Part shown: in pieces, positions 1 through 56,167 of the stretch
Position numbering within the stretch: the first letter of the stretch is position 1
How the letters are laid out: every line of letters starts with the position of its first letter
From: a bacterium
GTDB lineage: Bacteria; Patescibacteriota; Dojkabacteria; JAKAPS01; JAJZLI01
Direction of reading: 5' to 3'
Length of the DNA: 56,167 bases
Assembly: GCA_021791275.1 (NCBI GenBank)
Contig: JAJYWX010000028.1
Coordinates: forward strand, 11,582 to 67,748
Made by a program: the position numbers and the translations under genes
The notes under the pieces: generated by a model
Told to the model about the DNA's origin: nothing
What the model saw: the letters and a program-made list of their open reading frames with translations, nothing else
Database searches by the model: none

Positions 1-108
1 TTTGCTGTTAAATTTTTAATGAAATATTTTGAAAAAGGTACATTAAAGCCATATGCTTACTATTCGATTATTGCGGGTTTAATATCCTTATTAATTTTTA
101 TACGATAA
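1..108 (+). CDS. 3' end of a membrane-protein gene entering from the left edge; C-terminus resembles undecaprenyl-diphosphatase (UppP/BacA)
   Basis: Frame 1 is open from nt 1 to TAA at 106-108 (FAVKFLMKYFEKGTLKPYAYYSIIAGLISLLIFIR). The hydrophobic tail has a K-P-[FY]-A-x-Y pattern that I associate with UppP C-termini. Only 35 aa are visible. Confidence 0.35.
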   Translation, partial: FAVKFLMKYFEKGTLKPYAYYSIIAGLISLLIFIR

Positions 109-109
109 A

Positions 110-529
110 TTACCTATCTAATACTCTATTAAAATCTTGATCATAACCAAAAGCACCTTCTTTTATTACTTTCCCATATTTATCATATATTACATAAGTT
201 TTTGATGTTTCTTCATCTTTAGTTTCGGTTGTATATTTAATTCTATTACCTCTTTTTCCGTAAGGTATCTCTTCGGAAAGAGAAGAGTATACAACTTCTC
301 CGTTCTTATATGTAGCTTCTGATTGAACTTCCCTTTTATCCTTAGGATTCTGCATTTCTGATCTTATATGAAGAATTTTTTTCCCATCTTTATCAGTAAA
401 TCTTTTTGTAACGGTTGTCATGTAAGAGCCGTTTTCTTCTCTTCGTGTTATCTCTTCTATAGAACCATCCTCTCTTTTTATAACTGTTGTTTCTCCTATT
501 GAAGAGAATTCTATTTCTAATGCACTCAT
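110..529 (-). CDS. hypothetical soluble protein (139 aa)
   Basis: Complete ORF in the track. It is charged and beta-rich with loosely repeated G-x-x-E/K motifs. I recognised no family. Confidence 0.5.
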   Translation of the reverse strand: MSALEIEFSSIGETTVIKREDGSIEEITRREENGSYMTTVTKRFTDKDGKKILHIRSEMQNPKDKREVQSEATYKNGEVVYSSLSEEIPYGKRGNRIKYTTETKDEETSKTYVIYDKYGKVIKEGAFGYDQDFNRVLDR

Positions 530-660
530 AATTTTATATTAATATAAAACAGAAAAGTTTACACCCCACAAGCTTGATTGTCAAATGTATAGCATAATTG
601 GGATAAAGTTGGATATGAAATTTTTTATTTTGACAGATTTTATATACAGATTAATAAGAT

Positions 661-747
661 CGGAGAGGGTGGGATTCGAACCCACGAGGAGCTTTCACCC
701 CTGACAGTTTTCAAGACTGTTACCTTCAACCGCTCGGTCACCTCTCC
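661..747 (-). tRNA. tRNA-Ser (anticodon UGA), type II with long variable arm
   Basis: The reverse complement reads GGAGAGGTGACCGAGCGGTTGAAGG...ACAGT-CTTGAAA-ACTGT...GGGTTCGAATCCCACCCTCTCCG. The acceptor, D, anticodon and T arms pair, and the loop CTTGAAA gives anticodon TGA. Confidence 0.9.
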
Positions 748-805
748 TTATGAATGAAAGTTATTATACAAAATTAGTATCAGTAAATCTAGCAAAACCT
801 TTATT

Positions 806-893
806 CGGAGAGAGCAAGATTCGAACTTGCGATTCTTTATTAAAGAATACTGTTTTTCGAGAACAGCCTGATAAACCACTCCAGCATCTCTCC
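806..893 (-). tRNA. tRNA-Ser (anticodon CGA), type II with long variable arm
   Basis: The reverse complement reads GGAGAGATGCTGGAGTGGTT...CTGTT-CTCGAAA-AACAG, then the variable arm ATTCTTTAATAAAGAAT, then GCAAGTTCGAATCTTGCTCTCTCCG. Confidence 0.88.
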
Positions 894-903
894 CCCTTTA
901 TCA

Positions 904-977
904 TGCTTCTGATAGGATTCGAACCTATACTCTCCAGATCCGCAATCTGGTGCTTTATCCAATTAAGCTACAGAAGC
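904..977 (-). tRNA. tRNA-Arg (anticodon GCG)
   Basis: The reverse complement reads GCTTCTGTAGCTTAATTGGATAAAGCA-CCAGA-TTGCGGA-TCTGG-AGAGT-ATAGGTTCGAATCCTAT-CAGAAGCA. It forms a 74-nt cloverleaf with anticodon loop TTGCGGA. Confidence 0.85.
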
Positions 978-984
978 ATAATTA

Positions 985-1563
985 TTACATCTTTATATAC
1001 TTTCCGTCTATTATTTGAGAAAAGAAATTTTGTTTTTTCTTAAATTCTTTATATTCAAGATATTCTGATAATATTTTATAAATATCTTTTTTCTGTTTTT
1101 CATCTACCAGATAAACTAGTCTTGCTGGTAAGCTATATTTTGTGTCTATATTTAAGACTATTTGCTCTCCTCTTTGGGAAAACCAAAAATCTGTTAAATC
1201 TTCATAGTCATAATCTTTTTGAAACCACTCAACATTCACATCTGTAATTTTGTGATTTATTGTATCTGGTGGAAATGTAACCATTGCATATATTACAAAA
1301 CCAAGTCCGAAGATAACCAGAATTGTCAAATATTCTTTTATAAAAAGAAGTATTACTATTATTACAAGTAACCACAAATAAACTGTGAAAAGTTTTTCTC
1401 TTTCCCATCTTTTAAAAACTCTAGCGGGAGATGACCACTCATAAAGTACGGTTGGTTTTCTATGTACTCTCTTCTTTCTATCTTCTTCCTGAGATATTTC
1501 AGACTTCAAGCTTTCAAGTTCCCTTTCTAATTGTTCTATTTTGGTCTTTTTATTGTCAGCCAT
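985..1563 (-). CDS. hypothetical membrane protein (N-terminal coiled coil, two TM helices)
   Basis: Complete ORF. It has a charged N-terminus (KIEQLERELESLKSEISQEE) followed by the hydrophobic stretch LFTVYLWLLVIIVILLFIKEYLTILVIFGLGFVIYAMV. Confidence 0.6.
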   Translation of the reverse strand: MADNKKTKIEQLERELESLKSEISQEEDRKKRVHRKPTVLYEWSSPARVFKRWEREKLFTVYLWLLVIIVILLFIKEYLTILVIFGLGFVIYAMVTFPPDTINHKITDVNVEWFQKDYDYEDLTDFWFSQRGEQIVLNIDTKYSLPARLVYLVDEKQKKDIYKILSEYLEYKEFKKKQNFFSQIIDGKYIKM

Positions 1564-1609
1564 TACTAACTTTATTGAATTAATGTAATATTACCAATAT
1601 ACTATATAT

Positions 1610-4378
1610 ATGTCCCAAAAAGATAATACATTATTTTACCATTCATTATACCCGTCTATTTTCAAAAAAACACTAGATGAGGAAAGTTTCCTCTATTCTC
1701 TAACTTCTGATGAGGTGGTTAAAATCTTAGAAACGGATAAAGATAAAGGTTTAGATTCTAAGAAAGCAGAAGAGCTAATAAATGAACATGGAGAGAATAG
1801 ACTGAGAGTAAAAAGAACTTTTAGCGGTGTCAATATATATATTTCTCAGTTCAAGGATTTTTTACAGCTACTTCTTCTTATTGCTGCACTTGCAGGTTTT
1901 TTAACTGGACAGTATGTGGTTGGTATAGTACTTTTACTTTTAATACTTTTTAACTCAACTGTCGGATTTTTACAGGAGTATAGTGCTAATAAAACTGTAG
2001 AATCTTTAGAGAAGTTGATTTCTAAAAAAACTACAGTTTTAAGAGATGGAAATATCCAAAATATTGACTCTTCTCTTTTGGTTCCTGGGGATATAATAAT
2101 TTTAAGAGCTGGAGATGATGTGCCTGCAGATTCAAGGCTTATTGAAGTTTCAGATCTAGAGTGTTTAGAGTCATCCATTACGGGAGAAAATAAGCCAGTA
2201 TTAAAGTCAGAGTCTCCTCATCCAAAAACAAAATTATCGATTTTCGAAGTATCAAATCTTATATTTATGGGGACCACAGTTGTTGCAGGAGAAGGAAAGG
2301 CTGTTGTTGTTGGTACAGGAATAAATACCGAATTTGGAAAGATCGCACTAACAACACAAAATGAAGTTAAGGGAAAATCTCCTTTACAGAAAGAAATATT
2401 TAAAACAGGAGAGTATCTTCTTATTATAGCCCTATTCGTTGGAATAATAGCTTTCATAATAAACTATTTTTATGCACAGCTTTCCATAGAGAATACACTT
2501 CTTTTATCCTTGGGGCTTGCAGTAGGTGTTGTTCCAGAGGGATTGCCATCTACAGTTACTGCTGCACTTGCTATAGCACTTAAAAAACTTTCTAAAGTAA
2601 ATGTTGTTGTTAAAAAATTAACATCTTCAGAAACCTTGGGTGCATGTAATGTTATTGTTACAGATAAAACAGGAACACTTACAAAAAATGAGATGAGTAT
2701 AAAAAAGATATACTCCCTTAATTCTAAAAAAACTGATTTTTCAATCTCTGGAGTAGGTTATTCTAAAGAAGGTAAGATTACACCTTATTCTATGGAGAGT
2801 GAATTGGCAAATCTTACGGTGGAGTGTTTTTCTTTGTGTAACAACTCTTATTTGACATTTGATAGTTCTGATAAAGGGTATGATTTGGTAGGGGATCCTT
2901 TAGAGGCTTCTTTAATATCTCTTGTTTATAAATTGGGTAAGAATCCAGATAAATTAAGAAAGGATTTTAAAAGAATACTGGAATTTCCATTTGACCCACA
3001 AAGAAAAATGATGTCTGTTCTAGTTATGAAAGATGGCAAAGAGAGAATCTATAGTAAAGGTGCGATTGAGTCAATACTGAAGGCATCTAAATTTATATTA
3101 ATGGATGATAAGAAAGTAAAACTAGACAACCATCTTAAAAATATGATTTTAGAAAAATCCAAAGAATTTGAAGAAGAGACTTTGAGAGTTTTATCTTTTG
3201 CATATAGGGACGTGCAGTCAAATGAATCTGTTAGTAAAAATAATATGGAAAGAGATTTAACTCTTGTAGGGATAGCCGGGATTTTTGATGCACCACGAGA
3301 AGAGGTTCCTAGCGCTGTAATTTCTGCAAAACAAGCTGGAATAAAAATATTTATGTGCACAGGAGACTCTCCAGATGTTGCTCTAAAAATTGGTGAAGAG
3401 GTTAATATAGCTGACAAGGATACTCCAGTTATACTTGGAAAAGATTTTCATAAAATGAAAGATGAAGATATCGAGAAAATTTTATTATCTGAAAGCGCTA
3501 TTTTTGCAAGGGTAACACCTTTGGATAAGCTTCGGGTTGTAAAACTCTTAAAATCCCAAGGTAATGTTGTAGCAGTGACAGGGGACGGGGTAAACGATGC
3601 TCCAGCTCTAAAGGCTGCAGATATAGGCGTTGCTATGGGAATTACCGGAACAGATGTGGCAAAAGAGAGTGCAGATATGATACTTTTAAATGATAGTTTT
3701 TCTTCGATTGTTTATGCAATAAAAGAGGGAAGAATTATTTATGATAATATAAAGAAATTTATTCGATTTACTGTTGCCATAGATATAGCTGAGATGCTTT
3801 CAGTATTCTTTGCATCTATATTAAAATTTCCTCCAATAATGTATGTATTACAAATTCTTACTATAGATTTAATTGTAAATATAATACCTGCACTAATTCT
3901 TGCATCTGATATAGCAGATCCAGATATAATGTTTAGAAAACCTAGGAGTAAAAATTCACACCTTTTTGACAAGGAGACGGTAATACCAATTATGATTAAT
4001 GGTACAATAATAGCTATATTTGCAGTTATAATATTTTATATAACACTAAAGAAGTTTGGAAATTATAATATGGCAACAACTGCAGCATACTCAACGTTGG
4101 TCTTTTCTCAGATAGCCAACCTATTAAGTTCAAGATCATACAAGTTTTCAATTACTACATTCCATTTAAAATCATATGGGAAAATATTTTTAGGAATAAT
4201 TGCAATAATAATATTTCAGTCTTTCTTTATATACACACATTTTGCAAATAGTATTATTCATACATATCCTCTAAATATATCAATAATATTTCTCTACATT
4301 ATAGTAATAATATTACTTCTAATATTTGAAGAGTTTAGGAAATTTATCATAAGGAAGTTTAATTTTGATTCTCAGTGA
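1610..4378 (+). CDS. P-type cation-transporting ATPase (type II, Ca2+/Mg2+-like)
   Basis: Contains the phosphorylation motif DKTGTLT, the TGES-like motif ITGENKP, the hinge motif TGDGVNDAPALKAADIGVAMG and about 10 TM segments in 922 aa. Confidence 0.92.
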   Translation: MSQKDNTLFYHSLYPSIFKKTLDEESFLYSLTSDEVVKILETDKDKGLDSKKAEELINEHGENRLRVKRTFSGVNIYISQFKDFLQLLLLIAALAGFLTGQYVVGIVLLLLILFNSTVGFLQEYSANKTVESLEKLISKKTTVLRDGNIQNIDSSLLVPGDIIILRAGDDVPADSRLIEVSDLECLESSITGENKPVLKSESPHPKTKLSIFEVSNLIFMGTTVVAGEGKAVVVGTGINTEFGKIALTTQNEVKGKSPLQKEIFKTGEYLLIIALFVGIIAFIINYFYAQLSIENTLLLSLGLAVGVVPEGLPSTVTAALAIALKKLSKVNVVVKKLTSSETLGACNVIVTDKTGTLTKNEMSIKKIYSLNSKKTDFSISGVGYSKEGKITPYSMESELANLTVECFSLCNNSYLTFDSSDKGYDLVGDPLEASLISLVYKLGKNPDKLRKDFKRILEFPFDPQRKMMSVLVMKDGKERIYSKGAIESILKASKFILMDDKKVKLDNHLKNMILEKSKEFEEETLRVLSFAYRDVQSNESVSKNNMERDLTLVGIAGIFDAPREEVPSAVISAKQAGIKIFMCTGDSPDVALKIGEEVNIADKDTPVILGKDFHKMKDEDIEKILLSESAIFARVTPLDKLRVVKLLKSQGNVVAVTGDGVNDAPALKAADIGVAMGITGTDVAKESADMILLNDSFSSIVYAIKEGRIIYDNIKKFIRFTVAIDIAEMLSVFFASILKFPPIMYVLQILTIDLIVNIIPALILASDIADPDIMFRKPRSKNSHLFDKETVIPIMINGTIIAIFAVIIFYITLKKFGNYNMATTAAYSTLVFSQIANLLSSRSYKFSITTFHLKSYGKIFLGIIAIIIFQSFFIYTHFANSIIHTYPLNISIIFLYIIVIILLLIFEEFRKFIIRKFNFDSQ

Positions 4379-4408
4379 AAATTTGATATATTCTAAAGAT
4401 ATATAATT

Positions 4409-5500
4409 ATGTATGAGTTAATACCATCAGAAAAGTATCTGGATGACCTTCTCTCATTTTCTAAAAAAGCAAAAGAGAGAATATATATACAGGCAATGCA
4501 TGTTGTTTTTAATGACAAGTTTTCTGAATTTATAAATGAGCTAATTTCGGCAAAGAAAAGAGGAGTTGATGTAAGACTAAATATTGATGATTACTCTAAA
4601 GTATATAATAATCTAGGCCATAGGTATTTGCATATATCAAAAAACAAATTATATAAATGCCAAAAAGATGCAAGCAGAAGTAGGTTTTATATAGATAAAT
4701 TATTAAGAGCAGGAGTAGACGTACTTTTTATTAATGAATATAAATATAACAAAAAATTGGCAGAATATATTCCTTTTTTAGGAAGGAATCATATGAAAAT
4801 TACAGTTATTGACGATATATCATATATAGGTGGTATAAATCTTTCGTCCAAATCTCTTAACTATATTGATTTTATGCTACGTACAAATGATAAATCATTG
4901 TTGGATGCACTAATAGATTTATTCTTTAAAAGTAGAAATAATATAAATTTTAATGATTATAAAATTAACTTAGAAGGAGGGGATACTCTCTTAGTAGATT
5001 CTGGGAAAACCTATAAATCGATAATATATGATACTGTTCTTAAAGAGATCTATAATTCAAAAGATTCTATATTGTACATATCGCAATTTCTCCCTGATTT
5101 TAAAATTTTAAAAGCTTTGAAATTTGTTCAATCAAGGGGAGTAGATGTAAATATAATAACTCATGCAAGTCATGTTTCTGAAAAAAAATATAGAACATTT
5201 GTTGAACATTCAATGTTTAATTTCTCTAACTTGAATATAAGGAATGTATATTTCAGTAAAGATAGGTATGTTCATGCTAAAATGGTAATAATTGATAAGG
5301 GTAAAGAGAGTGAAAGGGCAATATTTGGATCACATAATTTTTCTACATTTGGGGTACTTTTTGGAACTAAAGAGATATCACTTTTGACTAGGAACAAACA
5401 GGTTATAGATATGCTATATCTCTGGTATAATAGTATAAAGCCTGAAGACAATAAATTAGTTAAATACGCTACTCCAGCCCAATCGAGCAAACATATTTAG
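4409..5500 (+). CDS. phospholipase D superfamily protein (two HKD motifs; cardiolipin/phosphatidylserine synthase-like)
   Basis: HKD motif 1 is HMKITVIDDISYIGGINLS and HKD motif 2 is HAKMVIIDKGKESERAIFGSHNFS. Confidence 0.8.
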   Translation: MYELIPSEKYLDDLLSFSKKAKERIYIQAMHVVFNDKFSEFINELISAKKRGVDVRLNIDDYSKVYNNLGHRYLHISKNKLYKCQKDASRSRFYIDKLLRAGVDVLFINEYKYNKKLAEYIPFLGRNHMKITVIDDISYIGGINLSSKSLNYIDFMLRTNDKSLLDALIDLFFKSRNNINFNDYKINLEGGDTLLVDSGKTYKSIIYDTVLKEIYNSKDSILYISQFLPDFKILKALKFVQSRGVDVNIITHASHVSEKKYRTFVEHSMFNFSNLNIRNVYFSKDRYVHAKMVIIDKGKESERAIFGSHNFSTFGVLFGTKEISLLTRNKQVIDMLYLWYNSIKPEDNKLVKYATPAQSSKHI

Positions 5501-5530
5501 GTAGTTAGTATTTTCAGAAGATGATACTTT
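5239..5530 (+). repeat. Repeat X, copy 1 (native 3' end of the PLD gene plus about 30 bp downstream)
   Basis: The same sequence (aaggaatgtatatttcagtaaagataggtatgttcatgc...caaacatatttaggtagtta...) recurs at 8637-8928 and 10603-10862 with only scattered mismatches by eye. Confidence 0.9.
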
Positions 5531-5531
5531 G

Positions 5532-5663
5532 TATATTTAATATTTGGCTATTTGGTGGTATAATGTCCGGGTGAATAATTTTGAAGGTGAACAATTTTTG
5601 CACGGAATGGATAGTACACTGCATACCTCTGTACCGGTGGAACATAGCCAATCTCAAAGACCT
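5532..5663 (+). repeat. 132-bp leader repeat, copy A (promoter plus first codons of the LRR gene)
   Basis: tatatttaatatttggctatttggtggtataatgtccggg...caatctcaaagacct recurs at 9955-10086 with the same length. I saw one small difference, tttttg versus ttcctg. Confidence 0.9.
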
Positions 5664-8576
5664 CCAAGTGAAAGATCTCAGAGACCTAGGGAGAAGATAT
5701 CATCCTGGTTAAGAGTGATAGAAAGAACCCATGGACATGATGATCCAATAGTACAAGAAAGGATAAAAGCATCTTACCATAAAAGGTATGTGATAAAACC
5801 TGGAAACTTTCCAGATGCATATTTTACAAGACAACAAGAGAATGCAAGGAGACAGGGTCTGGGAGATATAGAGATTACGGAGGAGATGAGATCTGAGCAA
5901 ATAGGTATGGCAATAGAGAATCAGAAGAGATCTCTAGATATATGGATAGATTATCTTTTATCATCTGATTCTAGCTATATGCCTACATGGGTAAAATATT
6001 GGGTTTTTACTGGGATGGTAAAGTTAGGAGGATATGATAAAGAGAAGAGGGTTTTTCATCCTCGTAGGATACATACTGTATCAGCTTTTCCGGAATTAAA
6101 TAGAGAAGCTTTAGCTCTTGCAGTAGAACTGATACAAACAAAAGTAAGGGAGCCTGAGATACAAGGGGAGAGAGATAGGATTCTTGCAAGTTCTAATTTT
6201 GGTAAGTATTATGCATATGCGATAGATAAAGTAATACCTACAGGAGATAATAGTAATGAATTACTAAATACAGAAGGAGAATGGGTTAAATGGAAACAGG
6301 GATCTGATTATGGACAATTAGTAGATTCATTACGTGGTATGGGGACAGGATGGTGTACAGCAAATGATGTTGTAGCTAGGAAGCAATTAGAATCTGGAGA
6401 TTTTCATATTTACTATACAAAAGATAAAGAAGGACAATTAACAATGCCAAGGATAGCGATAAGGATGAAAGGGGGGCATATAGCTGAGATAAGAGGTATT
6501 GATAATGATCAGAATATTGATCCATATATTTTAGGTGTTTTAGATGAGAAGTTAGAAGAGTTTGGGGAGGAGGGGGAATTATACAAGGAGAAGGTATCTG
6601 ATATGAGATTGTTAACAAGTATATCTGATAAAGTAGACAATGGGGAGCCACTAAGTATAGAAGAGTTAAGGTTTCTATATGAGATTGATAGACAAATCAT
6701 TGGATTTGGATATGTTAAGGATCCGAGGATATTTGAGATAATAGAGAGGAGGAATATTAGAGAAGATTTGTCATTAATTTTTGGATGTAGGGAAGATCAG
6801 ATTAGTTTAACTGCTGAAGAAGCTATATCTGGAGATATTAGATACCACCATGGAGAACTTTATCTTGGTAATTTAGAATCTGCAGAGGGTTTACAATTAC
6901 CTGAAATTGTAGGAGGATCTCTTGATCTTAGAAATTTGATTTCTGCTGAGGGGGTACAATTACCTGAGAGTGTAGGAGGGGATCTTGATCTTGGTAATTT
7001 AGAATCTGCAGAGGGTTTACAATTACCTGAGAGTGTAGAAGGGGGACTTTATCTTAGTAGTTTAGAATCTGCAGAGGGTTTACAATTACCTGAGAGTGTA
7101 GGAGGGGGACTTTATTTTGGTAATTTGTCTTCTGCTAAGGGTTTACAATTACCTGAACGTGTAGTAGGGAATCTTGATTTTGGTAATTTAGAATCTGTAG
7201 AGGGTTTACAATTACCTGAAAGTGTAGGAGGGGGACTTTATTTTGGTAATTTGTCTTCTGCTAAGGGGTTACAATTACCTGAACATGTAGGAGGGAATCT
7301 TAGTCTTGGGAATTTAGAATCTGCAGAGGGGTTACAATTACCTGAACATGTAGGAGGAAATCTTGATCTTGGTAATTTAGAATCTGCAGAGGGGTTACAA
7401 TTACCTGAACATGTAGGAGGAAATCTTGATCTTGGTAGTTTAGAATCTGCAGAGGGGTTACAATTACCAGAAAGTGTAGTAGGGAATCTTGATCTTAGAC
7501 ATTTGCGTTCTGCTGAGGGGTTACAATTACCTGAACATGTAGGAGGAGATCTTGATCTTAGTAATTTGCGTTCTGCAGAGGGTTTGCGATTACCAGAAAG
7601 TGTAGGAGGGAATCTTAGTCTTGGGAATTTAGAATCTGCAGAGGGGTTACAATTACCAGAAAGTGTGGGATGGAATCTTGAGCTTTCTAATTTAGAATCT
7701 GCAGAAGGGTTACAATTACCTGAAATTGTAGGAGGGGAACTTAATCTTAGTAATTTGCGTTCTGCAGAGGGTTTGCGATTACCTGAAAGTGTAGGAGGGG
7801 GACTTGATCTTGGTAGTTTAGAATCTGCAGAGGGGTTACAATTACCTAAACATGTAGGGGGAGATCTTAATCTTGGTAATTTAGAATCTGCTGAGGGGTT
7901 ACAATTACCAGAACATGTAGTATGGAATCTTAATCTTGGGAATTTGCGTTCTGCTAAAGGGGTACGATTCCCCAAAAATGTGGGATGGAACCTTGGTCTT
8001 GGTAGTTTAGAATCTGCAGAAGGGGTACAATTACCCGAAAGTGTAGGAGGGGATCTTAATCTTAGTAATTTGCGTTCTGCTAAAGGGGCACGATTCCCTG
8101 GAAATGTAGGAGGAAATCTTAATCTTAGTCGTTTAGAATCTGCAGAAGGGTTACAATTACCTGAAATTGTAGGAGGGGCGCTTTATCTTAGTCGTTTAGA
8201 ATCTGCAGAGGGGGTACAATTACCAGAAAGTGTAGGATGGAATCTTGATCTTAGACATTTGCGTTCTGCTAAAGGGGTACGATTCCCTGGAAATGTAGGA
8301 GGAGATCTTAATCTTGATAATTTAGAATCTGCTGAGGGGGTACAATTACCAGAACATGTAGGATGGAATCTTGATCTTAGACATTTGCGTTCTGCTAAAG
8401 GGGCACGATTCCCTGGAAATGTAGGAGGAAATCTTAATCTTAGTCGTTTAGAATCTGCAGAAGGGTTACAATTACCAGAAAGTGTAGGAGGAAGTATTTA
8501 TCTTTTTAGTTTAAAATCTACTGAAGGATTAAATCTTCTAAGGATTGGGGAGGGCAAGTTTACATTGGTGAACTAA
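5544..8576 (+). CDS. LRR-A: repeat protein with an N-terminal domain of about 440 aa of unknown function, then 26 tandem 21-aa leucine-rich-type repeats and a C-terminal cap
   Basis: The track ORF starts at TTG 5544. If the TATAAT at 5559 is the promoter, ATG 5607 (MDSTLHTS...) is the likelier start. The repeat consensus is L-G-N-L-E-S-A-E-G-L-Q-L-P-E-x-V-G-G-N-L-D. No signal peptide is visible. Confidence 0.85.
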   Translation: MAIWWYNVRVNNFEGEQFLHGMDSTLHTSVPVEHSQSQRPPSERSQRPREKISSWLRVIERTHGHDDPIVQERIKASYHKRYVIKPGNFPDAYFTRQQENARRQGLGDIEITEEMRSEQIGMAIENQKRSLDIWIDYLLSSDSSYMPTWVKYWVFTGMVKLGGYDKEKRVFHPRRIHTVSAFPELNREALALAVELIQTKVREPEIQGERDRILASSNFGKYYAYAIDKVIPTGDNSNELLNTEGEWVKWKQGSDYGQLVDSLRGMGTGWCTANDVVARKQLESGDFHIYYTKDKEGQLTMPRIAIRMKGGHIAEIRGIDNDQNIDPYILGVLDEKLEEFGEEGELYKEKVSDMRLLTSISDKVDNGEPLSIEELRFLYEIDRQIIGFGYVKDPRIFEIIERRNIREDLSLIFGCREDQISLTAEEAISGDIRYHHGELYLGNLESAEGLQLPEIVGGSLDLRNLISAEGVQLPESVGGDLDLGNLESAEGLQLPESVEGGLYLSSLESAEGLQLPESVGGGLYFGNLSSAKGLQLPERVVGNLDFGNLESVEGLQLPESVGGGLYFGNLSSAKGLQLPEHVGGNLSLGNLESAEGLQLPEHVGGNLDLGNLESAEGLQLPEHVGGNLDLGSLESAEGLQLPESVVGNLDLRHLRSAEGLQLPEHVGGDLDLSNLRSAEGLRLPESVGGNLSLGNLESAEGLQLPESVGWNLELSNLESAEGLQLPEIVGGELNLSNLRSAEGLRLPESVGGGLDLGSLESAEGLQLPKHVGGDLNLGNLESAEGLQLPEHVVWNLNLGNLRSAKGVRFPKNVGWNLGLGSLESAEGVQLPESVGGDLNLSNLRSAKGARFPGNVGGNLNLSRLESAEGLQLPEIVGGALYLSRLESAEGVQLPESVGWNLDLRHLRSAKGVRFPGNVGGDLNLDNLESAEGVQLPEHVGWNLDLRHLRSAKGARFPGNVGGNLNLSRLESAEGLQLPESVGGSIYLFSLKSTEGLNLLRIGEGKFTLVN
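5556..5564 (+). promoter_or_regulatory. candidate extended -10 promoter element (TGgTATAAT) for the LRR gene
   Basis: A perfect TATAAT sits at 5559-5564 and is preceded by TGn. The -35 region is weak. The element is duplicated at 9979-9987 in front of the truncated copy. Confidence 0.4.
6864..8573 (+). repeat. Coding tandem array of 26 x 63 bp (6864-8501) plus a degenerate terminal unit (8502-8573)
   Basis: The period is exact: 6864 + 26x63 = 8502, which lands on the start of the cap unit (ctttttagtttaaaatct). Adjacent units 7311-7373 and 7374-7436 look identical. Confidence 0.95.
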
Positions 8577-8636
8577 GGTTATAGATTTATCACAATGGCA
8601 AAAAATTGCTGAAAAGATATTCTCTGTACTTATTAA

Positions 8637-8928
8637 AAGGAATGTATATTTCAGTAAAGATAGGTATGTTCATGCCAAAATGGTAATAATTGATAAGGGT
8701 AAAGGGAGTGAAAGAGCAATATTTGGATCACATAATTTTTCTACATTTGGGGTACTTTTTGGGACTAAAGAGATATCACTTTTAACTAGGAACAAACAGG
8801 TTATAGATATGCTATATCTCTGGTATAATAGTATAAAGCCTGAAGACAATAAATTAGTTAAATACGCTACTCCAGCCCAATCGAGCAAACATATTTAGGT
8901 AGTTAGCATTTTCAGAAGATGATATTTT
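8637..8928 (+). pseudogene. Repeat X, copy 2: detached 3' fragment of the PLD gene (encodes ...NVYFSKDRYVHAKMVIIDKGKGSERAIFGSHNFS...SSKHI*)
   Basis: It matches 5239-5530 over the full 292 bp. It has no upstream ATG in frame other than the internal Met of HAKM (track ORF 8680..8898). Confidence 0.8.
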
Positions 8929-9756
8929 CGCAGTATAGTATATAAAGGTAAAATATTTTCCCTGAGATATTTTTACTTCTATACTTGCAGCTCCAAGACC
9001 ATATTTTAAATAATAAATTACGTTATGGTATATTATAAGTCCATCAACTGTAAAAGGTATATATCCCCAAGAATTAAATTTTGAAATATAATAATTTAGT
9101 ATCTGAGTATCCGTAGGCTGGTTCACTTTATTTATTATTGCAATACCCTTTATCTCTTCTACCGGTATATTATATTGAGAGTGTATTACATTAAGATAAT
9201 TAGATTTAAAAAAATAAAATTGTGTACTTGTAATTTCAGGTACACTGCTAAATTGTAGAGATGAAAGAACATTTTTCATATCTGTGTAAGAGAAAGGATA
9301 TGGGGAAGCAACTTCTTTTGATATGAATAAAGATTGTACATCTTTTTCTATTTTTGAAGGTATAAATATTATCTCCTCAGTGGTATTTTTAACTTTTGCA
9401 TACTCTACGATACTGTTGTCTTTATTTAGTATTATATTATTTTCATTGATTTGGTAATTCCAATTTTTATGAATATAGTAAAGTAGTGTGGGAATTTCAA
9501 TTGAATTGAAATTTTTTTGAAGATATGTTTTTAATACTAATCCTTTTGCACTAGAGCTGACTTGCTCAGTTCCTTTAAGGGGTATATTCAGTGGATTATA
9601 TATTGCTACTATAGGAGTATAGTTTATTTTTGTGATGCTTTTCTGAGTATTTATTATTTGAGGAATTTTTATAGTTTTTGTAAATATTAGTGTCACTATT
9701 GCCAAATAGAGTATTATTATGAATGCAAAAAACAGAAATTTTTTTTTCTTTCTCAT
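8854..9756 (-). CDS. hypothetical membrane-anchored or secreted protein (300 aa)
   Basis: Complete ORF with N-terminal MRKKKKFLFFAFIIILYLAIVTLIF as a signal or anchor. The last roughly 25 codons (about 8854-8928) are encoded antisense inside repeat X copy 2. Confidence 0.6.
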   Translation of the reverse strand: MRKKKKFLFFAFIIILYLAIVTLIFTKTIKIPQIINTQKSITKINYTPIVAIYNPLNIPLKGTEQVSSSAKGLVLKTYLQKNFNSIEIPTLLYYIHKNWNYQINENNIILNKDNSIVEYAKVKNTTEEIIFIPSKIEKDVQSLFISKEVASPYPFSYTDMKNVLSSLQFSSVPEITSTQFYFFKSNYLNVIHSQYNIPVEEIKGIAIINKVNQPTDTQILNYYISKFNSWGYIPFTVDGLIIYHNVIYYLKYGLGAASIEVKISQGKYFTFIYYTAKISSSENANYLNMFARLGWSSVFN

Positions 9757-9823
9757 TATTATAGATATTATACATAAAAATCTTTTATATCAAAAGAAAC
9801 TTTGATATACTCTATTAAATTGA

Positions 9824-9911
9824 GGAGAGGTACCCAAGAGGCTGAAGGGGAGGGTTTGCTAAACCCTTAGGAGGAGAAATCCTCGCGAGAGTTCGAATCT
9901 CTCTCTCTCCG
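9824..9911 (+). tRNA. tRNA-Ser (anticodon GCU), type II
   Basis: GGAGAGGTACCCAAGAGGCTGAAGGGG-AGGGT-TTGCTAA-ACCCT, then the variable arm TAGGAGGAGAAATCCTCGC, then GAGAGTTCGAATCTCTCTCTCTCCG. Confidence 0.88.
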
Positions 9912-9954
9912 AATAAATATTTTTATATCTTTACCTTAATGTACTGACTCTCTA

Positions 9955-10086
9955 TATATTTAATATTTGGCTATTTGGTGGTATAATGTCCGGGTGAATA
10001 ATTTTGAAGGTGAACAATTCCTGCACGGAATGGATAGTACACTGCATACCTCTGTACCGGTGGAACATAGCCAATCTCAAAGACCT
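9955..10086 (+). repeat. 132-bp leader repeat, copy B
   Basis: Matches 5532-5663, including TGgTATAAT (9979-9987) and the ATG (10030) that corresponds to ATG 5607. Confidence 0.9.
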
Positions 10087-10543
10087 CGATCTTAATCATT
10101 TGCGTTCTGCTAAAGGGGTACGATTTCCCAAAAATGTGGGATGGAATCTTGATCTTGGCCGTTTAGAATCTGCAGATGGGGTACAATTACCAGAAAGTGT
10201 GGGATGGAATCTTGATCTTGGCCGTTTAGAATCTGCAAAAGGGGTACGATTCCCTGAACATGTAGGAGGAAGTATTTATCTTGGTAATTTAGAATCTGCT
10301 GAGGGGTTACAATTACCAGAACATGTAGGAAGGAATCTTGATCTTAGACATTTGCGTTCTGCTAAAGAGGTACGATTCCCTGGAAATGTAGGAGGAAATC
10401 TTAATCTTAGTCGTTTAGAATCTGCAGAGGGTTTACGATTCCCTGAACATGTAGGAGGAAGTATTTATCTTTTTAGTTTAAAATCTACTGAAGGATTAAA
10501 TCTTCTAAGGATTAGGAAGGGCGTGTTTGCATTGGTGAATTAA
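10004..10543 (+). pseudogene. LRR-B: truncated paralogue or possible silent cassette (leader fused directly to 6 x 63-bp LRR units plus cap; N-terminal domain absent)
   Basis: LRR units run 10091-10468 with the cap at 10469-10540. In the frame used by LRR-A (TTG 9967 / ATG 10030), translation stops at TAA 10093-10095. The LRR frame is reachable only from TTG 10004, which is the track ORF. Confidence 0.55.
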
Positions 10544-10602
10544 GGTTATAGATTTATCAAAATGGTAAAAAATTGCTGAAAAGATATTCTCTGTACTTAT
10601 TA

Positions 10603-10862
10603 AAAGGAATGTATATTTCAGTAAAGATAGGTATGTTCATGCCAAAATGGTAATAATTGATAAGGGGAAAGAGAGTGAAAGGGCAATATTTGGATCACAT
10701 AATTTTTCTACATTTGGGGTACTTTTTGGAACTAAAGAGATATCACTTTTAACTAGGAACAAACAGGTTATAGATATGCTATATCTCTGGTATAATAGTA
10801 TAAAGCCTGAAGACAATAAATTAGTTAAATACTCTACTCCAACCCAATCGAGCAAACATATT
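10603..10862 (+). pseudogene. Repeat X, copy 3: detached 3' fragment of the PLD gene
   Basis: Matches 5239-5498. It encodes ...HAKMVIIDKGKESERAIFGSHNFS...YSTPTQSSKHI and diverges immediately after caaacatatt. Confidence 0.8.
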
Positions 10863-11047
10863 ATTGTATATATTTTGAAATTGATGAGGTTTTTTGGTAA
10901 AATGCGTGAGATATGTCTGATATAATTAATATGTTAACTGATGTTTTAGTAAGTTTTCTTACTTGCGGTACTGCCATGGTGGTCCTCTTTATTGCCATAG
11001 CAATTACTCTTTCGATTTTTGTACATGCACATATACATTTATAAGAT

Positions 11048-11509
11048 ATGTCAGGAGTAGAGACTAGAATAAAAGAAGATTGTAATGAATATACATGTTC
11101 TCCTTATGAGGCAATTTTGTGTGTTGCTATTGCTACAGGGTTAATTAAAAATAGATCTGAGGCTCATAGTTTAAAAGATGGTAAAATCAGGTATGGTAAT
11201 GAGGATCTGGATCTTCATAATTTTGAAGATGTCTTAAAACTATTAGACTATTTAGTTTTAGATATGGAAGAGCTTTTATCGCGTACAAATTTTTCTGATG
11301 AAGATCAAATCCTTCCATTCTTACCCCTTTTGGATAGAGGATATTTTCAAACTTTGAGAGATAATTTGGAGGAAATACACTCTAAGGGTTTTTCTAATAC
11401 TTCATATCCATTAATTTTGAATGGAAAAAGCATCATAATACGACTTCCTAGAGAAGATGTGAGAAATATTCAATCATATGTTGAAAATGCATTAGATGAT
11501 ATGGTTTGA
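11048..11509 (+). CDS. hypothetical protein (153 aa, acidic)
   Basis: Complete ORF in the track. I recognised no motif. Confidence 0.5.
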   Translation: MSGVETRIKEDCNEYTCSPYEAILCVAIATGLIKNRSEAHSLKDGKIRYGNEDLDLHNFEDVLKLLDYLVLDMEELLSRTNFSDEDQILPFLPLLDRGYFQTLRDNLEEIHSKGFSNTSYPLILNGKSIIIRLPREDVRNIQSYVENALDDMV

Positions 11510-11521
11510 TTTGATATATTA

Positions 11522-12085
11522 TTGATATATAATATACATAAAATGATATTCAATATAGAAGGTATACCCATTAGTTATTCTGTTAATTATTCTAGAAGAT
11601 CAAAGAGTATAAAAATTTCAATTTATAAGGACAATACTTTAAGAGTAACAGTTCCTAAATATAGGAGGAATATTAGTATCGAGAAAGTATTATTAGAGAA
11701 GAAGGATTGGATTTTATCTGCAATTTCAGAAAATAAAAATGTAATAAAAATAGAAGACGTTAAAGATTACGATCTTTTTAAAAAGGACTATTTAAAGTAT
11801 ATAAAAAAGAGGGTAGACTACTACAATACATTCTATAATCTTGAATATAAGAATATTAGTATACGTCGTTCAAAGACTAGGTGGGGTAGCTGTTCTGTAA
11901 AGAATAATTTGAATTTTAACTATAAAATATACTATCTCCCCCAACCTCTTTCAGATTATGTCATAGTACATGAGATTTGCCATTTAATGGAGTTTAATCA
12001 TTCTAAAAATTTTTGGAATTTAGTTGAAAAAACAATTCCAGACTATAAAGAAATTAAAAAGAGATTAAAGGGCTATTCTCTTTAG
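11522..12085 (+). CDS. YgjP/DUF45-type (M48-like) metal-dependent hydrolase
   Basis: HEICHLMEFNHSKNFW is the HExxH...NHS..FW signature of the YgjP/DUF45 family. The track start is TTG 11522, but ATG 11543 (MIFNIEG...) is the more likely start. Confidence 0.7.
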   Translation: MIYNIHKMIFNIEGIPISYSVNYSRRSKSIKISIYKDNTLRVTVPKYRRNISIEKVLLEKKDWILSAISENKNVIKIEDVKDYDLFKKDYLKYIKKRVDYYNTFYNLEYKNISIRRSKTRWGSCSVKNNLNFNYKIYYLPQPLSDYVIVHEICHLMEFNHSKNFWNLVEKTIPDYKEIKKRLKGYSL

Positions 12086-12153
12086 TGTAAAAATGTTATA
12101 TAATAAGGCAAAGATAAGGACTACAAAAATTCTGTCCATATTGTATATTGTAT

Positions 12154-12182
12154 TTGCAATATGTTCTGTTTATTTGTATAAT
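12154..12182 (+). promoter_or_regulatory. candidate sigma-70 promoter of the tuf/ribosomal-protein operon
   Basis: TTGCAA (12154-12159), a 17-nt spacer, then TATAAT (12177-12182) preceded by TG. It lies about 30 nt upstream of the tuf ATG. Confidence 0.5.
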
Positions 12183-12212
12183 TCTTTTGTTTAATTTAGT
12201 TTATTTGAATAT

Positions 12213-13412
12213 ATGGCATCTTTTGATAGAACAAAACCACACAAAAATGTTGGAACAATAGGTCATGTTGACCATGGTAAAACAACATTAACAGCAGCAA
12301 TACTTAAGGTTCTTGGCGCAGCAGGGTTTGCAGCACAAAATAAGGACGTTAATAATCTTGATAGTGCTCCAGAAGAAAAAGCAAGAGGGGTTACTATTGC
12401 TACAGCTCATACTGAGTATGAGACTCAAAATTTTCACTATGCACATGTAGATTGTCCTGGACACGCAGATTATGTAAAAAATATGATTACAGGTGCAGCT
12501 CAAATGGATGGCGCAATCTTGGTTGTAGCAGCTACTGATGGCCCTATGCCTCAAACTCGAGAGCACATACTTTTAGCAAGACAAGTAGGTGTTCCTAAAA
12601 TTGTTGTATTTTTAAATAAAATAGATCAAGTTGATGATCCTGAGCTTGTTGATTTAGTCGAATTGGAGGTAAGAGAACTTTTGACTAAATATGAATTTAA
12701 TGGTGATGAGACTCCTATAATAAGGGGTAGTGCACTTAAGGCTTTGGAGCATGCTTGTGGTAAAGAAGATTGCGAGTGGTGTGGCCCTATATTGAAATTA
12801 ATGCAAAATGTAGATGACTACATTCCTATTCCAGAAAGAGAAGTAGATAAACCATTTTTGATGCCAGTTGAAGATGTATTTTCAATTGAAGGAAGAGGTA
12901 CAGTTGCAACAGGTAGGGTTGAAAGAGGTACTCTTAAATCAGGTGAAGAGATTGAGATTATAGGGCTTAGGGATGATATTAGAAAAACTGTAGTTACTGG
13001 AATTGAAATGTTTAATAAATCTCTAGATTCAGCTCAGGCTGGTGATAACGTAGGATTGCTTTTAAGAGGGTTAAAAAGAGAAGAAATTCAAAGAGGAGAA
13101 GTTGTTGCTAAACCTGGTAGTGTTACTCCTCATACAGAATTCGAAAGTGAGGTTTATATATTGAATAAGGAAGAAGGTGGAAGACATTCACAATTTGTAT
13201 CTGGTTATAGACCTCAATTCTATATCAGAACAACAGATGTTACTGGTGAGATTCAACTTCCAGATGGTGTTGAGTGTGCCTTACCGGGAGATAACTTAAA
13301 GATGAATGTAAGATTGATTACTCCTGTAGCATTAGAAGAAGGTTTGAGGTTTGCTATAAGAGAGGGAGGTAGAACTGTTGGTGCTGGAGTAATAACTAAG
13401 ATAGTTAAGTAA
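12213..13412 (+). CDS. tuf: elongation factor Tu
   Basis: [18 protein letters not shown] and NKID G-motifs; collinear with EF-Tu along the full length. Confidence 0.98.
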
Positions 13413-13434
13413 GCTCTTTTTAAGTATATTATTT

Positions 13435-13737
13435 ATGGATAAAAAAATAAGGGTAAAATTAAAGGGATTTGATATCGAAGTTCTGGATAAGTCTGCACAA
13501 AAGATTATAGATGCAGCAATATCTTCTGGGGCTAGGACATCGGGTCCCATTCCCTTACCTACGTCTGTAAAAAAATATACAGTAAATAGGTCTCCGCATA
13601 TTGATAAAAGATCTATGGAGACTTTTGAGATGAGGGTACACAAAAGACTTATTGATATACTGTCCCCTACGGGTAAAACTATAGATACATTGACACATTT
13701 ACAGCTTCCTGTTGGTGTTGGTATCGAGATTAAGTAG
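13435..13737 (+). CDS. rpsJ: 30S ribosomal protein S10
   Basis: IRVKLKGFD...SGPIPLPT...RSPHIDKRS, and its position after tuf. Confidence 0.95.
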   Translation: MDKKIRVKLKGFDIEVLDKSAQKIIDAAISSGARTSGPIPLPTSVKKYTVNRSPHIDKRSMETFEMRVHKRLIDILSPTGKTIDTLTHLQLPVGVGIEIK

Positions 13738-13762
13738 TAATTTATATATATTAATTATTTTT

Positions 13763-13785
13763 AGAAGGTTAACCTTCTTTTTTAT
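13763..13785 (+). terminator. short hairpin plus T-tract between rpsJ and rplC (possible attenuator)
   Basis: AGAAGG-TTAA-CCTTCT followed by TTTTTATT. The stem is only 6 bp. Confidence 0.25.
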
Positions 13786-13789
13786 TGTT

Positions 13790-14374
13790 ATGAAAGGAAT
13801 ATTAGGTATAAAACAAGATATGTCTCAGATTTTTAAAGAGAGCGGAGAAGTAATTCCTATTACCTTGATAGATACTTCTGATTGTTTCTTGTGTTATGAA
13901 AAAGATGAGGATATAAAAATTCTTGGATTAAAAGTAAAGAAAAATCCTAATAAGCCGGAGATTGGTAAATATAGGAAGGTAAAAAAAGTTCCTAGATTTG
14001 CAAAAGAATTTAGGGGATTAGAAAATTTATCTTTAGGAGATAAGGTTAATCCTAGTATATTTGAGATTGGAGAAAAGGTTAAAGTTTCTGGTGTTACTAA
14101 AGGAAAGGGGTTTGCAGGTGTTGTTAAAAGATGGGGATTTGCAGGAGGGCCAAAAACGCATGGTCAATCTGATAAACATAGGCATGGAGGATCTATTGGA
14201 TCGGGTACAACTCCTGGAAATGTAAAAAAGGGTAAAAAAATGCCAGGTAGACAAGGTAATGATAAGAAAACAATAAAAAACATTGAGGTTGTTGGAGTTA
14301 AAGATAATCTTTTGCTTTTAAAAGGTTCAGTTCCTGGGGCTAGAGGAAGTTTAGTAGTTATAGAATCATTATGA
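13790..14374 (+). CDS. rplC: 50S ribosomal protein L3
   Basis: MKGILGIKQDM...KGKGFAGVVKRWGFAGGPKTHGQSDKHRHGGSIG. The track ORF extends to an upstream non-ATG start at 13712, which overlaps rpsJ and is unlikely. Confidence 0.93.
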   Translation: MKGILGIKQDMSQIFKESGEVIPITLIDTSDCFLCYEKDEDIKILGLKVKKNPNKPEIGKYRKVKKVPRFAKEFRGLENLSLGDKVNPSIFEIGEKVKVSGVTKGKGFAGVVKRWGFAGGPKTHGQSDKHRHGGSIGSGTTPGNVKKGKKMPGRQGNDKKTIKNIEVVGVKDNLLLLKGSVPGARGSLVVIESL

Positions 14375-15003
14375 AGGTAGATGTATTGACCCAAAAGGGT
14401 AATAAATCAAGTAAGAAAATTGAAATCAAGGATTCAGTGTTTTCTGCTGATATGAACAAATCATTGATGGATCAATATGTCTATGTTCATCTTATAAATG
14501 TAAGGCAGGGAACAAGATCTACTAAAGGTAGGGGTGAGGTTACTGGTACAGGAAGAAAACCTTGGAAGAATAACAAGGTCGCAATGGCAAGGGCTGGGGA
14601 TAGAAAATCTAATATATTTAGATCTGGTGGAGTTTCTCATGGACCTAAGCCTAGGGTTTTTGAAGCTCTAATGCCCAAAAAAATGAGAAGAAAAGCTCTA
14701 TATTCATCACTATCATTACAAATGAAAGATGGGAAAATTCTATTTTTAGATAATATGAAATTTAAAAAAGAAAAGTTAACTAAACAGGCTGTAGACTTCA
14801 TAAAAGATTTTTCTTTAGATGGAGAGAAAGTATTAATAATAACTCCTGCAAAAGATGATGATATAAAAAAGGCTTTCTCTAATATTCAAAAATTTAAGGT
14901 TTTGGCTTCCCCGTTTATTAATACCTATGATATTTTAAATTCAAAGAAAATATTAATATTAAAGGATTCTTTAGAAGGTATTCCTGGGTATAAGGAGGTA
15001 TAA
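14371..15003 (+). CDS. rplD: 50S ribosomal protein L4
   Basis: GTGRKPWKNNKVAMARAGDRKSNIFRSGGVSHGPKP, and operon order. Confidence 0.93.
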   Translation: MKVDVLTQKGNKSSKKIEIKDSVFSADMNKSLMDQYVYVHLINVRQGTRSTKGRGEVTGTGRKPWKNNKVAMARAGDRKSNIFRSGGVSHGPKPRVFEALMPKKMRRKALYSSLSLQMKDGKILFLDNMKFKKEKLTKQAVDFIKDFSLDGEKVLIITPAKDDDIKKAFSNIQKFKVLASPFINTYDILNSKKILILKDSLEGIPGYKEV

Positions 15004-15005
15004 TT

Positions 15006-15383
15006 ATGAGAAGAAGTGATGTATTAATAAGACCAATAATTTCAGAAAAAATATTAAAAGGGGTACAGGCTGGTTGGTATGGTTTTGTTGTAGACAGAAG
15101 ATCTGATAAAATTGGAGTTAAAAGTGCAGTAGAGTCAGCTTTCGGAGTGGATGTTATTGAAATAAGACTTCTTTCTAAAAAAGGTAAAAAAGTTAGAGAT
15201 ATAAATATAAAAAATAGACTAGTAAAAAACAAAAGAACTGACCTTAAGAAAGCTTATGTAAAATTGAAATCGGGACAGGTGATTAATCTTTTAGGTGATG
15301 AATCAGATGAAAAAGGCAAGAAAAAAACAAAAGCAAAGGAGAATAAAAAATTAGAAAATAATAGAAATGAAAGTAAAGAATAG
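15006..15383 (+). CDS. rplW: 50S ribosomal protein L23 (with lysine-rich C-terminal tail)
   Basis: IRPIISEK..., operon order, and an AAGGAGG Shine-Dalgarno just upstream. Confidence 0.9.
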   Translation: MRRSDVLIRPIISEKILKGVQAGWYGFVVDRRSDKIGVKSAVESAFGVDVIEIRLLSKKGKKVRDINIKNRLVKNKRTDLKKAYVKLKSGQVINLLGDESDEKGKKKTKAKENKKLENNRNESKE

Positions 15384-15387
15384 TAAT

Positions 15388-16218
15388 ATGAAAATGTACA
15401 ACCCAGTAACGCCTACACTTAGGCATACTGTTTTAGTATCTAAAGATGGAGTAAGGAAAAATAATCCTGAAAAATCTCTTTTAAGGAAATTAAAAAAACA
15501 CTCAGGTAGAAATTCCAGAGGAGTTGTTACTGTCAGGCATCAAGGTGGAGGTGTTAAAAGGATGTATAGGGTGATAGATTTTAAAAGGGATAAATATGAT
15601 GTACCTTCTAAAGTTTTCTCTTTAGAGTATGATCCAAATAGATCATCTAGAATAGCACTTTTACACTATACAGATGGGGAGAAAAGGTATATAATTGCAC
15701 CAGTTGGCCTAAAAGTCGGAGATACTATTTTATCTGGTGAAAATGCTCCTTTAGAAATTGGAAATTCATTGCCACTTAAAAATATTCCGATTGGATCAGA
15801 AATTTATAATATAGAGACAACTAAAGGTAGAGGCGGTATATTAGTAAGATCTGCAGGAGTTAGCGCAAAATTGCAATCTTTAGAAAATGGAATGGCTCTT
15901 ATTAAATTACCATCTGGAGAAGTCAGATATGTAAGGGATGAAAATTTCGCAACACTAGGTAGGGTAGGAAATACAGATCATGCCAATCAAAAGCTTGGAA
16001 AAGCTGGAAGGTCAAGATATTTAGGTATTAGACCATCAGTTAGGGGTATGGCAATGCATCCTAATCAGCACCCTCATGGAGGAGGAGAAGCTAAAGGACA
16101 AGTAGGAGGAATATCTAAAGATATGTGGGGTAATAGAAGAGGGACTAAGACTAGAAAAAACAAAAGAACTGATAAGTATATATTAATTACCAGAAAAGGT
16201 AGAAGAATGAAGAAATAA
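15388..16218 (+). CDS. rplB: 50S ribosomal protein L2
   Basis: [13 protein letters not shown]..., [17 protein letters not shown] and [12 protein letters not shown]. The track start at 15367 overlaps rplW, so ATG 15388 was chosen. Confidence 0.93.
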
Positions 16219-16219
16219 T

Positions 16220-16528
16220 ATGTCAAGATCAAGTAAAAAAGGTCCTTACGTGGACGAAAAATTATTAAAAAAAGTTTTGAAACAAAAAGAAAGTGGAGAA
16301 AATAAGCCTATAAAGACTTGGGCAAGAAGATCTACTATATCCCCTGAAATGGTAGGGTTTACAATCGCTATACATAATGGGAAAAATCATATACCAGTTT
16401 TAGTAAACGAGGCAATGGTGGGTCATAAATTGGGAGAATTTGCTATTACTAGGAATTTTAGAGGACATAGTAGAAAGGGTAAGATTGCTCAATCACAAGG
16501 TAGTATTGGAAGAGTGGAGGAGAAATAA
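16220..16528 (+). CDS. rpsS: 30S ribosomal protein S19
   Basis: [17 protein letters not shown]...HNGKNHIPV...GHKLGEF. Confidence 0.95.
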
Positions 16529-16530
16529 TT

Positions 16531-16893
16531 ATGGAAGATAAGAACATAGCTTTAGCTAAAATTAAAAATGTGAAGGGTTCTGCAAGAAAGACGAGATTAA
16601 TAGTTTCTGAAATAAAAAAATTGTCACCAGAAGAGGCTTTGGATACGTTAAAATTTATGAATTATAGGAATACTCCTGTATTAATAAGGGTTATAAAGAC
16701 AGCTTTAAATAATGCGGAATTGAAAAAAATGAATAAGCCTTATAAATTTGAGGAATTTAAGGTTGATGAGGGTATTACAAGGAAGGGAATAAGATTTGCG
16801 AAACGTGCACATGTTGCAATACTCAATAAAAGATATTGTAATATTACAGTTAAAATTAGTGAAAAAATAGATAAAGATGGGACACAAAGTTAA
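16531..16893 (+). CDS. rplV: 50S ribosomal protein L22
   Basis: Position between rpsS and rpsC. The sequence is L22-like (GSARKTRLIVSEIKK...). Confidence 0.9.
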   Translation: MEDKNIALAKIKNVKGSARKTRLIVSEIKKLSPEEALDTLKFMNYRNTPVLIRVIKTALNNAELKKMNKPYKFEEFKVDEGITRKGIRFAKRAHVAILNKRYCNITVKISEKIDKDGTQS

Positions 16894-17524
16894 TCCTGTA
16901 GGGTTCAGGATAGGAATAAATAAAAATTATAAATCTCTCTGGTTTGCAGAAGGAGATTTATATAAGAAACAATTGCAAGAAGACTTAAATGTAAGAAAAT
17001 TTTTGAAAAAAGAACTTAAGTCTGCTGGTGTAGGAGAAATTACGATAAAAAGATCTCTTAACAATGTTTCTGTCGATATTTCTGTTGCAAGGCCAGGTAT
17101 TGTTATAGGAAGAGGTGGTCAAGGATTGGAAGTGTTAAAAAAAACATTAGATGTAATGTTTGCAAGTAATGTACATTTAGATATACATGATATAAAAAAG
17201 CCTGAACTTAGTGCAATGATAGTTTCTCAAAATATCGTGGACGGAGTTTTAAAAAGAATGTCTGCTAAATATCTTATGGATAGGGAACTTACGAAGATAA
17301 AAGAGGCAGGGGCATTAGGTGCAAAAATAGCAGTTTCTGGAAGAGTAAACGGATCTGAAATTCATAGAACAGATAAAGTCAGGTTTGGTTCAGTACCTTT
17401 GCAAACTTTAAGAGCAGATATAGATTATGCAGATGCTTATGCTAAGACTAAAAGCTATGGAGTATTAGGGATTAAAGTATGGATATATAAAGGAGAGAAA
17501 AATTATATTGATGAAGTAGAATAA
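16877..17524 (+). CDS. rpsC: 30S ribosomal protein S3
   Basis: MGHKVNPVGFRIG..., plus KH-domain-like sequence. Confidence 0.95.
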   Translation: MGHKVNPVGFRIGINKNYKSLWFAEGDLYKKQLQEDLNVRKFLKKELKSAGVGEITIKRSLNNVSVDISVARPGIVIGRGGQGLEVLKKTLDVMFASNVHLDIHDIKKPELSAMIVSQNIVDGVLKRMSAKYLMDRELTKIKEAGALGAKIAVSGRVNGSEIHRTDKVRFGSVPLQTLRADIDYADAYAKTKSYGVLGIKVWIYKGEKNYIDEVE

Positions 17525-17526
17525 TT

Positions 17527-17946
17527 ATGATATTACAGCCAAAAAGACAAAAATATAGAAGAACTTTTAGAGGAGATATTACAAGGGTAGCTAGTAATGG
17601 ATATACTTTGAGTTTTGGTGATTATGGTCTAAAGGCTATGGATTCTGGTCTTATGACTGCAAGGCAAATAGAGTCTGCGAGAAAGACTATCACTCACTAC
17701 ACTAAAAGGGGGGGTAAGATATGGATAAGAATTTTCCCATATATGCCTATGACAAAAAAGGCAGATGGTGTAAAATTAGGCTCTGGAAAAGGTAACGTTT
17801 ATGGATTTGGTACACCAATAAAAGCAGGAAGCATACTTTTTGAAATTGTTGGTGTAAGTGAAGATGTGGCAAAAGAGGCCTTTAGACTGGCATCACACAA
17901 GATTCCTTTGAAAGTTAAATTTGTTAAGATGGAGGATCAATTCTAA
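17527..17946 (+). CDS. rplP: 50S ribosomal protein L16
   Basis: MILQPKRQKYRRTFRG...ARQIESARKTI. Confidence 0.95.
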   Translation: MILQPKRQKYRRTFRGDITRVASNGYTLSFGDYGLKAMDSGLMTARQIESARKTITHYTKRGGKIWIRIFPYMPMTKKADGVKLGSGKGNVYGFGTPIKAGSILFEIVGVSEDVAKEAFRLASHKIPLKVKFVKMEDQF

Positions 17947-17947
17947 T

Positions 17948-18172
17948 ATGGATATAACTGAAATAAAAAAACTTAGCAAAGGTGAAATCTACAAAGAGAT
18001 TAATAAAAATCAGATTGATCTTTTGAAAAAGAAAGTGACTTTGAGGTTACAGGTAACTCAGAAATCTTCTAGTGAGGGTATTAATGTTTCTGAGATAAGA
18101 AAGATAAAAAGATATATTGCAAGATTACAAACAGTACTAAGAGAAAAAGAATATTTAGAAAATAATAAATAA
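17948..18172 (+). CDS. rpmC: 50S ribosomal protein L29
   Basis: MDITEIKKLSKGEIYKEI..., operon order. The track start at 17921 is a non-ATG extension. Confidence 0.88.
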   Translation: MDITEIKKLSKGEIYKEINKNQIDLLKKKVTLRLQVTQKSSSEGINVSEIRKIKRYIARLQTVLREKEYLENNK

Positions 18173-18588
18173 TGGCAGAAAAAAAACAGACTACAACTAA
18201 AAAAGAGATAAAAAAGACTCCTATTTCAAAAGTCTCAAAGGTTAGTGCTAACAATAAAAAATCAGTTGTAAGTAAAAGTCGAGTCAAGAAACCTGCTTCA
18301 TCAGTTAAAAAAGAAGTAGTGAAAAAAGCTAAAGTTGAGAGTACTAAGAAAAGAAGAGTTATAAGGGCTACAATTGTTAAAGATAATAGTACTAAGTATA
18401 AATTTTTAAATGTTAAAGTAACTAGGGTTGTAGCACATCCTTTGTATAGGAAATTGGTTAAGAAAAATAAAAAGTATTTAGTTTCTTGTCCACAAGATGT
18501 TGAATTTAAAGTTGGAGAAGAGGTTTTCATAGAGGAAACTAATCCAATTTCAAAAAGAATAAGTTTTAGATATGTAAGTAAGGTATAA
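18172..18588 (+). CDS. rpsQ: 30S ribosomal protein S17 with a lysine-rich N-terminal extension of about 60 aa
   Basis: The core RVIRATIVKDNSTKYKFLNVKVTRVVAHPLYRKLVKKNKKYLV matches S17. The gene has a TAATG overlap with rpmC. Confidence 0.9.
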   Translation: MAEKKQTTTKKEIKKTPISKVSKVSANNKKSVVSKSRVKKPASSVKKEVVKKAKVESTKKRRVIRATIVKDNSTKYKFLNVKVTRVVAHPLYRKLVKKNKKYLVSCPQDVEFKVGEEVFIEETNPISKRISFRYVSKV

Positions 18589-18592
18589 GTAT

Positions 18593-18964
18593 ATGTTACA
18601 AAAATTATCTGTAATAAAATGTATTGATAATACTGGTGCCAAGGAATTAAAAATCATAGGTACGCTAGGAGCTTCTTTTAGAAGATATTCCAGACTTGGG
18701 GATAGAGTAAAGTGTTCTGTAGTGAAAGCTAATCCTTCAGGACAGATTGGAATGCATGAAAAGGTAACGGTTGTTATAGTTAGAACCAGGAAAGAATCAA
18801 GAAGAAGAGATGGATCATATATAAGGTTTGATGATAATGCGGGTGTTATAATTGATGAAAAAACGGGAGAGCCTAAAGGTACAGCGATTTTTGGCCCTGT
18901 TGCAAGAGAGCTAAGAGATAAAGGTTATAATAAATTAGTTAGTTTAGCAGATGAAGTATTATGA
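18593..18964 (+). CDS. rplN: 50S ribosomal protein L14
   Basis: MLQKLSVIKCIDNTGAK... Confidence 0.95.
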   Translation: MLQKLSVIKCIDNTGAKELKIIGTLGASFRRYSRLGDRVKCSVVKANPSGQIGMHEKVTVVIVRTRKESRRRDGSYIRFDDNAGVIIDEKTGEPKGTAIFGPVARELRDKGYNKLVSLADEVL

Positions 18965-19251
18965 AGATAAGATTGAATGATAATGTAAAAATATTAAGTG
19001 GTAATAACAGAGGAAAGGTTTCTAAGGTTACCAAGGTATTGGCTAGTAAAAATAAATTATATGTAGATGGAGTTGGGATACATAAGAAATTTGTTAGAGG
19101 TCAGGGTGTTGTAGATATACAAAAACCTATTAATCCTTCTATTGTATCTTTGATGTGTCCTAAGTGTGGGAAACAAACAAGAGTTGGCTTTATGATTAAT
19201 GAGAAAGGATTCAAGAATAGGATTTGTGTAAAGTGTAAGGCAGTAGTATGA
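18961..19251 (+). CDS. rplX: 50S ribosomal protein L24 (with a C-x2-C...C-x2-C cluster)
   Basis: KOW-like N-terminus (KIRLNDNVKILSGNNRGKVSKV), CPKCG...CVKC, and operon order. Confidence 0.88.
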   Translation: MKIRLNDNVKILSGNNRGKVSKVTKVLASKNKLYVDGVGIHKKFVRGQGVVDIQKPINPSIVSLMCPKCGKQTRVGFMINEKGFKNRICVKCKAVV

Positions 19252-19970
19252 AAAAATTATCTATAACTGGGAGGAATCAAGTATTATCTTTGTTGAAATC
19301 TAATATAAAGATAATAAAGGTTTCTCTAGATAGTAAAGATTCTAATGATGTTAGAATAAAAGAAATAATAGCTCTTTGTCAACAAAAAAATATCAGTTTA
19401 ACTTTTGAAAATAGAGATTTTTTCAAAAAATATGTAGAATCTCAAGGTGTATATGCAGAGTTTGAGTACATAGAAAATATAGATTTAGAAAAAATATTGC
19501 AGAAAGATCCTTTAATTGTTATTTTGAAAGATATTCTATATAAACAAAATTTAGCTGCTATAATAAGATCTTGTAATATAGCGGGTGTAGATCTTTTAGT
19601 TTTGCCTAAGAAATTAAAAGATTTGCACCTGGATAGTGAAGTTTTAAGGATTTCAGAAGGGGCAGCTTTAAATACAAATATATATTATACAAATATATTT
19701 GAATTTTTAGATAAATTAATAGATTTAGATATAAAGATTTTCGGAGTTGAAAACTTTGGGCAAGAGTTATACTTTAATTGTAATTTTAAAGGAGCTGTTG
19801 GATTTTTATTTGGATCTGAAAAAGATTCATTATCTGAGCCATTAATGAAAAAATGTGATAAAATAGTTAAGATTCCTCAAAGTAAAAAGAGTAATCTTAA
19901 TTCTTTAAATATAGCATCTGCGGTAAGCATTGTTATATATGAGAAAATTAGACAAAATAGTTATGAATAA
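19248..19970 (+). CDS. SpoU/TrmH-family RNA 2'-O-methyltransferase (RlmB-like)
   Basis: SPOUT motifs are AIIRSCNIAGVDLLVL, FLFGSEKDSLSEPLMKKCD and KIPQSKKSNLNSLNIASAVSIVIYE. The N-terminus is substrate-binding-like (ITGRNQVLSLLKS). Confidence 0.8.
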   Translation: MKKLSITGRNQVLSLLKSNIKIIKVSLDSKDSNDVRIKEIIALCQQKNISLTFENRDFFKKYVESQGVYAEFEYIENIDLEKILQKDPLIVILKDILYKQNLAAIIRSCNIAGVDLLVLPKKLKDLHLDSEVLRISEGAALNTNIYYTNIFEFLDKLIDLDIKIFGVENFGQELYFNCNFKGAVGFLFGSEKDSLSEPLMKKCDKIVKIPQSKKSNLNSLNIASAVSIVIYEKIRQNSYE

Positions 19971-20502
19971 ATTAAAAGAAGAATATAATAAAAAATTAAG
20001 GGAAAGTATAAGGAAAGAATTAAATCTTTCTAATATTTATTCTGTCCCTACTTTATCAAAGATTGTTGTCAATTCTGGTGTTTCTTCGGCTATATCAAAT
20101 CCAGATTCATTAAATGAAACCAGGGATATCTTAAAAGCTATAACTGGGCAGTTACCTTTAACAACAAAGGCAAAATATTCTATATCTAATTTTCACTTAA
20201 GGAAGGGTATGAATATTGGATTAAAAGTTACAATGAGAAATGAGAGGATGTGGGATTTTTATGAAAAGTTAAATGAGATTGTTTTTCCTAGATTCAGAGA
20301 TTTTAGAGGACTTCCAAAAACCTCATTTGATAAGAAAGGAAATTATACAATAGGTATATCAGAGCATACAGTATTCTCTGAGGTTGCACAAATGTATATA
20401 GATAGGGTAAAATCACTGCAGATAACAATAGTTACAACAGCAAATGATGATAAAAGTGCTGAAGTTTTGTTAAGAACTTTAGGTTTACCTTTAGAAAAAT
20501 AA
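19963..20502 (+). CDS. rplE: 50S ribosomal protein L5
   Basis: [20 protein letters not shown]...PRFRDFRGL... ATG 19963 overlaps the stop of the methyltransferase gene (ATGAATAA). The track start at 19930 is a further upstream extension. Confidence 0.92.
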
Positions 20503-20503
20503 T

Positions 20504-20698
20504 ATGACAAGAAAAGCTTTAATAGATAAACAACAAGAAAGAGTAAAAAAGGTAAAGTATCCTGTTAGAAGGTATACTAGATGTTTGGAGTGTGGTAGGT
20601 CAAGTGCTGTTTTTAGAGACTTCGGACTTTGTAGAATTTGCCTTAGACATTTTATTTTAGAAGGAAAGGTGCCTGGAGTTAGAAAGGCTTCTTGGTAA
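20504..20698 (+). CDS. rpsN: 30S ribosomal protein S14, zinc-binding (type Z)
   Basis: A 64-aa protein with CLECGR...CRICLR and a C-terminal ...KASW. Confidence 0.93.
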
Positions 20699-20708
20699 TA
20701 TATAACTT

Positions 20709-21086
20709 ATGACAGATCCAATAGCAGATTTACTAACAAGAATAAGAAATGCAATTATGAGAGGTAAAACTTCAGTAAAGGTGCCTAAAAGTAACATAAA
20801 AGTTGAGGTAGTCAAAGTTTTATATGATATGAAGTTTATAAAATCATATCAAGTTGTAGATGATGATATTGATATTGTTTTGAAGTATAAGAAAGGAGAA
20901 AATAGGATATCTGGTATAGTAAGAGTTTCAAAACCTAGCTTAAGAATATATTCATCCTACAAGAGTATACCAAAAGTATTAAATGGATTAGGGTTTTATA
21001 TATTGTCAACTCCACAGGGCGTAATATCTGATAGAGAAGCTAAAGATAAGAAAGTTGGAGGCGAATTAATTTGTAAAGTATGGTAA
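20709..21086 (+). CDS. rpsH: 30S ribosomal protein S8
   Basis: MTDPIADLLTRIRNA... Confidence 0.95.
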   Translation: MTDPIADLLTRIRNAIMRGKTSVKVPKSNIKVEVVKVLYDMKFIKSYQVVDDDIDIVLKYKKGENRISGIVRVSKPSLRIYSSYKSIPKVLNGLGFYILSTPQGVISDREAKDKKVGGELICKVW

Positions 21087-21090
21087 AGAT

Positions 21091-21636
21091 ATGTCTAGAA
21101 TAGGAAAATTGCCAATTGAATTTAATGATAATATAACTGTTTCTGTAGAAGGATCAGTTATCAAGGTATCTGGTCCAAAGGGAGAGCTGAGTTTGGATAC
21201 TCGAGATAATGTAAAATTAAGAATTGAGGATAAAAAAATATTTCTAGATAAGAGATCAAATTTATCTCAAGACGATGCATATCAAGGATTATACAGAGCC
21301 CTTATAAACAATATGGTAATTGGAGTGAGTGAAGGTTTTTCAAAAGAATTAGAAATACGTGGTATTGGATATAGGGTTGCTTTAGAGAATGGAAATTTAG
21401 TTTTAAATGTTGGATTTTCACACTCTGTAACAGTTCAGAAAGTAGAAGGTATAGAGTTTGAAATTATAGAAAATAATTTCATAAAGGTATCAGGTGTGGA
21501 TAAACAATTAGTAGGACAAGTTGCTGCGAATATAAGATCGATTAGAAAGCCTGAACCATATAAGGGTAAGGGTATAAGATACAAAGATGAAGAAGTTATC
21601 AAGAAAGCAGGAAAAAGTGCAAAAGTAGCTAAATAA
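21091..21636 (+). CDS. rplF: 50S ribosomal protein L6
   Basis: MSRIGKLPI...GPKGEL...IRSIRKPEPYKGKGIRY. Confidence 0.95.
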   Translation: MSRIGKLPIEFNDNITVSVEGSVIKVSGPKGELSLDTRDNVKLRIEDKKIFLDKRSNLSQDDAYQGLYRALINNMVIGVSEGFSKELEIRGIGYRVALENGNLVLNVGFSHSVTVQKVEGIEFEIIENNFIKVSGVDKQLVGQVAANIRSIRKPEPYKGKGIRYKDEEVIKKAGKSAKVAK

Positions 21637-21642
21637 AAAATT

Positions 21643-21984
21643 ATGAAAAAAATAAACAATAGACAAAAAAGACATTTAATAATAAGAAAGAAGATAAAAG
21701 GTACTAAAGATATGCCAAGACTTTCTGTTTTCAGATCGAATAAAAATATTTATGTACAAGTCATAGATGATATAGCAGCGAAGACACTTCTTGGTATGAG
21801 CTCAAAGATAATAGAAAAGGCTGAAAATAAGACAGATAGAGCATATAAATTAGGTGTAGAATTTGGTAAATCTATTTTGAAAAAAGGTATCAAAAAGGTT
21901 GTTTTTGATAGAGGTGGGAATAAGTACCACGGAAGAGTAAAAGCTTTTGCAGATGGAGCAAGGGAAGCAGGAGTAAAATTTTAA
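21643..21984 (+). CDS. rplR: 50S ribosomal protein L18
   Basis: PRLSVFRSNKNIYVQVIDD...FDRGGNKYHGRVKAFADGAREAG. Confidence 0.94.
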   Translation: MKKINNRQKRHLIIRKKIKGTKDMPRLSVFRSNKNIYVQVIDDIAAKTLLGMSSKIIEKAENKTDRAYKLGVEFGKSILKKGIKKVVFDRGGNKYHGRVKAFADGAREAGVKF

Positions 21985-21998
21985 ATTATTAGACAATT

Positions 21999-22502
21999 AT
22001 GGCAGATCAAAAAGTAAGTAAAAAAGAAGAGATTTTAGAAAATATTTTAGTTGAAGATTTTCCTAAAGAGGAAGAATTTGAGCATTATATACTTGAAACA
22101 TCAAGAGTAACAAAGGTTACAAAGGGTGCAAAAAGATTCAGATTTTCTGCTATGGTAGTTGTTGGAAATAGAAATGGTAAAGTAGGAATAGGAAAAGGAG
22201 TTGGTTCAGATCCTAAATCTGCTATTGAGAAAGCTATTAGAAGAGCTAAAGACTCTGTTATTAAAATAAATATTACAGACAATACTATTACTCATGAGAT
22301 TACCCAAGATTTTAAAGCATCAAAACTTATGTTTAAACCAGCTGTAGCAGGTACTGGTATAATAGCTGGAAAAAGCATTAAACCAATTTTAGAATTATCA
22401 GGTATTAAGGATATACTTTCAAAAAGAATAGGTACTTCTAATAAGAAATCTAATATATATTGTTGCTTTTTAGCTTTACAAAATTTAAAATCAAGGAATT
22501 AA
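21999..22502 (+). CDS. rpsE: 30S ribosomal protein S5
   Basis: [33 protein letters not shown]... Confidence 0.94.
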
Positions 22503-22503
22503 T

Positions 22504-22932
22504 ATGATTATAAAATCAAAAGTAACAACAAAAAAGAAAAAAATTATAGGGAGAGGTATTGGTTCTGGAAAGGGAGGGCATACTTCTACCAGAGGGACAA
22601 AAGGTCAAAAGAGTAGATCTGGATCTCATATCTCTAAATACTTCGAAGGTGGACAAAATCCTTTGATAAGGAGAGTCCCATATCTTAGAGGATTTAAAAG
22701 AATAAAAGAGCCTGTAGATATAATAAATTTATCTACTATAGATAAATATTTTGCAAAAGAAGATGAAATAAATCTAGAAAATCTTTTGAAAAGAGGTTTT
22801 GTTAAAAGGAAAAAAGTAAAGATATTATCAGATGGAGAAATTACTAAGGAATTTAAAATAAAAAAAGAAGATTTTATTTTTTCTCAAAAATCTTTAGATA
22901 AGATAGAAAAATCTAAAGCAAAGTTTATATAA
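22504..22932 (+). CDS. rplO: 50S ribosomal protein L15
   Basis: [25 protein letters not shown]. It starts 1 nt after the rpsE stop. Confidence 0.93.
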
Positions 22933-22933
22933 A

Positions 22934-24220
22934 ATGCAAAAGATATTTGGAATCATTAGACAAATTCTACAAGCTCCTGATTTAAGAAAGAAAATTTTTT
23001 TCACATTTTTTATTATTGTAATTTTTAGAATATTTGCATCAATTCCCGCTCCAGGTGTAAATGTTTCTGTACTTGCTTCAGTATTTAAGAATAATCAGGC
23101 TTTAAGTGTACTTAATATATTTTCAGGTGGAACATTGTCAACTGCCGCAATTGTAGGTATAGGGTTAGGTCCTTTTATTACAGCAACTGTTATATTCCAA
23201 TTTCTTGCATATATAGTTCCAAAGATTAAAGATTTACAAGAGCAAGGAGAAAGAGGGCAAAGAATAATAAATCAATATACAAGGATAATAACTATACCTA
23301 TAGCTATATTACAATCATATGGAATCTATCTTTTTCTTTTAAATGCTTCTCAAACTCCGATAATAGGTAAACTTAGTCTATTAGGAATAGTTACATTTAT
23401 TTTAACCATGTCAGCAGGTTCAATTTTCTTGATGTGGTTAGGTGAAATGATTACAGAATATGGGATTGGAGATGGCATATCTCTTCTTATAGCATTAGGA
23501 ATCTTGGCAACATTACCAGAGCAAGTTATATCAACTGCTACTACGCAGGGCATTAACGGTATAGTAGGTATAGTCTTAATTCTTTTATTCTTAGCAATGA
23601 TAGTCGTTATTATAATCATTAATGAATCTACTCGTAATGTTCCTGTAAATTATACTAGAATGGCAAGGGGCGTAGAGCTTGTAGGTGGGGAGAAGTCATA
23701 TATACCTATAAAAATAAATACTGCAGGTGTTATGCCCATAATTTTTGCACTATCTCTACTTCTACTCCCAACAGAGTTATCTCAAATACTTGAAACCAAT
23801 AAAAACCATCTAATTCATACTGTTGCAACTTCTGTATTTGGATTTCTTTCAAACCAGACTTATTATGGAATTATTTATGCTCTTCTTATAATATTTATGA
23901 CATATTTCTATACATTTATAGTATTTAAGCCTGAAGATGTCTCAAATAATATACAAAAACAAGGAGGCTTTATTCCAGGTTTCAGGCCAGGTAAACAAAC
24001 AGAAAATTATATATATGATATCCTCTTAAGATTGACTTTTGTTGGAGCTATATTTTTGGCAGTTATAGCAATAATTCCTCTTATAGTACAAGGTTATACT
24101 AATATAACTACTGTAAGTATAGGAGGTACTAGTATACTTATTATAGTAACTGTTCTCCTTACTGTGATTAAAAATATTAGATCTCAAATGGTAACAAGAT
24201 CATATTCTGTTTATGTATAG
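22934..24220 (+). CDS. secY: preprotein translocase subunit SecY
   Basis: Has 10 TM segments and characteristic GGTLS.../GEMITEYGIGDGISL motifs. It follows rplO. Confidence 0.96.
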   Translation: MQKIFGIIRQILQAPDLRKKIFFTFFIIVIFRIFASIPAPGVNVSVLASVFKNNQALSVLNIFSGGTLSTAAIVGIGLGPFITATVIFQFLAYIVPKIKDLQEQGERGQRIINQYTRIITIPIAILQSYGIYLFLLNASQTPIIGKLSLLGIVTFILTMSAGSIFLMWLGEMITEYGIGDGISLLIALGILATLPEQVISTATTQGINGIVGIVLILLFLAMIVVIIIINESTRNVPVNYTRMARGVELVGGEKSYIPIKINTAGVMPIIFALSLLLLPTELSQILETNKNHLIHTVATSVFGFLSNQTYYGIIYALLIIFMTYFYTFIVFKPEDVSNNIQKQGGFIPGFRPGKQTENYIYDILLRLTFVGAIFLAVIAIIPLIVQGYTNITTVSIGGTSILIIVTVLLTVIKNIRSQMVTRSYSVYV

Positions 24221-25389
24221 GTAATAAAAGGTAGTTCTATTTTAGATATAACCTCAGAAGGATTTCCCTGAAATACAGATACTCTTCCTTGTATAATTTT
24301 TGTATATACCTTTGCTATATATAATCCAATACCTAATGAAGAATTTTCTCCGTAAGAGTAATTAAGATTATAGATCTTAGATTCATCAATTATATTGTTA
24401 GAATAATTTTTTACAAAGATTATAAGGCGATTATCTTTTTTCTCTTCTGTTATTTCTATTTTTGAATTTTCAGGTGAAAAATTTATTGCATTCTCAATTA
24501 TTTCTGTTAAAATTTCTGCTATTTTTTGCTCATCAGAGTTTATATAATAATCCTGATTTGTAAATTTATTAAATACGATTTCTAATCCTTTTGATTTTAT
24601 AATTGGATAGTAAATATGTAATATACTATTTAGAATTTTGTCAATTTTAAATACTGAAACCTGTAAATCATATTTTTCATTTTGAATCGCTATTCTATCT
24701 TGAACTTTTTTTTCAATTCTTGATAAGACGAATACATTATCTTTATACTCATCCCTACTATCTATATTTGAAAGATATTTTTTAATATCAAGTAGTATAT
24801 TATCTATAAAGTTCATATTAGACTCTCTTTTATTTTTATAGTAAGTGTTTTCTTGAGATATATCTTCAATATTTTTTTGAGTTAGATAGATTCTATTTTT
24901 AATATATAATATTAAGACAAATGAGAGTATTATGCCTATAGATAAGTACAACTCTAAGTTTATAGAATTAGTTTTGAAAAATATTATTATTGAGAGAATT
25001 TCATAATATAGAAAATATATATATGTATTGTATAAATTATCTTCAAAGAATATCGTTTTGATAACAAGAAGAAGTAGGATTATTATAAACGGATTATAAT
25101 AATTTGATGATATGAAACTTATATATTCATATCCAGTAAAAAATATTAATCCAGAGATAACTTCAAATATATATGATTTATAAGTATAGTTTTTATTGAA
25201 CAGAAAGTAATTTATTATTATTCCTATTAATATAAAACCCAAAAATATTGAGGTTGTAATATATAAATATATTTTATTTAGGAATAGAGCTTCTAAAAGG
25301 AAAAGTAGAGATATTATAATTATAGTTGCAAAATCAACATTAAAATTAAAAATTTTTCTTTTTTTCTCTTCTATTTCTTTTATATACAT
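24211..25389 (-). CDS. polytopic membrane protein with a C-terminal histidine-kinase-like ATPase domain (degenerate)
   Basis: About 6 TM helices, then the N-box-like EIIENAINFSPENSKIEI and the G2-like SSLGIGLYIAKVY. I found no clear H-box. Confidence 0.6.
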   Translation of the reverse strand: MYIKEIEEKKRKIFNFNVDFATIIIISLLFLLEALFLNKIYLYITTSIFLGFILIGIIINYFLFNKNYTYKSYIFEVISGLIFFTGYEYISFISSNYYNPFIIILLLLVIKTIFFEDNLYNTYIYFLYYEILSIIIFFKTNSINLELYLSIGIILSFVLILYIKNRIYLTQKNIEDISQENTYYKNKRESNMNFIDNILLDIKKYLSNIDSRDEYKDNVFVLSRIEKKVQDRIAIQNEKYDLQVSVFKIDKILNSILHIYYPIIKSKGLEIVFNKFTNQDYYINSDEQKIAEILTEIIENAINFSPENSKIEITEEKKDNRLIIFVKNYSNNIIDESKIYNLNYSYGENSSLGIGLYIAKVYTKIIQGRVSVFQGNPSEVISKIELPFITYT

Positions 25390-26498
25390 TAATTTATTTT
25401 TTTAAAATTTATACTTAATTTATTACCGTCATTTGTATAATCATCACCCTCTATTTTAGCTATTATATCAAGTATTCTCATCCATAGAGAATTCTTGTGT
25501 ATACTTGAAAGTGTATTTTCTTTTATATAATTAAGTACACTATTTTCGAATAAGATATTCATTTGAATATTTTGCCCGGATATTTTTAATAATATTTTTG
25601 TATTATGTATATTATTTTCTTTTATGAAATCGAATATTAACCTTAAATTATCTTTAAATTTATCCTCATCTGTGAGTATGAAATTTTCATCCTGCATGTT
25701 ATCTTCAAGTACAATGTCTATAGGAGAGAAATTTGCAAACTCCTTTATTATGTTTTTTATAGTTTTAACTATATCTGAAATATCCATATTGTATGATATA
25801 TCTTTATTTTGATACATCTTTTCCAGAAAAAGATTTTTTATCAATATATTTGTTTTATATGAGATATAACTTGATGGATCTTTACTATAAATCATCTCTA
25901 TATTTTTATTGATTACTTTTTTCATTGATATGATTGATCTATTTTCTAAAATACTTTTTGAGCTTTCATCTTGGTTTATTAATTTTAACTTATCTAAATC
26001 TTTTTTAGATTTTATATACTGAGTTTTAAAGAAATGCAAAAAGTAGGTAATTAAAAAATATATTACTAAGTATGGTATATCTAATATTAATTTTTGGTTA
26101 TATATAAAATATAGGAATAAAAAGGCTATAGTGGAAAGAGAATACATAGATAGTGATACTGTATAGTTTTCTTCCAATACTACTAAATATATTCCAAGTA
26201 TAATAAAAAGTATTGATATAATAAGTTTCGATGGGTCAAAATATATTGTATATATAAATACTATGTATATATAAACAATATATTTTAATATATTTACATA
26301 ATTAAATTTTTTCTTATTTGATATATATTCAGATATATATAGTGTTGCAATAAGGGATATTATTAATAAAAATTTTGTTAGGTTAAATACCTTATATATA
26401 AAAAAGTTAGAAAAATATGATATTATTATACTAGATGATACTACTGTAGATAGTATGTAGAAATAATAGAAAGGTCGACTTTTAAGAAATTTTTCCAT
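25389..26498 (-). CDS. polytopic membrane protein, more degenerate paralogue-like partner of the preceding HK-like gene
   Basis: Same architecture of an N-terminal TM bundle plus a soluble C-domain. Its stop overlaps the start of the downstream gene by 1 nt (TTAATG on the coding strand). Confidence 0.5.
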   Translation of the reverse strand: MEKFLKSRPFYYFYILSTVVSSSIIISYFSNFFIYKVFNLTKFLLIISLIATLYISEYISNKKKFNYVNILKYIVYIYIVFIYTIYFDPSKLIISILFIILGIYLVVLEENYTVSLSMYSLSTIAFLFLYFIYNQKLILDIPYLVIYFLITYFLHFFKTQYIKSKKDLDKLKLINQDESSKSILENRSIISMKKVINKNIEMIYSKDPSSYISYKTNILIKNLFLEKMYQNKDISYNMDISDIVKTIKNIIKEFANFSPIDIVLEDNMQDENFILTDEDKFKDNLRLIFDFIKENNIHNTKILLKISGQNIQMNILFENSVLNYIKENTLSSIHKNSLWMRILDIIAKIEGDDYTNDGNKLSINFKKIN

Positions 26499-26539
26499 AC
26501 ATACTTAGTTTATCATCTTTATTTTATTTCTGAAATGCT

Positions 26540-27091
26540 ATGATAATATCTTTTATTGGACCTTCTGGATCTGGTAAAGGTACTCAAGCAAATCTTTTTT
26601 CAAAAAAAGGATTTAGTGTTATATCGGGAGGAAATATATTAAGAGAGGAGTATGATAAGAAGACAGAGTTTGGTATTAAAATGCATGGTGATTATTGGGG
26701 AAAAGGATTGTGGGTTCCAGATGAGATAATATCAAGCTTAGTTCTTTCAGCCGTGGATTTTAATCAAGAAAATATACTCTTTGATGCTTTTCCTAGAACG
26801 TATGGTCAAGTATTGATATTAGATAAATTTTTAAAAGATAATGATAAGGATTTATTTAAAATATTTGAATTCTCTCTTCCCAAAAATAAGGCATTAAAAA
26901 GATTGAAAAAGAGAAAAGATAACAGAGAGGATGATAAATCTTTAGATATAATTTCAAATAGGTTTGATTCTTATGATAAAAATATTGATTCTATAAGGAG
27001 TTTTTACTTTGATAAATTAGTGCTTATAGATGCTTCTAATAGTATAGAGACTATTTTTAATTTAATAAATGGATATTTATATGAAACCTAA
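26540..27091 (+). CDS. adk: adenylate kinase (short form)
   Basis: P-loop GPSGSGKGTQ, and its position next to map. Confidence 0.85.
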   Translation: MIISFIGPSGSGKGTQANLFSKKGFSVISGGNILREEYDKKTEFGIKMHGDYWGKGLWVPDEIISSLVLSAVDFNQENILFDAFPRTYGQVLILDKFLKDNDKDLFKIFEFSLPKNKALKRLKKRKDNREDDKSLDIISNRFDSYDKNIDSIRSFYFDKLVLIDASNSIETIFNLINGYLYET

Positions 27092-27824
27092 AAGTAATGT
27101 TGAAATAGATTATATGAGAAAAGGGGGAAGTATTTTAGCCAAGATACTTTCTAATTTAAGGTCAAATACAAAAATTGGGACATCTGAAAATGATTTAGAT
27201 TTATTATCTAAAGATCTATGCAAAAGTTTTTCTGTAACCCCAGCATTTCTTGGGTATAAGGGTTTTCCAAAAGCCTTATGTATAAGTATAAATAACAAGG
27301 TTGTACATGGAATTCCTAGTGAATATAAAATAAAAGATGGAGATCTAGTCTCTCTAGATTTTGGTGTTATTTATAAGGGTTTGTATACTGATGCTGCTTT
27401 GTCATTTCAAGTTGGGAGTAAAAGTGAAGATGTATCCAAATTTATAAATACAGGAAGATTATCTAGAGATGATGGTATAAAACAAGCAAAAGCGGGATTA
27501 AGGGTGGGGGATATATCTTACGCAATGGAGAGGCCTGTAGTTAAAAATGGGTATTCTGTGGTAAAAGAGTTAACTGGGCATGGTATAGGATATAAATTAC
27601 ATGAGGATCCTTTTATATTCGGGTATGGGAAAAAATCCACAGGAATGGTTCTTAAAAAAGGTATGACTTTGGCTATTGAGAGTATGATAAATCAAGGCAG
27701 GCCAGATATTACAGAAGACGATGATGGTTGGACTATAAGAACAAAGGATGGATCACTATCAACTCATTTTGAGCACACTATACTTATAACAGACTCTGAA
27801 CCTGAAATATTAACTCTACTCTGA
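27069..27824 (+). CDS. map: methionine aminopeptidase type I
   Basis: Metal-ligand contexts VSLDFG, DAALSF, GHGIGYKLHEDP, IESM and FEHTILIT. The alternative start ATG 27081 is equally possible. Confidence 0.92.
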   Translation: MDIYMKPKSNVEIDYMRKGGSILAKILSNLRSNTKIGTSENDLDLLSKDLCKSFSVTPAFLGYKGFPKALCISINNKVVHGIPSEYKIKDGDLVSLDFGVIYKGLYTDAALSFQVGSKSEDVSKFINTGRLSRDDGIKQAKAGLRVGDISYAMERPVVKNGYSVVKELTGHGIGYKLHEDPFIFGYGKKSTGMVLKKGMTLAIESMINQGRPDITEDDDGWTIRTKDGSLSTHFEHTILITDSEPEILTLL

Positions 27825-30005
27825 AAGATACTCTTCTGCATCGTCTATTAAAACTTCTCTTGGTTTTGATCCATCTTGAGGTCCTACAACACCGTTAGTT
27901 TCAAGCTCATAAATCAGCCTTGCAGCTCTAGCATAACCTATTTTAAGCTTTGATTGTAGTATTGATGCAGAGCCTCTTTTTGCTGCAACTACTACTCTTA
28001 CAGCATCTGGAAATAGAGGATCTTCAAATGAAGTTCCATTTAATGAACCGTCTGGGTTTGTTGCTGATGGAGGAGATATAACTTCTTCATTATATGTAAA
28101 ATCTACACCTTGTTTAGATATAAAGTTTATTACTTTATAAATTTCTCCTTCCGTTATTAGTGGTCCTTGTATTCTAATCGTTCTTCCTAGATCTGGGGAT
28201 TTAAATAACATATCTCCCTTTCCTAATAATGTCTCGGCTCCCATCTGATCCAAGACTACTCTAGAGTCCATAGAAGATGCCACAGATAATGCTACACGAG
28301 CTGGTATATTAGCCTTTATAAGCCCTGTTATTACATTTACTGATGGCCTTTGAGTTGCAAGTATAAGGTGAATTCCTACAGCTCTTGCCATTTGTGCTAA
28401 TCTTACTATCGAATTCTCAATTTCAACACCTTTGGTTAGTATTAAATCAGCCATCTCATCAATTACTATAATAATACTATTTAACCTTTCATCTTTCTCT
28501 TTCATTTCATTATATCCATCTATGTTTCTTGCACCCACTTCTTTCAAAAGATTATATCTTTTTTCCATTTCACTTAATGCCCATTTAAGAGCGTTATTTA
28601 CATTATTCATATCTGTGATTACTGGAGTTAAAAGATGAGGAATTCCATTATATACTGACAGTTCTACATGTTTAGGATCTATTAGAATAAGCTTTAGTGT
28701 ATCCGGAGAATGTTTATATAAAAGCCCCATCAAGAAGGAATTTATAAGCATACTTTTACCTGATCCCGTTGATCCTGCAACCAGGAGGTGAGGCATAGAT
28801 GTAAGATCCTTAGTGATAATCTCTCCTGTAACATCTTCTCCCATTGCCAATGGTAGTTTTATATTAGGATCATTGAATTCTCTACTTTGTATAATATTTT
28901 TAAATGAAACAGTCTGTGATCTAGGATTTGGCATTTCTATTCCAACTAAAGATGTTCCTGGGATTGGAGCATCTATTCTAACAGATCCAGATGGTGCAGC
29001 TAGTGCTAATGCAAGATCTCGTGATAAAGTATTTATCTTTGATACCTTTGTTCCGGTTTTTATCTGTAGTGCGTAACGAGTAATAACTGGGCCAACAGAT
29101 ACATCTACCACTCTTGATATTATACTAAAACTCTCTAGAGTTCTTTCTATAATCTCAGAGTTTCTTTTTATTTCATCAGAATTTACAACATTTATCCTTT
29201 TTATTTCATTCAAAAAATCTATACTTGGAAGTTCCCAATTATCAAAATGTATTTCTTCATAAAATGGTTTCTCATCCTTTTTTAAATTCTTTTTAAGCGT
29301 ATTTTTACCAGATAAAAACCCAACCATTAAATTATCGTCTTTCTTATCTTCTCCACTTACTTCAAAATCAATATTTTTGATATTATCTTTACTTTTATTT
29401 TCTTTATTTATTGTTGTAGAAAATTTATCAAATGTAGATTGTAATAATTCAAAAAATCTAGTTATGAAATCCTTAATTTTTCTTAATGATTCTGTAAATG
29501 AATATGAAAGGGACATAAGTAGAGAGATTATTATTATTGGTATTAATATTATAATTCCCCCAACTCTAGAGAGCTCTCTTATAAGGTACTCTGATATAAG
29601 GTAGCCAATAGAGCCTCCTAATTTCCCTTGGGATGAAAGTTGCAAAGAAATGGCCTGAGAATACATTAAATTTATAAAAGATAGAGATGAGATTATAAAT
29701 AGTATAAGTCCTAATATAGAGGATAAGGAATTAAATTTTATTTTTGTACCTAAGAATCTTAAAGATACCAAAAAAGATAATATGGCAAATATTATTATCC
29801 CGTCACCAAAGAGTATATATAGGAAATCTAGAGCTTGTATTCTTATAAAAAATCCCAAGAAAGATAAAAGTGATAATATTAAAAGTATTATTCCTATTAA
29901 TGTATAACTATCTTGTCCTTCAAATTTAGGACCGTTTTTTGGTTCCAGAGTTTTTGAAATTTTTGATTTTTTTTTCCTACCCATTATTTTAGTAAAGTTT
30001 AGCAT
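27816..30005 (-). CDS. ftsK: DNA translocase FtsK/SpoIIIE
   Basis: N-terminal TM segments, Walker A GSTGSGKSMLIN, ATQRPSV, and a C-terminal gamma-like winged helix (SILQSKLKIGYARAARLIYELE). Confidence 0.93.
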   Translation of the reverse strand: MLNFTKIMGRKKKSKISKTLEPKNGPKFEGQDSYTLIGIILLILSLLSFLGFFIRIQALDFLYILFGDGIIIFAILSFLVSLRFLGTKIKFNSLSSILGLILFIISSLSFINLMYSQAISLQLSSQGKLGGSIGYLISEYLIRELSRVGGIIILIPIIIISLLMSLSYSFTESLRKIKDFITRFFELLQSTFDKFSTTINKENKSKDNIKNIDFEVSGEDKKDDNLMVGFLSGKNTLKKNLKKDEKPFYEEIHFDNWELPSIDFLNEIKRINVVNSDEIKRNSEIIERTLESFSIISRVVDVSVGPVITRYALQIKTGTKVSKINTLSRDLALALAAPSGSVRIDAPIPGTSLVGIEMPNPRSQTVSFKNIIQSREFNDPNIKLPLAMGEDVTGEIITKDLTSMPHLLVAGSTGSGKSMLINSFLMGLLYKHSPDTLKLILIDPKHVELSVYNGIPHLLTPVITDMNNVNNALKWALSEMEKRYNLLKEVGARNIDGYNEMKEKDERLNSIIIVIDEMADLILTKGVEIENSIVRLAQMARAVGIHLILATQRPSVNVITGLIKANIPARVALSVASSMDSRVVLDQMGAETLLGKGDMLFKSPDLGRTIRIQGPLITEGEIYKVINFISKQGVDFTYNEEVISPPSATNPDGSLNGTSFEDPLFPDAVRVVVAAKRGSASILQSKLKIGYARAARLIYELETNGVVGPQDGSKPREVLIDDAEEYLSE

Positions 30006-30049
30006 ATAAAATTGAGAAACTCTATATTTTATGCTAATATCTACAAGAT

Positions 30050-30787
30050 ATGGAAAAAGGAAAAGTTAAAAAAGTAACAATTGTCATGTATTTAATTTTG
30101 ATGGTTATAGTATTAGGGTTTATGATACTTCTAGTATCTTTATCAAGTAAGAAATTGTCAATTGGAAATAGTGCATGTAATATCGTTTATCAACCTTCAG
30201 TGAAATCGTATAGTAGTTATCCAAACTTCTGTATAGATAAAAATCAGATTTATAAAGCTGAAATAGAGACTAGCTATGGTAATATAAACTTGGATCTTTA
30301 TCCTAAGGCGGCACCATTAGCAGTTAACAACTTCGTATTTTTATCAGAGTCTGGTTTTTATAACAATAATATATTTAATAGGATTGTAAAAGGCTTTGCT
30401 GTTCAAGGGGGAATTCCAGCAAATGATACATCAGGTGGTCCAGGTTATCATTTTGATGATCAAATAAATCCGACTAGTTTAAATATGCCATCACTTCTTA
30501 TAAATGCATATAAGAAGAAAGGGTATGTATATGATTACAATGTAAAATCTATACCATTTGCTCCATACGTTATAGCTATGGCAAGTTCTGGAGCAAATAC
30601 AGATGGAAGCCAATTCTTTATAACAACGGGGAAGGATACTCAATTAAATGGACTTTATACTGTTTTTGGAAAAGTTACATCAGGGATAAGTGTAATTAAC
30701 AAACTTAATAATGCTCCTGTTAATGTAAAAGCTCACCATGCTCCAATAAACAAGATATATATTAAAAGGATATTAATTAACCCCTAA
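30050..30787 (+). CDS. cyclophilin-type peptidyl-prolyl isomerase with an N-terminal membrane anchor
   Basis: FNRIVKGFAVQGG and MASSGANTDGSQFFITT. Confidence 0.9.
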   Translation: MEKGKVKKVTIVMYLILMVIVLGFMILLVSLSSKKLSIGNSACNIVYQPSVKSYSSYPNFCIDKNQIYKAEIETSYGNINLDLYPKAAPLAVNNFVFLSESGFYNNNIFNRIVKGFAVQGGIPANDTSGGPGYHFDDQINPTSLNMPSLLINAYKKKGYVYDYNVKSIPFAPYVIAMASSGANTDGSQFFITTGKDTQLNGLYTVFGKVTSGISVINKLNNAPVNVKAHHAPINKIYIKRILINP

Positions 30788-32658
30788 GAGTTTATTATAT
30801 TAATTGATATATTCTTTATATTTGATGGAAGAAATCCTATTATTGAAAATATATCTGGGTTATCTTTTATATTTACTGAATTAACATTCTTATTTTCCTT
30901 TATTATACTAATCGCTTGAGAGAATGATTTGCCTTTAATTTGATTTAATATATTTTCTTTATTTATATTTTTAAATAAATCTCCAGTATAACTTACTTGT
31001 ATTTTTATATCTCCAGAAGAGCCTATATAAGTCTTTGTTATATTATAATTTAAAGATTTTATTATATTACCTGAATTAGAGATATTTTGCTCAATAGCAG
31101 ATTTTATATCTGAAGGTTTATAACCTTGAGCTTCTGTTTTAGTGCTCATAGAAAGATTTAGTACTTGTGCAACAGCTCCTACTGAATGATCAAATGTTTT
31201 GTTTACAACTACATTTTTTATACTTTGAGTCACTACAACTATTGATGGATTTATACTAGATATTTTACTCTCTCCTCTGGAGAATAGATTTTGAGATAAA
31301 GTTTGTTCCAAATTATTTACATCAGATTGAGCTACAACTTGCTCTTGTGTGGTAGTGGCATTTCCTTGGGAAAAATCGCTAGAATTTGATGCAGTTATTG
31401 ATGGATATGAGGAATTACTAAAAGTATCTCCTTTCCCAACTGCGTTATTTGTATTTAAAGTTACATTTACAGAAGAACTTTGTCCATTTGTTGTACCTGT
31501 AATACTAGATTGTGCTGCAGGTACACTTACAGATGAAGGTGTTTGGAAGGATACATTATTCTGGTCTGTGAAAGTTGTCCCAGTTGGTATAGTAACTGGA
31601 TTTGAAGATGTGTTATAGAATATAACTGATCCTTGAGCATAATTTCCTTGTTGTACGGTTTTTTGCCCTGTAGTTGGTATTGAATCTGATCCAGATTCAT
31701 TTACAGATACTAACTGAGAAGGTATTGTTAAACTATTGCCATCTACGGATGACACATTAGGAGATACAGTTATAAGAGCTGTGGATTTTTTAAATGTCCC
31801 TTTTACAGCTATATCTACAGAAGATTTAGTTAGGAATAGGTAGTAGATAATAAAAATTAATAAAAGTATAAATATTGATGCAAATATTATAAGCTTATTT
31901 CTTTTAATATTATCTTTTTGGTCTTTAAAGAAGTTGCTTTTAAATACATTAGACATTCCTTCTTTTTTATCTTTTGGTATACTTTCGAAATTTTTTTCAG
32001 TAGGTATGTTTTTTTCTTCTTTATCTGTATCAGAGAATGATGCAATATCTCCTCCAGCAATAAGATCAAATCCATCAAGAGATACTTTTTTAGTTGGTAT
32101 TACTGGCTCTTTATTAAATTCGACCCTTTTAATATTCTCTTTAGCTGTATCACTTGCAGATGTTGGAGGTACAGGTATAGCTTTTTCGCTATCAATTTTA
32201 TTTACACTTGGAGGGGTTTTTTCTAACTGAGGTTCATCATCATCCTTGTATTCGAAAAATTTTTCGGGCTCATTTGTTTTTGCTGAATTATCTATTGTTT
32301 GATAAATATCATCTCTAAATGGGACTTTATTTGATGAAAAATTTGCATCGTGGATTCTTTTCTTTAATCTTACTGCCTCTCTCCATGTGTCTTGGTCCAC
32401 CTCTCCGATTTTTGCTGCAGTTATAAATCCTGCATTTAAGGCAATATTTCTTCCTTGATCATCCATTGTTACAATTACAACGTCTTTATCATTCTTATCA
32501 ATTACCTTTCTTAGCATTTTTAATCCTACTAATGAGGTTATTATTCCAGATCTTTCAGGAATAACCAGTATAACTCTATTAGTTTCTGCTTTTAGAATCT
32601 TTTCGCTTATAAATGTTATTTCGTCATCAAGATCAACGAATATTTTTGTATCTTTCAT
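30784..32658 (-). CDS. hypothetical bitopic protein (cytoplasmic N-domain, one TM, Ser/Thr/Asn-rich ectodomain)
   Basis: Complete 624-aa ORF with the TM segment LIIFASIFILLLIFIIYYLFL. It lies immediately downstream of the ftsA-like gene with a 3-nt gap. Confidence 0.6.
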   Translation of the reverse strand: MKDTKIFVDLDDEITFISEKILKAETNRVILVIPERSGIITSLVGLKMLRKVIDKNDKDVVIVTMDDQGRNIALNAGFITAAKIGEVDQDTWREAVRLKKRIHDANFSSNKVPFRDDIYQTIDNSAKTNEPEKFFEYKDDDEPQLEKTPPSVNKIDSEKAIPVPPTSASDTAKENIKRVEFNKEPVIPTKKVSLDGFDLIAGGDIASFSDTDKEEKNIPTEKNFESIPKDKKEGMSNVFKSNFFKDQKDNIKRNKLIIFASIFILLLIFIIYYLFLTKSSVDIAVKGTFKKSTALITVSPNVSSVDGNSLTIPSQLVSVNESGSDSIPTTGQKTVQQGNYAQGSVIFYNTSSNPVTIPTGTTFTDQNNVSFQTPSSVSVPAAQSSITGTTNGQSSSVNVTLNTNNAVGKGDTFSNSSYPSITASNSSDFSQGNATTTQEQVVAQSDVNNLEQTLSQNLFSRGESKISSINPSIVVVTQSIKNVVVNKTFDHSVGAVAQVLNLSMSTKTEAQGYKPSDIKSAIEQNISNSGNIIKSLNYNITKTYIGSSGDIKIQVSYTGDLFKNINKENILNQIKGKSFSQAISIIKENKNVNSVNIKDNPDIFSIIGFLPSNIKNISINIINS

Positions 32659-32661
32659 TTT

Positions 32662-33891
32662 TTATATTGCAATTATTACATCATCTTTTATTATATCAAG
32701 AACTATCCTTGCAAGAGATACAGGAGTTACATCTTCAGGTTTTGTTAATTTTAATGTTTTATCTATTATGCCATCAATTTTTTCTGGAGACAAAAAATTA
32801 ATTTTTGGATTTCTATGAAAAGGTAAAATTACAGACCAAGGATATTCAACAAGTTTTGTTCTTATTTCTGTTAATTTAGATCCACCTCCACATAAAAGTA
32901 TTTGATCTGGATACACTTTTATATTTTCCATTTCCTCTAAAGCTATTTCTATACCCGAAATCCATAAATCTAAGTCCTTTTTTATAGCATCTCTTAGTTG
33001 CAAGGATTTTGCTTTATCAAGCTCATTCTCTGCATATTCTATTTTCAATTTCTCTGCATCTTCATAAGATATCCCTACATCTGATGCTATTCTTTTGGTG
33101 AAAGATCTTCCTCCCATTGCAAACATTTGTGTATCTTGAAAAGTTCCCTGTGATACAATTGCAACATCAGATGTTCCTCCTCCTATATCTATTATTATTG
33201 CATCAAAACTAATGTCTCGTGCTCCTTTGACAGATCTAGCTATAGCGAATGGTTGTACTGCTATTACTATTGGAGTCAATTTAAGCTCTTTTAAGATATC
33301 ATCTAATGCTCCTGCAAATATTAAAGGTGTATAGACGAAATAGATATTCAAGGTTACTTTTTTCCCTTGGAACCCGATTGGTGTCGATACTTTATAATCA
33401 TCTATATATGTATCAGTAACTGTAGCATTAATAAGTTTTATTTGGGTTTTGTCAGATCCGGTTGAAAGAGTGAATTTTTTTATCGCTTCATCGTATGCAG
33501 TTTCATGGACTTTTTCAAGTATACTTTTTATCTCAGCATCATCTATTTTATCTTCGGGATTTTCTCTCTCATAATTTATTTTTATTCCAACTCCTTTTAC
33601 TAATTCTCCTGCTATTCCAACTACAACTTTGTCTGGAGTTTTTTCTATATTCTCTCCAACTTCTTCCATAGCAAGATCTATAGATTTTTGACATGTAGAA
33701 ATAACACTTTTTATGTTTGTTACAACACCTCCTCTCATAGCATTCAGGGGTTGTCTTACTTTACCATATCCATATATGATTACATTATCATCTTTGATAT
33801 CACATATAAGTGTTTTTACAAATTCTGTTCCTATATCCAAAGATATAAAATTATTGGTCTCTCCTTTTGATTTTTTCCCGAATATAGCCAT
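32662..33891 (-). CDS. ftsA: actin-like ATPase, FtsA-like cell-division protein
   Basis: ASKHA motifs SLDIGTEFVK, IIDIGGGTSDVAIV and LLCGGGSKL. The size of 409 aa fits FtsA; PilM is not excluded. Confidence 0.7.
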   Translation of the reverse strand: MAIFGKKSKGETNNFISLDIGTEFVKTLICDIKDDNVIIYGYGKVRQPLNAMRGGVVTNIKSVISTCQKSIDLAMEEVGENIEKTPDKVVVGIAGELVKGVGIKINYERENPEDKIDDAEIKSILEKVHETAYDEAIKKFTLSTGSDKTQIKLINATVTDTYIDDYKVSTPIGFQGKKVTLNIYFVYTPLIFAGALDDILKELKLTPIVIAVQPFAIARSVKGARDISFDAIIIDIGGGTSDVAIVSQGTFQDTQMFAMGGRSFTKRIASDVGISYEDAEKLKIEYAENELDKAKSLQLRDAIKKDLDLWISGIEIALEEMENIKVYPDQILLCGGGSKLTEIRTKLVEYPWSVILPFHRNPKINFLSPEKIDGIIDKTLKLTKPEDVTPVSLARIVLDIIKDDVIIAI

Positions 33892-33909
33892 TTTTAATAT
33901 ATTTTAATT

Positions 33910-34194
33910 TTATTCTTCTTTTTTTCTGATTAGTTTTACTATAGTATTTAGTATTTTATCTGCAGTTTTTATTTTACCTAAAACATTTACTTTATCAATT
34001 TTGTTATTAATAAGAGTGTTAATTTTTTCTTGCTCATCTTTAGTGTTTTTCGCTATCCCTGAAATATTTTCTATGACATTTTTTCCTTCTTTAACATTTT
34101 TATCCAAATCATATATGAGTTTTACTAGTAATGCTAATATAATTATTATTAAAATAGAGACTAGAATAAATGTGATATTATATATTATTTCCAT
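33910..34194 (-). CDS. small membrane-anchored coiled-coil protein
   Basis: A 94-aa ORF with one N-terminal TM helix. Confidence 0.5.
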   Translation of the reverse strand: MEIIYNITFILVSILIIIILALLVKLIYDLDKNVKEGKNVIENISGIAKNTKDEQEKINTLINNKIDKVNVLGKIKTADKILNTIVKLIRKKEE

Positions 34195-34216
34195 AGATAT
34201 AATATATCACAAAATT

Positions 34217-35143
34217 TTAATTTTTTGTTATAGAGATTGATTTTGTTTTACTATTATAATCTATTATTAGTATTTGAAAACCTGAACCTTTTGGAGTTAT
34301 ATTTTTGTTTTGGTAATAAATAGAAATATCGGAAAGATTACCCACAGTAAGAACCATGTTATATATACCTTTTAAATCAACTGTATTTTTAAGAATTTTG
34401 TTATAAATTGTTTTATTTTCAACAACTGCATTTATATAAACTGGAGATGTATAATCTTTTATCTCTATACTAAAGGCATTTTTATTATTAGATGTATTCT
34501 TTTTTAAGTTTATATATGTAATATCGTATGTAATGTTAGTTTCTTGACCAAATTGGTTTTTAATATTTAGATCTATATTATTTAAACCTTCTTGTAGTCC
34601 AATTTGTTGAGTGAAATCTCCATTCAATGTCACATCATTTATTTTTACTCCATCTATATATAGAAAATCACCATTTTGTATTTTACCTGAAAAATTCACA
34701 TAAGATTTGGTTGTGTTAAATATATGCTCTTGTGGAGATGAGATCTCTACCTTTGGTGGAGTTTTAAAAATCAAATATTCATGTATACCATATATTATTA
34801 TTGTAGCTATAAGTAATATAAGAAGAACTATATATAGTGTTATGTTCTTATAGAAGATAGAGTTTATTTTTATTTTTTTATTTTTTTTCTTTATCATGTG
34901 GCTCTCAGTCTTGTTGTGATCTCTTCTGAATAACATTACTGCTTCCTCATGATTTAATCCTAGATATTTTGCATATATTTTTATAAACCCTTTTGTGGTT
35001 GAAAGAGATGGAATTTTGTCAAATTCACCACTTTCTATATATTTTAGATATTCTTTTTTTATTTTAGTAGCATTAGAAACGGTGTCTAATGTGATTTTAT
35101 TCTCAAGTCTAGTTTTTTTTAATATCTCTGATATATTTCTCAT
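34217..35143 (-). CDS. RodZ-like HTH (XRE-type) membrane protein
   Basis: N-terminal HTH LKKTRLENKITLDTVSNATKIKKEYLKYIESGEFDKIP, then one TM helix and an extracytoplasmic domain. Confidence 0.65.
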   Translation of the reverse strand: MRNISEILKKTRLENKITLDTVSNATKIKKEYLKYIESGEFDKIPSLSTTKGFIKIYAKYLGLNHEEAVMLFRRDHNKTESHMIKKKNKKIKINSIFYKNITLYIVLLILLIATIIIYGIHEYLIFKTPPKVEISSPQEHIFNTTKSYVNFSGKIQNGDFLYIDGVKINDVTLNGDFTQQIGLQEGLNNIDLNIKNQFGQETNITYDITYINLKKNTSNNKNAFSIEIKDYTSPVYINAVVENKTIYNKILKNTVDLKGIYNMVLTVGNLSDISIYYQNKNITPKGSGFQILIIDYNSKTKSISITKN

Positions 35144-35889
35144 AATCTGAATAAATCTAAACTGTTTTTATATATAATATCTTCAATATTAGGATTATTT
35201 TTAATATTTTTAATATTTTCAAGTACGTATATTATATTTGTTGATTTATTAAGTTTTTCTTTTCTCTTTGGCTCAGGTGTTAAGAAGGGGGAGTCTGTCT
35301 CAATTAAAATTTTTTCTGGATTAGTCTCTTTTATTATTTCTCTTATATGATTAGCATTTTTGAATGTAGATATTCCGTTGAAAGATAGGTAAAACCCCAA
35401 ATTCTCTATCTCTTCAAGTATTTTTATGTCTCCGTCTGCAGAATGTATAACCCCACTTATACTATCTCCTTTTTTATAATAGTCTTTTAATATATCTAAA
35501 GTATCTTTTAAAGCTTCTCTTGTATGTACTATTAATGGAAGATTTTTCTCTTTTGCAAATTCTATTTGTGTTCTAAAATTCTTATTCTGTATATCTTCTT
35601 CATTTGGTTTGTAATAGTAGTCAAGTCCACACTCTCCTATAGCTATTACATCATTTGAATATATATCTTCTAAATCTTTTCTATTTAATATTTTTTGAGT
35701 TTCTGTGGGATGAACCCCTATTGCATATGAGAGCATAGGGTGTTTAAATTTTTTATTATTTTTAGAGTCTATTAATGTTGTTCCCGGAACTATTAATTTT
35801 ACTATACCAAGATTTTTACACTCGTCTAAAATTGAGTCTATATCATCATAGTAATCTTTATTTGTATGAGAGTGAGTATCAATAATCAT
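35140..35889 (-). CDS. tatD: TatD-family metal-dependent hydrolase/DNase
   Basis: IDTHSHT..., GECGLDYYY, and downstream His/Asp ligand contexts. Confidence 0.85.
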   Translation of the reverse strand: MIIDTHSHTNKDYYDDIDSILDECKNLGIVKLIVPGTTLIDSKNNKKFKHPMLSYAIGVHPTETQKILNRKDLEDIYSNDVIAIGECGLDYYYKPNEEDIQNKNFRTQIEFAKEKNLPLIVHTREALKDTLDILKDYYKKGDSISGVIHSADGDIKILEEIENLGFYLSFNGISTFKNANHIREIIKETNPEKILIETDSPFLTPEPKRKEKLNKSTNIIYVLENIKNIKNNPNIEDIIYKNSLDLFRL

Positions 35890-37453
35890 TTTTTTCTATT
35901 TTAGGGAATAATATATATGGGCTGTTTATTTTTCCATATATTGGGGAATATGAGAAATTATTAATTTCTGTATTTATAATCTTTGACAATTTTTCCATTG
36001 ATTCTGGTATTATTGGTGTTAAAGCAATATTTAGTGCATAAACGTATTGGAATAATATATATATATCTTTTTTATCCTTACTTTCCCATATTTTTAGAGA
36101 GTCAAATAATCTATTAGCATAATCTGATAAATCTATTATTTCTCTTAATGCAGCTTGAAATTCAAAATTATTAAAAAATGAAGAGATTTTTTCAATTTTC
36201 TCTTTGATATATTCTTCTTCTTTTTTAGATTCATATTTTTCTACATTGGAATCGAAATATTTATCTATAAATGTTAAAGTTCTATTTATATAGTTGCCTA
36301 CATTTGAAGAGAGTGTTTTATTTATTGCATCTTCTAAATTTTTAATATCAAAATTAGTGTCTTTTTTTTCTGGAATAATTGATGTTAGATAAAATCTCAC
36401 ATTATCTTTTCCGTAAATTTTTATTAAATCTTTAACACCAAAAGAAGATTTGCTTTTTGAAAGTTTTTTATTACCCATTGTTACATACTCAGAACTTACT
36501 ATATATGTTGGAGGCGGAAGTTTATTTGCAAAAAGAATTGCAGGAAGCATTATTGTATGGAATGTTATATTATCTTTTGCCATAAAATATATACTTTTTG
36601 TTTCCTTAGTCCAATACTTGTTATTTTCCTCTTTTGTGTATTCAACACTTGCAGAGTAATATCCAATTAATGCTTCAAACCAGACATAGATTACTTTATT
36701 CTCATACCCTTTAATAGGAACTGGTATGCCATAATCAATATCTCTTGTAATTGATCTAGGCTTTAGCCCATCTTTCATATATGCATATGTCTGATCTATA
36801 ACATTAGGTCTGAAAATATTCTTTTTAGAATCAATATATTTTTTAATTCTATCTTGGAATTTGGGAAGATCTAGAAAAAAATTTTCGGTCTCTTTTAGTA
36901 TTGGTTCAGATTTACATACTATGCAATAAGGATCTATTATTTTTTCAAAGGTTATATAAATTCCACATTTATCACAGCTTTCTCCAACTCTAACCTCTTT
37001 ATTTTTGCAATTTGGACATTCTCCTTCTACAAATCTATCCGGTAGAAACCTTTTCTCCTTTACACAGTAAGGTTGTATTTCTTTATCTATATATATGTCT
37101 TTATTTTCATACATATTTTTAAAAATTTTTTGTACTATTTTTTGATGATTCTTTGTGCTTGTAGATGTCCAAAGATCAAATTTTATATCAAGCATTTTAA
37201 AAACTTCTTCCCATTCTCTTTTATATTTATTGGCAATCTCTAATGGGGGAATATCCAGTTTTTCTGATAGAATTTTCGTTGGAGTTCCATGCATATCATT
37301 TCCTGATATTAAAACAGAGTCCTTATTTTGGAGTGCAAGGAATCTTTTATATATATCTGCTGGAAGATAATTTCCAGCTATATGTCCTACATGCGCTTCT
37401 CCATTTGAGTATGGCCAGGAGGTAGTAATAAAGTATCTATCTTCATTTTGCAT
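35879..37453 (-). CDS. metG: methionyl-tRNA synthetase
   Basis: HIGH-type motif EAHVGHIAG, KMSKS-type motif KLSKSKS, and zinc knuckles CPNCKN...CDKCG. Confidence 0.93.
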   Translation of the reverse strand: MQNEDRYFITTSWPYSNGEAHVGHIAGNYLPADIYKRFLALQNKDSVLISGNDMHGTPTKILSEKLDIPPLEIANKYKREWEEVFKMLDIKFDLWTSTSTKNHQKIVQKIFKNMYENKDIYIDKEIQPYCVKEKRFLPDRFVEGECPNCKNKEVRVGESCDKCGIYITFEKIIDPYCIVCKSEPILKETENFFLDLPKFQDRIKKYIDSKKNIFRPNVIDQTYAYMKDGLKPRSITRDIDYGIPVPIKGYENKVIYVWFEALIGYYSASVEYTKEENNKYWTKETKSIYFMAKDNITFHTIMLPAILFANKLPPPTYIVSSEYVTMGNKKLSKSKSSFGVKDLIKIYGKDNVRFYLTSIIPEKKDTNFDIKNLEDAINKTLSSNVGNYINRTLTFIDKYFDSNVEKYESKKEEEYIKEKIEKISSFFNNFEFQAALREIIDLSDYANRLFDSLKIWESKDKKDIYILFQYVYALNIALTPIIPESMEKLSKIINTEINNFSYSPIYGKINSPYILFPKIEKNDY

Positions 37454-37476
37454 AAGTGAAATTATAACATATTATT

Positions 37477-37839
37477 TTATATGCTATTTAGTATGAGGTA
37501 TAAAACTATTGCAGTAATAGGTATTACTATAATCATTAATAAATCCAAGTTACCAAAAGCCCTAAGAAGTATTATAGATGTTATAGTAATCGATGGGATG
37601 AATCCTATCTTTACTATATCCAAAAAATCAACTTTCTTTTTAATTAAAAAAGTTAAGAATAATAGAAAAAATAGAAGTATTAAAAAAATTTCAAAACTGA
37701 CTATATAAATATTATTATAATTTATAGATCCTTGTGAATTTTTTAGAGGAAGTATATATTGGGTTGATATAAAAAATATTATTATAAATAAGATTGTAAG
37801 AAAAAAAAGTTTTTTTGTGGGGCTTTTCTTTTTACTCAT
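37477..37839 (-). CDS. small polytopic membrane protein
   Basis: A 120-aa ORF with 3-4 hydrophobic segments. Confidence 0.5.
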   Translation of the reverse strand: MSKKKSPTKKLFFLTILFIIIFFISTQYILPLKNSQGSINYNNIYIVSFEIFLILLFFLLFLTFLIKKKVDFLDIVKIGFIPSITITSIILLRAFGNLDLLMIIVIPITAIVLYLILNSI

Positions 37840-37842
37840 AAA

Positions 37843-39249
37843 TTATAAATTTTTTGTTACATCAATTAGGAAATTTTTCAAATCTTTTCTTCCCAATATC
37901 ATATCATATTTTAAATGATCCCTTTCAGCAATACTTGTTGTTGTAATAATTTCGATTTCCTCTTCAACAAAAGTTAATTTAATATTCACTAATGGTCTTA
38001 GAGATATACCATTAGATGATTTTAATACAATATATTTTCTATCTGGGTTTTCTTTTTCTAATTTTTCCTTAATTCTGTAATAAGAGTTTATGTCTATATT
38101 TTTAGGGATATTAGCTTTTTGGAATTCTTCAATTATGTCAGAGTACCCAACTTTTCCTGCGATTTCATAAGATATAGCATTAGAATAAGCTCCGGTATCT
38201 ACCTTTGCTATTATATTTTCCTTGTCATTAAGCCTTACTTTTGTATTTCTTCCAAGGACTATTTTTCCCGTAATTTCACTTATCTCTTCCTCAATTTCTC
38301 CTCCAAATATTTGTTTTGCTATATTTATATTTGATTTTATATTATTAACTTTTAATTTTGATATAGATTCAAGCCTTTCTTTTAAACCATCTTTATTGGC
38401 AATCTGTATTGACAGTCCAGGTCTTGCGTTAACTTCCATTACTAGTGGACCTTTTTCCTTATCTATTGATATATCTACTCCAGTAAATGATGCCTTTATC
38501 GCTATGCTAGATTTTATTGCCATTTCAAGTATTTTATCCCAGTAAGGTATTTTAATCCCTGTTAATTTTTCTTCTGTATCTGGGTGATTTTCGATATATT
38601 CATCTTTCATGATAGCGTTTGTAGTTGTCCCATTTGCTATATCTATTCCAACTCCAATTCCTCCTGAATGAAGATTAGCCTTTCCTTTAGACTCTATAGT
38701 AGGTATTCTTAGCTCTGCCATAATTGGAAAGTTTTTATATATTATAACCCGTATGTCTGGAAGTCCTTCTGAGATATGTAAACTTTGTTTAAAAAAGTCT
38801 GGATTTTTTATTCTTTCTTCAAGAATAACCTTATCATTCTTTTTATTGATTGAATAATATCCATTTAGTATATTAACCATATGTATTTTAAGCTCACTTA
38901 AGTTTATGATTTGTTTATTTGCAGATATCCAGGCATCTTCGTCTTCCAAATTTCTTTTCTTTTTTCTTCCATAAAGTATTATTATTCCTTCTCCCCCTAA
39001 GCCCTTATTAGGCTTTATAACAAAACTATTAGGTAATGAAGAAAAATCGAAAGAGTTAATCTCTTCAAAACTTTTTATAATAGAAATAGTTTCTGGAGTA
39101 GGTATGAGATTTTCTTTTAAAATTTCCTTTACCCTTATTTTTGAATTTGATATTGATATACTCTTTCTATCTGTATATAGAAGATTCCTTGCATTAATTC
39201 CTAATACACTTTTTGAGAGTTTTTTATATTCTTTGAGCTGCTTTATCAT
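37843..39249 (-). CDS. ATP-grasp ligase (alpha-L-glutamate-ligase-like / RimK-related) fused to a C-terminal retropepsin-like (RimB/DUF785-type) domain
   Basis: The N-terminal LGINARNLLY signature and the ATP-grasp core (VIKPNKGLGGEGI..., MEVNARPGL). The C-terminal part carries AKVDTGAYSNAIS (a D-T-G motif) and ...MILGRKDL. Confidence 0.7.
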   Translation of the reverse strand: MIKQLKEYKKLSKSVLGINARNLLYTDRKSISISNSKIRVKEILKENLIPTPETISIIKSFEEINSFDFSSLPNSFVIKPNKGLGGEGIIILYGRKKKRNLEDEDAWISANKQIINLSELKIHMVNILNGYYSINKKNDKVILEERIKNPDFFKQSLHISEGLPDIRVIIYKNFPIMAELRIPTIESKGKANLHSGGIGVGIDIANGTTTNAIMKDEYIENHPDTEEKLTGIKIPYWDKILEMAIKSSIAIKASFTGVDISIDKEKGPLVMEVNARPGLSIQIANKDGLKERLESISKLKVNNIKSNINIAKQIFGGEIEEEISEITGKIVLGRNTKVRLNDKENIIAKVDTGAYSNAISYEIAGKVGYSDIIEEFQKANIPKNIDINSYYRIKEKLEKENPDRKYIVLKSSNGISLRPLVNIKLTFVEEEIEIITTTSIAERDHLKYDMILGRKDLKNFLIDVTKNL

Positions 39250-39881
39250 TCCTTGTTAACATTTCTGAATCTATAAAATTCTCTTACCCTTAAAGATGAA
39301 AATCTACCTATGTATATATCAGCAATAATTGCTATTATAGATATATAGGGATATTTAAGAAGAATCATTTTTGAAAAATCGTTAGCGATAATAAGATAGG
39401 ATATCACAGTGAGTATTATTGTCTCTATGTATATTATATTACCCCTTCTCTCTCCTTTATTAATCTTTGTAAATGATAGTGAATCTGCAAGAAGAATAAG
39501 GACAAGTACTGAGTATATAGAGATTTTTGTATTAATACCCAAAAAAGAATGTGCAAGATAAAGTGAGAGTATTATAGAAAGAGATGCTATCGATATAACT
39601 ACGGCAATTTTTGCAGTGTAGTGAAGTTTTAAATCTTTTATAAAATATTTTATTATATAATCAAAGAATAATATAAAAAAAGTTATTATAAGGCCTAAAA
39701 CAAGTCCTGTTGATATAAATGCAAGAACAGATAGGGTCGTTATAAAAAGATTAAATGATTGTACCCCTATGACTTCCTTTGAGAATAATACTATAGTTGC
39801 AACTATGGGTATTGCCAAAAGTAGGTATAAAAAGTTAGAACTTATACCTGTACTCATTAAAAATATAGTAATTTCGTTCAT
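39246..39881 (-). CDS. 7-TM membrane protein (7TM_transglut-like partner of the ATP-grasp gene)
   Basis: A 211-aa protein with about 7 hydrophobic helices. It overlaps the ATP-grasp gene by 4 nt. Confidence 0.55.
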   Translation of the reverse strand: MNEITIFLMSTGISSNFLYLLLAIPIVATIVLFSKEVIGVQSFNLFITTLSVLAFISTGLVLGLIITFFILFFDYIIKYFIKDLKLHYTAKIAVVISIASLSIILSLYLAHSFLGINTKISIYSVLVLILLADSLSFTKINKGERRGNIIYIETIILTVISYLIIANDFSKMILLKYPYISIIAIIADIYIGRFSSLRVREFYRFRNVNKE

Positions 39882-39993
39882 AATATAGGCTTAATAAAAT
39901 AACAGAACCTGTTTTATCATAAATTTTCTAATTTGTCTATGTCTAATTATTTATTTAATGGGATAAAAATACAATACCGTTTTTGATATAAGG

Positions 39994-41121
39994 TCAGTTT
40001 GTTTCTCTGTAATCAGTTAATAGCCTTTCTACTTCTTTGTTCTTAAGTTTTTTTAATGCTTTACTTTCAATTTGTCTTATTCTTTCTCTTGTAACTTTAA
40101 ATTCTCTTCCAACCTCTTCAAGTGTTCTTGCAACTCCATCTTGAAGTCCGAATCTTAGCTCAATTACCTTTCTTTCCCTATCAGAGAGGGTAGATAAAAC
40201 TTCCTGTATTTGTTTGCTTAAATAATCTCTATTTGCTATATCTTCAGGTTGTGGAGTATTCTCATCTGCTATGAAGTCTGCAATAGTATTTGCATTACTT
40301 CCATCATCACCAACTGGAGTAGAAAGTGAGGTTGGATATTGAGATATTTTTAGAATTTCCTGAACCTGTTCAACTGTTTTTCCCATAGCTTTGGCAATTT
40401 CTTCTGGCCTAGGGTTTCTTTGTAGTTCAATTGCTAGCTTTCCCCTTATTTTCTGCATTTGATGAATAGTTTCAATCATATGTACAGGGATTCTTATTGT
40501 CCTCTCTTGATCCGCTATAGCTCTAGTTATAGCTTGTCTTATCCACCATGTTGCATAAGTTGAAAATTTATATCCCTTTTTGTAGTCAAATTTATCAACA
40601 GCTCTCATAAGACCCAAGTTACCCTCTTGTATTAAATCAAGTAGATCCAAGCTTCCTTTTCTTACCCATTTCTTTGCTATAGATACAACTAATCTTAGAT
40701 TAGATGTAGTAAGATATTCTTTGGCTTTTTTATCTCCTTTTTTTATTCTTTTTGCAAGAATAACCTCTTCCTCCCCAGTAAGAAGTGGGATTCTTCCGAT
40801 TTCTTGTAAATATGCCCTTATAGGATCAGAATCTATATTTGCCTGTATAGTACGCAAAACTTTAATCTTATCTTCAAGGCTCATAACTTCTTTTTTAGGC
40901 TGTTTTTTAGCACTATTAACTTGATCCTTAGGTCTCTCTTCCTCATATATAAGATCTATATGCTCTTTCTCAAGCTCTATAAAAAGATTGTCTATAGTAT
41001 CTACATCATTTTCTATAAAAGGAAAAGTATTAAGTATATCTTCTTCAACTAGAAAACCTCTTTCTTTTCCCTTCTGAATTAAATTTTGGAGTGCAATATC
41101 TTTTGGATTTTTATCTTTCAT
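39994..41121 (-). CDS. rpoD: primary RNA polymerase sigma factor (sigma-70)
   Basis: Region 2 is [40 protein letters not shown] and region 4 is [24 protein letters not shown]. Confidence 0.95.
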
Positions 41122-41195
41122 AAGGCATTTATATATATCTTAATTATAACATAATAATTGTAATATTTAAAAAAACCGGTGTATAATAATTTTGT

Positions 41196-42098
41196 ATGGA
41201 TGAAAGTCAAGAAATAAAAATTTTTTCTATATATTCAGCAATAGTTGAGTCAATATCTTTGTTTTTTAAAAGTGTCAATGCTTTCTATTTAGGTTTGATA
41301 TCAATAATTTTTGGAAGTATTTTTTTTGCAATAAATTATTTTAGAATTAGTAGCAGTTATTTAAATGGACTGAGTAATATGAACTCCAAAATCTCAAAAC
41401 ATTTATCATTGCAGATAAATTCTTTTGTATCTCATAATTTAAATGTTATTATTCTGGTAATAATCGTTGCTATAGTTTATTTATTAGTATCGATTTATTT
41501 TACATCCATATCATCTGCAGGTCTTATAAATTATGTAATAAAGGGTGATATGCATGAGAATTTTAATGATTCTTGGAGATATGGAAAATCAACCTGGGTA
41601 GATTATTTTGTATTTCTTATTTTATATTATTTAATTTATGTAATATCATTCTTCATTTTACTTCTTTTGATATCATTTTTAACTATTATTGTTCCACCTT
41701 TAGGTCTTATTCTGCTTGTACTTTTGATACTGTCAATTTTTGTAGCAGTTCCTCTAAGTTCCATTGGGGTAAGGTTAGTGATAGATAGAAAAACTGATAT
41801 CGTAGAGGCTATAAAAAATACATATATATCATTTTGGAAAAATATTGGTTTTTATCTTAAGGTTATTCTTTTTTACTTATTAGTACTTATCCTTTTGTCT
41901 TTAATCTTTTCTTATGGGATAGAATTTTTAATAATAATTGTTACGCAGTCATTATTTAGAAGCAATATATATTTAGGTATAACTTCAGGGGTTATAGGTA
42001 TATTTATAGTTATCTATATATCAGCATTCATTAATGTTTTTTCATCTGCGTTTTGGAGTAAGGTTTATGTTTATCTTAGAGATAATAACCATCTCTGA
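41196..42098 (+). CDS. polytopic membrane protein, unknown function
   Basis: A 300-aa ORF with 6 or more hydrophobic segments. Confidence 0.55.
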   Translation: MDESQEIKIFSIYSAIVESISLFFKSVNAFYLGLISIIFGSIFFAINYFRISSSYLNGLSNMNSKISKHLSLQINSFVSHNLNVIILVIIVAIVYLLVSIYFTSISSAGLINYVIKGDMHENFNDSWRYGKSTWVDYFVFLILYYLIYVISFFILLLLISFLTIIVPPLGLILLVLLILSIFVAVPLSSIGVRLVIDRKTDIVEAIKNTYISFWKNIGFYLKVILFYLLVLILLSLIFSYGIEFLIIIVTQSLFRSNIYLGITSGVIGIFIVIYISAFINVFSSAFWSKVYVYLRDNNHL

Positions 42099-42894
42099 TA
42101 GATTTAAATATAAATAACTGTGCCCACCCAGAAAAATTTTCAAAATTCTTTTTTATTTGAATTTTCTCTTCTTTTCTTTTAACTCTTTTTTTAAGATATC
42201 TTTTAATCCAAACATCTTCAGGAAATGCATCATGAAATCCTAGTGAATAAAGTAATATACAATCAGAAACTTTATCTCCTATACCAGGAAAAGATAAAAG
42301 AGTATTTTTAGCATCAGTATATTCTTTAGCTTTTAATTGATAAAGATCTAAATTATCTGAAATTAACTTTTGTGCACTTTTTTTTATATACTCTGACCTG
42401 TAACCTAATTTTGCATCTTTTAAAATTTGATTATCTGCATCTTTCAATTTTTCTTTTGTTGGAAATGTATAAAAATCATCTGTAATTTTTTCTCCAAGTT
42501 TTTGAGATAAAATATCTCTTGAGAGTTGTACTTTTTTTATTGAGTTAAAACTAGATATTATATATGAAAAAAAACACTCATATGGTTCCTGATTAACTAT
42601 CCTTAGACCTTTATATTTTTCTACAACAGGTTCGATCTCTTTATTTTTTAAAAGAATAGATATAATATTTTCGTAATCAATATTAAGATTAAAAAAATGT
42701 ATTATCTTTTCCTCATCAATTTTAGGTGTGGATTCTATAATTAAGAAATTATTTCTTTGCTCTATTTGAATAAAGTGTTTTTCTAAAACCCCTATATATT
42801 TATATTCTCTTTCTCTTTTAAAATTAAAGCACTGTCCTGAGGAGAGTGTATATTCTAAATCAAAATCTTTTACAAGAATTTTTAAAGTACTCAT
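42076..42894 (-). CDS. ogg: 8-oxoguanine DNA glycosylase/lyase (HhH-GPD superfamily, OGG-type)
   Basis: HhH-GPD region LLSFPGIGDKVSDCILLYSLGFHDAFPEDVWIKR, with an OGG-like N-domain. Confidence 0.75.
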   Translation of the reverse strand: MSTLKILVKDFDLEYTLSSGQCFNFKREREYKYIGVLEKHFIQIEQRNNFLIIESTPKIDEEKIIHFFNLNIDYENIISILLKNKEIEPVVEKYKGLRIVNQEPYECFFSYIISSFNSIKKVQLSRDILSQKLGEKITDDFYTFPTKEKLKDADNQILKDAKLGYRSEYIKKSAQKLISDNLDLYQLKAKEYTDAKNTLLSFPGIGDKVSDCILLYSLGFHDAFPEDVWIKRYLKKRVKRKEEKIQIKKNFENFSGWAQLFIFKSIRDGYYL

Positions 42895-43784
42895 ATCAAT
42901 GAGGCGCCCTTTATATCTGATAAATTATCATATGTAATTTTTAATCTTCCTTTATATTTTTTATATATATTTTTTTCTACCATATTTTGATATTCTTTCT
43001 CTTTACATATAAAAGATCCCTGAAACATTAAGGATGCGCTTTTATATTCATCTATATATGAGAGTATCGATTGGGCGAAAAGAGAAGAAGATAATTTTAG
43101 CATTTCTGAGTATGGGATTTCATATCTTATTGCCAGATCTTTAATTGAATTTTGAGCAATCAATCTTTCAAATGTAAGATTTTCATTTTGAAATATTTTT
43201 GGTAGTAGAAATTTAGGTAATTTATCATTTCCAAATTCCGAATTAAAAACTTTACTATCTTTAGTGTAAGATAAATTTACCCCAGTTCCTGATAAAGCAC
43301 TAATGTGTATGTCAAAATTTTTATTCTTATATATGTTATATAAATTTACTGAAACTGAGTCATTTAAAACATTAAATTTGCCAATTTTTGAAGATAAAAG
43401 AAAGGTCTCTTTTTTAAAAGGAAGCTTTTTTGTAACTTTTGAATATGAAGAAAATTTAGCGTCTGTGAAATTTTCTTTTTTTATTGGAGTAAATGGATAT
43501 GAAAATATTATTACAGTATTTTTATTTTGGAAATTTTTACTTTCATATATATTTTTTATATTTTTAAAAAATAACTCGGGATTTTCAAAATCTATATTTT
43601 CTTTGTATTGTTTTTCAATATCGAAATTTTTAAGAAGAGTAAAATATATATGAGATCCCCCAATTCCTATTATCGATGAGGATTTTTTTATTGATAGCTC
43701 AGTTGTATTTATAAGGGAGTCATATCCTTTATTTAAGATAAATCTTTTTATTATCTGAGTTTTATCTTCATAATTTAGATTCAT
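42891..43784 (-). CDS. hypothetical protein (297 aa)
   Basis: Complete ORF overlapping its neighbours by 4 and 17 nt. A weak IGIGGSHIY motif could indicate an ASKHA-type kinase fold, but this is not secure. Confidence 0.45.
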   Translation of the reverse strand: MNLNYEDKTQIIKRFILNKGYDSLINTTELSIKKSSSIIGIGGSHIYFTLLKNFDIEKQYKENIDFENPELFFKNIKNIYESKNFQNKNTVIIFSYPFTPIKKENFTDAKFSSYSKVTKKLPFKKETFLLSSKIGKFNVLNDSVSVNLYNIYKNKNFDIHISALSGTGVNLSYTKDSKVFNSEFGNDKLPKFLLPKIFQNENLTFERLIAQNSIKDLAIRYEIPYSEMLKLSSSLFAQSILSYIDEYKSASLMFQGSFICKEKEYQNMVEKNIYKKYKGRLKITYDNLSDIKGASLI

Positions 43785-44625
43785 ACTTTTTTTTGACTTC
43801 TCTAGAAAAGTGTACTAATGATCCCATACCTATAACAAGTACAGTAACAGTTACCATGACAAATCCAATACCAAGATGGTGTAAATTACCAACATCTATT
43901 CCTGTATTAATTGACAATGATGCAATTTTAGGTAGAGCAAGGGTAAATATTCCACCTGCAATAAATATAGCTCCTCCATATGTAAGTGTTGTACCTGCTA
44001 TTTTTGATGCAATTTTTATTCCTTCACTTTCTGGTATTTTCATCTTTCTAATCCAGCGGCCAAAAAATCCTCCAAAAATTATTTGTATAAGCATGGTACC
44101 TATTCCAAAAAGAAATCCAGGAAGGAATGCTACATATGCATTTGGCATTCTGGGAGTTATTATTGTATAAAGTATTAGGGCAAACGATCCAAATCCCCAG
44201 CCTGCAATAAACCCATGTACAAGTGCCATTGAAGGTTTTATCTCTTTTACATCCTCTTTCATATCATGGGTATGTTTCTTTCCTATCCATTTTGAGGGGA
44301 AAAGATCTAGATGCAAAATTTTTCTTGTTCCCATTACATACACACCTGCAATAAACATAACTAGACCAACTATAAGGTAGACATATCCATTTATTGAGAA
44401 AAAATCTTTTACTCTTATTAAGGCCAGATAAACTATTTCAGAAGCTAAAGCTCTCTGAATAGTAAATGCCAGGGTAAATAAAAAAGCTACAAATATACCC
44501 TTCTTTGTTGAAAATGATCCAATCGCATAGCTAAATGTAATTGGCCAAGTATGCTCATCTGGAGTTATTCCATGTATCATTCCCAGCATCAGAGAGTATA
44601 AGAGTAATAAAAAAAATCCAGCCAT
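43768..44625 (-). CDS. polytopic membrane protein, possible metal transporter
   Basis: A 285-aa protein with about 7 TM helices and an N-terminal HGITPDEHTWP motif rich in potential metal ligands. The family was not recognised with certainty. Confidence 0.5.
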   Translation of the reverse strand: MAGFFLLLLYSLMLGMIHGITPDEHTWPITFSYAIGSFSTKKGIFVAFLFTLAFTIQRALASEIVYLALIRVKDFFSINGYVYLIVGLVMFIAGVYVMGTRKILHLDLFPSKWIGKKHTHDMKEDVKEIKPSMALVHGFIAGWGFGSFALILYTIITPRMPNAYVAFLPGFLFGIGTMLIQIIFGGFFGRWIRKMKIPESEGIKIASKIAGTTLTYGGAIFIAGGIFTLALPKIASLSINTGIDVGNLHHLGIGFVMVTVTVLVIGMGSLVHFSREVKKKYESKL

Positions 44626-44681
44626 AATGTAGTTTTTATAACGTATAAATTATATAATCAATTTATTATAACATAATAAAA

Positions 44682-45323
44682 ATGTATCAATTTGAAGAGG
44701 AAATAGTAGAAACAGATAATAGTAAAATTCCTAAATTTTATTCTAAAGGTTTTCTTCTAACAAGAAAAGGTGTTGGAGTAATGCAAAAAGTTAGAAGTCT
44801 AAGGGTAGATTTGAGTCAATTTTCTCTCACCAGTGAAAACAGAAGGGTATTGAGAAAAAATGAAGATGTATCGTTCTCAATTTATAATCTACCGCTAGAT
44901 GATTATAATTGGAAGATACACAAAATGGGGGCTGATTTTTATAGACAAAGGTTTGGAGATAAAGTTATGAGTGCGAATAAAATAAAAGATATGGTGAAGG
45001 AGAAAAAAACATCTTTTAACAAATTGATGGTATTTTCTAAAAAATCTCAAGATCTTGGTTATGCTATTTGTTTTGAGTATGGGGAAATTTTACATTACGC
45101 TTATCCTTTCTATGATCTTTCCTATACGTCTAAGACTTTAGGCATCTTTATGATGACAAGGGCTATTATCTATGCTCAAGATGAATCTCTTAAGTATGTA
45201 TATCTAGGTTCTGTAAATAGCAAGGAGGCTTTGTATAAGCTGCAATTTAGGGGTCTATCTTTTTTTGAAAAAGATTCTTGGAAAAGTGATTTAGAAGATT
45301 TAAAGAGGATGTTGAGAGATTGA
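44682..45323 (+). CDS. aminoacyl-tRNA-protein transferase, ATE/Bpt-like
   Basis: FSLTSENRRVLRKN and C-terminal VYLGS...ALYKLQFRGLSFFE resemble the ATE_C/Bpt family pattern (RR..L+.N, YLGY..., YK..F.P.E). Confidence 0.5.
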   Translation: MYQFEEEIVETDNSKIPKFYSKGFLLTRKGVGVMQKVRSLRVDLSQFSLTSENRRVLRKNEDVSFSIYNLPLDDYNWKIHKMGADFYRQRFGDKVMSANKIKDMVKEKKTSFNKLMVFSKKSQDLGYAICFEYGEILHYAYPFYDLSYTSKTLGIFMMTRAIIYAQDESLKYVYLGSVNSKEALYKLQFRGLSFFEKDSWKSDLEDLKRMLRD

Positions 45324-45745
45324 ATAGTTTAGTGTATAATATGGCAAATATGAAAAGTATGAGCGTTTATAAAAAATTTTGGGTATTTGCAATAGGAATT
45401 TTGCTTATAGCTATAGGTCTTTCTTCTGGTATTATTGTATTTGAGGTAATTATAAGTTTAATAGGTCTTTATTTTGTAATAGCTTCAATTATGGGTTCTT
45501 TTAGTTTTCTAAATGTACTATTTTCTCAAAAAGAAAAAGTAGCCGTAAAAAGTGAGAATCTGGATAGTGATGTGAAAAAAGTTACAGGAGAAGTGAAAAC
45601 AAGGGAGACAAAAAAAACTGTAGCAAAAAAATCTAAATCTACAGTTTCAAAATCTAAGAGTGTGGGCTCAAAGAGTACAAAAGTTTCAAAAAAAGCTCCT
45701 GCAAATTCAAGTAAAAAATCTGATAAAAAGACTTCAAAAAAATAA
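45320..45745 (+). CDS. small membrane protein with a lysine/serine-rich C-terminal tail
   Basis: Two TM helices followed by ...KKVTGEVKTRETKKTVAKKSKSTVSKSKSVGSKSTKVSKKAPANSSKKSDKKTSKK. Confidence 0.5.
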   Translation: MNSLVYNMANMKSMSVYKKFWVFAIGILLIAIGLSSGIIVFEVIISLIGLYFVIASIMGSFSFLNVLFSQKEKVAVKSENLDSDVKKVTGEVKTRETKKTVAKKSKSTVSKSKSVGSKSTKVSKKAPANSSKKSDKKTSKK

Positions 45746-45800
45746 TCCAAAATATTAAAAAATTTTCTTATATTTTCAATTAAAAATTCAATATTTTCAT

Positions 45801-45829
45801 TTGACAAAAGATTAAATATTATCTATATT
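45801..45829 (+). promoter_or_regulatory. candidate sigma-70 promoter of the giant gene
   Basis: A perfect TTGACA (45801-45806), a 17-nt spacer, then TATATT (45824-45829). The ATG at 45843 would leave only a very short 5' UTR. Confidence 0.45.
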
Positions 45830-45842
45830 TATAGGTAATATT

Positions 45843-48800
45843 ATGCATAATTTAAGAAGGTTTTTATCAATCTTAGCTTTTAGTGCTTTATCTCTTTTTT
45901 TGTTTTCTTTTGGGGGAAAGATTTATGCCGCCCCTGCTTCACTTTTGAATTATCAAGGAAGACTTGAAAATGCTCAAGGGGATCTTTTGACTGGAAATTA
46001 CTATATAGCTTTTTGTATATATAACTCAACCACTGCGACTGCTTGTGCTCCAGGATCTACTCCAACCCCAGGAGCAATGAGTACTGCAGGGACATCTTCT
46101 GGAACATTGAATGGAGCTTTGTGGGGAGAAGTACAGTACTTTTCAAATACTAATACTCCTTCAAATGAGATATCAAATGGAGTTTTCAATGCTCAATTAG
46201 GAGAGTACTCTCCAATAACAGGATCTTTATTTCAAGGCAGTAGTAACTACTATATCGGATTTAATGTTTACAATGGAACTGGCTGGGATGGTCAGATGAC
46301 TCCACTTCAACCTATAGATCAGGTGGCCTACGCTATGAATAGTGCTCTTCTTCAGGGTTTTTCTCCTTCTCAGACACCTGGAGCTAATCAAGTGGTTGTA
46401 ACTAATGGAAGTGGTGATATAACATTGGGTGCTACTAATCCTCAAATTAATGCAACGGGTACAAATTCTTTAACTCTTAATGGAGGAGGTGGTACTGGAA
46501 ATATACAATTTTTTAATTCTTCAAATTATATAAACTCATCTGGGGATTTAAATCTGTTAGGTGGGGGTACATTTGGCGGAAATATAACTTTGACTGGAGT
46601 AAATCCTCAAGTAGATGCAACGGGAAGTAACGATTTAATCTTAAACAATGGATCTACGGGAGATGTATGTTTTAATACGTGTTCAAATTATGTTACATCT
46701 TCTGGAAATATAACTCTAGTAGGAACTGGTGTAAATAATATAAATGGAAATACTATACTTACAGAAGCGGATCTTAATATATCTGGCTTATATCAGGTAA
46801 CGGGTCTTGTAGTAGTATCAACAGCTCAGACGGGAGGAACTATTGCAGCTGGAACATATTATTATCAAGTAGTTGCACAGAATTCTTCAGGGGTATCATT
46901 CCCATCTCAAGAGATATCTGTAAGTTTACCTCCAATATCTTCTCCTACAGGATTAACAGCAACAGTAGGGACATCGGGTACAGTAGGATCAGATTTGGCA
47001 GCATCAACAACATACTATTATGAGGTAACAGCAACAACACCAAACGGAGAGACTACACCATCAGCACAGGTATCGGCAGTGGAGGGAACAACTGCATATC
47101 CCATAACACTTACATGGAGTGCAGTTGCAGGAGCAACAGGGTATAACATATATAAAGGTACTGTGTCGGGGTCGGATTACTTTTTAGCATCTGTTGGGAG
47201 TACTAGTTCTAGTTATACAGATTCGGGATCAGTAGCAACAACTAGCACAACACCACCTAGTACTAATACAGCAACGACAAATACCAATACAATTAGTCTT
47301 TCTTGGAATACTGATGTTGGGGCAACTTCTTATATTATTTATAGATCTTCAGATTCTGATTTTTCTCCGTCATACTCACAGACAACTACATCTACAACTT
47401 TTACAGATACAGGAGGAGGAGTAGTAGTTACATCTCCTGAGACTGCTTCCTCAATAGCTCAAACTGGTGGTGGGAATTTAAATTTATCTAATAATGAGAC
47501 ACTTGGGGGTGGATCTCTATCTTTGAATAATAGTTCAGGAAATATTATTAATTCAAATTCGTCATTAGGTATAGATGTTGGTAGTTCTGCTGCAAATATT
47601 GGAGATTTGCAAAGTACAACAGCTCTTCCTGGTGGAGGAACTGGGTCAGTTAAGATTGTATATAACGGATATATGTACAATATCTCAGGAAACCATGGTA
47701 ATTGTGGATCATATTGTGAAGAGGAGAATGTTTATTATGCTCAAATTCAGTCAAATGGTTCTGTTGGCACTTGGGAAAATACTACACCATATCCGATATA
47801 TGTAGAAAACCTAAGTGCAGTTGAGTATGGTGGATATATTTATGCATATGGAGGATTAATGAGTGGAGTCTCATCTACAAATGCTGTGTATTCAGCAAAA
47901 ATCAACTCTGATGGCACTTTAGGGCAATGGGTCCAACAAAACTCCCTTCCAGGATCTTTATCATCTGCTGTATATTTTGAATATAACGGATATATATATG
48001 ATATAGCTGGGTCTATAAATGGTATAGATCATAATTCTCAGGGTTATTATGCACAAATAGTTTCTGGTGGTGTATTGGGAAATTGGAAAACCCTTACAGC
48101 AAATAGTCCTGTTGATGCGAATCAAGGTTTTGAGTATAGAGGTTATGCATATGTGTCAGCCGGAACTAATGTTTATTATGGACAAATACTTAGCAATGGA
48201 GATATACAATCTTGGACAGTTACTACTTCTTTACCTTCAAATAGTTCCTCAGTTTGGCTAGGTGATTATGGGGGATATGCATATTCTTTATCTCAGAATA
48301 ATTCTCCTTCCTATTATTCACAAATACAACCTAACGGTAGCTTAGGTAGTTGGAATGAACTTTCAATAACACTTCCTTATGTTAATGGAGAATTTGGATA
48401 TCAAAACGCACTTTTTTCAAATGGATATATTTATGTGGTTGGTATTGGGGGAATAAATAATCTTTCATACGCACCTGTAGGTAATAGTAATATTAATATT
48501 GGAAATTCTCTATCTTTATCTTCAAGCGGTGATATCATATCTTCAGGCAATGGTAGTTTTTCAGGCGGGTCTTTAAATCTTTCTAATACATCTTCAAATA
48601 ATATAAATTCTAGCTCACCTTTAAATATATCAACATATAATACCAATCCTTCTCTGCAAAGTTGGAATCCTACGAGTTTACTACCTGCAGCAGTAAGTGG
48701 AGGAGGGAGTGTAGAGTATGGAGGATATGTATATGATATAGGAGGAGAGACAGGAAGATCAGCAGTATCAAGTGTGTATTATGCCCAGATACAAAGTGGA

Positions 48801-51800
48801 GGAGGACTGGGTACATGGAATAGTACGACATCACTACCTACAGCAGAGAGTGGAATAAGTGTAGTAGAGAGTGGAGGATATATATATGTAATAGGAGGAA
48901 ATGATGGTATTGGAGATGTAAATTCTGTATATTATTCCCAGATACAAAGTGGAGGAGGATTAGGATCATGGAATAGTACGACATTACTACCTAATAGTGT
49001 AGAGAATGTAGGGAGTGTAGAGTATGGAGGTAATATATATATATTAGGAGGAAATAACGGTACGAGTTATACAGGAGATGTATATTATGCGCCGATAAAT
49101 GGTAATGGATCATTAGGAGGTTGGACATCTACGACAGCACTACCTGTGAGTATGTCTGGGGTAGGAGTAGTAGAGTATGGAGGATATATATATGTAGTAG
49201 GAGGGTACAACGGTAGTGTAAATGAGAGTAGTGTATATTCGTCACAGATTGGAAGTAATGGAGTATTGGGATCATGGGAGAGTACGACATCATTACCTAC
49301 ACAGGTATCAGGAGAGGCAGTTACATCATATGGAGGTAATTTATATGTTGCTGGTGTGGGATCTTCAAATGTATATTTTGCAACTTTCAATACAGATGGA
49401 ACAATATCTAATTTTAGCATTACAAGTTCTCTTCCATCTTCTTATTCTGGAGGTAGTATTTTTGAAAATGATGGATATATGTACTATTTGGGAGAAGGAA
49501 ATGTTTCTTCTGCTGCAGTATCAAATGCTGATTTATCTGGTAATAATAACACACTTACACAGACATCTGTTTCAGTATCTAACTCCTCTCCTATAACAGG
49601 ATCAGATAGTTCAGCATACTTTAATGGACAGAATTCATATATGGTCCCTCCTAATAATCTAAATAACCAGTCCATATCAACAGTATCTACAGTATCATTG
49701 TGGTTTAAGACTACATCAGATGGAGGATTATGGGGAACATCAAATAGTGCACCATTTAACTCTAGTAGTAGCTATACACCAGCTCTATATGTAGGGACTA
49801 CGGGACTTTTGCAAGGTTTGTATTACAATGGAGGTACGAATACAATAAACTCATCATCCCCTGTCAATAATGGAGTCTGGCATAACGCTGTTATAGTGGC
49901 TGATGGTAATACTCAGTCAATTTATTTGGATGGTTCATTAGTTGGAACGGCATCAGGAGTAAATGCACAGAATGACCCATATGAGACTTTAGGCATTGTA
50001 GATGCTAATGGTTGGCCTAATAGCTTTAATTCAAATAATGGGTGGTTTCCTTTTAATGGAGATATAGCAGATGTATCACTATTTAATACGGCATTAACCT
50101 CATCTCAGATAAGTAGCCTTTATTCAGATACCACATCTCAGAGTACGTATAACTCTGGTGTATTATCTTTATCTCCTGTAGGTTTTTGGGAACTTTCAAA
50201 AGATAAAGGAACTAATGTCTATTATTCACAGATTGGAAATGGAGTTAATATTGGAAGTAATAATCAAAATAATATATCTTTAAATACAGTTGGAGATATT
50301 ACTCTTAATAATGCAGGTCTTATATCTGCAGGTGGAGAGACTATAAATGGTAATCTAAATGTGGTGGGAATCTCTACTCCTACTGGATTACAGCTATCAT
50401 CATCAGTTATAGGAGGTAATCTAACTCCAGGTACTTACGGTTACCAGGTAGTAGCAGTAGGAGCTCAAGGAGAAAGTTTAGCTACCCAATCGATACAGGT
50501 ATCTACATCTGCTATCTCTTCGCCTACAGGATTAACAGCAACAGTAGGGACATCGGGTACAGTAGGAGCAGATTTAGCTGCATCCACAACATACTATTAT
50601 GAAGTAACGGCAACAACACCAAACGGAGAGACTACACCATCAGCTCAGGTATCAGCAGTAGAGGGAACAACCGCATATCCAATAACACTTACATGGAGTG
50701 CAGTGTCAGGAGCGACAGGGTATAACATATATAAGGGAACTACATCTGGGTCGGATTACTTTTTAGCATCAGTTACTAGTACGAGTTATACTGATTCGGG
50801 ATCAGTAGCGACAACGAGTACAACCCCACCTAGCAGTGATACAGCGACGACGAATACGAATAGTATATCTGTAGCATGGAATCCTGTAGAGAATGCGATA
50901 GGGTATAAGGTATACAGGGAGAATTTGACTAGTTTTGCTATTAATAGTACATCTGATCTGAATCCACCTGTAGGACTTACTGCTACATTAACAACTACTG
51001 CATCATCAGGATCAGATTTAGCTGCATCAACAACATATTATTATGAAGTGACAGGAATATCTGCCAGTTCTAATGGGGAGACCACAGTTTCAAATCAGGC
51101 ATCTGTAACTGAGGGTACAACTGCATACCAGGTGAGTCTTTCTTGGTATTCAGATGGAGCCAATAGTTATCGTATATATAAATCTACTACGTCTGGAGGG
51201 GAAGGTTATCTTGCTCAAGTCTCTAGTACAGTTTGTGTTAATGGAGTCTGTACATTTACAGATACAGGATCTGATCCAATTGAACAAAATATAACATATT
51301 GGGATAATACTACTTCATTACCTAATGCAATAAGTAATGAGATATCATTAGAATATGGAGGATATGCATATATAATTGGTGGAGGATCATCTTCTACATA
51401 TTATGCACCAATCAATTCGAATGGGACAATAGGTACGTGGACGAGTACTACACCTTTTCCAGTTACGGGGCAGAATTATGGTACTGGTGTTGAATACAAT
51501 GGTTATATTTATGTATTGGGAGGCTCTAACAGCAGTGCAGGACAGTCGAATAATGTTTATTATGCACCGATCAATACAAATGGGACAATAGGTACATGGA
51601 CAGCTACAACAGTATTGCCGTATTCAGTTCAGAGTATATCTGCAGTGGAATATGGTGGGTATATGTATATATTTGGGGGGTTAAATGGGAATTTCCAAAC
51701 GAGTAGTGTATATTCATCTTTGATAGGTTCTACTGGGGCTTTAGGTTCTTGGAGTGCAGAGACATCGTTACCTGTTACCTTGGGATATTCTACTGCATTT

Positions 51801-54800
51801 GAGAATAATGGTTATGTATATATGTTTGGAGGTGGAAATGTTGAGAATTGTTGTGGTATTGATTCTGCTGTATCTACGGTATATTATGCGCAGTTAGGCA
51901 GTGGGGGTACATTAGGAATGTGGCAGTCAGCAACATCGTTACCAACCTCATTATGGTTAGCATCGTCATTTGAGTATAATGGATATGCATATGTAGTTGG
52001 TGGACAGAATAATCCTAATTTTGGTGCTGGTAGTGTAAATACAGTATATTATGCTGCGATAAATACAAACGGTACACTGGGTGAATGGTATACAGATTCG
52101 GCTTATTTGCCAGAGGATATTGGATCTGCAGGAGCATTTGAATACAATGGATATGCATATGTATTTGGGGGAAGTAATAATGGTACAAGTTATAATAATG
52201 TCTTGTATTGGGCAATATCATCGGTTGCTCAAATACAAAATTATGTCCAAACGTCTATTCCTTCTGGTACAGATACCTCTGTAAGTGTTGAGTATAATGG
52301 ATACTTATATGAGGTTGGAGGGTATACCTCCTCTGGGGAAACTGCTAATGTATATTATGCACCGATCAATACAAATGGGACAATAGGTACATGGACAGCT
52401 ACAACATCACTCCCTGTGAGTTTACACTACTCTACAGGAGTAGCATATAATGGATACATATATACATTCGGAGGGTATAGTAATTCAGCGGGCAATTCTA
52501 TAAGTACAGTCTATTATGCACCAATCAATTCGAATGGGACTATAGGTGTATGGTCTACAACAACGGCTCTCCCCTATGCAGATTATGAATTGTCTTCTGT
52601 TGAATATGATGGATATGTATATATCTTGGGGGGAAATGAGGCTAATGTTGGAACAGTAGCAGGGGTCTATTATGCACCGATCAATACAAATGGGACAATA
52701 GGTACATGGACAGCAACTACATCTCTGTCTCAAAATATACAATGGGCTACAAGTGTTGAATATAATGGGTATATATATGAAATAGGTGGAAGTAACAATG
52801 GTAATGCAGATTTATCAGCAGTTTATTATGATACAATAAGTACAACAGGTGGATTAGGTTCTACATGGACGGTAACCACATCCCTCCCTCAAAATATAGA
52901 TAATTCTGTGAGTGTTGCATATAACGGGTATATATATGAAATAGGGGGGTATAATGGAAGTTCATATTTAAGCATAATTTATTATTCTCAAATACAAACT
53001 AACGGAACATTGGGATCTTGGAATCCAGAAGTATCATTTTTACCTCAGGGAGGTATAGATGGTGCATCTGGAGTAGAATATGGAGGGAGTTTGTTTTATA
53101 TAGGAGGATATAATGGATCTTATCTGTCAGAAGTTTATTCTTGGCCAATTAACAATTATTATGTAACAAGTCCTTTTGGAATAAATGATTCCGCAACTAA
53201 TTTACCTGAAAGTATCTACGAGGCCTCTTCTGTGACATATAATGGGTATATATATGAGATAGGAGGGCAAGATGGTAATGGGAATAATCTTGTCTTTTAT
53301 TCCAAAATTAAATCTAATGGAGGTATATCAGGGTGGAATCAAACCACCCCTTTACCTCAAGGAATATATCAAGCTAAAGCTATAGTTTATGGAGGATATA
53401 TATATGAAATGGGGGGGTGTGGTAGTGCAGGTGATTGTGCTACAAACCTAATATATTATTCGCAAATTCAAAATGATGGAACCCTAGGCACATGGAACAC
53501 TTCTTCTACCTCTTTGCCTTTAAGTATAACTCACTTTATGTTGGTGGAATATAACGGGTACGTATATATAATGGGAGGAAATAATGGTGGGACAATATAT
53601 TCATCTATATATTATAGTGAGATACAAGGTGCAGGAGAATTCTCACAATGGCAATCAGCTATATCCCTTCCCTCTGGTATAAATATGAGATCTGCTGCTG
53701 TAGAATACAATGGTTATATATATTTGATGGGGGGAGATAACGGTAGTACAATAGTAAATAATGTATATTATACGCAGATACAAAATGGAGGATCATTGGG
53801 AAGTTGGAATTCAACAACATCTTTACCCCAATCAATTGATAGGAATACAGCAGTAGCTTATAATGGATATATATTTGAAATCGGAGGTTATAATGGGAAC
53901 TATACTTCAAATGTGTATTATTCAGAAATTCAATCGGATGGGTCATTAGGTAGTTGGGGACAAAGTGCTTCTCTTCCTACTGCAGAGGATCATATGGCGA
54001 GTGTTGAAAGTGGTGGTTATGTATATGTATTAGGGGGATATAATGGGTCATCTGCTTTAAATAGTGTTTATTCTTTTGAACTAATTCCATATTCTTATAA
54101 TATATCATCTGGGATGCAAACAAGCTTTTTTGATAGTGGAGGGAGTACATATAAGTTGGAATCTCCTACAACAATAACCCCCAGCGGAGGTACTGGTATA
54201 TTTAATGGAAATTTAATTGCAGATTCGGGATTGCAAACGGATTCTAGTGCACAACTTTGTGCAAGTTCTTGTAACACCGGACTTTCAACCTTGGATAATA
54301 ATTTCTACTTAATCAATGATACTTCTCCAAGTGGAAATTTCATTTTCAAGGCAGATTCTTATAATGGGATAAATTCTGGTAATAATATAACATATTGGGA
54401 TAATACTACTTCATTACCTAATGCAATAAGTAATGAGATATCATTAGAATATGGAGGATATGCATATATAATTGGTGGAGGATCATCTTCTACATATTAT
54501 GCACCAATCAATTCGAATGGGACAATAGGTACGTGGACGAGTACTACACCTTTTCCAGTTACGGGGCAGAATTATGGTACTGGTGTTGAATACAATGGTT
54601 ATATTTATGTATTGGGAGGCTCTAACAGCAGTGCAGGACAGTCGAATAATGTTTATTATGCACCGATCAATACAAATGGGACAATAGGTACATGGACAGC
54701 TACAACAGTATTGCCGTATTCAGTTCAGAGTATATCTGCAGTGGAATATGGTGGGTATATGTATATATTTGGGGGGTTAAATGGGAATTTCCAAACGAGT

Positions 54801-56167
54801 AGTGTATATTCATCTTTGATAGGTTCTACTGGGGCTTTAGGTTCTTGGAGTGCAGAGACATCGTTACCTGTTACCTTGGGATATTCTACTGCATTTGAGA
54901 ATAATGGTTATGTATATATGTTTGGAGGTGGAAATGTTGAGAATTGTTGTGGTATTGATTCTGCTGTATCTACGGTATATTATGCGCAGTTAGGCAGTGG
55001 GGGTACATTAGGAATGTGGCAGTCAGCAACATCGTTACCAACCTCATTATGGTTAGCATCGTCATTTGAGTATAATGGATATGCATATGTAGTTGGTGGA
55101 CAGAATAATCCTAATTTTGGTGCTGGTAGTGTAAATACAGTATATTATGCTGCGATAAATACAAACGGTACACTGGGTGAATGGTATACAGATTCGGCTT
55201 ATTTGCCAGAGGATATTGGATCTGCAGGAGCATTTGAATACAATGGATATGCATATGTATTTGGGGGAAGTAATAATGGTACAAGTTATAATAATGTCTT
55301 GTATGCCTTATTACAATCTCCTCCTGCATCTATACAAAACATCGCAACGTTGACAAATGAAGGTGTTTTTAGTACTAATACTCTAACTGCAGTAAATTCT
55401 GTAAACGGGGGAACACTTAATTCTTCAGGTGGGAATCTGAATCTTCAAAATACTCAATCAGATAATATAAACTCTTCTGGAGTCCTTAATCTGAATTCTT
55501 CAGGTGGAATGAATATAAATCCTTCTGGGTTAATTAATATAAATCTTCCTAGTGATCAAAATATTCAATTAGGTAATTTTGTAAATCAGGGTTCGATGCC
55601 ACTTGCTGTTGGATGTGGGGGTAATTGTAGCTCACTTTCATCAATAAGTGGGTCTTTATCGGTAGTAAAGTATAATGGGTTTGTTTATAACGTAGGGGGA
55701 GATGGTTCTATAAATGTATATTATGGAGAATTAAGCTTTGAAAATAATATTTCAAATTGGCAACAAACAACATCATTGCCTTCACAAGCTTCATATCCAG
55801 TAACAATAGCATATGATGGTTATATCTATGCTATTAGTAGTGCTGCTAGTGGAACTTTATCATCATCTGTTTATTATTCACAAATTCAATCTAACGGGGC
55901 ATTGGGTTCTTGGATATCTACTACTTCTTTACCTTTAGCACTAACAAATACTGGTGCAGTAGAGTATAATGGATACATTTATACAATTGGTGGTTGTGAT
56001 AGTTCAAGTGGATGTAGTGGTAGCACCCTTATTCCAACAGTTTATTACGCACAAATACAGTCAAATGGAACCATAGGGAGCTGGTCTACAACTTCATCTT
56101 TACCAGTCAGTTTATATGAAGATGCAGGGACAGTTTTGGCATATAATGGATATATTTATTCTATAGG
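45843..56167 (+). CDS. giant secreted/surface modular protein, 3'-truncated by the window (more than 3,441 aa): signal peptide, beta-rich N-domain, FN3-like modules, LamG-like domain, about 40 Kelch-like blades
   Basis: I translated the frame starting at ATG 45843 codon by codon to nt 56167 and met no stop. The track omits it because it has no in-window stop. The N-terminus is MHNLRRFLSILAFSALSLFLFSFGGKIYA/AP. The recurring blade motif is V-Y-Y-A-x-I-x-x-N-G-x-L-G-x-W...L-P...V-E-Y-N-G-Y-I-Y-x-x-G-G. Confidence 0.9.
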   Translation, partial: MHNLRRFLSILAFSALSLFLFSFGGKIYAAPASLLNYQGRLENAQGDLLTGNYYIAFCIYNSTTATACAPGSTPTPGAMSTAGTSSGTLNGALWGEVQYFSNTNTPSNEISNGVFNAQLGEYSPITGSLFQGSSNYYIGFNVYNGTGWDGQMTPLQPIDQVAYAMNSALLQGFSPSQTPGANQVVVTNGSGDITLGATNPQINATGTNSLTLNGGGGTGNIQFFNSSNYINSSGDLNLLGGGTFGGNITLTGVNPQVDATGSNDLILNNGSTGDVCFNTCSNYVTSSGNITLVGTGVNNINGNTILTEADLNISGLYQVTGLVVVSTAQTGGTIAAGTYYYQVVAQNSSGVSFPSQEISVSLPPISSPTGLTATVGTSGTVGSDLAASTTYYYEVTATTPNGETTPSAQVSAVEGTTAYPITLTWSAVAGATGYNIYKGTVSGSDYFLASVGSTSSSYTDSGSVATTSTTPPSTNTATTNTNTISLSWNTDVGATSYIIYRSSDSDFSPSYSQTTTSTTFTDTGGGVVVTSPETASSIAQTGGGNLNLSNNETLGGGSLSLNNSSGNIINSNSSLGIDVGSSAANIGDLQSTTALPGGGTGSVKIVYNGYMYNISGNHGNCGSYCEEENVYYAQIQSNGSVGTWENTTPYPIYVENLSAVEYGGYIYAYGGLMSGVSSTNAVYSAKINSDGTLGQWVQQNSLPGSLSSAVYFEYNGYIYDIAGSINGIDHNSQGYYAQIVSGGVLGNWKTLTANSPVDANQGFEYRGYAYVSAGTNVYYGQILSNGDIQSWTVTTSLPSNSSSVWLGDYGGYAYSLSQNNSPSYYSQIQPNGSLGSWNELSITLPYVNGEFGYQNALFSNGYIYVVGIGGINNLSYAPVGNSNINIGNSLSLSSSGDIISSGNGSFSGGSLNLSNTSSNNINSSSPLNISTYNTNPSLQSWNPTSLLPAAVSGGGSVEYGGYVYDIGGETGRSAVSSVYYAQIQSGGGLGTWNSTTSLPTAESGISVVESGGYIYVIGGNDGIGDVNSVYYSQIQSGGGLGSWNSTTLLPNSVENVGSVEYGGNIYILGGNNGTSYTGDVYYAPINGNGSLGGWTSTTALPVSMSGVGVVEYGGYIYVVGGYNGSVNESSVYSSQIGSNGVLGSWESTTSLPTQVSGEAVTSYGGNLYVAGVGSSNVYFATFNTDGTISNFSITSSLPSSYSGGSIFENDGYMYYLGEGNVSSAAVSNADLSGNNNTLTQTSVSVSNSSPITGSDSSAYFNGQNSYMVPPNNLNNQSISTVSTVSLWFKTTSDGGLWGTSNSAPFNSSSSYTPALYVGTTGLLQGLYYNGGTNTINSSSPVNNGVWHNAVIVADGNTQSIYLDGSLVGTASGVNAQNDPYETLGIVDANGWPNSFNSNNGWFPFNGDIADVSLFNTALTSSQISSLYSDTTSQSTYNSGVLSLSPVGFWELSKDKGTNVYYSQIGNGVNIGSNNQNNISLNTVGDITLNNAGLISAGGETINGNLNVVGISTPTGLQLSSSVIGGNLTPGTYGYQVVAVGAQGESLATQSIQVSTSAISSPTGLTATVGTSGTVGADLAASTTYYYEVTATTPNGETTPSAQVSAVEGTTAYPITLTWSAVSGATGYNIYKGTTSGSDYFLASVTSTSYTDSGSVATTSTTPPSSDTATTNTNSISVAWNPVENAIGYKVYRENLTSFAINSTSDLNPPVGLTATLTTTASSGSDLAASTTYYYEVTGISASSNGETTVSNQASVTEGTTAYQVSLSWYSDGANSYRIYKSTTSGGEGYLAQVSSTVCVNGVCTFTDTGSDPIEQNITYWDNTTSLPNAISNEISLEYGGYAYIIGGGSSSTYYAPINSNGTIGTWTSTTPFPVTGQNYGTGVEYNGYIYVLGGSNSSAGQSNNVYYAPINTNGTIGTWTATTVLPYSVQSISAVEYGGYMYIFGGLNGNFQTSSVYSSLIGSTGALGSWSAETSLPVTLGYSTAFENNGYVYMFGGGNVENCCGIDSAVSTVYYAQLGSGGTLGMWQSATSLPTSLWLASSFEYNGYAYVVGGQNNPNFGAGSVNTVYYAAINTNGTLGEWYTDSAYLPEDIGSAGAFEYNGYAYVFGGSNNGTSYNNVLYWAISSVAQIQNYVQTSIPSGTDTSVSVEYNGYLYEVGGYTSSGETANVYYAPINTNGTIGTWTATTSLPVSLHYSTGVAYNGYIYTFGGYSNSAGNSISTVYYAPINSNGTIGVWSTTTALPYADYELSSVEYDGYVYILGGNEANVGTVAGVYYAPINTNGTIGTWTATTSLSQNIQWATSVEYNGYIYEIGGSNNGNADLSAVYYDTISTTGGLGSTWTVTTSLPQNIDNSVSVAYNGYIYEIGGYNGSSYLSIIYYSQIQTNGTLGSWNPEVSFLPQGGIDGASGVEYGGSLFYIGGYNGSYLSEVYSWPINNYYVTSPFGINDSATNLPESIYEASSVTYNGYIYEIGGQDGNGNNLVFYSKIKSNGGISGWNQTTPLPQGIYQAKAIVYGGYIYEMGGCGSAGDCATNLIYYSQIQNDGTLGTWNTSSTSLPLSITHFMLVEYNGYVYIMGGNNGGTIYSSIYYSEIQGAGEFSQWQSAISLPSGINMRSAAVEYNGYIYLMGGDNGSTIVNNVYYTQIQNGGSLGSWNSTTSLPQSIDRNTAVAYNGYIFEIGGYNGNYTSNVYYSEIQSDGSLGSWGQSASLPTAEDHMASVESGGYVYVLGGYNGSSALNSVYSFELIPYSYNISSGMQTSFFDSGGSTYKLESPTTITPSGGTGIFNGNLIADSGLQTDSSAQLCASSCNTGLSTLDNNFYLINDTSPSGNFIFKADSYNGINSGNNITYWDNTTSLPNAISNEISLEYGGYAYIIGGGSSSTYYAPINSNGTIGTWTSTTPFPVTGQNYGTGVEYNGYIYVLGGSNSSAGQSNNVYYAPINTNGTIGTWTATTVLPYSVQSISAVEYGGYMYIFGGLNGNFQTSSVYSSLIGSTGALGSWSAETSLPVTLGYSTAFENNGYVYMFGGGNVENCCGIDSAVSTVYYAQLGSGGTLGMWQSATSLPTSLWLASSFEYNGYAYVVGGQNNPNFGAGSVNTVYYAAINTNGTLGEWYTDSAYLPEDIGSAGAFEYNGYAYVFGGSNNGTSYNNVLYALLQSPPASIQNIATLTNEGVFSTNTLTAVNSVNGGTLNSSGGNLNLQNTQSDNINSSGVLNLNSSGGMNINPSGLININLPSDQNIQLGNFVNQGSMPLAVGCGGNCSSLSSISGSLSVVKYNGFVYNVGGDGSINVYYGELSFENNISNWQQTTSLPSQASYPVTIAYDGYIYAISSAASGTLSSSVYYSQIQSNGALGSWISTTSLPLALTNTGAVEYNGYIYTIGGCDSSSGCSGSTLIPTVYYAQIQSNGTIGSWSTTSSLPVSLYEDAGTVLAYNGYIYSI
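46944..47310 (+). repeat. FN3-like module pair, copy 1 (diverged duplicate of 50523-50883)
   Basis: PTGLTATVGTSGTVGSDLAASTTYYYEVTATTPNGETTPSAQVSAVEGTTAYPITLTWSAVAGATGYNIYKG... recurs about 3579 nt downstream with scattered substitutions and a 2-codon indel. Confidence 0.8.
50523..50883 (+). repeat. FN3-like module pair, copy 2
   Basis: PTGLTATVGTSGTVGADLAASTTYYYEVTATTPNGETTPSAQVSAVEGTTAYPITLTWSAVSGATGYNIYKG... Confidence 0.8.
51288..52208 (+). repeat. 921-bp intragenic direct repeat, copy 1 (one six-blade unit)
   Basis: The sequence aatataacatattgggataatactact...ataataatgtcttgtat is repeated at 54384-55304. The offset is 3096 nt, which is in frame, and I noticed no mismatch. Confidence 0.9.
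54384..55304 (+). repeat. 921-bp intragenic direct repeat, copy 2
   Basis: See copy 1. The identical antisense shadow peptides in track ORFs 52015..52221 and 55111..55329 independently confirm the identity. Confidence 0.9.

Follow-up and report, generated by a model that had tools for sequence, protein, structure and literature searches.

Organization of the locus

The locus lies on the chromosome of a member of the CPR/Patescibacteria, between convergent and overlapping genes for a PLD-like protein and a 300-aa protein. Between them sits a unit of ~3.4 kb that consists of a promoter/leader, a 1001-aa gene with 26 repeats of 21 aa and a trailer of ~45 nt, enclosed in a 309-bp direct duplication of the PLD gene 3′ end. 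A second, partial copy of the unit starts 43 nt past a tRNA-Ser. The window refers here to the whole stretch of DNA analysed (56,167 nt), and all coordinates are given in its numbering. The features of the locus are:

4409–5500, plus strand: PLD-like gene, 363 aa with two HKD domains (Pfam PLDc_2 twice and PLDc)
5222–5530, plus strand: X1, the PLD 3′ end with its second HKD motif, extending ~30 nt beyond the stop codon
5532–5664, plus strand: leader A, with the promoter-like box, the GTG start and the first 31 codons
5571–8576, plus strand: LRR-A, full-length gene of 1001 aa (~430-aa N-domain, 26 units, unique cap unit)
6858–8519, plus strand: LRR-A repeat array, 26 units of 63 nt/21 aa
8577–8619, plus strand: trailer (“linker”), directly past the LRR-A stop codon
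8620–8928, plus strand: X2, displaced copy of the PLD tail, located at the native junction (homologous to L009, an empty-site relative)
8854–9756, minus strand: conserved 300-aa gene, function unassigned, convergent with the PLD gene
9824–9911, plus strand: tRNA-Ser (GCT), identified by Rfam
9955–10087, plus strand: leader B, with its box at 9960–9987 and GTG start at 9994
10088–10543, plus strand: LRR-B, seven repeat units and cap, out of frame with the leader start
10544–10586, plus strand: trailer B, 96.7% identical to the LRR-A trailer
10587–10862, plus strand: X3, the third PLD-tail copy, ending just before the stop codon

The PLD neighbor is a member of the PLD/HKD superfamily (PF13091 twice and PF00614 in Pfam), and the X repeats derive from its last ~280 nt, second HKD motif included. 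X1, joined to the intact gene, forms the left member of the 309-bp duplication. The 300-aa protein ends with the sequence GW(S/N)S(V/I)FN, conserved in all lineages.

The initial annotation described three recurring blocks, namely the leader, a 3′ block of the LRR gene and the PLD tail. All are present, with slight corrections to their coordinates. The leader block comprises ~40 nt of upstream sequence and the first 31 codons. It is a true repeat but spans 133 nt (5532–5664 and 9955–10087) instead of 132, and its two mismatches (98.5% identity, E 9e-64) are both synonymous. The 3′ block had been delimited to the last LRR unit, cap, stop and linker but is longer. Segments 8139–8895 and 10106–10862 align without gaps over 757 nt (58 mismatches, 92.3% identity), from the seven repeat units past the stop and trailer into the PLD tail. 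Three copies of this tail do exist, while the length of 260–292 bp proposed for them had to be revised to 309 bp for X1 and X2, which begin at 5222 and 8620. Identity is 96.1% for X2 and 96.4% for X3 (E values of PLD-tail matches from 1e-128 to 1e-144). X3 is nearest in sequence to X2, and ~30 nt beyond the PLD stop codon are common to X1 and X2. The tRNA-Ser positioned between the 300-aa gene and leader B was confirmed to be of the GCT type.

The top plus-strand promoter-like site of the region is TTAATA-16-TATAAT (TGgTATAAT), found at 5537–5564 and 9960–9987. GTG 5571 is the true start of LRR-A because its product (MNNFEGEQFLH..LHTS) matches the conserved amino-terminus of the family. This codon is only 6 nt past the −10 box and the LRR-A transcript looks leaderless. 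Neither inverted repeats (4000–12500) nor terminator-like sites were found in the examined region. Rfam searches gave the tRNA alone, and a non-coding RNA in the leader or trailer was dismissed. The initial annotation also noted that the block is richer in G+C than its flanks. Windowed G+C is indeed 0.35–0.41 in segments 5500–8500 and 10000–10500 versus 0.25–0.33 in the flanks, but the EF-Tu region reaches 0.35–0.37. The rise is therefore accounted for by the coding content of the repeats and N-domain and is no sign of foreign origin; a foreign island was rejected as its explanation.

The LRR-A protein and its family

On sequence grounds, LRR-A is the expressed copy. Its ~430-aa N-domain places it in an uncharacterised CPR family of very large size, with >3000 matches of ~50% identity that cover 90–100% of the domain; 80 family loci were confirmed by tblastn. 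A GTGWC motif is invariant in the family alignment. The domain matches no Pfam or NCBIfam family and no fold in the PDB (best E 0.96); its predicted model has a pLDDT of 81.5. The name “LRR” for the repeats is doubtful since they are predicted to form a β-solenoid. The AF2 model of the repeat part is an all-β solenoid with coils of ~21 residues (pLDDT 85, pTM 0.83), and its top PDB matches, none of them significant, are β-helix, pentapeptide-repeat and autotransporter proteins. No Pfam LRR family matches the 21-aa repeats at E ≤ 0.01. The LRR part of NCBIfam SlrP gave the single hit, of 26 bits, which is far below the cut-off of that model. The C-terminal part of LRR-A is presumably ligand-binding; a signal peptide or anchor is not evident.

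DGR variable proteins of CPR bacteria were reportedly the subject of work by Paul and colleagues in 2017. Eight loci of the N-domain family (L037, L058, L079, L080, L083, L093, L095, L096) are canonical DGR targets: TR adenines are the site of 132 of their 136 VR/TR mismatches, and in the three loci where the neighboring RT gene was tested it proved to be RVT_1 (3/3). These relatives share the ~430-aa N-domain at 40–55% identity and carry the variable module C-terminally. The data are consistent with the report of CPR clade-2 DGR targets that have no recognisable domains (Roux et al. 2021; PMC8144416). There is no RT within the 56-kb window and the window gene does not classify as a DGR target. 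A DGR-like relation between LRR-A and LRR-B was likewise rejected, their mismatches (21 A, 17 G, 14 T, 6 C) having no adenine bias. The view that no described system has this layout is upheld for the layout itself but not for the gene, whose CPR family has DGR targets among its members. Searches of the literature turned up no account of either the family or the layout.

The partial second copy

In LRR-B the leader and its 31 codons are followed, in a different frame, by seven units, then by the trailer and the third PLD tail; the N-domain and about 19 units have been lost. The ORF of leader B has 33 codons and ends at TAA (9994–10095), with the repeat units in another frame. Since these are out of frame with the leader start, LRR-B is a silent copy, incapable of making the protein. 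A 179-codon ORF without a usable start is nevertheless retained in LRR-B in a genome of ~30% G+C. The dN/dS ratio between LRR-B and the end of LRR-A is ~1 (about 0.97), a value of little weight as the units compared are possibly non-orthologous, and one that would be expected for a decaying pseudogene. Non-synonymous changes are slightly more numerous in X2 and X3 than in X1.

The framing of LRR-B by the 5′ and 3′ arms of LRR-A, noticed in the initial annotation, is real. An expressed-type locus is accompanied here by a non-expressible partial copy with common flanking homology, which agrees with the proposal of an expression site plus donor cassette; against it stands the presence of just one silent copy.

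PLD-tail duplication and the probable insertion site

The PLD pieces had been considered as purpose-built homology arms. They are best read as a target duplication caused by insertion into the overlapping PLD/300-aa junction. Comparison with relatives identifies X2 together with the convergent 300-aa gene as the native junction. X2 runs on into the last 45 nt of that gene, in antisense, which is the length of the native overlap between the two genes, and it is the only copy homologous to empty-site L009 beyond 30 nt past the stop codon. The synteny ATPase-PLD-><-300aa is kept in five related lineages and an empty PLD-><-300aa site is found in four (L009/L010, L104/L105, L014-16, L106); the L009/L010 PLD is 93% identical. 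There are two sister pairs in which the PLD junction is occupied in one partner and empty in the other. Flanking of the unit by the 309-bp PLD-tail duplication leaves both neighbor genes intact. The trailer joins X2 through a weak TTCTCT microhomology. The duplication would most likely have originated by Campbell-type (“ends-in”/homology-anchored) integration or by tandem duplication via the PLD tail.

The reported absence of recombinase, transposase and RT genes holds for the unit and for the whole 56-kb window, and Pfam and NCBIfam searches detected no site-specific recombinase in the one-gene unit. A transposon or integrative element was rejected: inverted repeats, transposase and integrase are missing and the duplication measures 309 bp here and 33–310 nt in other lineages. 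No single parsimonious order of events that places LRR-B and its PLD tail past the 300-aa gene and tRNA-Ser was reconstructed.

Copies of an upstream gene tail are also found 13–45 nt past the stop codon of the family gene at other loci. They derive from LigA (L026), FolC-like (L064), glycosyltransferase (L047) and LepA (L035) genes, the latter being a 33-nt duplication that includes the start of the next gene. At ≥30 bits a tail duplication was scored for 4/54 family genes, one of which (L028) is a generic intergenic element, versus 1/174 control genes. Lengths range from 33 to 310 nt and about 90% of the loci have no duplication. Flank duplications in L028, L025 and L056 were discarded as generic intergenic palindrome/promoter elements.

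Variation among strains and in a second species

Sibling assemblies were located by exact-protein look-ups. The same order of features is found in GCA_027425375.1, GCA_027339905.1, JGI 3300039716, ERZ27237044, ERZ27237285 and ERZ27237177. Scans of metagenome and genome contig collections with the PLD protein gave no match, and look-ups with the EF-Tu, X2, X3 and LRR-B ORFs found no further structural variants. The compared strains are ≥99.8% identical in the flanks and have 26, 25 or 16 repeat units, all assemblies being short-read consensus sequences across the 63-nt array in which chimeric paths are possible. Relative to the window, L001 has one unit fewer and L006 (GCA_027339905.1) ten fewer, in four blocks.

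The L006 allele is an A/B hybrid of the kind anticipated in the initial annotation. It carries units identical to B-4, B-3 and B-2 and one that differs from B-1 at 2 nt. Over a 200-nt tract with sharp limits (8401–8600) its LRR-A differs at 2 sites from LRR-B and at 15 from LRR-A of the window. Next to this B-identical tract and units, L006 keeps X2 (0/295 differences to the window X2), the 300-aa gene and tRNA-Ser. No LRR-B is reached before the end of the L006 contig, and the direction of A/B transfer is deduced from three alleles only. The 3′ flank of tRNA-Ser is a strain-variable spot: L006 is wholly divergent after 9916 and the ERZ27237044 contigs break there.

The window, L002/L007, L004 and L005 have one and the same array, as far as consensus assemblies, which cannot show minor variants, can tell. 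The variation is accordingly not frequent on the sampled scale and its rate looks like strain-level evolution. Identity of arrays in several independent samples argues against fast programmed switching.

The same architecture is found in a second species (L011, L012, L013, L017) with one, two or three cassettes, the cassette-number variants being ≥99.8% identical upstream. A PLD fragment and the leader are repeated ahead of each of the 1–3 genes. The trailer is 60 nt of the tail of a 303-aa gene, the mark of a tandem-duplication junction. A g1/g3 recombinant is present in one strain, and the truncated copies g1 and g2 are intact and in frame. In B, g1 and g2 the left breakpoint is within the first 14–31 of the ~430 N-domain codons. 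Truncated copies beside repeat-type family genes were found in L017 alone among 28 loci.

Origin and possible role of the two copies

We favor, with rather modest confidence, recombination-driven variation without dedicated machinery in which LRR-B acts as an occasional donor. The 63-nt units and the shared arms (5′, the leader; 3′, the last units, cap, trailer and X) would be substrates for the general homologous recombination of the cell, which may shorten or lengthen the array, transfer parts of the silent copy to the expressed gene by gene conversion, and cause entire units to be lost or gained between X copies. The process would involve neither a dedicated enzyme nor a signal. The net result would be variation of the C-terminal part in a family that is diversified by DGRs in other CPR lineages. 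Several points count against this explanation: the direction of A/B transfer hangs on three alleles and the A-type end of the window could be an import from another strain, the L006 contig stops short of LRR-B, the assemblies are short-read consensus sequences, arrays agree between several samples, dN/dS is about 1, truncated copies are rare beside other repeat-type family genes, and no single simple event explains LRR-B and the PLD tail beyond tRNA-Ser.

That the duplicated blocks are an assembly artefact of collapsed or chimeric MAG repeats is scarcely credible. Contigs do often break at the X copies, inside the array and at tRNA-Ser, but the same order, with SNPs specific to X1, X2 and X3, was recovered from NCBI, ENA and JGI in no fewer than six independent assemblies and the copies differ enough to be resolved by k=141, which disposes of this objection to the original observation. 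Neutral debris is unlikely. Segmental or tandem duplication followed by deletions would have left LRR-B and X2/X3 dead and without a donor role, the strain differences being due to slippage in the array and allele import. The frame-shift of LRR-B, the dN/dS of about 1, the slight excess of non-synonymous changes in X2 and X3 over X1, the weakness of the junction microhomology and a tRNA-Ser flank that is strain-variable anyway are all compatible with such decay. It does not easily account for L006, whose B-identical units and 200-nt tract in a 99.8% identical background need a B-like donor, nor for the B, g1 and g2 breakpoints, which all fall within 14–31 codons, two of them in frame (random odds of roughly (31/430)^3). 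The opposite extreme is a programmed, high-frequency system of the pilE/pilS type, with LRR-A as expression site, LRR-B as maintained donor and arms under selection, in which C-terminal variants would keep arising within single populations. It would explain why arms lie on both sides of both copies, why the 179-codon LRR-B ORF stays open despite ~30% G+C and no usable start, the mosaic L006 allele, and the 1, 2 or 3 cassettes of near-identical second-species strains with two truncated copies intact and in frame; C-terminal variability also appears selected in a family diversified by DGRs elsewhere. We find it distinctly unlikely: silent copies number just one, four or more independent assemblies have the same array, and the dN/dS of B versus the LRR-A end is about 1. 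In addition, the X copies find their explanation in a target duplication that the overlapping neighbors require, no G4, nick site, recombinase or inverted repeats are present, and the layout is missing at 27 other repeat-type loci.

The family gene might instead be a small mobile cassette that enters tight gene junctions and generates long, variable target duplications, with two insertions at this locus, perhaps helped by the N-domain or by DNA uptake and homology-anchored integration. Duplicated tails from different upstream genes (LigA, FolC-like, glycosyltransferase, LepA), their frequency in family genes relative to controls (4/54 vs 1/174), the left end shared within about 3 nt by units A and B, and the two sister pairs with an occupied and an empty PLD junction speak for mobility. 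This is quite improbable, however: lengths spanning 33–310 nt are at odds with a single transposition chemistry, no nuclease, recombinase or other known fold is detectable in the N-domain, terminal repeats are absent, about 90% of the loci have no duplication, the statistics come from few cases, and selection for intact neighbors alone could enrich insertions that carry a duplication.

A broader and speculative idea, to which we attach a low probability, is that the N-domain family is a mobile “variable-tip” protein whose tip is either DGR-diversified and lectin-like or made of repeats reshuffled with spare copies. The 21-aa repeat tip would recombine with leader-tagged spare copies devoid of the N-domain, and the compact cassette would enter tight junctions and leave 33–310-bp duplications of the upstream tail. 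If true, episymbiotic bacteria would possess a mobile gene system that diversifies itself and has not been described before. The CPR/Patescibacteria are attached to other cells in their way of life, a contact whose mediating or varying proteins are, to our knowledge, almost entirely uncharacterized. Confirmation of recombination-driven variation at the locus would provide a concrete candidate for a CPR protein that interacts with hosts or phages and is under diversifying selection, and a case of recombination-based variation in a group thought to depend on DGRs. The combination of tail duplication and leader-tagged truncated copies would then be a simple signature for tracing gene movement in compact genomes. 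The locus ties together a DGR-targeted family, a putatively recombining repeat tip with its silent copy, and insertions that duplicate the tail of a neighbor.

Comparison with known systems

Neisseria pilE/pilS and Mycoplasma genitalium MgPa/MgPar are gene-conversion systems. The locus resembles them in having one full-length, putatively expressed gene and a partial, promoter-proximal-defective copy with common flanks, and RecA-type recombination seems to carry stretches into the expressed gene in a non-reciprocal way. It differs from them by its one silent copy, which keeps promoter and start but is frame-shifted, by arms that include a duplicated piece of a housekeeping gene, and by the lack of a visible initiating structure. 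The frequent variation from a donor repertoire that characterizes pilE/pilS is not observed: there is a single donor copy and the arrays of consensus assemblies are identical. With the CPR DGR proteins (clade 2) LRR-A shares the N-domain and a C-terminal variable module. Unlike them, the window gene has no C-type-lectin VR, and no TR or RT within 56 kb; its variable module is a tandem 21-aa array probably altered by recombination.

Phage 21 and e14 integrate in icd, and tRNA-targeting islands likewise provide a replacement tail for the 3′ end. The arrangement of gene, tail copy, insert and displaced tail continuing into the native downstream sequence is that of such 3′-end integrating prophages, with the target gene left intact. 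In contrast to phage 21/e14, the insert comprises just one gene of 3 kb and lacks an integrase, and the repeat is 309 bp long with 96% identity and no short identical core, its length in other lineages being 33–310 nt. Campbell-type insertion-duplication and homology-facilitated illegitimate recombination occur in naturally transformable bacteria. Both would, from one anchor (the PLD tail), yield an additive insertion flanked by the duplicated anchor, with microhomology at the non-homologous junction. Such events are read here from the sequence layout. Strain-variable repeat numbers are also known from the streptococcal α C/Rib proteins and the LRR effectors SlrP/IpaH, the weak SlrP match of the repeats being a further likeness to the latter. 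LRR-A departs from these proteins in having no Pfam LRR match and no evident signal peptide or anchor, in its predicted all-β solenoid, and in that a partial second copy probably supplies sequence to the array.

Organization of the duplicated blocks

The three recurring blocks of the locus described in the initial annotation (a leader with promoter-like box and first codons, the end of the LRR gene with its linker, and the tail of the PLD gene) were recovered by in-window repeat finding, alignments and BLAST. No further copies of the X, leader or LRR 3′ blocks were found elsewhere in the 56-kb window. The features are the following:

5222-5530: X1, PLD 3′ end
5532-5664 and 9955-10087: leader, two copies of 133 nt, 2 mismatches
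6858-8519: repeat array of the full-length gene LRR-A, 26.4 copies of a 63-nt unit (TRF)
8620-8928: X2, PLD 3′ end, 96.1% identity
9824-9911: tRNA-Ser(GCT)
10115-10486: repeat array of the truncated copy LRR-B, ~6 copies (TRF)
10587-10862: X3, PLD 3′ end, 96.4% identity

The segment formed by the LRR-A end, the linker after its stop (trailer) and X2 (8139-8895) aligns without gaps over 757 nt to LRR-B, trailer and X3 (10106-10862), with 92.3% identity. An assembly artefact is very unlikely because the gene order and the copy-specific SNPs of X1, X2 and X3 are identical in six or more independent assemblies (NCBI, ENA, JGI). The block is richer in G+C than its flanks (0.35-0.41), as had been noted; this rise was rejected as a sign of foreign DNA since other well-conserved coding regions, e.g., EF-Tu, are equally high. 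EF-Tu and the S10/spc ribosomal operon are located after the locus, the window being a low-G+C bacterial chromosome. The 245-aa antisense ORF within the repeat array (7238-7975, minus strand) is a by-product of periodic sequence and no gene. In JGI 3300039716 (L004/L098/L108), otherwise 99.95% identical, a one-base indel divides PLD (window-equivalent 4409-5500) into a 54-aa and a 290-aa ORF, the mark of a pseudogene or of a sequencing error.

The LRR-A protein and its truncated copy

LRR-A codes for a 1001-aa product starting at GTG 5571, a start assigned because the family N-terminus is conserved. This codon lies only 6 nt past TTAATA-16-TGgTATAAT, the top promoter-like site of the region, a spacing that makes a leaderless or almost leaderless mRNA probable. 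Residues 1-~430 form a domain (N-domain) present, at ~50% identity, in more than 3000 proteins, nearly all from Patescibacteria/CPR MAGs and every one annotated as hypothetical. Pfam and NCBIfam hold no family for it, and its confident AF2 model (pLDDT 81.5) has no fold match in the PDB. Members of the family are also found in MAGs labelled by record title as Gammaproteobacteria, Bdellovibrionota, Nanoarchaeota and others (L018, L029, L033, L046, L050, L054, L064, L067, L068, L075, among others), which are either mis-binned CPR contigs or a spread of the family past CPR.

The 21-aa repeats are predicted to build an all-beta solenoid (pLDDT 85, pTM 0.83) whose closest PDB neighbours are beta-helices, at non-significant level. 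The label “LRR” given initially holds only loosely: Pfam LRR models have no match and the LRR part of SlrP matches weakly (26 bits), so that LRR-like 21-residue solenoid repeat is the better term. The 26 units of the window gene are exceptional, complete repeat-type relatives having 4-12.

The LRR-B frame from the shared GTG (9994) ends at a stop after 33 codons; its cap and seven repeat units occupy a different frame, in which the internal TTG/GTG starts are all weak. Compared with the full-length gene, LRR-B is missing the segment from codon 32 up to the seventh-last unit. Both leader differences between A and B are synonymous, and dN/dS is ~1 when LRR-B is compared with the seven final LRR-A units. 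Judged by its reading frames, LRR-B is thus a silent partial copy.

Native junction and probable insertion of the family gene

The convergent cluster formed by the ATPase and PLD genes and a conserved gene of 300 aa is kept in five related lineages; four of these have no insert between PLD and the 300-aa gene, which adjoin or overlap:

L009/L010: empty site, PLD 93% identical, 45-nt overlap
L014-16: empty site, 45-nt overlap
L104/L105: empty site, 3-nt spacer
L106: empty site, 4-nt overlap

X2 and the 300-aa gene are the native junction because the C-terminus of the 300-aa protein is conserved in all lineages and, past ~30 nt after the PLD stop, only X2 stays homologous to the empty-site relative while X1 passes into the leader. 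On this comparison, the 3398-nt stretch X1-leader-LRR-A-trailer was inserted here, accompanied by a target duplication of 309 bp, which allows both overlapping neighbours to survive. The PLD pieces, initially taken for recombination arms, are better explained in this way. The trailer/X junction has only TTCTCT microhomology; its geometry would be given by Campbell-type (“ends-in”) integration via the PLD tail and equally by tandem duplication. X2 and X3 have derived states and the trailer in common and therefore descend from one trailer/X junction. No single simple history that puts the B unit after tRNA-Ser was derived.

The 3′ flank of tRNA-Ser is strain-variable: the near-identical strain L006 has unrelated DNA right after 9916 (a 95-aa ORF and a NUDIX gene) in place of the LRR-B unit, and the ERZ27237044 contigs (L002/L007, L114) break at the same base 3′ of the tRNA gene. 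This suggests a polymorphic islet. The same flank carries toxin-antitoxin, Fic or DUF433 genes in L014 and L104.

Tails of upstream housekeeping genes are copied 13-34 nt past the family gene stop in four other, unrelated CPR lineages, with the geometry of the PLD tail in the window:

L026, 7836-7960 = 9851-9977: LigA tail, 125 nt, 77% identity
L064, 4467-4775 ~ 6348-6641: FolC-like tail, ~300 nt, 58% identical at the amino-acid level (71 aa aligned)
L047, 7782-7820 ~ 10110-10148: glycosyltransferase tail, ~45 nt
L035, following the stop at 2945: LepA tail, 33 nt, takes in the ATG of the next gene

Tail duplications of at least 30 bits were found for 4/54 family genes (including L028, later discarded) against 1/174 control genes of the same loci, which are small numbers. 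The L028 flank duplication (7905-7964 = 9953-10012) was discarded as a generic intergenic element. Intergenic modules in which a TATAAT promoter comes after a conserved ~40-nt element or palindrome precede unrelated genes in L056 (1230-1345, 2070-2185, 2960-3100, 5270-5400), L025 and L028; in some CPR genomes such modules are able to mimic flank duplications. The recurring footprint suggests that insertions bring the gene in and duplicate the junction between closely packed neighbours; it may reflect a specific mechanism or survivorship, only neighbour-sparing insertions persisting.

Cassettes in a second species

In a second species, whose PLD is 54% identical to that of the window, one, two or three family genes are found between PLD and the 303-aa counterpart of the 300-aa gene; L104, of a sister lineage (83% identical), has an empty site.

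L011: g1 only
L017: g1 and full-length gene
L013: g1, g2 and full-length g3
L012: g1/g3 recombinant

Upstream identity among L011, L013 and L017 is at least 99.8%. A 67-nt PLD fragment, joined to post-stop sequence and leader, stands before each family gene, and 60 nt of the 303-aa gene tail follow both g1 and g2, a tandem-duplication junction. g1 and g2 retain promoter, start and the first 23 and 14 codons, respectively, fused in frame, with different breakpoints, to sequence lying directly ahead of the repeats. In all three independent truncations (LRR-B, g1, g2) the N-domain is removed and the leader kept, an outcome that we estimate to be unlikely by random deletion. This pattern is a hint that such leader-tagged copies are tolerated or of use, as repeat-only products or as donors.

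Two unrelated genes downstream of a family gene in L021 (7992-12538) open with MLREGEQF and MLIEGEQF, the family gene there having MFREGEQFLH, a hint that the N-terminal motif conserved in the family and kept by the truncated copies could be a portable module, e.g., a targeting signal. Comparison of window 1610-9756 with L011 showed an inversion in the second species: with the BacA and EF-Tu flanks as reference, its segment that begins with a 139-aa ORF (110-529), contains ATPase, PLD and the family gene and ends with the 300-aa gene (window ~110-9756) has the opposite orientation. The inversion has one end at the 300-aa/tRNA-Ser side, adjoining the LRR-B site in the window.

Strain variation and proposed exchange between copies

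Two strains, L001 (GCA_027425375.1) and L006 (GCA_027339905.1), match the window in their flanks at 99.8% identity or more by global alignment; all sequences compared are short-read consensus, and the L006 contig stops before any LRR-B. LRR-A has exactly one unit fewer in L001 and ten fewer, in four blocks, in L006, whose unit order is A-27..A-21, A-15..A-12, B-4, A-10, A-6, B-3, B-2, B-1. Three L006 units are identical to LRR-B units. Over 8401-8600 (last units, stop and first 24 nt of the trailer) L006 has 2 differences from LRR-B and 15 from window LRR-A, while the following 295 nt are identical to window X2 and differ from X3 at 6 positions. Because this tract is sharply bounded amid a near-identical background, it indicates recombination with B-like sequence, the direction of transfer being inferred from three alleles only. 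This single allele corresponds to the A/B hybrid arrays that had been proposed as a test. Rapid switching was not borne out, the array being identical in the window, L002/L007, L004 and L005.

Relation to diversity-generating retroelements

Of the 80 family loci taken from GTDB genomes, 28 are repeat-type and ten, none of them repeat-type, carry a reverse transcriptase (RT) gene. Loci of the diversity-generating retroelement (DGR) type have a non-repeat C-terminus (L037:9678-11692; also L058, L079, L080, L083, L093, L095, L096, L031, L049, L053, L077). Eight loci repeat the final ~135 nt of the gene (variable repeat, VR) ~490 nt downstream (~720 nt in L080) as template repeat (TR), with 132 of the 136 VR/TR mismatches at TR adenines. 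The gene next to it is RVT_1 in 3/3 loci tested. These features identify the eight loci as canonical DGRs and the family as a CPR DGR target family, which fits the report of CPR clade-2 DGR targets without recognisable domains and of modular DGR targets (PMC8144416). L083 has a 3.1-kb tandem duplication (7445-10560 = 10551-13666, 99.9%) of the whole family gene, upstream region and TR, which could be genuine or an assembly effect. The window gene lacks VR, TR and RT, and mismatches between A and B have no adenine bias.

The locus had been likened to an expression site with a donor cassette, which is borne out in part. The anatomy, the one mosaic allele and the cassette dynamics of the second species speak for this; the PLD arms as target duplication, the single decayed donor and the lack of any sign of high-frequency switching speak against it. 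We lean slightly towards a CPR “variable-tip” protein that would be varied by general recombination, without a dedicated mechanism, LRR-B donating sequence occasionally. Since one N-domain carries either a DGR tip or a recombining repeat tip, selection for C-terminal variability is plausible; that the window layout is a programmed system does not follow.

Elements integrating at gene 3′ ends leave the same residual layout, but the window unit differs in that no integrase is present at the locus. In CPR DGR targets the same N-domain bears a retroelement-mutated tip, whereas the window gene bears a recombining repeat tip. Recombination-based variation is already known in kind; the locus would add a variant in an uncharacterised family otherwise diversified by DGRs.

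Follow-up and report, generated by a model that had tools for sequence, protein, structure and literature searches.

The window, a stretch of 56,167 nt, comes from an uncultivated, probably ultra-small (CPR-type) bacterium. For EF-Tu, identity with the nearest named relatives is just 75%, which makes the assignment to a phylum an inference. It carries a gene with a long 3' array of tandem repeats, followed downstream by partial copies of that gene and of its upstream neighbour (Table 1). The program-made list of open reading frames offers an alternative start at TTG 5544, giving 1010 aa, but public gene calls, like the MxxxxGEQFL consensus of the homologues, point to GTG 5571 as the start. Exactly the same 1001-aa product is encoded on ENA contig ERZ27237044 k141_477094. 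The promoter-like site in front of the gene, recognised by consensus match only (10 of 12 positions plus the TG), has the top score in the interval 5300-10700. No signal peptide is visible by eye in the protein.

Table 1. Features of the repeat gene and its surroundings (window coordinates), and length alleles of the array.
Feature	Position	Strand	Remarks
Promoter-like site	5537-5564	+	TTAATA, 16 nt, TG-extended TATAAT; 3' edge 7 nt before GTG
Whole gene	5571-8576	+	1001 aa from GTG 5571
Conserved N-terminal domain	5571-6803	+	~420 aa, alpha/beta
Linker and degenerate half-unit cap (…GDIRYHHGELY)	6804-6863	+	Runs into unit 1; beta strands at aa 434-435 and 439-440
26 in-phase 63-bp / 21-aa units	6864-8501	+	Consensus LGNLESAEGLQLPESVGGNLD
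57-nt exact direct repeat, copy 1	7286-7342	+	
Twin units 8 and 9	7305-7430	+	1 mismatch between them
57-nt exact direct repeat, copy 2	7601-7657	+	
Zone of alternating basic R-type (18, 20, 23, 25) and acidic E-type units	7935-8438	+	
Degenerate 27th unit, then LVN and stop	8502-8576	+	LFSLKSTEGLNLLRIGEGKFT (translation)
Copy of the 3' end of the upstream PLD gene	8620-8928	+	96% identical to 5222-5530
tRNA-Ser (GCT)	9824-9911	+	
Copy of promoter-like site and first 31 codons	9955-10087	+	98.5% identical to 5532-5664; out-of-frame fusion to repeat units
Gene B, truncated paralogue lacking the N-domain	10088-10543	+	Seven intact in-phase units and tail
Further copy of the PLD gene 3' end	10587-10862		
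27-unit allele			Window; ERZ27237044
26-unit allele			GCA_027425375.1; ERZ27237183; ERZ27237285
22-unit allele			ERZ27237177
17-unit allele			Mosaic with gene B units; GCA_027339905.1; single assembly, could be chimeric

Gene B lies 1.4 kb downstream of the main gene. It is preceded by a duplicate of the promoter-like site (9960-9987), and the frame opened by its canonical GTG at 9994 closes after 33 codons. The copies of the PLD gene 3' end show that a unit consisting of the PLD tail plus the repeat gene has undergone segmental duplication. Position 9916 is where public contigs stop or part from the window.

The first-pass annotation had described 26 perfectly phased 63-bp units from 6864 onwards, free of indels, and in-phase translation bears this out. 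L4, S6, G9, P13 and V16 are identical in all 26 units (6864-8501), and because every unit keeps phase with these five invariant positions, indels are absent. Tandem Repeats Finder reports a period of 63 and 26.4 copies over 6858-8519 (78% matches, score 1667). The degenerate unit 27 occupies 8502-8564 and is followed by three more codons and the stop (8574-8576). The nucleotide identity noticed between 7311-7373 and 7374-7436 is an exact match, and the alternation of E-type and R-type units towards the 3' end is mirrored in unit charges across the 3' third: the four full R-type units carry a net charge of +3 to +4, the E-type units -2 to -5 each. Within this zone lies the longest exact repeat of the array, 94 nt starting at 8068, with a spacing of 315 bp. 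Mean nucleotide identity between units is ~78%, so the array is old and diverged and not the product of a recent amplification. The list of variable positions drawn up earlier holds in part. Positions 2, 3, 5, 15 and 19 belong to the top six by per-position entropy, but the list left out position 21, the most variable of all (2.14 bits; followed by 19, 15, 2, 3 and 5), and positions 8, 10-12, 14, 17 and 18, which it named, vary moderately (0.6-1.1 bits). The H assigned to position 15 in the earlier consensus gives way to S, the majority residue (11 units vs 7 with H). A 245-aa open frame on the minus strand (7238-7975) was considered as a gene and rejected, being a by-product of the repeat.

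The solenoid proposed from sequence is supported by AlphaFold2, which, given the complete protein and an alignment of 101 sequences, predicts a regular all-beta coil (mean pLDDT 85.7; 82-95 in the repeat region). In the model, beta ladders involve unit positions 15-16 and 20-21 in 26 of 26 units, position 11 in 22 and position 6 in 19. With four ladder positions in each coil, the cross-section may be more closed than that of IpaH/SlrP-class LRRs; curvature and exposed face were derived from sequence pattern and DSSP only. The protein would thus comprise two modules, the C-terminal one being a predicted LRR-like beta-solenoid of 27 coils. Its coil core would be formed by L4, S6, A7, G9, P13, V16 and L20, plus L1, L10 and L12, and its exposed, fast-changing surface by residues 19, 21, 2 and 3 beside the L20-x-L1 strand, together with 5 and 15. 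The idea of a conserved scaffold with a variable face, already voiced in the first-pass annotation, is strengthened both by the split in pN/pS within the array and by variability across the family. pN/pS is 0.03 at seven scaffold positions vs 1.77 at the six most variable ones, a contrast with some circularity in it, since amino-acid variability was itself used to bin the positions; synonymous diversity is alike in the two bins (0.24-0.31). Among 2,890 units from 379 family proteins, within-protein variability is highest at positions 19, 21, 2 and 3, which flank the L20-x-L1 strand. Foldseek searches of the PDB gave no significant match for either the solenoid or the N-domain model, and with the N-domain or full model as query no hit had an E-value under 0.9; a few GNAT chains appeared at probability 0.1-0.16 and were not trusted.

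Membership of the LRR class was judged by tandem units of 20-30 residues, an LxxLxLxxN/CxL segment, a match to a curated profile, a curved solenoid and a chain of homology. The array has 26 units of exactly 21 aa, a period within the range of the short bacterial LRRs (20-22 residues) of the IpaH, SlrP, SspH1 and YopM class. It shares with these an L-P pair with a hydrophobic residue after it, a strand-forming LxL, a predicted all-beta coil without helices and weak matches to SlrP, and its hypervariable residues border the LxL strand as they do on an LRR concave face. Written out as V16-G-G-x-L20-x-L1-x-x-L4-x-S6-A-E-G-L10-x-L12-P13, the unit contains the LxL strand and the LP pair, but the LxxLxLxxN/CxL segment is absent, with mismatches at the first Leu, at the Asn/Cys and in the distance to the following Leu. 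Unlike the IpaH/SlrP/SspH1/YopM repeats, the array lacks both the LxxLxLxxN/C motif and the asparagine ladder, and reads x-L-x-L-x-x-L-x-S-A-E-G-L-x-L-P. No Pfam LRR family matches the window protein, LRR_14 stays below threshold in 6 of 71 relatives, and NCBIfam SlrP, whose cut-off is 1113 bits, reaches a score of 26.1. The best PDB match of the repeat profile is a plant NLR LRR (E 0.002), and Foldseek recovers no LRR from the PDB (best E 3.7). A family member with the same N-domain and canonical LRRs, P0338, matches solved LRRs at E 4.7e-12 to 7e-11, and hhalign aligns the window-type unit profile with P0338 at a probability of 67.5% (E 5e-5, 24 columns with gaps). What survives of the original "LRR-type" label is a loosely supported "LRR-like"; LRR membership is unproven on the Pfam, NCBIfam, Foldseek and motif counts. 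With the array, an LRR-like unit of 21 residues is defined that escapes current LRR models.

The N-domain (AF2 model pLDDT 85.5) has 502 homologues and contains, in numbering from TTG 5544, an invariant Cys271 (within a G-T-G-W-C motif), R174, R303, E315 and Q323. It has no match in Pfam, NCBIfam, PADLOC or PHROGs, where N-domain and array yield sub-threshold, repeat-driven noise only (Barstar, Glutaredoxin2_C, HNH_5, BrxB). The family comprises 3,061 clusters at 50% identity (E<=1e-3) and is represented by no Pfam or NCBIfam model. Its 327 loci in GTDB species representatives belong mostly to Patescibacteria, with some in Nanoarchaeota and other DPANN. The N-domain is present in 238 of the 239 proteins gathered by N-domain and repeat searches, and in all but one of the best repeat matches. 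It is fused either to a repeat array, as in most members, or to a non-repeat C-terminal domain that is the target of a diversity-generating retroelement (DGR); TPR or canonical LRR modules are used by other members. Unit number ranges from 2 to ~20, and 1,790 of ~2,050 unit spacings across the family are of 21 residues.

A reverse transcriptase (RT; Pfam RVT_1, E 1e-20 to 1e-24) is the only recurrent neighbour in 80 family loci, gene-neighbourhood clustering having found no other conserved operon partner. It accompanies 11 of 21 loci with a non-repeat C-terminus and none of the 31 repeat-bearing ones (Fisher p = 6e-6). As in DGR variable proteins, such members have a VR at the extreme C-terminus, an adjoining RT and adenine-specific TR/VR mismatches (18/21, 15/15, 15/16 and 19/19 at template adenines in four pairs, from relatives L024, L058, L059 and L074). 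Their C-terminal domain is a confirmed DGR target, and its profile matches no PDB sequence. In the N-domain, the window protein is 40-55% identical to proteins with DGR variable-region C-termini. Targets of CPR clade-2 DGRs have been reported to lack recognisable domains (Roux et al., 2021; PMC8144416), and the DGR members of this family likewise have no TM segment or known domain. The locus ties orphan CPR DGR targets to a much larger family (~3,000 clusters at 50% identity). Unlike DGR variable proteins, the window gene lacks VR, TR and RT, ends in a repeat array and varies by recombination, without adenine bias. A tblastn search of the 56-kb window with three family-linked RTs returned nothing below E 0.9, and the sole paralogous pair in the window (8139-8895 vs 10106-10862; 58 differences) has a symmetric spectrum, with no TR/VR adenine bias. 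DGR action on this array was rejected, there being neither RT nor adenine bias.

The first reading also held that the array lies in DNA prone to unequal recombination, and this is shown directly by in-frame alleles of 27, 26, 22 and 17 units and by a 315-bp deletion bounded by a 57-nt exact repeat. All length alleles, each taken from a short-read assembly, are in frame, and their flanks are 99.8-99.9% identical between strains (99.8% between locus L001 and the window). The 26-unit alleles lack one twin unit (8 or 9), and recombination between the 57-nt repeats deletes units 8-12, a loss of 315 bp that is found in two public alleles; both simple deletions (26- and 22-unit alleles) fall between exact repeats. 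Length variation has been observed between strains or samples only, and two samples shared the same array without a difference, which shows that it does not mutate at a high rate over short periods.

On balance, the array is probably a recombination-diversified, putative partner-recognition solenoid of LRR-like type, carried on a conserved N-domain. The solenoid is most likely the part of the protein that recognises a partner, with its variable surface presumably contacting the ligand, and the 420-aa domain on which it sits, with its invariant Cys, may be an effector. Unequal homologous exchange between units would add or remove whole units, and patches are probably exchanged with the truncated, non-translatable paralogue downstream. 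Relatives combine the same N-domain with a DGR-rewritten C-terminal domain, which shows the C-terminus to be the part of the family that is under pressure to vary. CPR bacteria and DPANN archaea depend on cell contact, and proteins that mediate or police such contacts are little known. Nearly isogenic strains here provide a natural series of alleles (27/26/22/17 units), which makes it testable what the variable end recognises, and whether repeat recombination and retroelement mutagenesis are alternative answers to one selective problem.

Surface or antigen variation through repeat number or cassettes is exemplified by the assembly of lamprey VLRs from LRR cassettes, by Neisseria pilE/pilS and by repeat-length variants in Mycoplasma. 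The locus resembles these systems in its modular units, its variable face and its in-frame gain and loss of units, as well as in having a nearby partial copy that is non-translatable. In addition, one mosaic allele, known from a single assembly, shares units with that copy: in the full gene with 17 units, B5-B7 recur without a nucleotide difference and B8 with one mismatch. Unlike them, the locus has no identified recombinase or programmed mechanism, and the protein has no evident export signal. A stronger version of the recognition reading, a cassette-type variation system in which the promoter-bearing but untranslatable gene B (9955-10543) serves the expressed gene as a segmental gene-conversion donor and recombination and DGRs are interchangeable family-wide, is conceivable though unlikely. 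If true, strains would vary how many recognition units they carry as well as which ones, recombination and DGRs would be two interchangeable routes to diversify the recognition end of one protein family, and the protein would possibly be an intracellular effector or sensor of episymbiotic bacteria and archaea.

Alternatively, the solenoid could be a rigid stalk of adjustable length that sets the reach of the N-domain, so that what counts is the number of units, the variable residues being simply unconstrained surface. That alleles differ by whole units, that family members span so wide a range of unit numbers and that no ligand is known would all agree with such a spacer. However, variability is clustered beside one strand and does not extend to every exposed position, a DGR-diversified domain of a type known for ligand binding stands in for the array in paralogous family members, and others use TPR or canonical LRR modules, all of which makes a mere spacer rather improbable.

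Short-read mis-assembly of the repeat as the source of the unit count and of the differences between assemblies is more doubtful still. Repeats do break assemblies: many family contigs end in or near the array, contig ends fall at 8865 and 9916, and overlaps of just 15-57 nt are all that joins the pieces of the 17-unit allele when it is tiled onto the window. Against this, an independent MEGAHIT contig, with 8 SNPs relative to the window in the flanks, reproduces the array of 27 units nucleotide for nucleotide, and the form with 26 units was assembled three times. Contig names imply k=141, which exceeds the longest exact repeat inside the array (94 nt), and in the 26- and 22-unit alleles units have been lost cleanly and in frame between exact repeats.

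Hardly credible is an acidic solenoid that imitates DNA, as pentapeptide-repeat and anti-restriction proteins do, on an N-domain of mobile-element type: a net charge of about -46 over 27 units, to which E-type units contribute, beta ladders ~5 residues apart (positions 6, 11, 16 and 21) and the weak fold similarity of the N-domain to phage PcfJ-like proteins speak for it, but the consensus of the family, with K at position 11, is far less acidic, hypervariable positions are unexpected in a DNA mimic, tblastn with the N-domain retrieves no homologues from phage and plasmid collections, and the Pfam pentapeptide model matches neither the window protein nor 71 relatives. Resemblance to pentapeptide repeats (A(D/N)LXX, 20 residues per coil, against a period of 21 here) is limited to the G-N-L-D-L / G-N-L-E-S half of the unit. 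The likeness of the N-domain to PcfJ-like proteins of phages and conjugative plasmids is itself one of weak fold similarity, with low TM-scores, and Pfam PcfJ (PF14284) matches neither the window protein nor the 71 relatives at E<=1. Searched against BFVD with Foldseek, the N-domain model retrieves seven PcfJ-like phage proteins at probabilities of 0.13-0.63 (five at 0.51-0.63), and above these ranks an uncharacterised phage protein at E 1.9e-6.

The repeat array is a recombination-prone, LRR-like solenoid, and most likely acts as the variable recognition part of a protein family that is large, unannotated and centred on CPR/DPANN organisms. The first-pass annotation, which had described 26 phased 63-bp coding units of two alternating flavours, is correct and can be extended. 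Tandem Repeats Finder returned a period of 63 bp in 26.4 copies (6858-8519, 78% matches, score 1667) within the plus-strand ORF 5544..8576. In-phase translation places 26 units of 21 aa at 6864-8501, free of indels as had been claimed, since L4, S6, G9, P13 and V16 never change; the units are followed by a degenerate 27th unit, three further codons and the stop. To judge from the N-termini of homologues and from public gene calls, the repeat gene starts at GTG 5571 and has a product of 1001 aa. Units differ from each other by ~22% on average. The neighbours 7311-7373 and 7374-7436, which had looked identical, match exactly at the nucleotide level. The two flavours are indeed interleaved: R-type units 18, 20, 23 and 25 are basic (+3 to +4) and take turns with E-type units, which are acidic (-2 to -5); the whole array has a net charge of about -46. 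A minus-strand frame opposite the array, itself repetitive, is almost certainly not a gene but an open frame produced by the repeat.

The proposal that this DNA is prone to recombination is borne out by length alleles. The same locus was found in other assemblies by exact-protein look-up (flanks 99.8-99.9% identical), and unit-by-unit nucleotide comparison told apart four alleles, of 27, 26, 22 and 17 units, all with an intact reading frame. The 315-bp deletion runs between 57-nt exact repeats (7286-7342 and 7601-7657). The longest exact repeat within the array, 94 nt with its copies 315 bp (5 units) apart, is exceeded by the k=141 of the graphs from which the ENA contigs derive, and the junctions in those contigs should therefore be read-supported. 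The 3' part of the 17-unit allele contains units B5-B7, identical to those of gene B (a truncated paralogue without the N-domain), B8 with one base off, and near-copies of A18 and A22 of the array. This mosaic tiles via overlaps of 15-57 nt, and may reflect true gene conversion or a chimeric assembly path.

In gene B, a second copy of the repeat gene's promoter-like site and first 31 codons (98.5% identical) is joined, in a different reading frame, to seven intact units, without indels, and a tail. Read from the canonical GTG, it stops after 33 codons; the alternative TTG 10004 would yield a 179-aa repeat-only product. The stretch 8139-8895 matches 10106-10862 at 92%, and the 3'-terminal ~300 nt of the PLD-family gene upstream of the repeat gene exist in three copies (96% identical). 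One copy lies behind each repeat array, where short PLD-tail ORFs remain. On the reverse strand, the middle copy encodes the C-terminus of a 300-aa ORF that is conserved beside the repeat gene in every strain assembly; its product has a hydrophobic anchor at the N-terminus, and Pfam, NCBIfam, PADLOC and PHROGs gave no match to it. The sequence has a structural breakpoint at a tRNA-Ser(GCT) gene: 9916, just after this gene, is the exact end of one public contig, and past this point another strain, GCA_027339905.1, carries unrelated sequence, with a NUDIX-like protein in place of gene B.

Features of the window and length alleles of the repeat array
Feature or allele	Position (strand)	Details
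tRNA genes Ser-TGA, Ser-CGA, Arg-GCG	661-978 (-)	three, clustered, upstream of P-type ATPase gene
PLD-family gene	4409-5500	
PLD-tail copies	5222-5530; 8620-8928; 10587-10862	
PLD-tail ORF (example)	10647-10925	
TG-extended -10	5556-5573 (includes GTG start)	TGGTATAAT
Repeat gene	5571..8576 (+)	
Frame opposite array	7238-7975 (-)	245 aa
ORF with hydrophobic anchor	8854-9756 (-)	
tRNA-Ser(GCT)	9824-9916 (tRNA 9824..9911, breakpoint 9916)	
Copied start region	9955-10087 (+)	
Gene B	9955-10543 (+)	
S5-L15	21999-22932 (+)	S5 ends 22502, L15 starts 22504
Kelch-repeat ORF	45816-56167 (+)	at least 3,450 codons, continues past window end
27-unit allele		window; ERZ27237044 k141_477094 (identical over 4661-9916, 8 SNPs upstream)
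26-unit allele		GCA_027425375.1, ERZ27237183, truncated ERZ27237285; one of twin units 8/9 missing
22-unit allele		ERZ27237177; units 8-12 missing, clean 315-bp deletion
17-unit allele		GCA_027339905.1; units 8-12 deletion as in ERZ27237177, rebuilt 3' part

In agreement with the solenoid first suggested, AlphaFold2, run on the whole repeat-gene protein with 101 aligned homologues (mean pLDDT 85.7; 82-95 along the repeats), predicts a regular all-beta coil with no helices. All 26 units have beta ladders at positions 15-16 and 20-21; 22/26 also have one at 11, and 19/26 at 6. The L20-x-L1 strand has the hypervariable positions 19, 21, 2 and 3 on either side, an arrangement that in LRRs belongs to the residues exposed on the concave face. 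Foldseek gave no significant PDB match to the array model. Among the 26 units, positions 21, 19, 15, 2, 3 and 5 have the highest entropy; the initial list had included all of these except 21, but overrated 8, 10-12, 17 and 18. Synonymous diversity is much alike at all position classes (pS 0.24-0.31). At seven scaffold positions pN/pS is 0.03 (pN 0.011) versus 1.77 (pN 0.418) at the six most variable, a contrast that is partly circular as the bins were set by amino-acid variability; despite this, the constraint on the scaffold is robust. A set of 2,890 units taken from 379 family proteins again shows its within-protein entropy maxima at 19, 21, 2 and 3.

The label "LRR-type" holds only in part. 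The repeat-gene protein has no Pfam LRR match, the NCBIfam SlrP model scores 26 bits (cut-off 1113), and phmmer finds SlrP at E 0.93. A six-unit profile searched against the PDB reached a plant NLR LRR (E 0.002, alignment with insertions). P0338, a family protein with the same N-domain, appears to be a supporting bridge: its canonical repeats (LDLxxSQITSLPEGLTYVGGN) match solved LRRs (E 5e-12 to 7e-11) and align to the window-type unit with an hhalign probability of 67%. Because the sequence link is weak and P0338 is the sole such bridge, the unit is named LRR-like rather than LRR.

A first search with the initial 440 aa found 502 homologues (best identity 55%), all annotated "hypothetical" and none with a Pfam domain. 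Profile search of 1.84 billion representatives gave 3,061 clusters at E<=1e-3 and 1,521 at E<=1e-30. A scan of GTDB species representatives confirmed 327 loci, mostly in Patescibacteria lineages, others being labelled Nanoarchaeota, Bacilli/Tenericutes, Melainabacteria and Bdellovibrionales; Nanopusillaceae and Aenigmatarchaeota are among the repeat-search matches. Outside this family the 21-aa repeat is almost absent: of the proteins from the N-domain and repeat searches, all but one (238/239) have the N-domain; family-wide, 1,790 of ~2,050 unit spacings are 21 aa. Invariant N-domain residues include C271 (in G-T-G-W-C), R174, R303, E315 and Q323, counted from TTG 5544. The N-domain model (pLDDT 85.5) has no PDB fold match, and in BFVD shows only remote likeness to an uncharacterised phage protein (E 1.9e-6) and several PcfJ-like proteins; PADLOC, PHROGs, and phage and plasmid collections contain no match. 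The C-termini of distant members also comprise degenerate repeats, BspA-type LRR, TPR and other modules.

When neighbour genes were clustered across 80 family loci, the sole recurrent neighbour was a reverse transcriptase (RT; Pfam RVT_1, E 1e-20 to 1e-24). Every RT-linked locus has an alternative, non-repeat C-terminal domain: RT occurs in 11/21 loci with a non-repeat C-terminus versus 0/31 repeat-bearing loci (Fisher p = 6e-6). Four loci have a nearby template repeat that pairs with the gene's final ~140 nt, and mismatches in these TR/VR-type pairs fall almost exclusively at template adenines (18/21, 15/15, 15/16 and 19/19), as in diversity-generating retroelements (DGRs). This is in line with published work in which DGR targets of CPR bacteria are reported to have no recognisable domain (PMC8144416). 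The 56-kb window contains no RT, and no adenine bias was seen between its paralogous repeats; a single N-domain family therefore has two separate routes to C-terminal variation. At one family locus, L061, two tandem DGR-type members (6016-7899 and 9122-11005) end in the same C-terminal sequence (compared over the last 70 aa) and are followed by an RT (11858-12874), which may serve both targets.

With the promoter-like TG-extended -10 ending only 7 nt upstream of GTG 5571, the repeat-gene transcript would be leaderless or nearly so; alternatively, GGTGG just upstream could be a ribosome-binding site, with the promoter elsewhere. The organism is probably a CPR bacterium, because of the family taxonomy, the S5-L15 arrangement and the relatives of EF-Tu. 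In the ribosomal protein operon, L15 follows S5 with no L30 gene between them, which fits a CPR/Patescibacteria origin, CPR bacteria being reported to lack L30. The closest named relatives of EF-Tu are only 75% identical (Patescibacteria and Firmicutes MAGs). The ORF at the window's end matches many Kelch-type beta-propeller repeats in Pfam (KLHDC2/KLHL20 Kelch domain, E 9e-66; NANM; Kelch_1), and is a giant repeat protein of a kind common in ultra-small bacteria.

Follow-up and report, generated by a model that had tools for sequence, protein, structure and literature searches.

A very large gene in a Patescibacteria contig that probably encodes an exported, fiber-like surface protein

An open frame of more than 10 kb

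The last 10.3 kb of the window (the whole stretch of DNA analyzed here, 56,167 nucleotides) are the 5' part of one genuine, very large gene. Retranslation from the ATG at 45843 encounters no stop in 3,441 codons plus 2 nt, that is, over all 10,325 nt to the last base (45843-56167), just as the original prediction had it, whereas the remaining five frames over the same interval contain 233, 301, 171, 192, and 255 stops. At the local GC fraction of 0.37 (a stop probability of 0.074 per codon), 3,441 stop-free codons would occur by chance with a probability of about 1e-115. There is an in-frame TAA at 45813-45815, and the next start codon 3' of it is the ATG at 45843. Within the giant ORF, the G+C fraction is 0.36-0.39, as opposed to 0.25-0.30 in the adjoining genes. 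The product gives strong Pfam matches (Kelch, 1.4e-65; Laminin_G_3, 8e-16), and the frame is therefore coding and not an accident.

Past 45.8 kb, the ORF track lists only ORFs of 85-124 aa in other frames. It looks empty there because the ORF tool, by its own statement, leaves out ORFs that run off a source end, which bears out the suspicion that only ORFs closed by a stop were being reported. ORF tracks that require a stop codon hide the giant gene completely. The gene had also been ascribed to a small-genome, probably host-dependent bacterium, and the organism does belong to the Patescibacteria (CPR).

Upstream of the gene lies a sigma-70-type promoter-like site (Table 1) that agrees with the consensus at 11 of 12 positions. 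Both of its hexamers, TTGACA and TATATT, are conserved in a relative of 83% identity (L001), and a TTGACA box is also found 5' of the orthologues in L005, L004, and L008.

Table 1. Features of the giant gene within the window (positions are those of the window; aa, residues of the predicted product)
Feature	Position	Strand	Remarks
Sigma-70-type promoter-like site	45801..45829	+	TTGACA-17 nt-TATATT, 13 nt 5' of ATG; consensus match only
Start codon and predicted Sec-type signal peptide or signal anchor	45843..45929	+	aa 1-29, MHNLRRFLSILAFSALSLFLFSFGGKIYA/AP
Conserved N-terminal beta-sandwich domain	45930..46442	+	aa 30-200; putative remote relative of the Bdellovibrio MAT fiber N-domain
Connector 1	46443..46832	+	aa 201-330; short beta strands rich in G/N/S/T; possible beta-solenoid fiber segment
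FN3-like cluster 1	46833..47432	+	aa 331-530; PDB 3mpc_A 'Fn3-like protein', E 3.8e-5
Kelch propeller 1, six blades	47625..48467	+	aa 595-875; blade motifs ~51 aa apart
Kelch propeller 2, six blades	48675..49628	+	aa 945-1262; Pfam Kelch_FKB95 best stretch aa 939-1076
LamG / concanavalin-A-like lectin domain	49629..50222	+	Pfam match aa 1262-1424
FN3-like cluster 2	50433..51287	+	aa 1531-1815; holds the point (50991/50992) at which the 162-kb contig L011 departs
Kelch propeller 3	51288..52208	+	aa 1816-2122; copy 1 of exact 921-nt repeat
Kelch propeller 4, six blades	52245..53177	+	aa 2135-2445; blade register
Kelch propeller 5, six blades	53190..54128	+	aa 2450-2762; Kelch_1 best stretch aa 2718-2745
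Linker	54129..54383	+	aa 2763-2847; resembles the start of the C-terminal fiber-like tail of L011 and L031
Kelch propeller 6	54384..55304	+	aa 2848-3154; copy 2 of exact 921-nt repeat
Connector, G/N/S-rich	55305..55625	+	aa 3155-3261
Kelch propeller 7, its fourth blade truncated by the window end	55626..56167	+	blades at aa 3277, 3324, 3375, 3434

Modules of the predicted product

The Sec-type signal claimed for the product finds support in the sole Kyte-Doolittle hydrophobic segment of the 3,441 aa (residues 6-28) and in a (V/I/S)-x-A cleavage-type motif (I-Y-A/A in the window version) that precedes the conserved domain in all orthologues, cleavage itself being putative. The n-region of the signal holds RR, the h-region comprises 17 residues, and the whole is modeled as a helix. 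Alternatively, the segment may be an uncleaved signal anchor, since there are relatives that bear the N-domain immediately after a TM helix. No further TM segment is found in the 3,441 aa of the window product, and both LPXTG and a C-terminal hydrophobic segment are absent from the window part and from a closed form of 2,407 aa (described below), in contrast to sortase-anchored adhesins of the Gram-positive type.

Lysine and arginine make up 0.7% of the giant product but 11.9% of the neighboring proteins, a depletion common to the family. Of the 3,412 residues in the mature part, 8 are Arg and 6 are His, and the net charge of the product is about -160. All 20 cysteines (20/20) fall into ten close pairs, 1-10 residues apart. 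The single N-terminal hydrophobic segment, the paired cysteines, and the depletion of K and R are shown here as export-type features of the predicted protein.

The domain that follows the signal, foreseen as an N-terminal beta-rich domain, is genuine and conserved: identity over its 170 aa is 71-95% among close relatives and 45-54% one tier further out, and an AF2 model has a mean pLDDT of 80 and a pTM of 0.71 (a model of aa 1-330 had reached a pLDDT of only 57). The model has no structural match in PDB or BFVD at E<=1e-3. Against the NCBIfam model of the N-domain of Bdellovibrio mosaic adhesive trimer (MAT) fibers (NF053851, Bdello_MAT_N), the window domain scores E 1.1e-4 and 22 bits, far short of the curated cut-off of 60. 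The same model is matched by 12 of 20 aligned N-domain homologues at E<=0.1 and by 52 of 60 members of the broader family at E<=0.001 (best E, 4.9e-13). Judged by these profile scores, the similarity is one of remote, superfamily-level kinship and not of membership in the Bdellovibrio subfamily. In the MAT fibers, too, a conserved beta-rich domain with no structural homologue in PDB comes straight after the signal peptide; its supposed place is at the cell surface, where it would present variable adhesive tips (Caulton et al. 2024, PMC10769870). The window protein has this layout: a beta-rich domain directly after the predicted signal, with no PDB match.

Many proteins of the broader family match XerC models, and a shufflon-like system was considered on that account. 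It was rejected, as no recombinase catalytic domain is present; in the matching proteins, a cytoplasmic SAM-like domain of integrase type precedes a TM helix, after which comes the fiber N-domain.

Much of the remainder is given over to Kelch-like blades, as had been claimed, with Pfam Kelch families scoring above their thresholds (bits, with cut-offs in parentheses): PF24681, 221 (50); PF01344, 75.9 (20.1); PF25210, 100.5 (70); and PF24996, 95.6 (45). There are seven six-bladed propellers, 40 blades at a spacing of 44-59 aa, giving six full sets and one cut by the window end. They answer to the description of Kelch blades (units of about 45-55 aa, in groups of six, in which a GG motif comes after a hydrophobic strand); the six-blade unit of ~307 aa agrees with the ~300-aa Kelch domains in PDB. 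When the region of propeller 1 (aa 611-880) was scanned alone in Pfam, no Kelch match was found. Propeller 3 matches PDB Kelch domains (E 3e-7) and contains NANM and Kelch Pfam stretches, and for propeller 4, Kelch_KLHDC2_KLHL20_DRC7 has its best stretch at aa 2044-2264 (profile positions 6-221 of 221). Propellers 3 and 6 (51288-52208 and 54384-55304) are identical at the nucleotide level (100% over 921 nt) and lie 3,096 nt (1,032 codons) apart, in frame. This exact repeat is seen only in the window and in an identical JGI contig, the two possibly coming from the same reads. Homologous Kelch propellers occur elsewhere among the Patescibacteria as fusions with prepilin N-termini (PF07963) and with phage tail-collar domains (PF07484). 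A literature search found no paper linking Kelch proteins with Patescibacteria.

The lectin fold of LamG type that had been proposed corresponds to a full-length match to Laminin_G_3 (PF13385; E 8.2e-16, 58.9 bits, cut-off 27.6, profile positions 3-151 of 151). The proposed FN3-like modules fared less well. They are suggested by the PDB match of cluster 1 (3mpc) and by GH85_C, a related beta-sandwich model (30.4-30.8 bits, cut-off 27; 30.4 in cluster 2), but fn3 itself (PF00041) reaches only 20.6 bits in cluster 2 against a cut-off of 25, and in cluster 1 the Pfam matches to GH85_C, fn3, and Ig_Rha78A_N are weak. The two clusters share a segment of 88% nucleotide identity (46935-47289 and 50514-50862). 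Similarly, of the stretches described as beta-helix-like, the regular short strands appear in the model of connector 1 but at a pLDDT of only 50-60. Segments like connector 1 in sequence recur at aa 531-594, 876-944, 1461-1530, and 3155-3261. The linker preceding propeller 6 resembles by eye the start of the tail mentioned in Table 1 (...GIFNGNLIADSGLQTDSSAQLCASSC... in the window, ...GIFSGNVIADSGLSSANSAQLCVSSC... in L011). Searches of Pfam, NCBIfam, PHROGs, and PDB sequences returned nothing for connector 1 or the other connectors, for the tail-like linker, for the C-terminus of the L005 orthologue, or for the family member P0007, and profile searches (including NCBIfam and Pfam) gave no family match for the linker or for the connector between propellers 6 and 7.

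Length of the gene in other assemblies

That the gene exceeds 10 kb and runs past the window, as originally predicted, is evident from JGI contig Ga0438459_0003713, which has no mismatches to window positions 35972-55745 and in which the frame reaches 2,043 nt past the window end. By this contig, the gene is at least 4,122 codons long and still open; one discordant assembly gives 2,407 aa. The latter is the 162-kb contig L011. Over 16.3 kb, as far as 50991, it does not differ from the window; at 50992 it passes into a different propeller and a tail, after which a stop closes the gene at 2,407 aa and BipA follows. GCA_027425295.1, on the other hand, tracks the path of the window to 51160, 169 nt beyond the branch point, with no mismatches inside the gene. 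At least nine other contigs break within the giant gene.

In the JGI sample, the same tail is found on a separate contig, L031, whose copy of the FN3 repeat differs (6 differences in 166 nt, then none in the following 4.3 kb). Hence the tail in the JGI sample cannot be attached to copy 1, and further sequence has to separate the two. Synteny suggests that the tail may belong to the long form as well, BipA lying 3' of it in both L011 and L031. The tail of the closed form (L011/L031) is fiber-like and scores 23 bits for H_lectin, whose cut-off is 24; a search of this C-terminus for an S74 domain found none. Another family member, P0146, likewise ends in a fiber-like tail, and its H_lectin match, too, lies near the threshold.

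In the related MAG L005, a positional orthologue shares the upstream genes (RpoD, OGG, two hypothetical proteins, and ATE_C); its frame stays open over no fewer than 3,541 codons, with the same types of modules in a different order. The length of the giant gene may vary in vivo. A prophage tail fiber was considered and rejected: the flanking genes are RpoD, MetRS, OGG, and BipA, and the locus contains no phage genes.

Proposed role and known systems

To our knowledge, how ultra-small CPR/Patescibacteria recognize and hold their hosts is largely unknown beyond the type IV pili of Saccharibacteria. The best reading, with a probability of roughly 0.6, is that these 10.3 kb form the 5' part of one genuine CPR gene whose product, a very large, exported, fiber-like protein, serves as a MAT-like mosaic adhesion fiber on the surface of an episymbiotic CPR bacterium. 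According to this model, a strong sigma-70-type promoter would drive the gene and the Sec signal would move the chain over the membrane. The N-domain after the signal would stay beside the cell envelope, holding the protein there, or else the uncleaved signal would serve as membrane anchor. Projecting outward, connectors rich in G, N, S, and T would bear seven or more Kelch propellers of six blades each, together with the FN3-like domains and the LamG lectin, and the outer end would probably be a fiber-like stalk with an H-type lectin tip. The modules would bind glycans or proteins of a host or partner cell, leading to attachment. Duplication, and recombination between the gene's own repeats, might remodel the array, yielding lineages and possibly strains with different lengths and binding repertoires.

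To go by its domain content, the giant protein most likely lets a tiny cell grip another cell. Its retention at the surface, the targets it binds, and its trimerization are things we infer, and the last may meet a difficulty, in that serial propellers of 300 aa may clash with a trimeric fiber; the MATs described are homotrimers of ~1,000 aa with an intertwined beta-prism/beta-helix shaft and one variable C-terminal tip domain (S74 or non-S74).

Perhaps the length is inflated by assembly, the true gene being the 2,407-aa form, with 50992-56167 mis-joined through the FN3 and Kelch repeats from a paralogue or another strain. The course of L011 and the many contigs that break inside the gene would be expected in that case, the exact 921-nt repeat exceeds typical short-read inserts, and the window and the JGI contig are possibly not independent. 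However, the frame is preserved across the junction at 50992 and across the two junctions of the 921-nt repeat, all of which lie at domain borders, GCA_027425295.1 keeps to the window's path beyond the branch, the tail contig of the JGI sample carries a different copy of the FN3 repeat, and the L005 orthologue is itself of comparable extent. The 2,407-aa form could equally well be a collapse or a real deletion, and a mis-join seems to us unlikely.

The propellers might also be read as a secreted or periplasmic array of carbohydrate-processing enzymes (NanM or galactose-oxidase-like Kelch enzymes) and not as parts of an adhesin. Pfam NANM does match (3.4e-27), as do the NCBIfam mutarotase models, weakly, and many homologues carry the JGI name 'N-acetylneuraminic acid mutarotase'. 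Those NCBIfam models (TIGR03547 and NF010730) score only 27-34 bits, though, against cut-offs of 243-416, far below the family thresholds, and therefore detect only the shared Kelch fold, which the automatic names track also. So few arginines and histidines leave little room for seven catalytic centers, and the accompanying FN3, LamG, and fiber-like modules are binding or spacer modules, all of which makes an enzyme array very improbable. Nor do we think it likely that the protein forms a coat, structural or protective (S-layer-like, or a layer shielding against proteases and phage), and does not bind a host. The strong-looking, conserved promoter and the conserved core-genome locus would be in keeping with a coat, and the extreme depletion of K and R, with the net charge already noted, would suit one that is protease-resistant and non-sticky. 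Yet S-layer proteins, as a rule, are far smaller and have no arrays of lectins and propellers, the order of modules varies greatly among related species, as changing ligands would explain more readily than a lattice, and the kinship with MAT fibers and the putative lectin tip point to binding.

If the protein is an adhesion fiber, then the giant locus is a concrete, conserved candidate for CPR host attachment, with a predicted strong promoter, predicted export, and hardening against proteases through the near absence of Lys and Arg. Its N-domain would tie it to the prey-binding MAT fibers of Bdellovibrio, and its binding modules appear to be shuffled among related species, perhaps among strains. 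One might go further and suppose, as a doubtful possibility, that the MAT superfamily has a giant branch in Patescibacteria, whose common N-domain, close to the envelope, presents a Kelch/FN3/lectin array that changes length among strains (2,407 vs >4,122 aa) as its own repeats recombine. The MAT superfamily has so far been characterized only in Bdellovibrio, and such a branch, if true, would amount to a host-grabbing organ, variable in size and specificity, common to unrelated contact-dependent bacteria. In practice, caution is also due, since the majority of short-read assemblies of the organism break inside the giant gene, and one closes it at a different length.

The six-bladed fold and the blade motif are those of NanM/YjhT and the Kelch domains of eukaryotic KLHL proteins, but the fold alone is shared, the propellers here being proposed as extracellular beads in a fiber. 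The giant genes of Omnitrophota and other bacteria (West-Roberts et al. 2023, bioRxiv 10.1101/2023.11.21.568195) are comparable as repeat-rich giant ORFs of ultra-small, host-dependent bacteria inside which short-read assemblies break. The Omnitrophota giants, however, are larger than 30,000 aa and have been connected with degradation of the cell wall, while the present product, of some 4-5 thousand aa, displays no enzymatic domain. Another case is that of the giant surface proteins (1,392-4,163 aa) of the CPR predator Vampirococcus lugosii, which are inferred to mediate attachment to the host (Moreira et al. 2021, PMC8080830). Compared by description, both cases are giant proteins of CPR bacteria, located in the envelope in Vampirococcus and putatively at the surface here, built from interaction domains (beta-propellers, fibronectin, and PKD in Vampirococcus). 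Unlike the organism of the window, Vampirococcus belongs to the Absconditabacteria, and its domains are WD40, PKD, integrin, and DUF11 as against Kelch, LamG, and a MAT_N-like domain here.

The MAT fibers of Bdellovibrio bacteriovorus differ from the window protein in several respects. The latter stays below the NF053851 cut-off, exceeds 4,000 aa where MATs have ~1,000, strings at least seven Kelch propellers, LamG, and FN3 along its chain in place of one C-terminal tip, has no S74 domain that could be seen, and comes from a monoderm-like CPR cell and not from a Gram-negative predator. Common to both are a signal peptide (predicted in the window protein) and then a conserved beta-rich N-domain (~130-170 aa) with no structural homologue in PDB, a continuation as a long fiber region rich in G, N, S, and T, a mosaic of exchangeable modules, here presumably adhesive, that includes lectin folds, a similarity to the MAT_N model that recurs family-wide, and a bearer that lives through contact with other bacteria.

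The open frame and its modules

The original prediction held that one giant gene begins at ATG 45843 and runs beyond the window, and re-translation bears this out: the 10,325 nt from 45843 to 56167 give 3,441 codons plus 2 nt with no stop, and the five remaining frames of the same stretch have 171 to 301 stops. At this base composition, the chance of so long a stop-free run is about 1e-115. It was also right that the ORF track hides the gene. Because the lister leaves out any ORF reaching past an end of the source, beyond 45.8 kb it shows only ORFs of 85 to 124 aa, in other frames. After an in-frame TAA at 45813, the next start codon is ATG 45843. G+C is 0.36 to 0.39 within the ORF, compared with 0.25 to 0.30 in the adjoining sequence. 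Both hexamers of a promoter-like site (see table) are retained in a relative with 83% identity, and TTGACA boxes lie upstream of orthologues.

The sole hydrophobic segment of the protein, residues 6-28, ends in I-Y-A/A-P, and (V/I/S)-x-A is kept there in orthologues. This N-terminal segment is a predicted export signal, either a cleaved signal or an uncleaved signal anchor. Within the window, the protein has 40 Kelch blades, spaced about 51 aa apart, with Pfam scores far over cut-offs (PF24681: 221 bits, E 1.4e-65); a Pfam scan of aa 611-880 alone, which spans most of propeller 1, gave no Kelch match. Pairwise identity among propellers is 41 to 49%, propellers 3 and 6 excepted.

Features of the giant gene and its product (nt, window positions; aa, residues of the giant protein)
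Feature	Position	Basis
Promoter-like site, TTGACA-17 nt-TATATT	nt 45801-45829	consensus match
Signal	aa 1-29	hydrophobic segment and conserved (V/I/S)-x-A
Conserved N-domain	aa 30-200	alignment of relatives, predicted structure
G/N/S/T-rich connector, short strands	aa 201-330	low-confidence model
FN3-like modules	aa 331-530	PDB 3mpc, E 3.8e-5; Pfam fn3 under threshold, GH85_C slightly above
Kelch propeller 1	aa 595-875	blade motifs only
Kelch propeller 2	aa 945-1262	Pfam and blade register
Laminin_G_3 lectin	aa 1262-1424	Pfam, 58.9 bits (cut-off 27.6)
FN3-like cluster 2	aa 1531-1815	Pfam scan
Kelch propellers 3, 4, 5	aa 1816-2762	Pfam and blade register
Linker, like start of the family's C-terminal tail	aa 2763-2847	by-eye comparison
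Kelch propeller 6	aa 2848-3154	exact copy of propeller 3 repeat
Connector	aa 3155-3261	sequence
Kelch propeller 7, ending in blade 4 at window end	aa 3262-3441	blade motifs

Repeats within the gene fall into grades of identity. The segments 51288-52208 and 54384-55304 match at every one of their 921 nt, a unit of exactly one propeller, with the copies 3,096 nt apart and both in frame. Copies of an FN3 module (46935-47289 and 50514-50862) are 88% identical, and older propeller copies share about 67 to 71% of their nucleotides. These repeats indicate that the module array expanded by repeated cassette duplication, the latest being either very recent or not resolved by the assembler. Clustered substitutions were seen inside Kelch blades of two otherwise near-identical contigs, 10 differences in 90 nt (48381-48470) in GCA_027339905.1 and 3 in 128 nt (48866-48993) in contig L014. 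These could be gene-conversion-like patches or local mis-assembly between blades.

A further repeat occurs elsewhere in the window. The 1,010-aa ORF at 5544-8576, which has no Pfam match and no signal peptide, contains at 6858-8519 a 63-nt (21-aa) tandem repeat of 26.4 copies (consensus ...LGNLESAEGLQLPESVGGNLD...) that looks leucine-rich-repeat-like. The same unit recurs about 6 times in a shorter array 1.5 kb downstream (10088-10498, in ORF 10004-10543). G+C is raised (0.38) and GC skew is strong across the repeat region.

The locus in other assemblies

Proteins flanking the giant gene were found on 16 contigs. The JGI contig Ga0438459_0003713 (22,239 nt, sample 3300039716) matches window 35972-55745 with no mismatches, both 921-nt copies included, and its gene call of 4,122 codons remains open to the contig end, about 2 kb beyond the window; the two may derive from the same reads. 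GCA_027425295.1 tracks the window to 51160 and ends there, with no mismatches within the gene. Eight more contigs break off inside it, leaving 349 to 1,649 aa.

A 162-kb contig (L011, GCA_027425375.1) shares 16.3 kb with the window without a difference, as far as 50991; from there, inside an FN3 module, it continues with another propeller and a tail of 270 aa. This form is closed at 2,407 aa, with BipA next, and the extreme end of its tail has a near-threshold H-type lectin match (23 bits, cut-off 24). The same tail, with BipA, is carried by L031, a 4.8-kb contig of the JGI sample; L031 departs from L011 at six of its first 166 nt and then agrees with it throughout the following 4.3 kb. The tail in the JGI sample therefore follows a second, slightly different FN3 copy, not that at 50806-50991. 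Most simply, all of this would be a single gene: a 5' portion of 12.4 kb or more (window plus JGI contig), an intervening stretch, and then FN3 copy 2, a propeller, the fibre-like tail, and a lectin. Provided that the two JGI contigs share no sequence, its product would reach roughly 4,800 aa or more. On this reading, the 2,407-aa form would represent a real deletion between the FN3 copies or else a collapse in assembly.

Upstream of the giant gene and co-oriented with it lies an ATE_C-like gene (44682-45745, aminoacyl-tRNA-protein transferase fold). MAG TL1-1.bin64 (L005) has its giant gene behind the same neighbors: RpoD (80% identity), OGG, two hypothetical proteins, and ATE_C (59% identity, same position). 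An unannotated 134-aa ORF between the ATE_C-like and giant genes was not found in that locus. The L005 gene has at least 3,541 codons, open to the limit of the locus (the contig extends 4.5 kb further), an N-domain 72% identical to that of the window, and the same module types in another order, with FN3 modules even between blades. On the minus strand at 37843-39881, an ATP-grasp (ATPgrasp_ST) protein with a Zn_protease-like C-terminal part forms a pair with a 7TM_transglut membrane protein. All same-locus contigs keep this pair, which a frameshift splits in GCA_027339905.1. Contig ena:ERZ27237444:k141_391354 is collinear with window 45679-48903 at 83% nucleotide identity; its last 99 nt (3233-3331) depart into unrelated sequence containing a stop, so that the call is 1,032 aa long, and may represent the chimeric end of a contig, an insertion, or an allele cut short.

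The N-domain family and MAT fibres

A scan of the genome collection with the N-domain gave seven loci; in three other MAGs, the gene hits the contig end shortly after its start. MAG DBS1-2.bin54 has two paralogous N-domain genes on two contigs (75% and 70% identical to the window), which reach their contig ends after 229 codons in one case and 144 in the other; some relatives therefore carry at least two giant genes of this kind. Searched exhaustively with the N-domain, 1.84 billion representatives yielded only 6 proteins at E<1e-30 and 423 at E<1e-3, from 116 to 2,087 aa long. In complete small members, the N-domain is constant and all downstream parts vary, as in the tandem pair P0008 and P0007 and in P0146, which has an H_lectin-like C-terminal end. 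The tandem paralogues (674 and 686 aa; L003, 7801-12061) share the N-domain and differ in the remainder; some 6 kb upstream lies a tyrosine recombinase gene, and a TraG/VirD4-like ATPase is encoded downstream. P0006 (478 aa, on a 193-kb ENA contig) turns abruptly past about residue 330 to Arg/Pro/His-rich sequence unlike the family, which suggests a frameshift or gene-call artefact. Most homologues of the giant protein that carry an organism name are listed under "Patescibacteria group bacterium" or Saccharimonadales/Saccharibacteria, with a few under Acidimicrobiales or Nitrospirae, and homologous propellers in Patescibacteria are also joined to prepilin N-termini and phage tail-collar domains. 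The SecY of the window has relatives at 71 to 88% identity, one of them encoded on a 757-kb contig, and all others at 52% or less; among the latter, those with names, none above 48%, belong to Patescibacteria, Parcubacteria, Berkelbacteria, and Doudnabacteria.

The N-domain model, from an alignment of 20 sequences, is a beta sandwich (pLDDT 80, pTM 0.71) with no match in PDB or BFVD at E<=1e-3. NCBIfam NF053851 (Bdello_MAT_N) matches the window domain weakly (E 1.1e-4, 22 bits, cut-off 60); it also matches 12 of the 20 aligned homologues at E<=0.1 and 52 of 60 broader-family members at E<=0.001 (best E 4.9e-13). MATs, mosaic adhesive trimers, are surface fibres of Bdellovibrio with a trimeric shaft and swappable adhesive tips, lectin folds among them; their N-domain, conserved, beta-rich, and placed right behind the signal peptide, also lacks a PDB homologue and is thought to bind an element of the predator surface (Caulton et al. 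2024, PMC10769870). In several broader-family Patescibacteria proteins, a cytoplasmic integrase-type SAM-like domain is followed by a TM helix and directly by the N-domain, an order that supports a putative envelope-proximal position. Given this position and the N-domain similarity, we treat the giant protein as working like a MAT fibre, a remote relative of the superfamily that falls outside the curated Bdellovibrio subfamily. Five Patescibacteria relatives (P0422, P0420, P0161, P0148, P0150) are annotated "site-specific integrase" and have one or two SAM-like domains, the TM helix, the MAT_N-like domain, and the fibre, with an intein-like (Hint) insertion within the fibre of P0422 and P0161. 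A single 188-kb contig holds several paralogues of one 90% cluster.

Composition and function

Of the 3,412 residues of the mature chain, 16 are Lys and 8 are Arg (0.7% together, compared with 11.9% in neighboring proteins), and 187 are Asp or Glu; S, G, T, N, and Y make up 57%. All 20 Cys fall in ten pairs, 1 to 10 residues apart. A sequence scan of the window part found no second TM segment and no LPXTG motif. The Lys/Arg depletion is common to orthologues and to related Kelch-tail proteins of other Patescibacteria: Lys+Arg is 0.4 to 1.5% in the giant protein, L005, L011, P0001-P0003, P0007/8, P0037, and P0041 (neighbors, about 12%). It is milder, 5 to 6.6%, in distant N-domain relatives. 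To judge from composition, the protein would be extracellular, disulfide-stapled, and resistant to trypsin-like proteases.

We favor, at a probability of about 0.6, a mosaic fibre: the giant chain would be exported and tethered at the envelope, and its Kelch propellers and lectins would engage ligands on the host surface. Perhaps instead its length was inflated by assembly. This is improbable, since the junctions keep frame, the path of L013 (apparently GCA_027425295.1) agrees with the window, L031 has a distinct FN3 copy, and the orthologue is itself giant. A protective coat is a comparably slim prospect. Least likely is a mutarotase-type enzyme, as scores miss the family thresholds by an order of magnitude and Arg and His are nearly absent. 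The locus of the giant gene has no phage genes; its context is core genome.

Giant surface proteins of 1,392 to 4,163 aa are already known in the CPR bacterium Vampirococcus (PMC8080830), as is assembly breakage at giant repeat genes (West-Roberts et al. 2023, bioRxiv 10.1101/2023.11.21.568195), and the occurrence of MAT-like fibres beyond Bdellovibrio was anticipated (PMC10769870). Our literature search found no paper linking Kelch proteins and Patescibacteria. New here are the architecture, in which a protein exceeding 4,000 aa joins a MAT_N-like anchor domain to Kelch propellers in series, LamG, and FN3, the extreme depletion of Lys and Arg, the conserved locus with reshuffled module order, and the discordant long and short forms of the gene.
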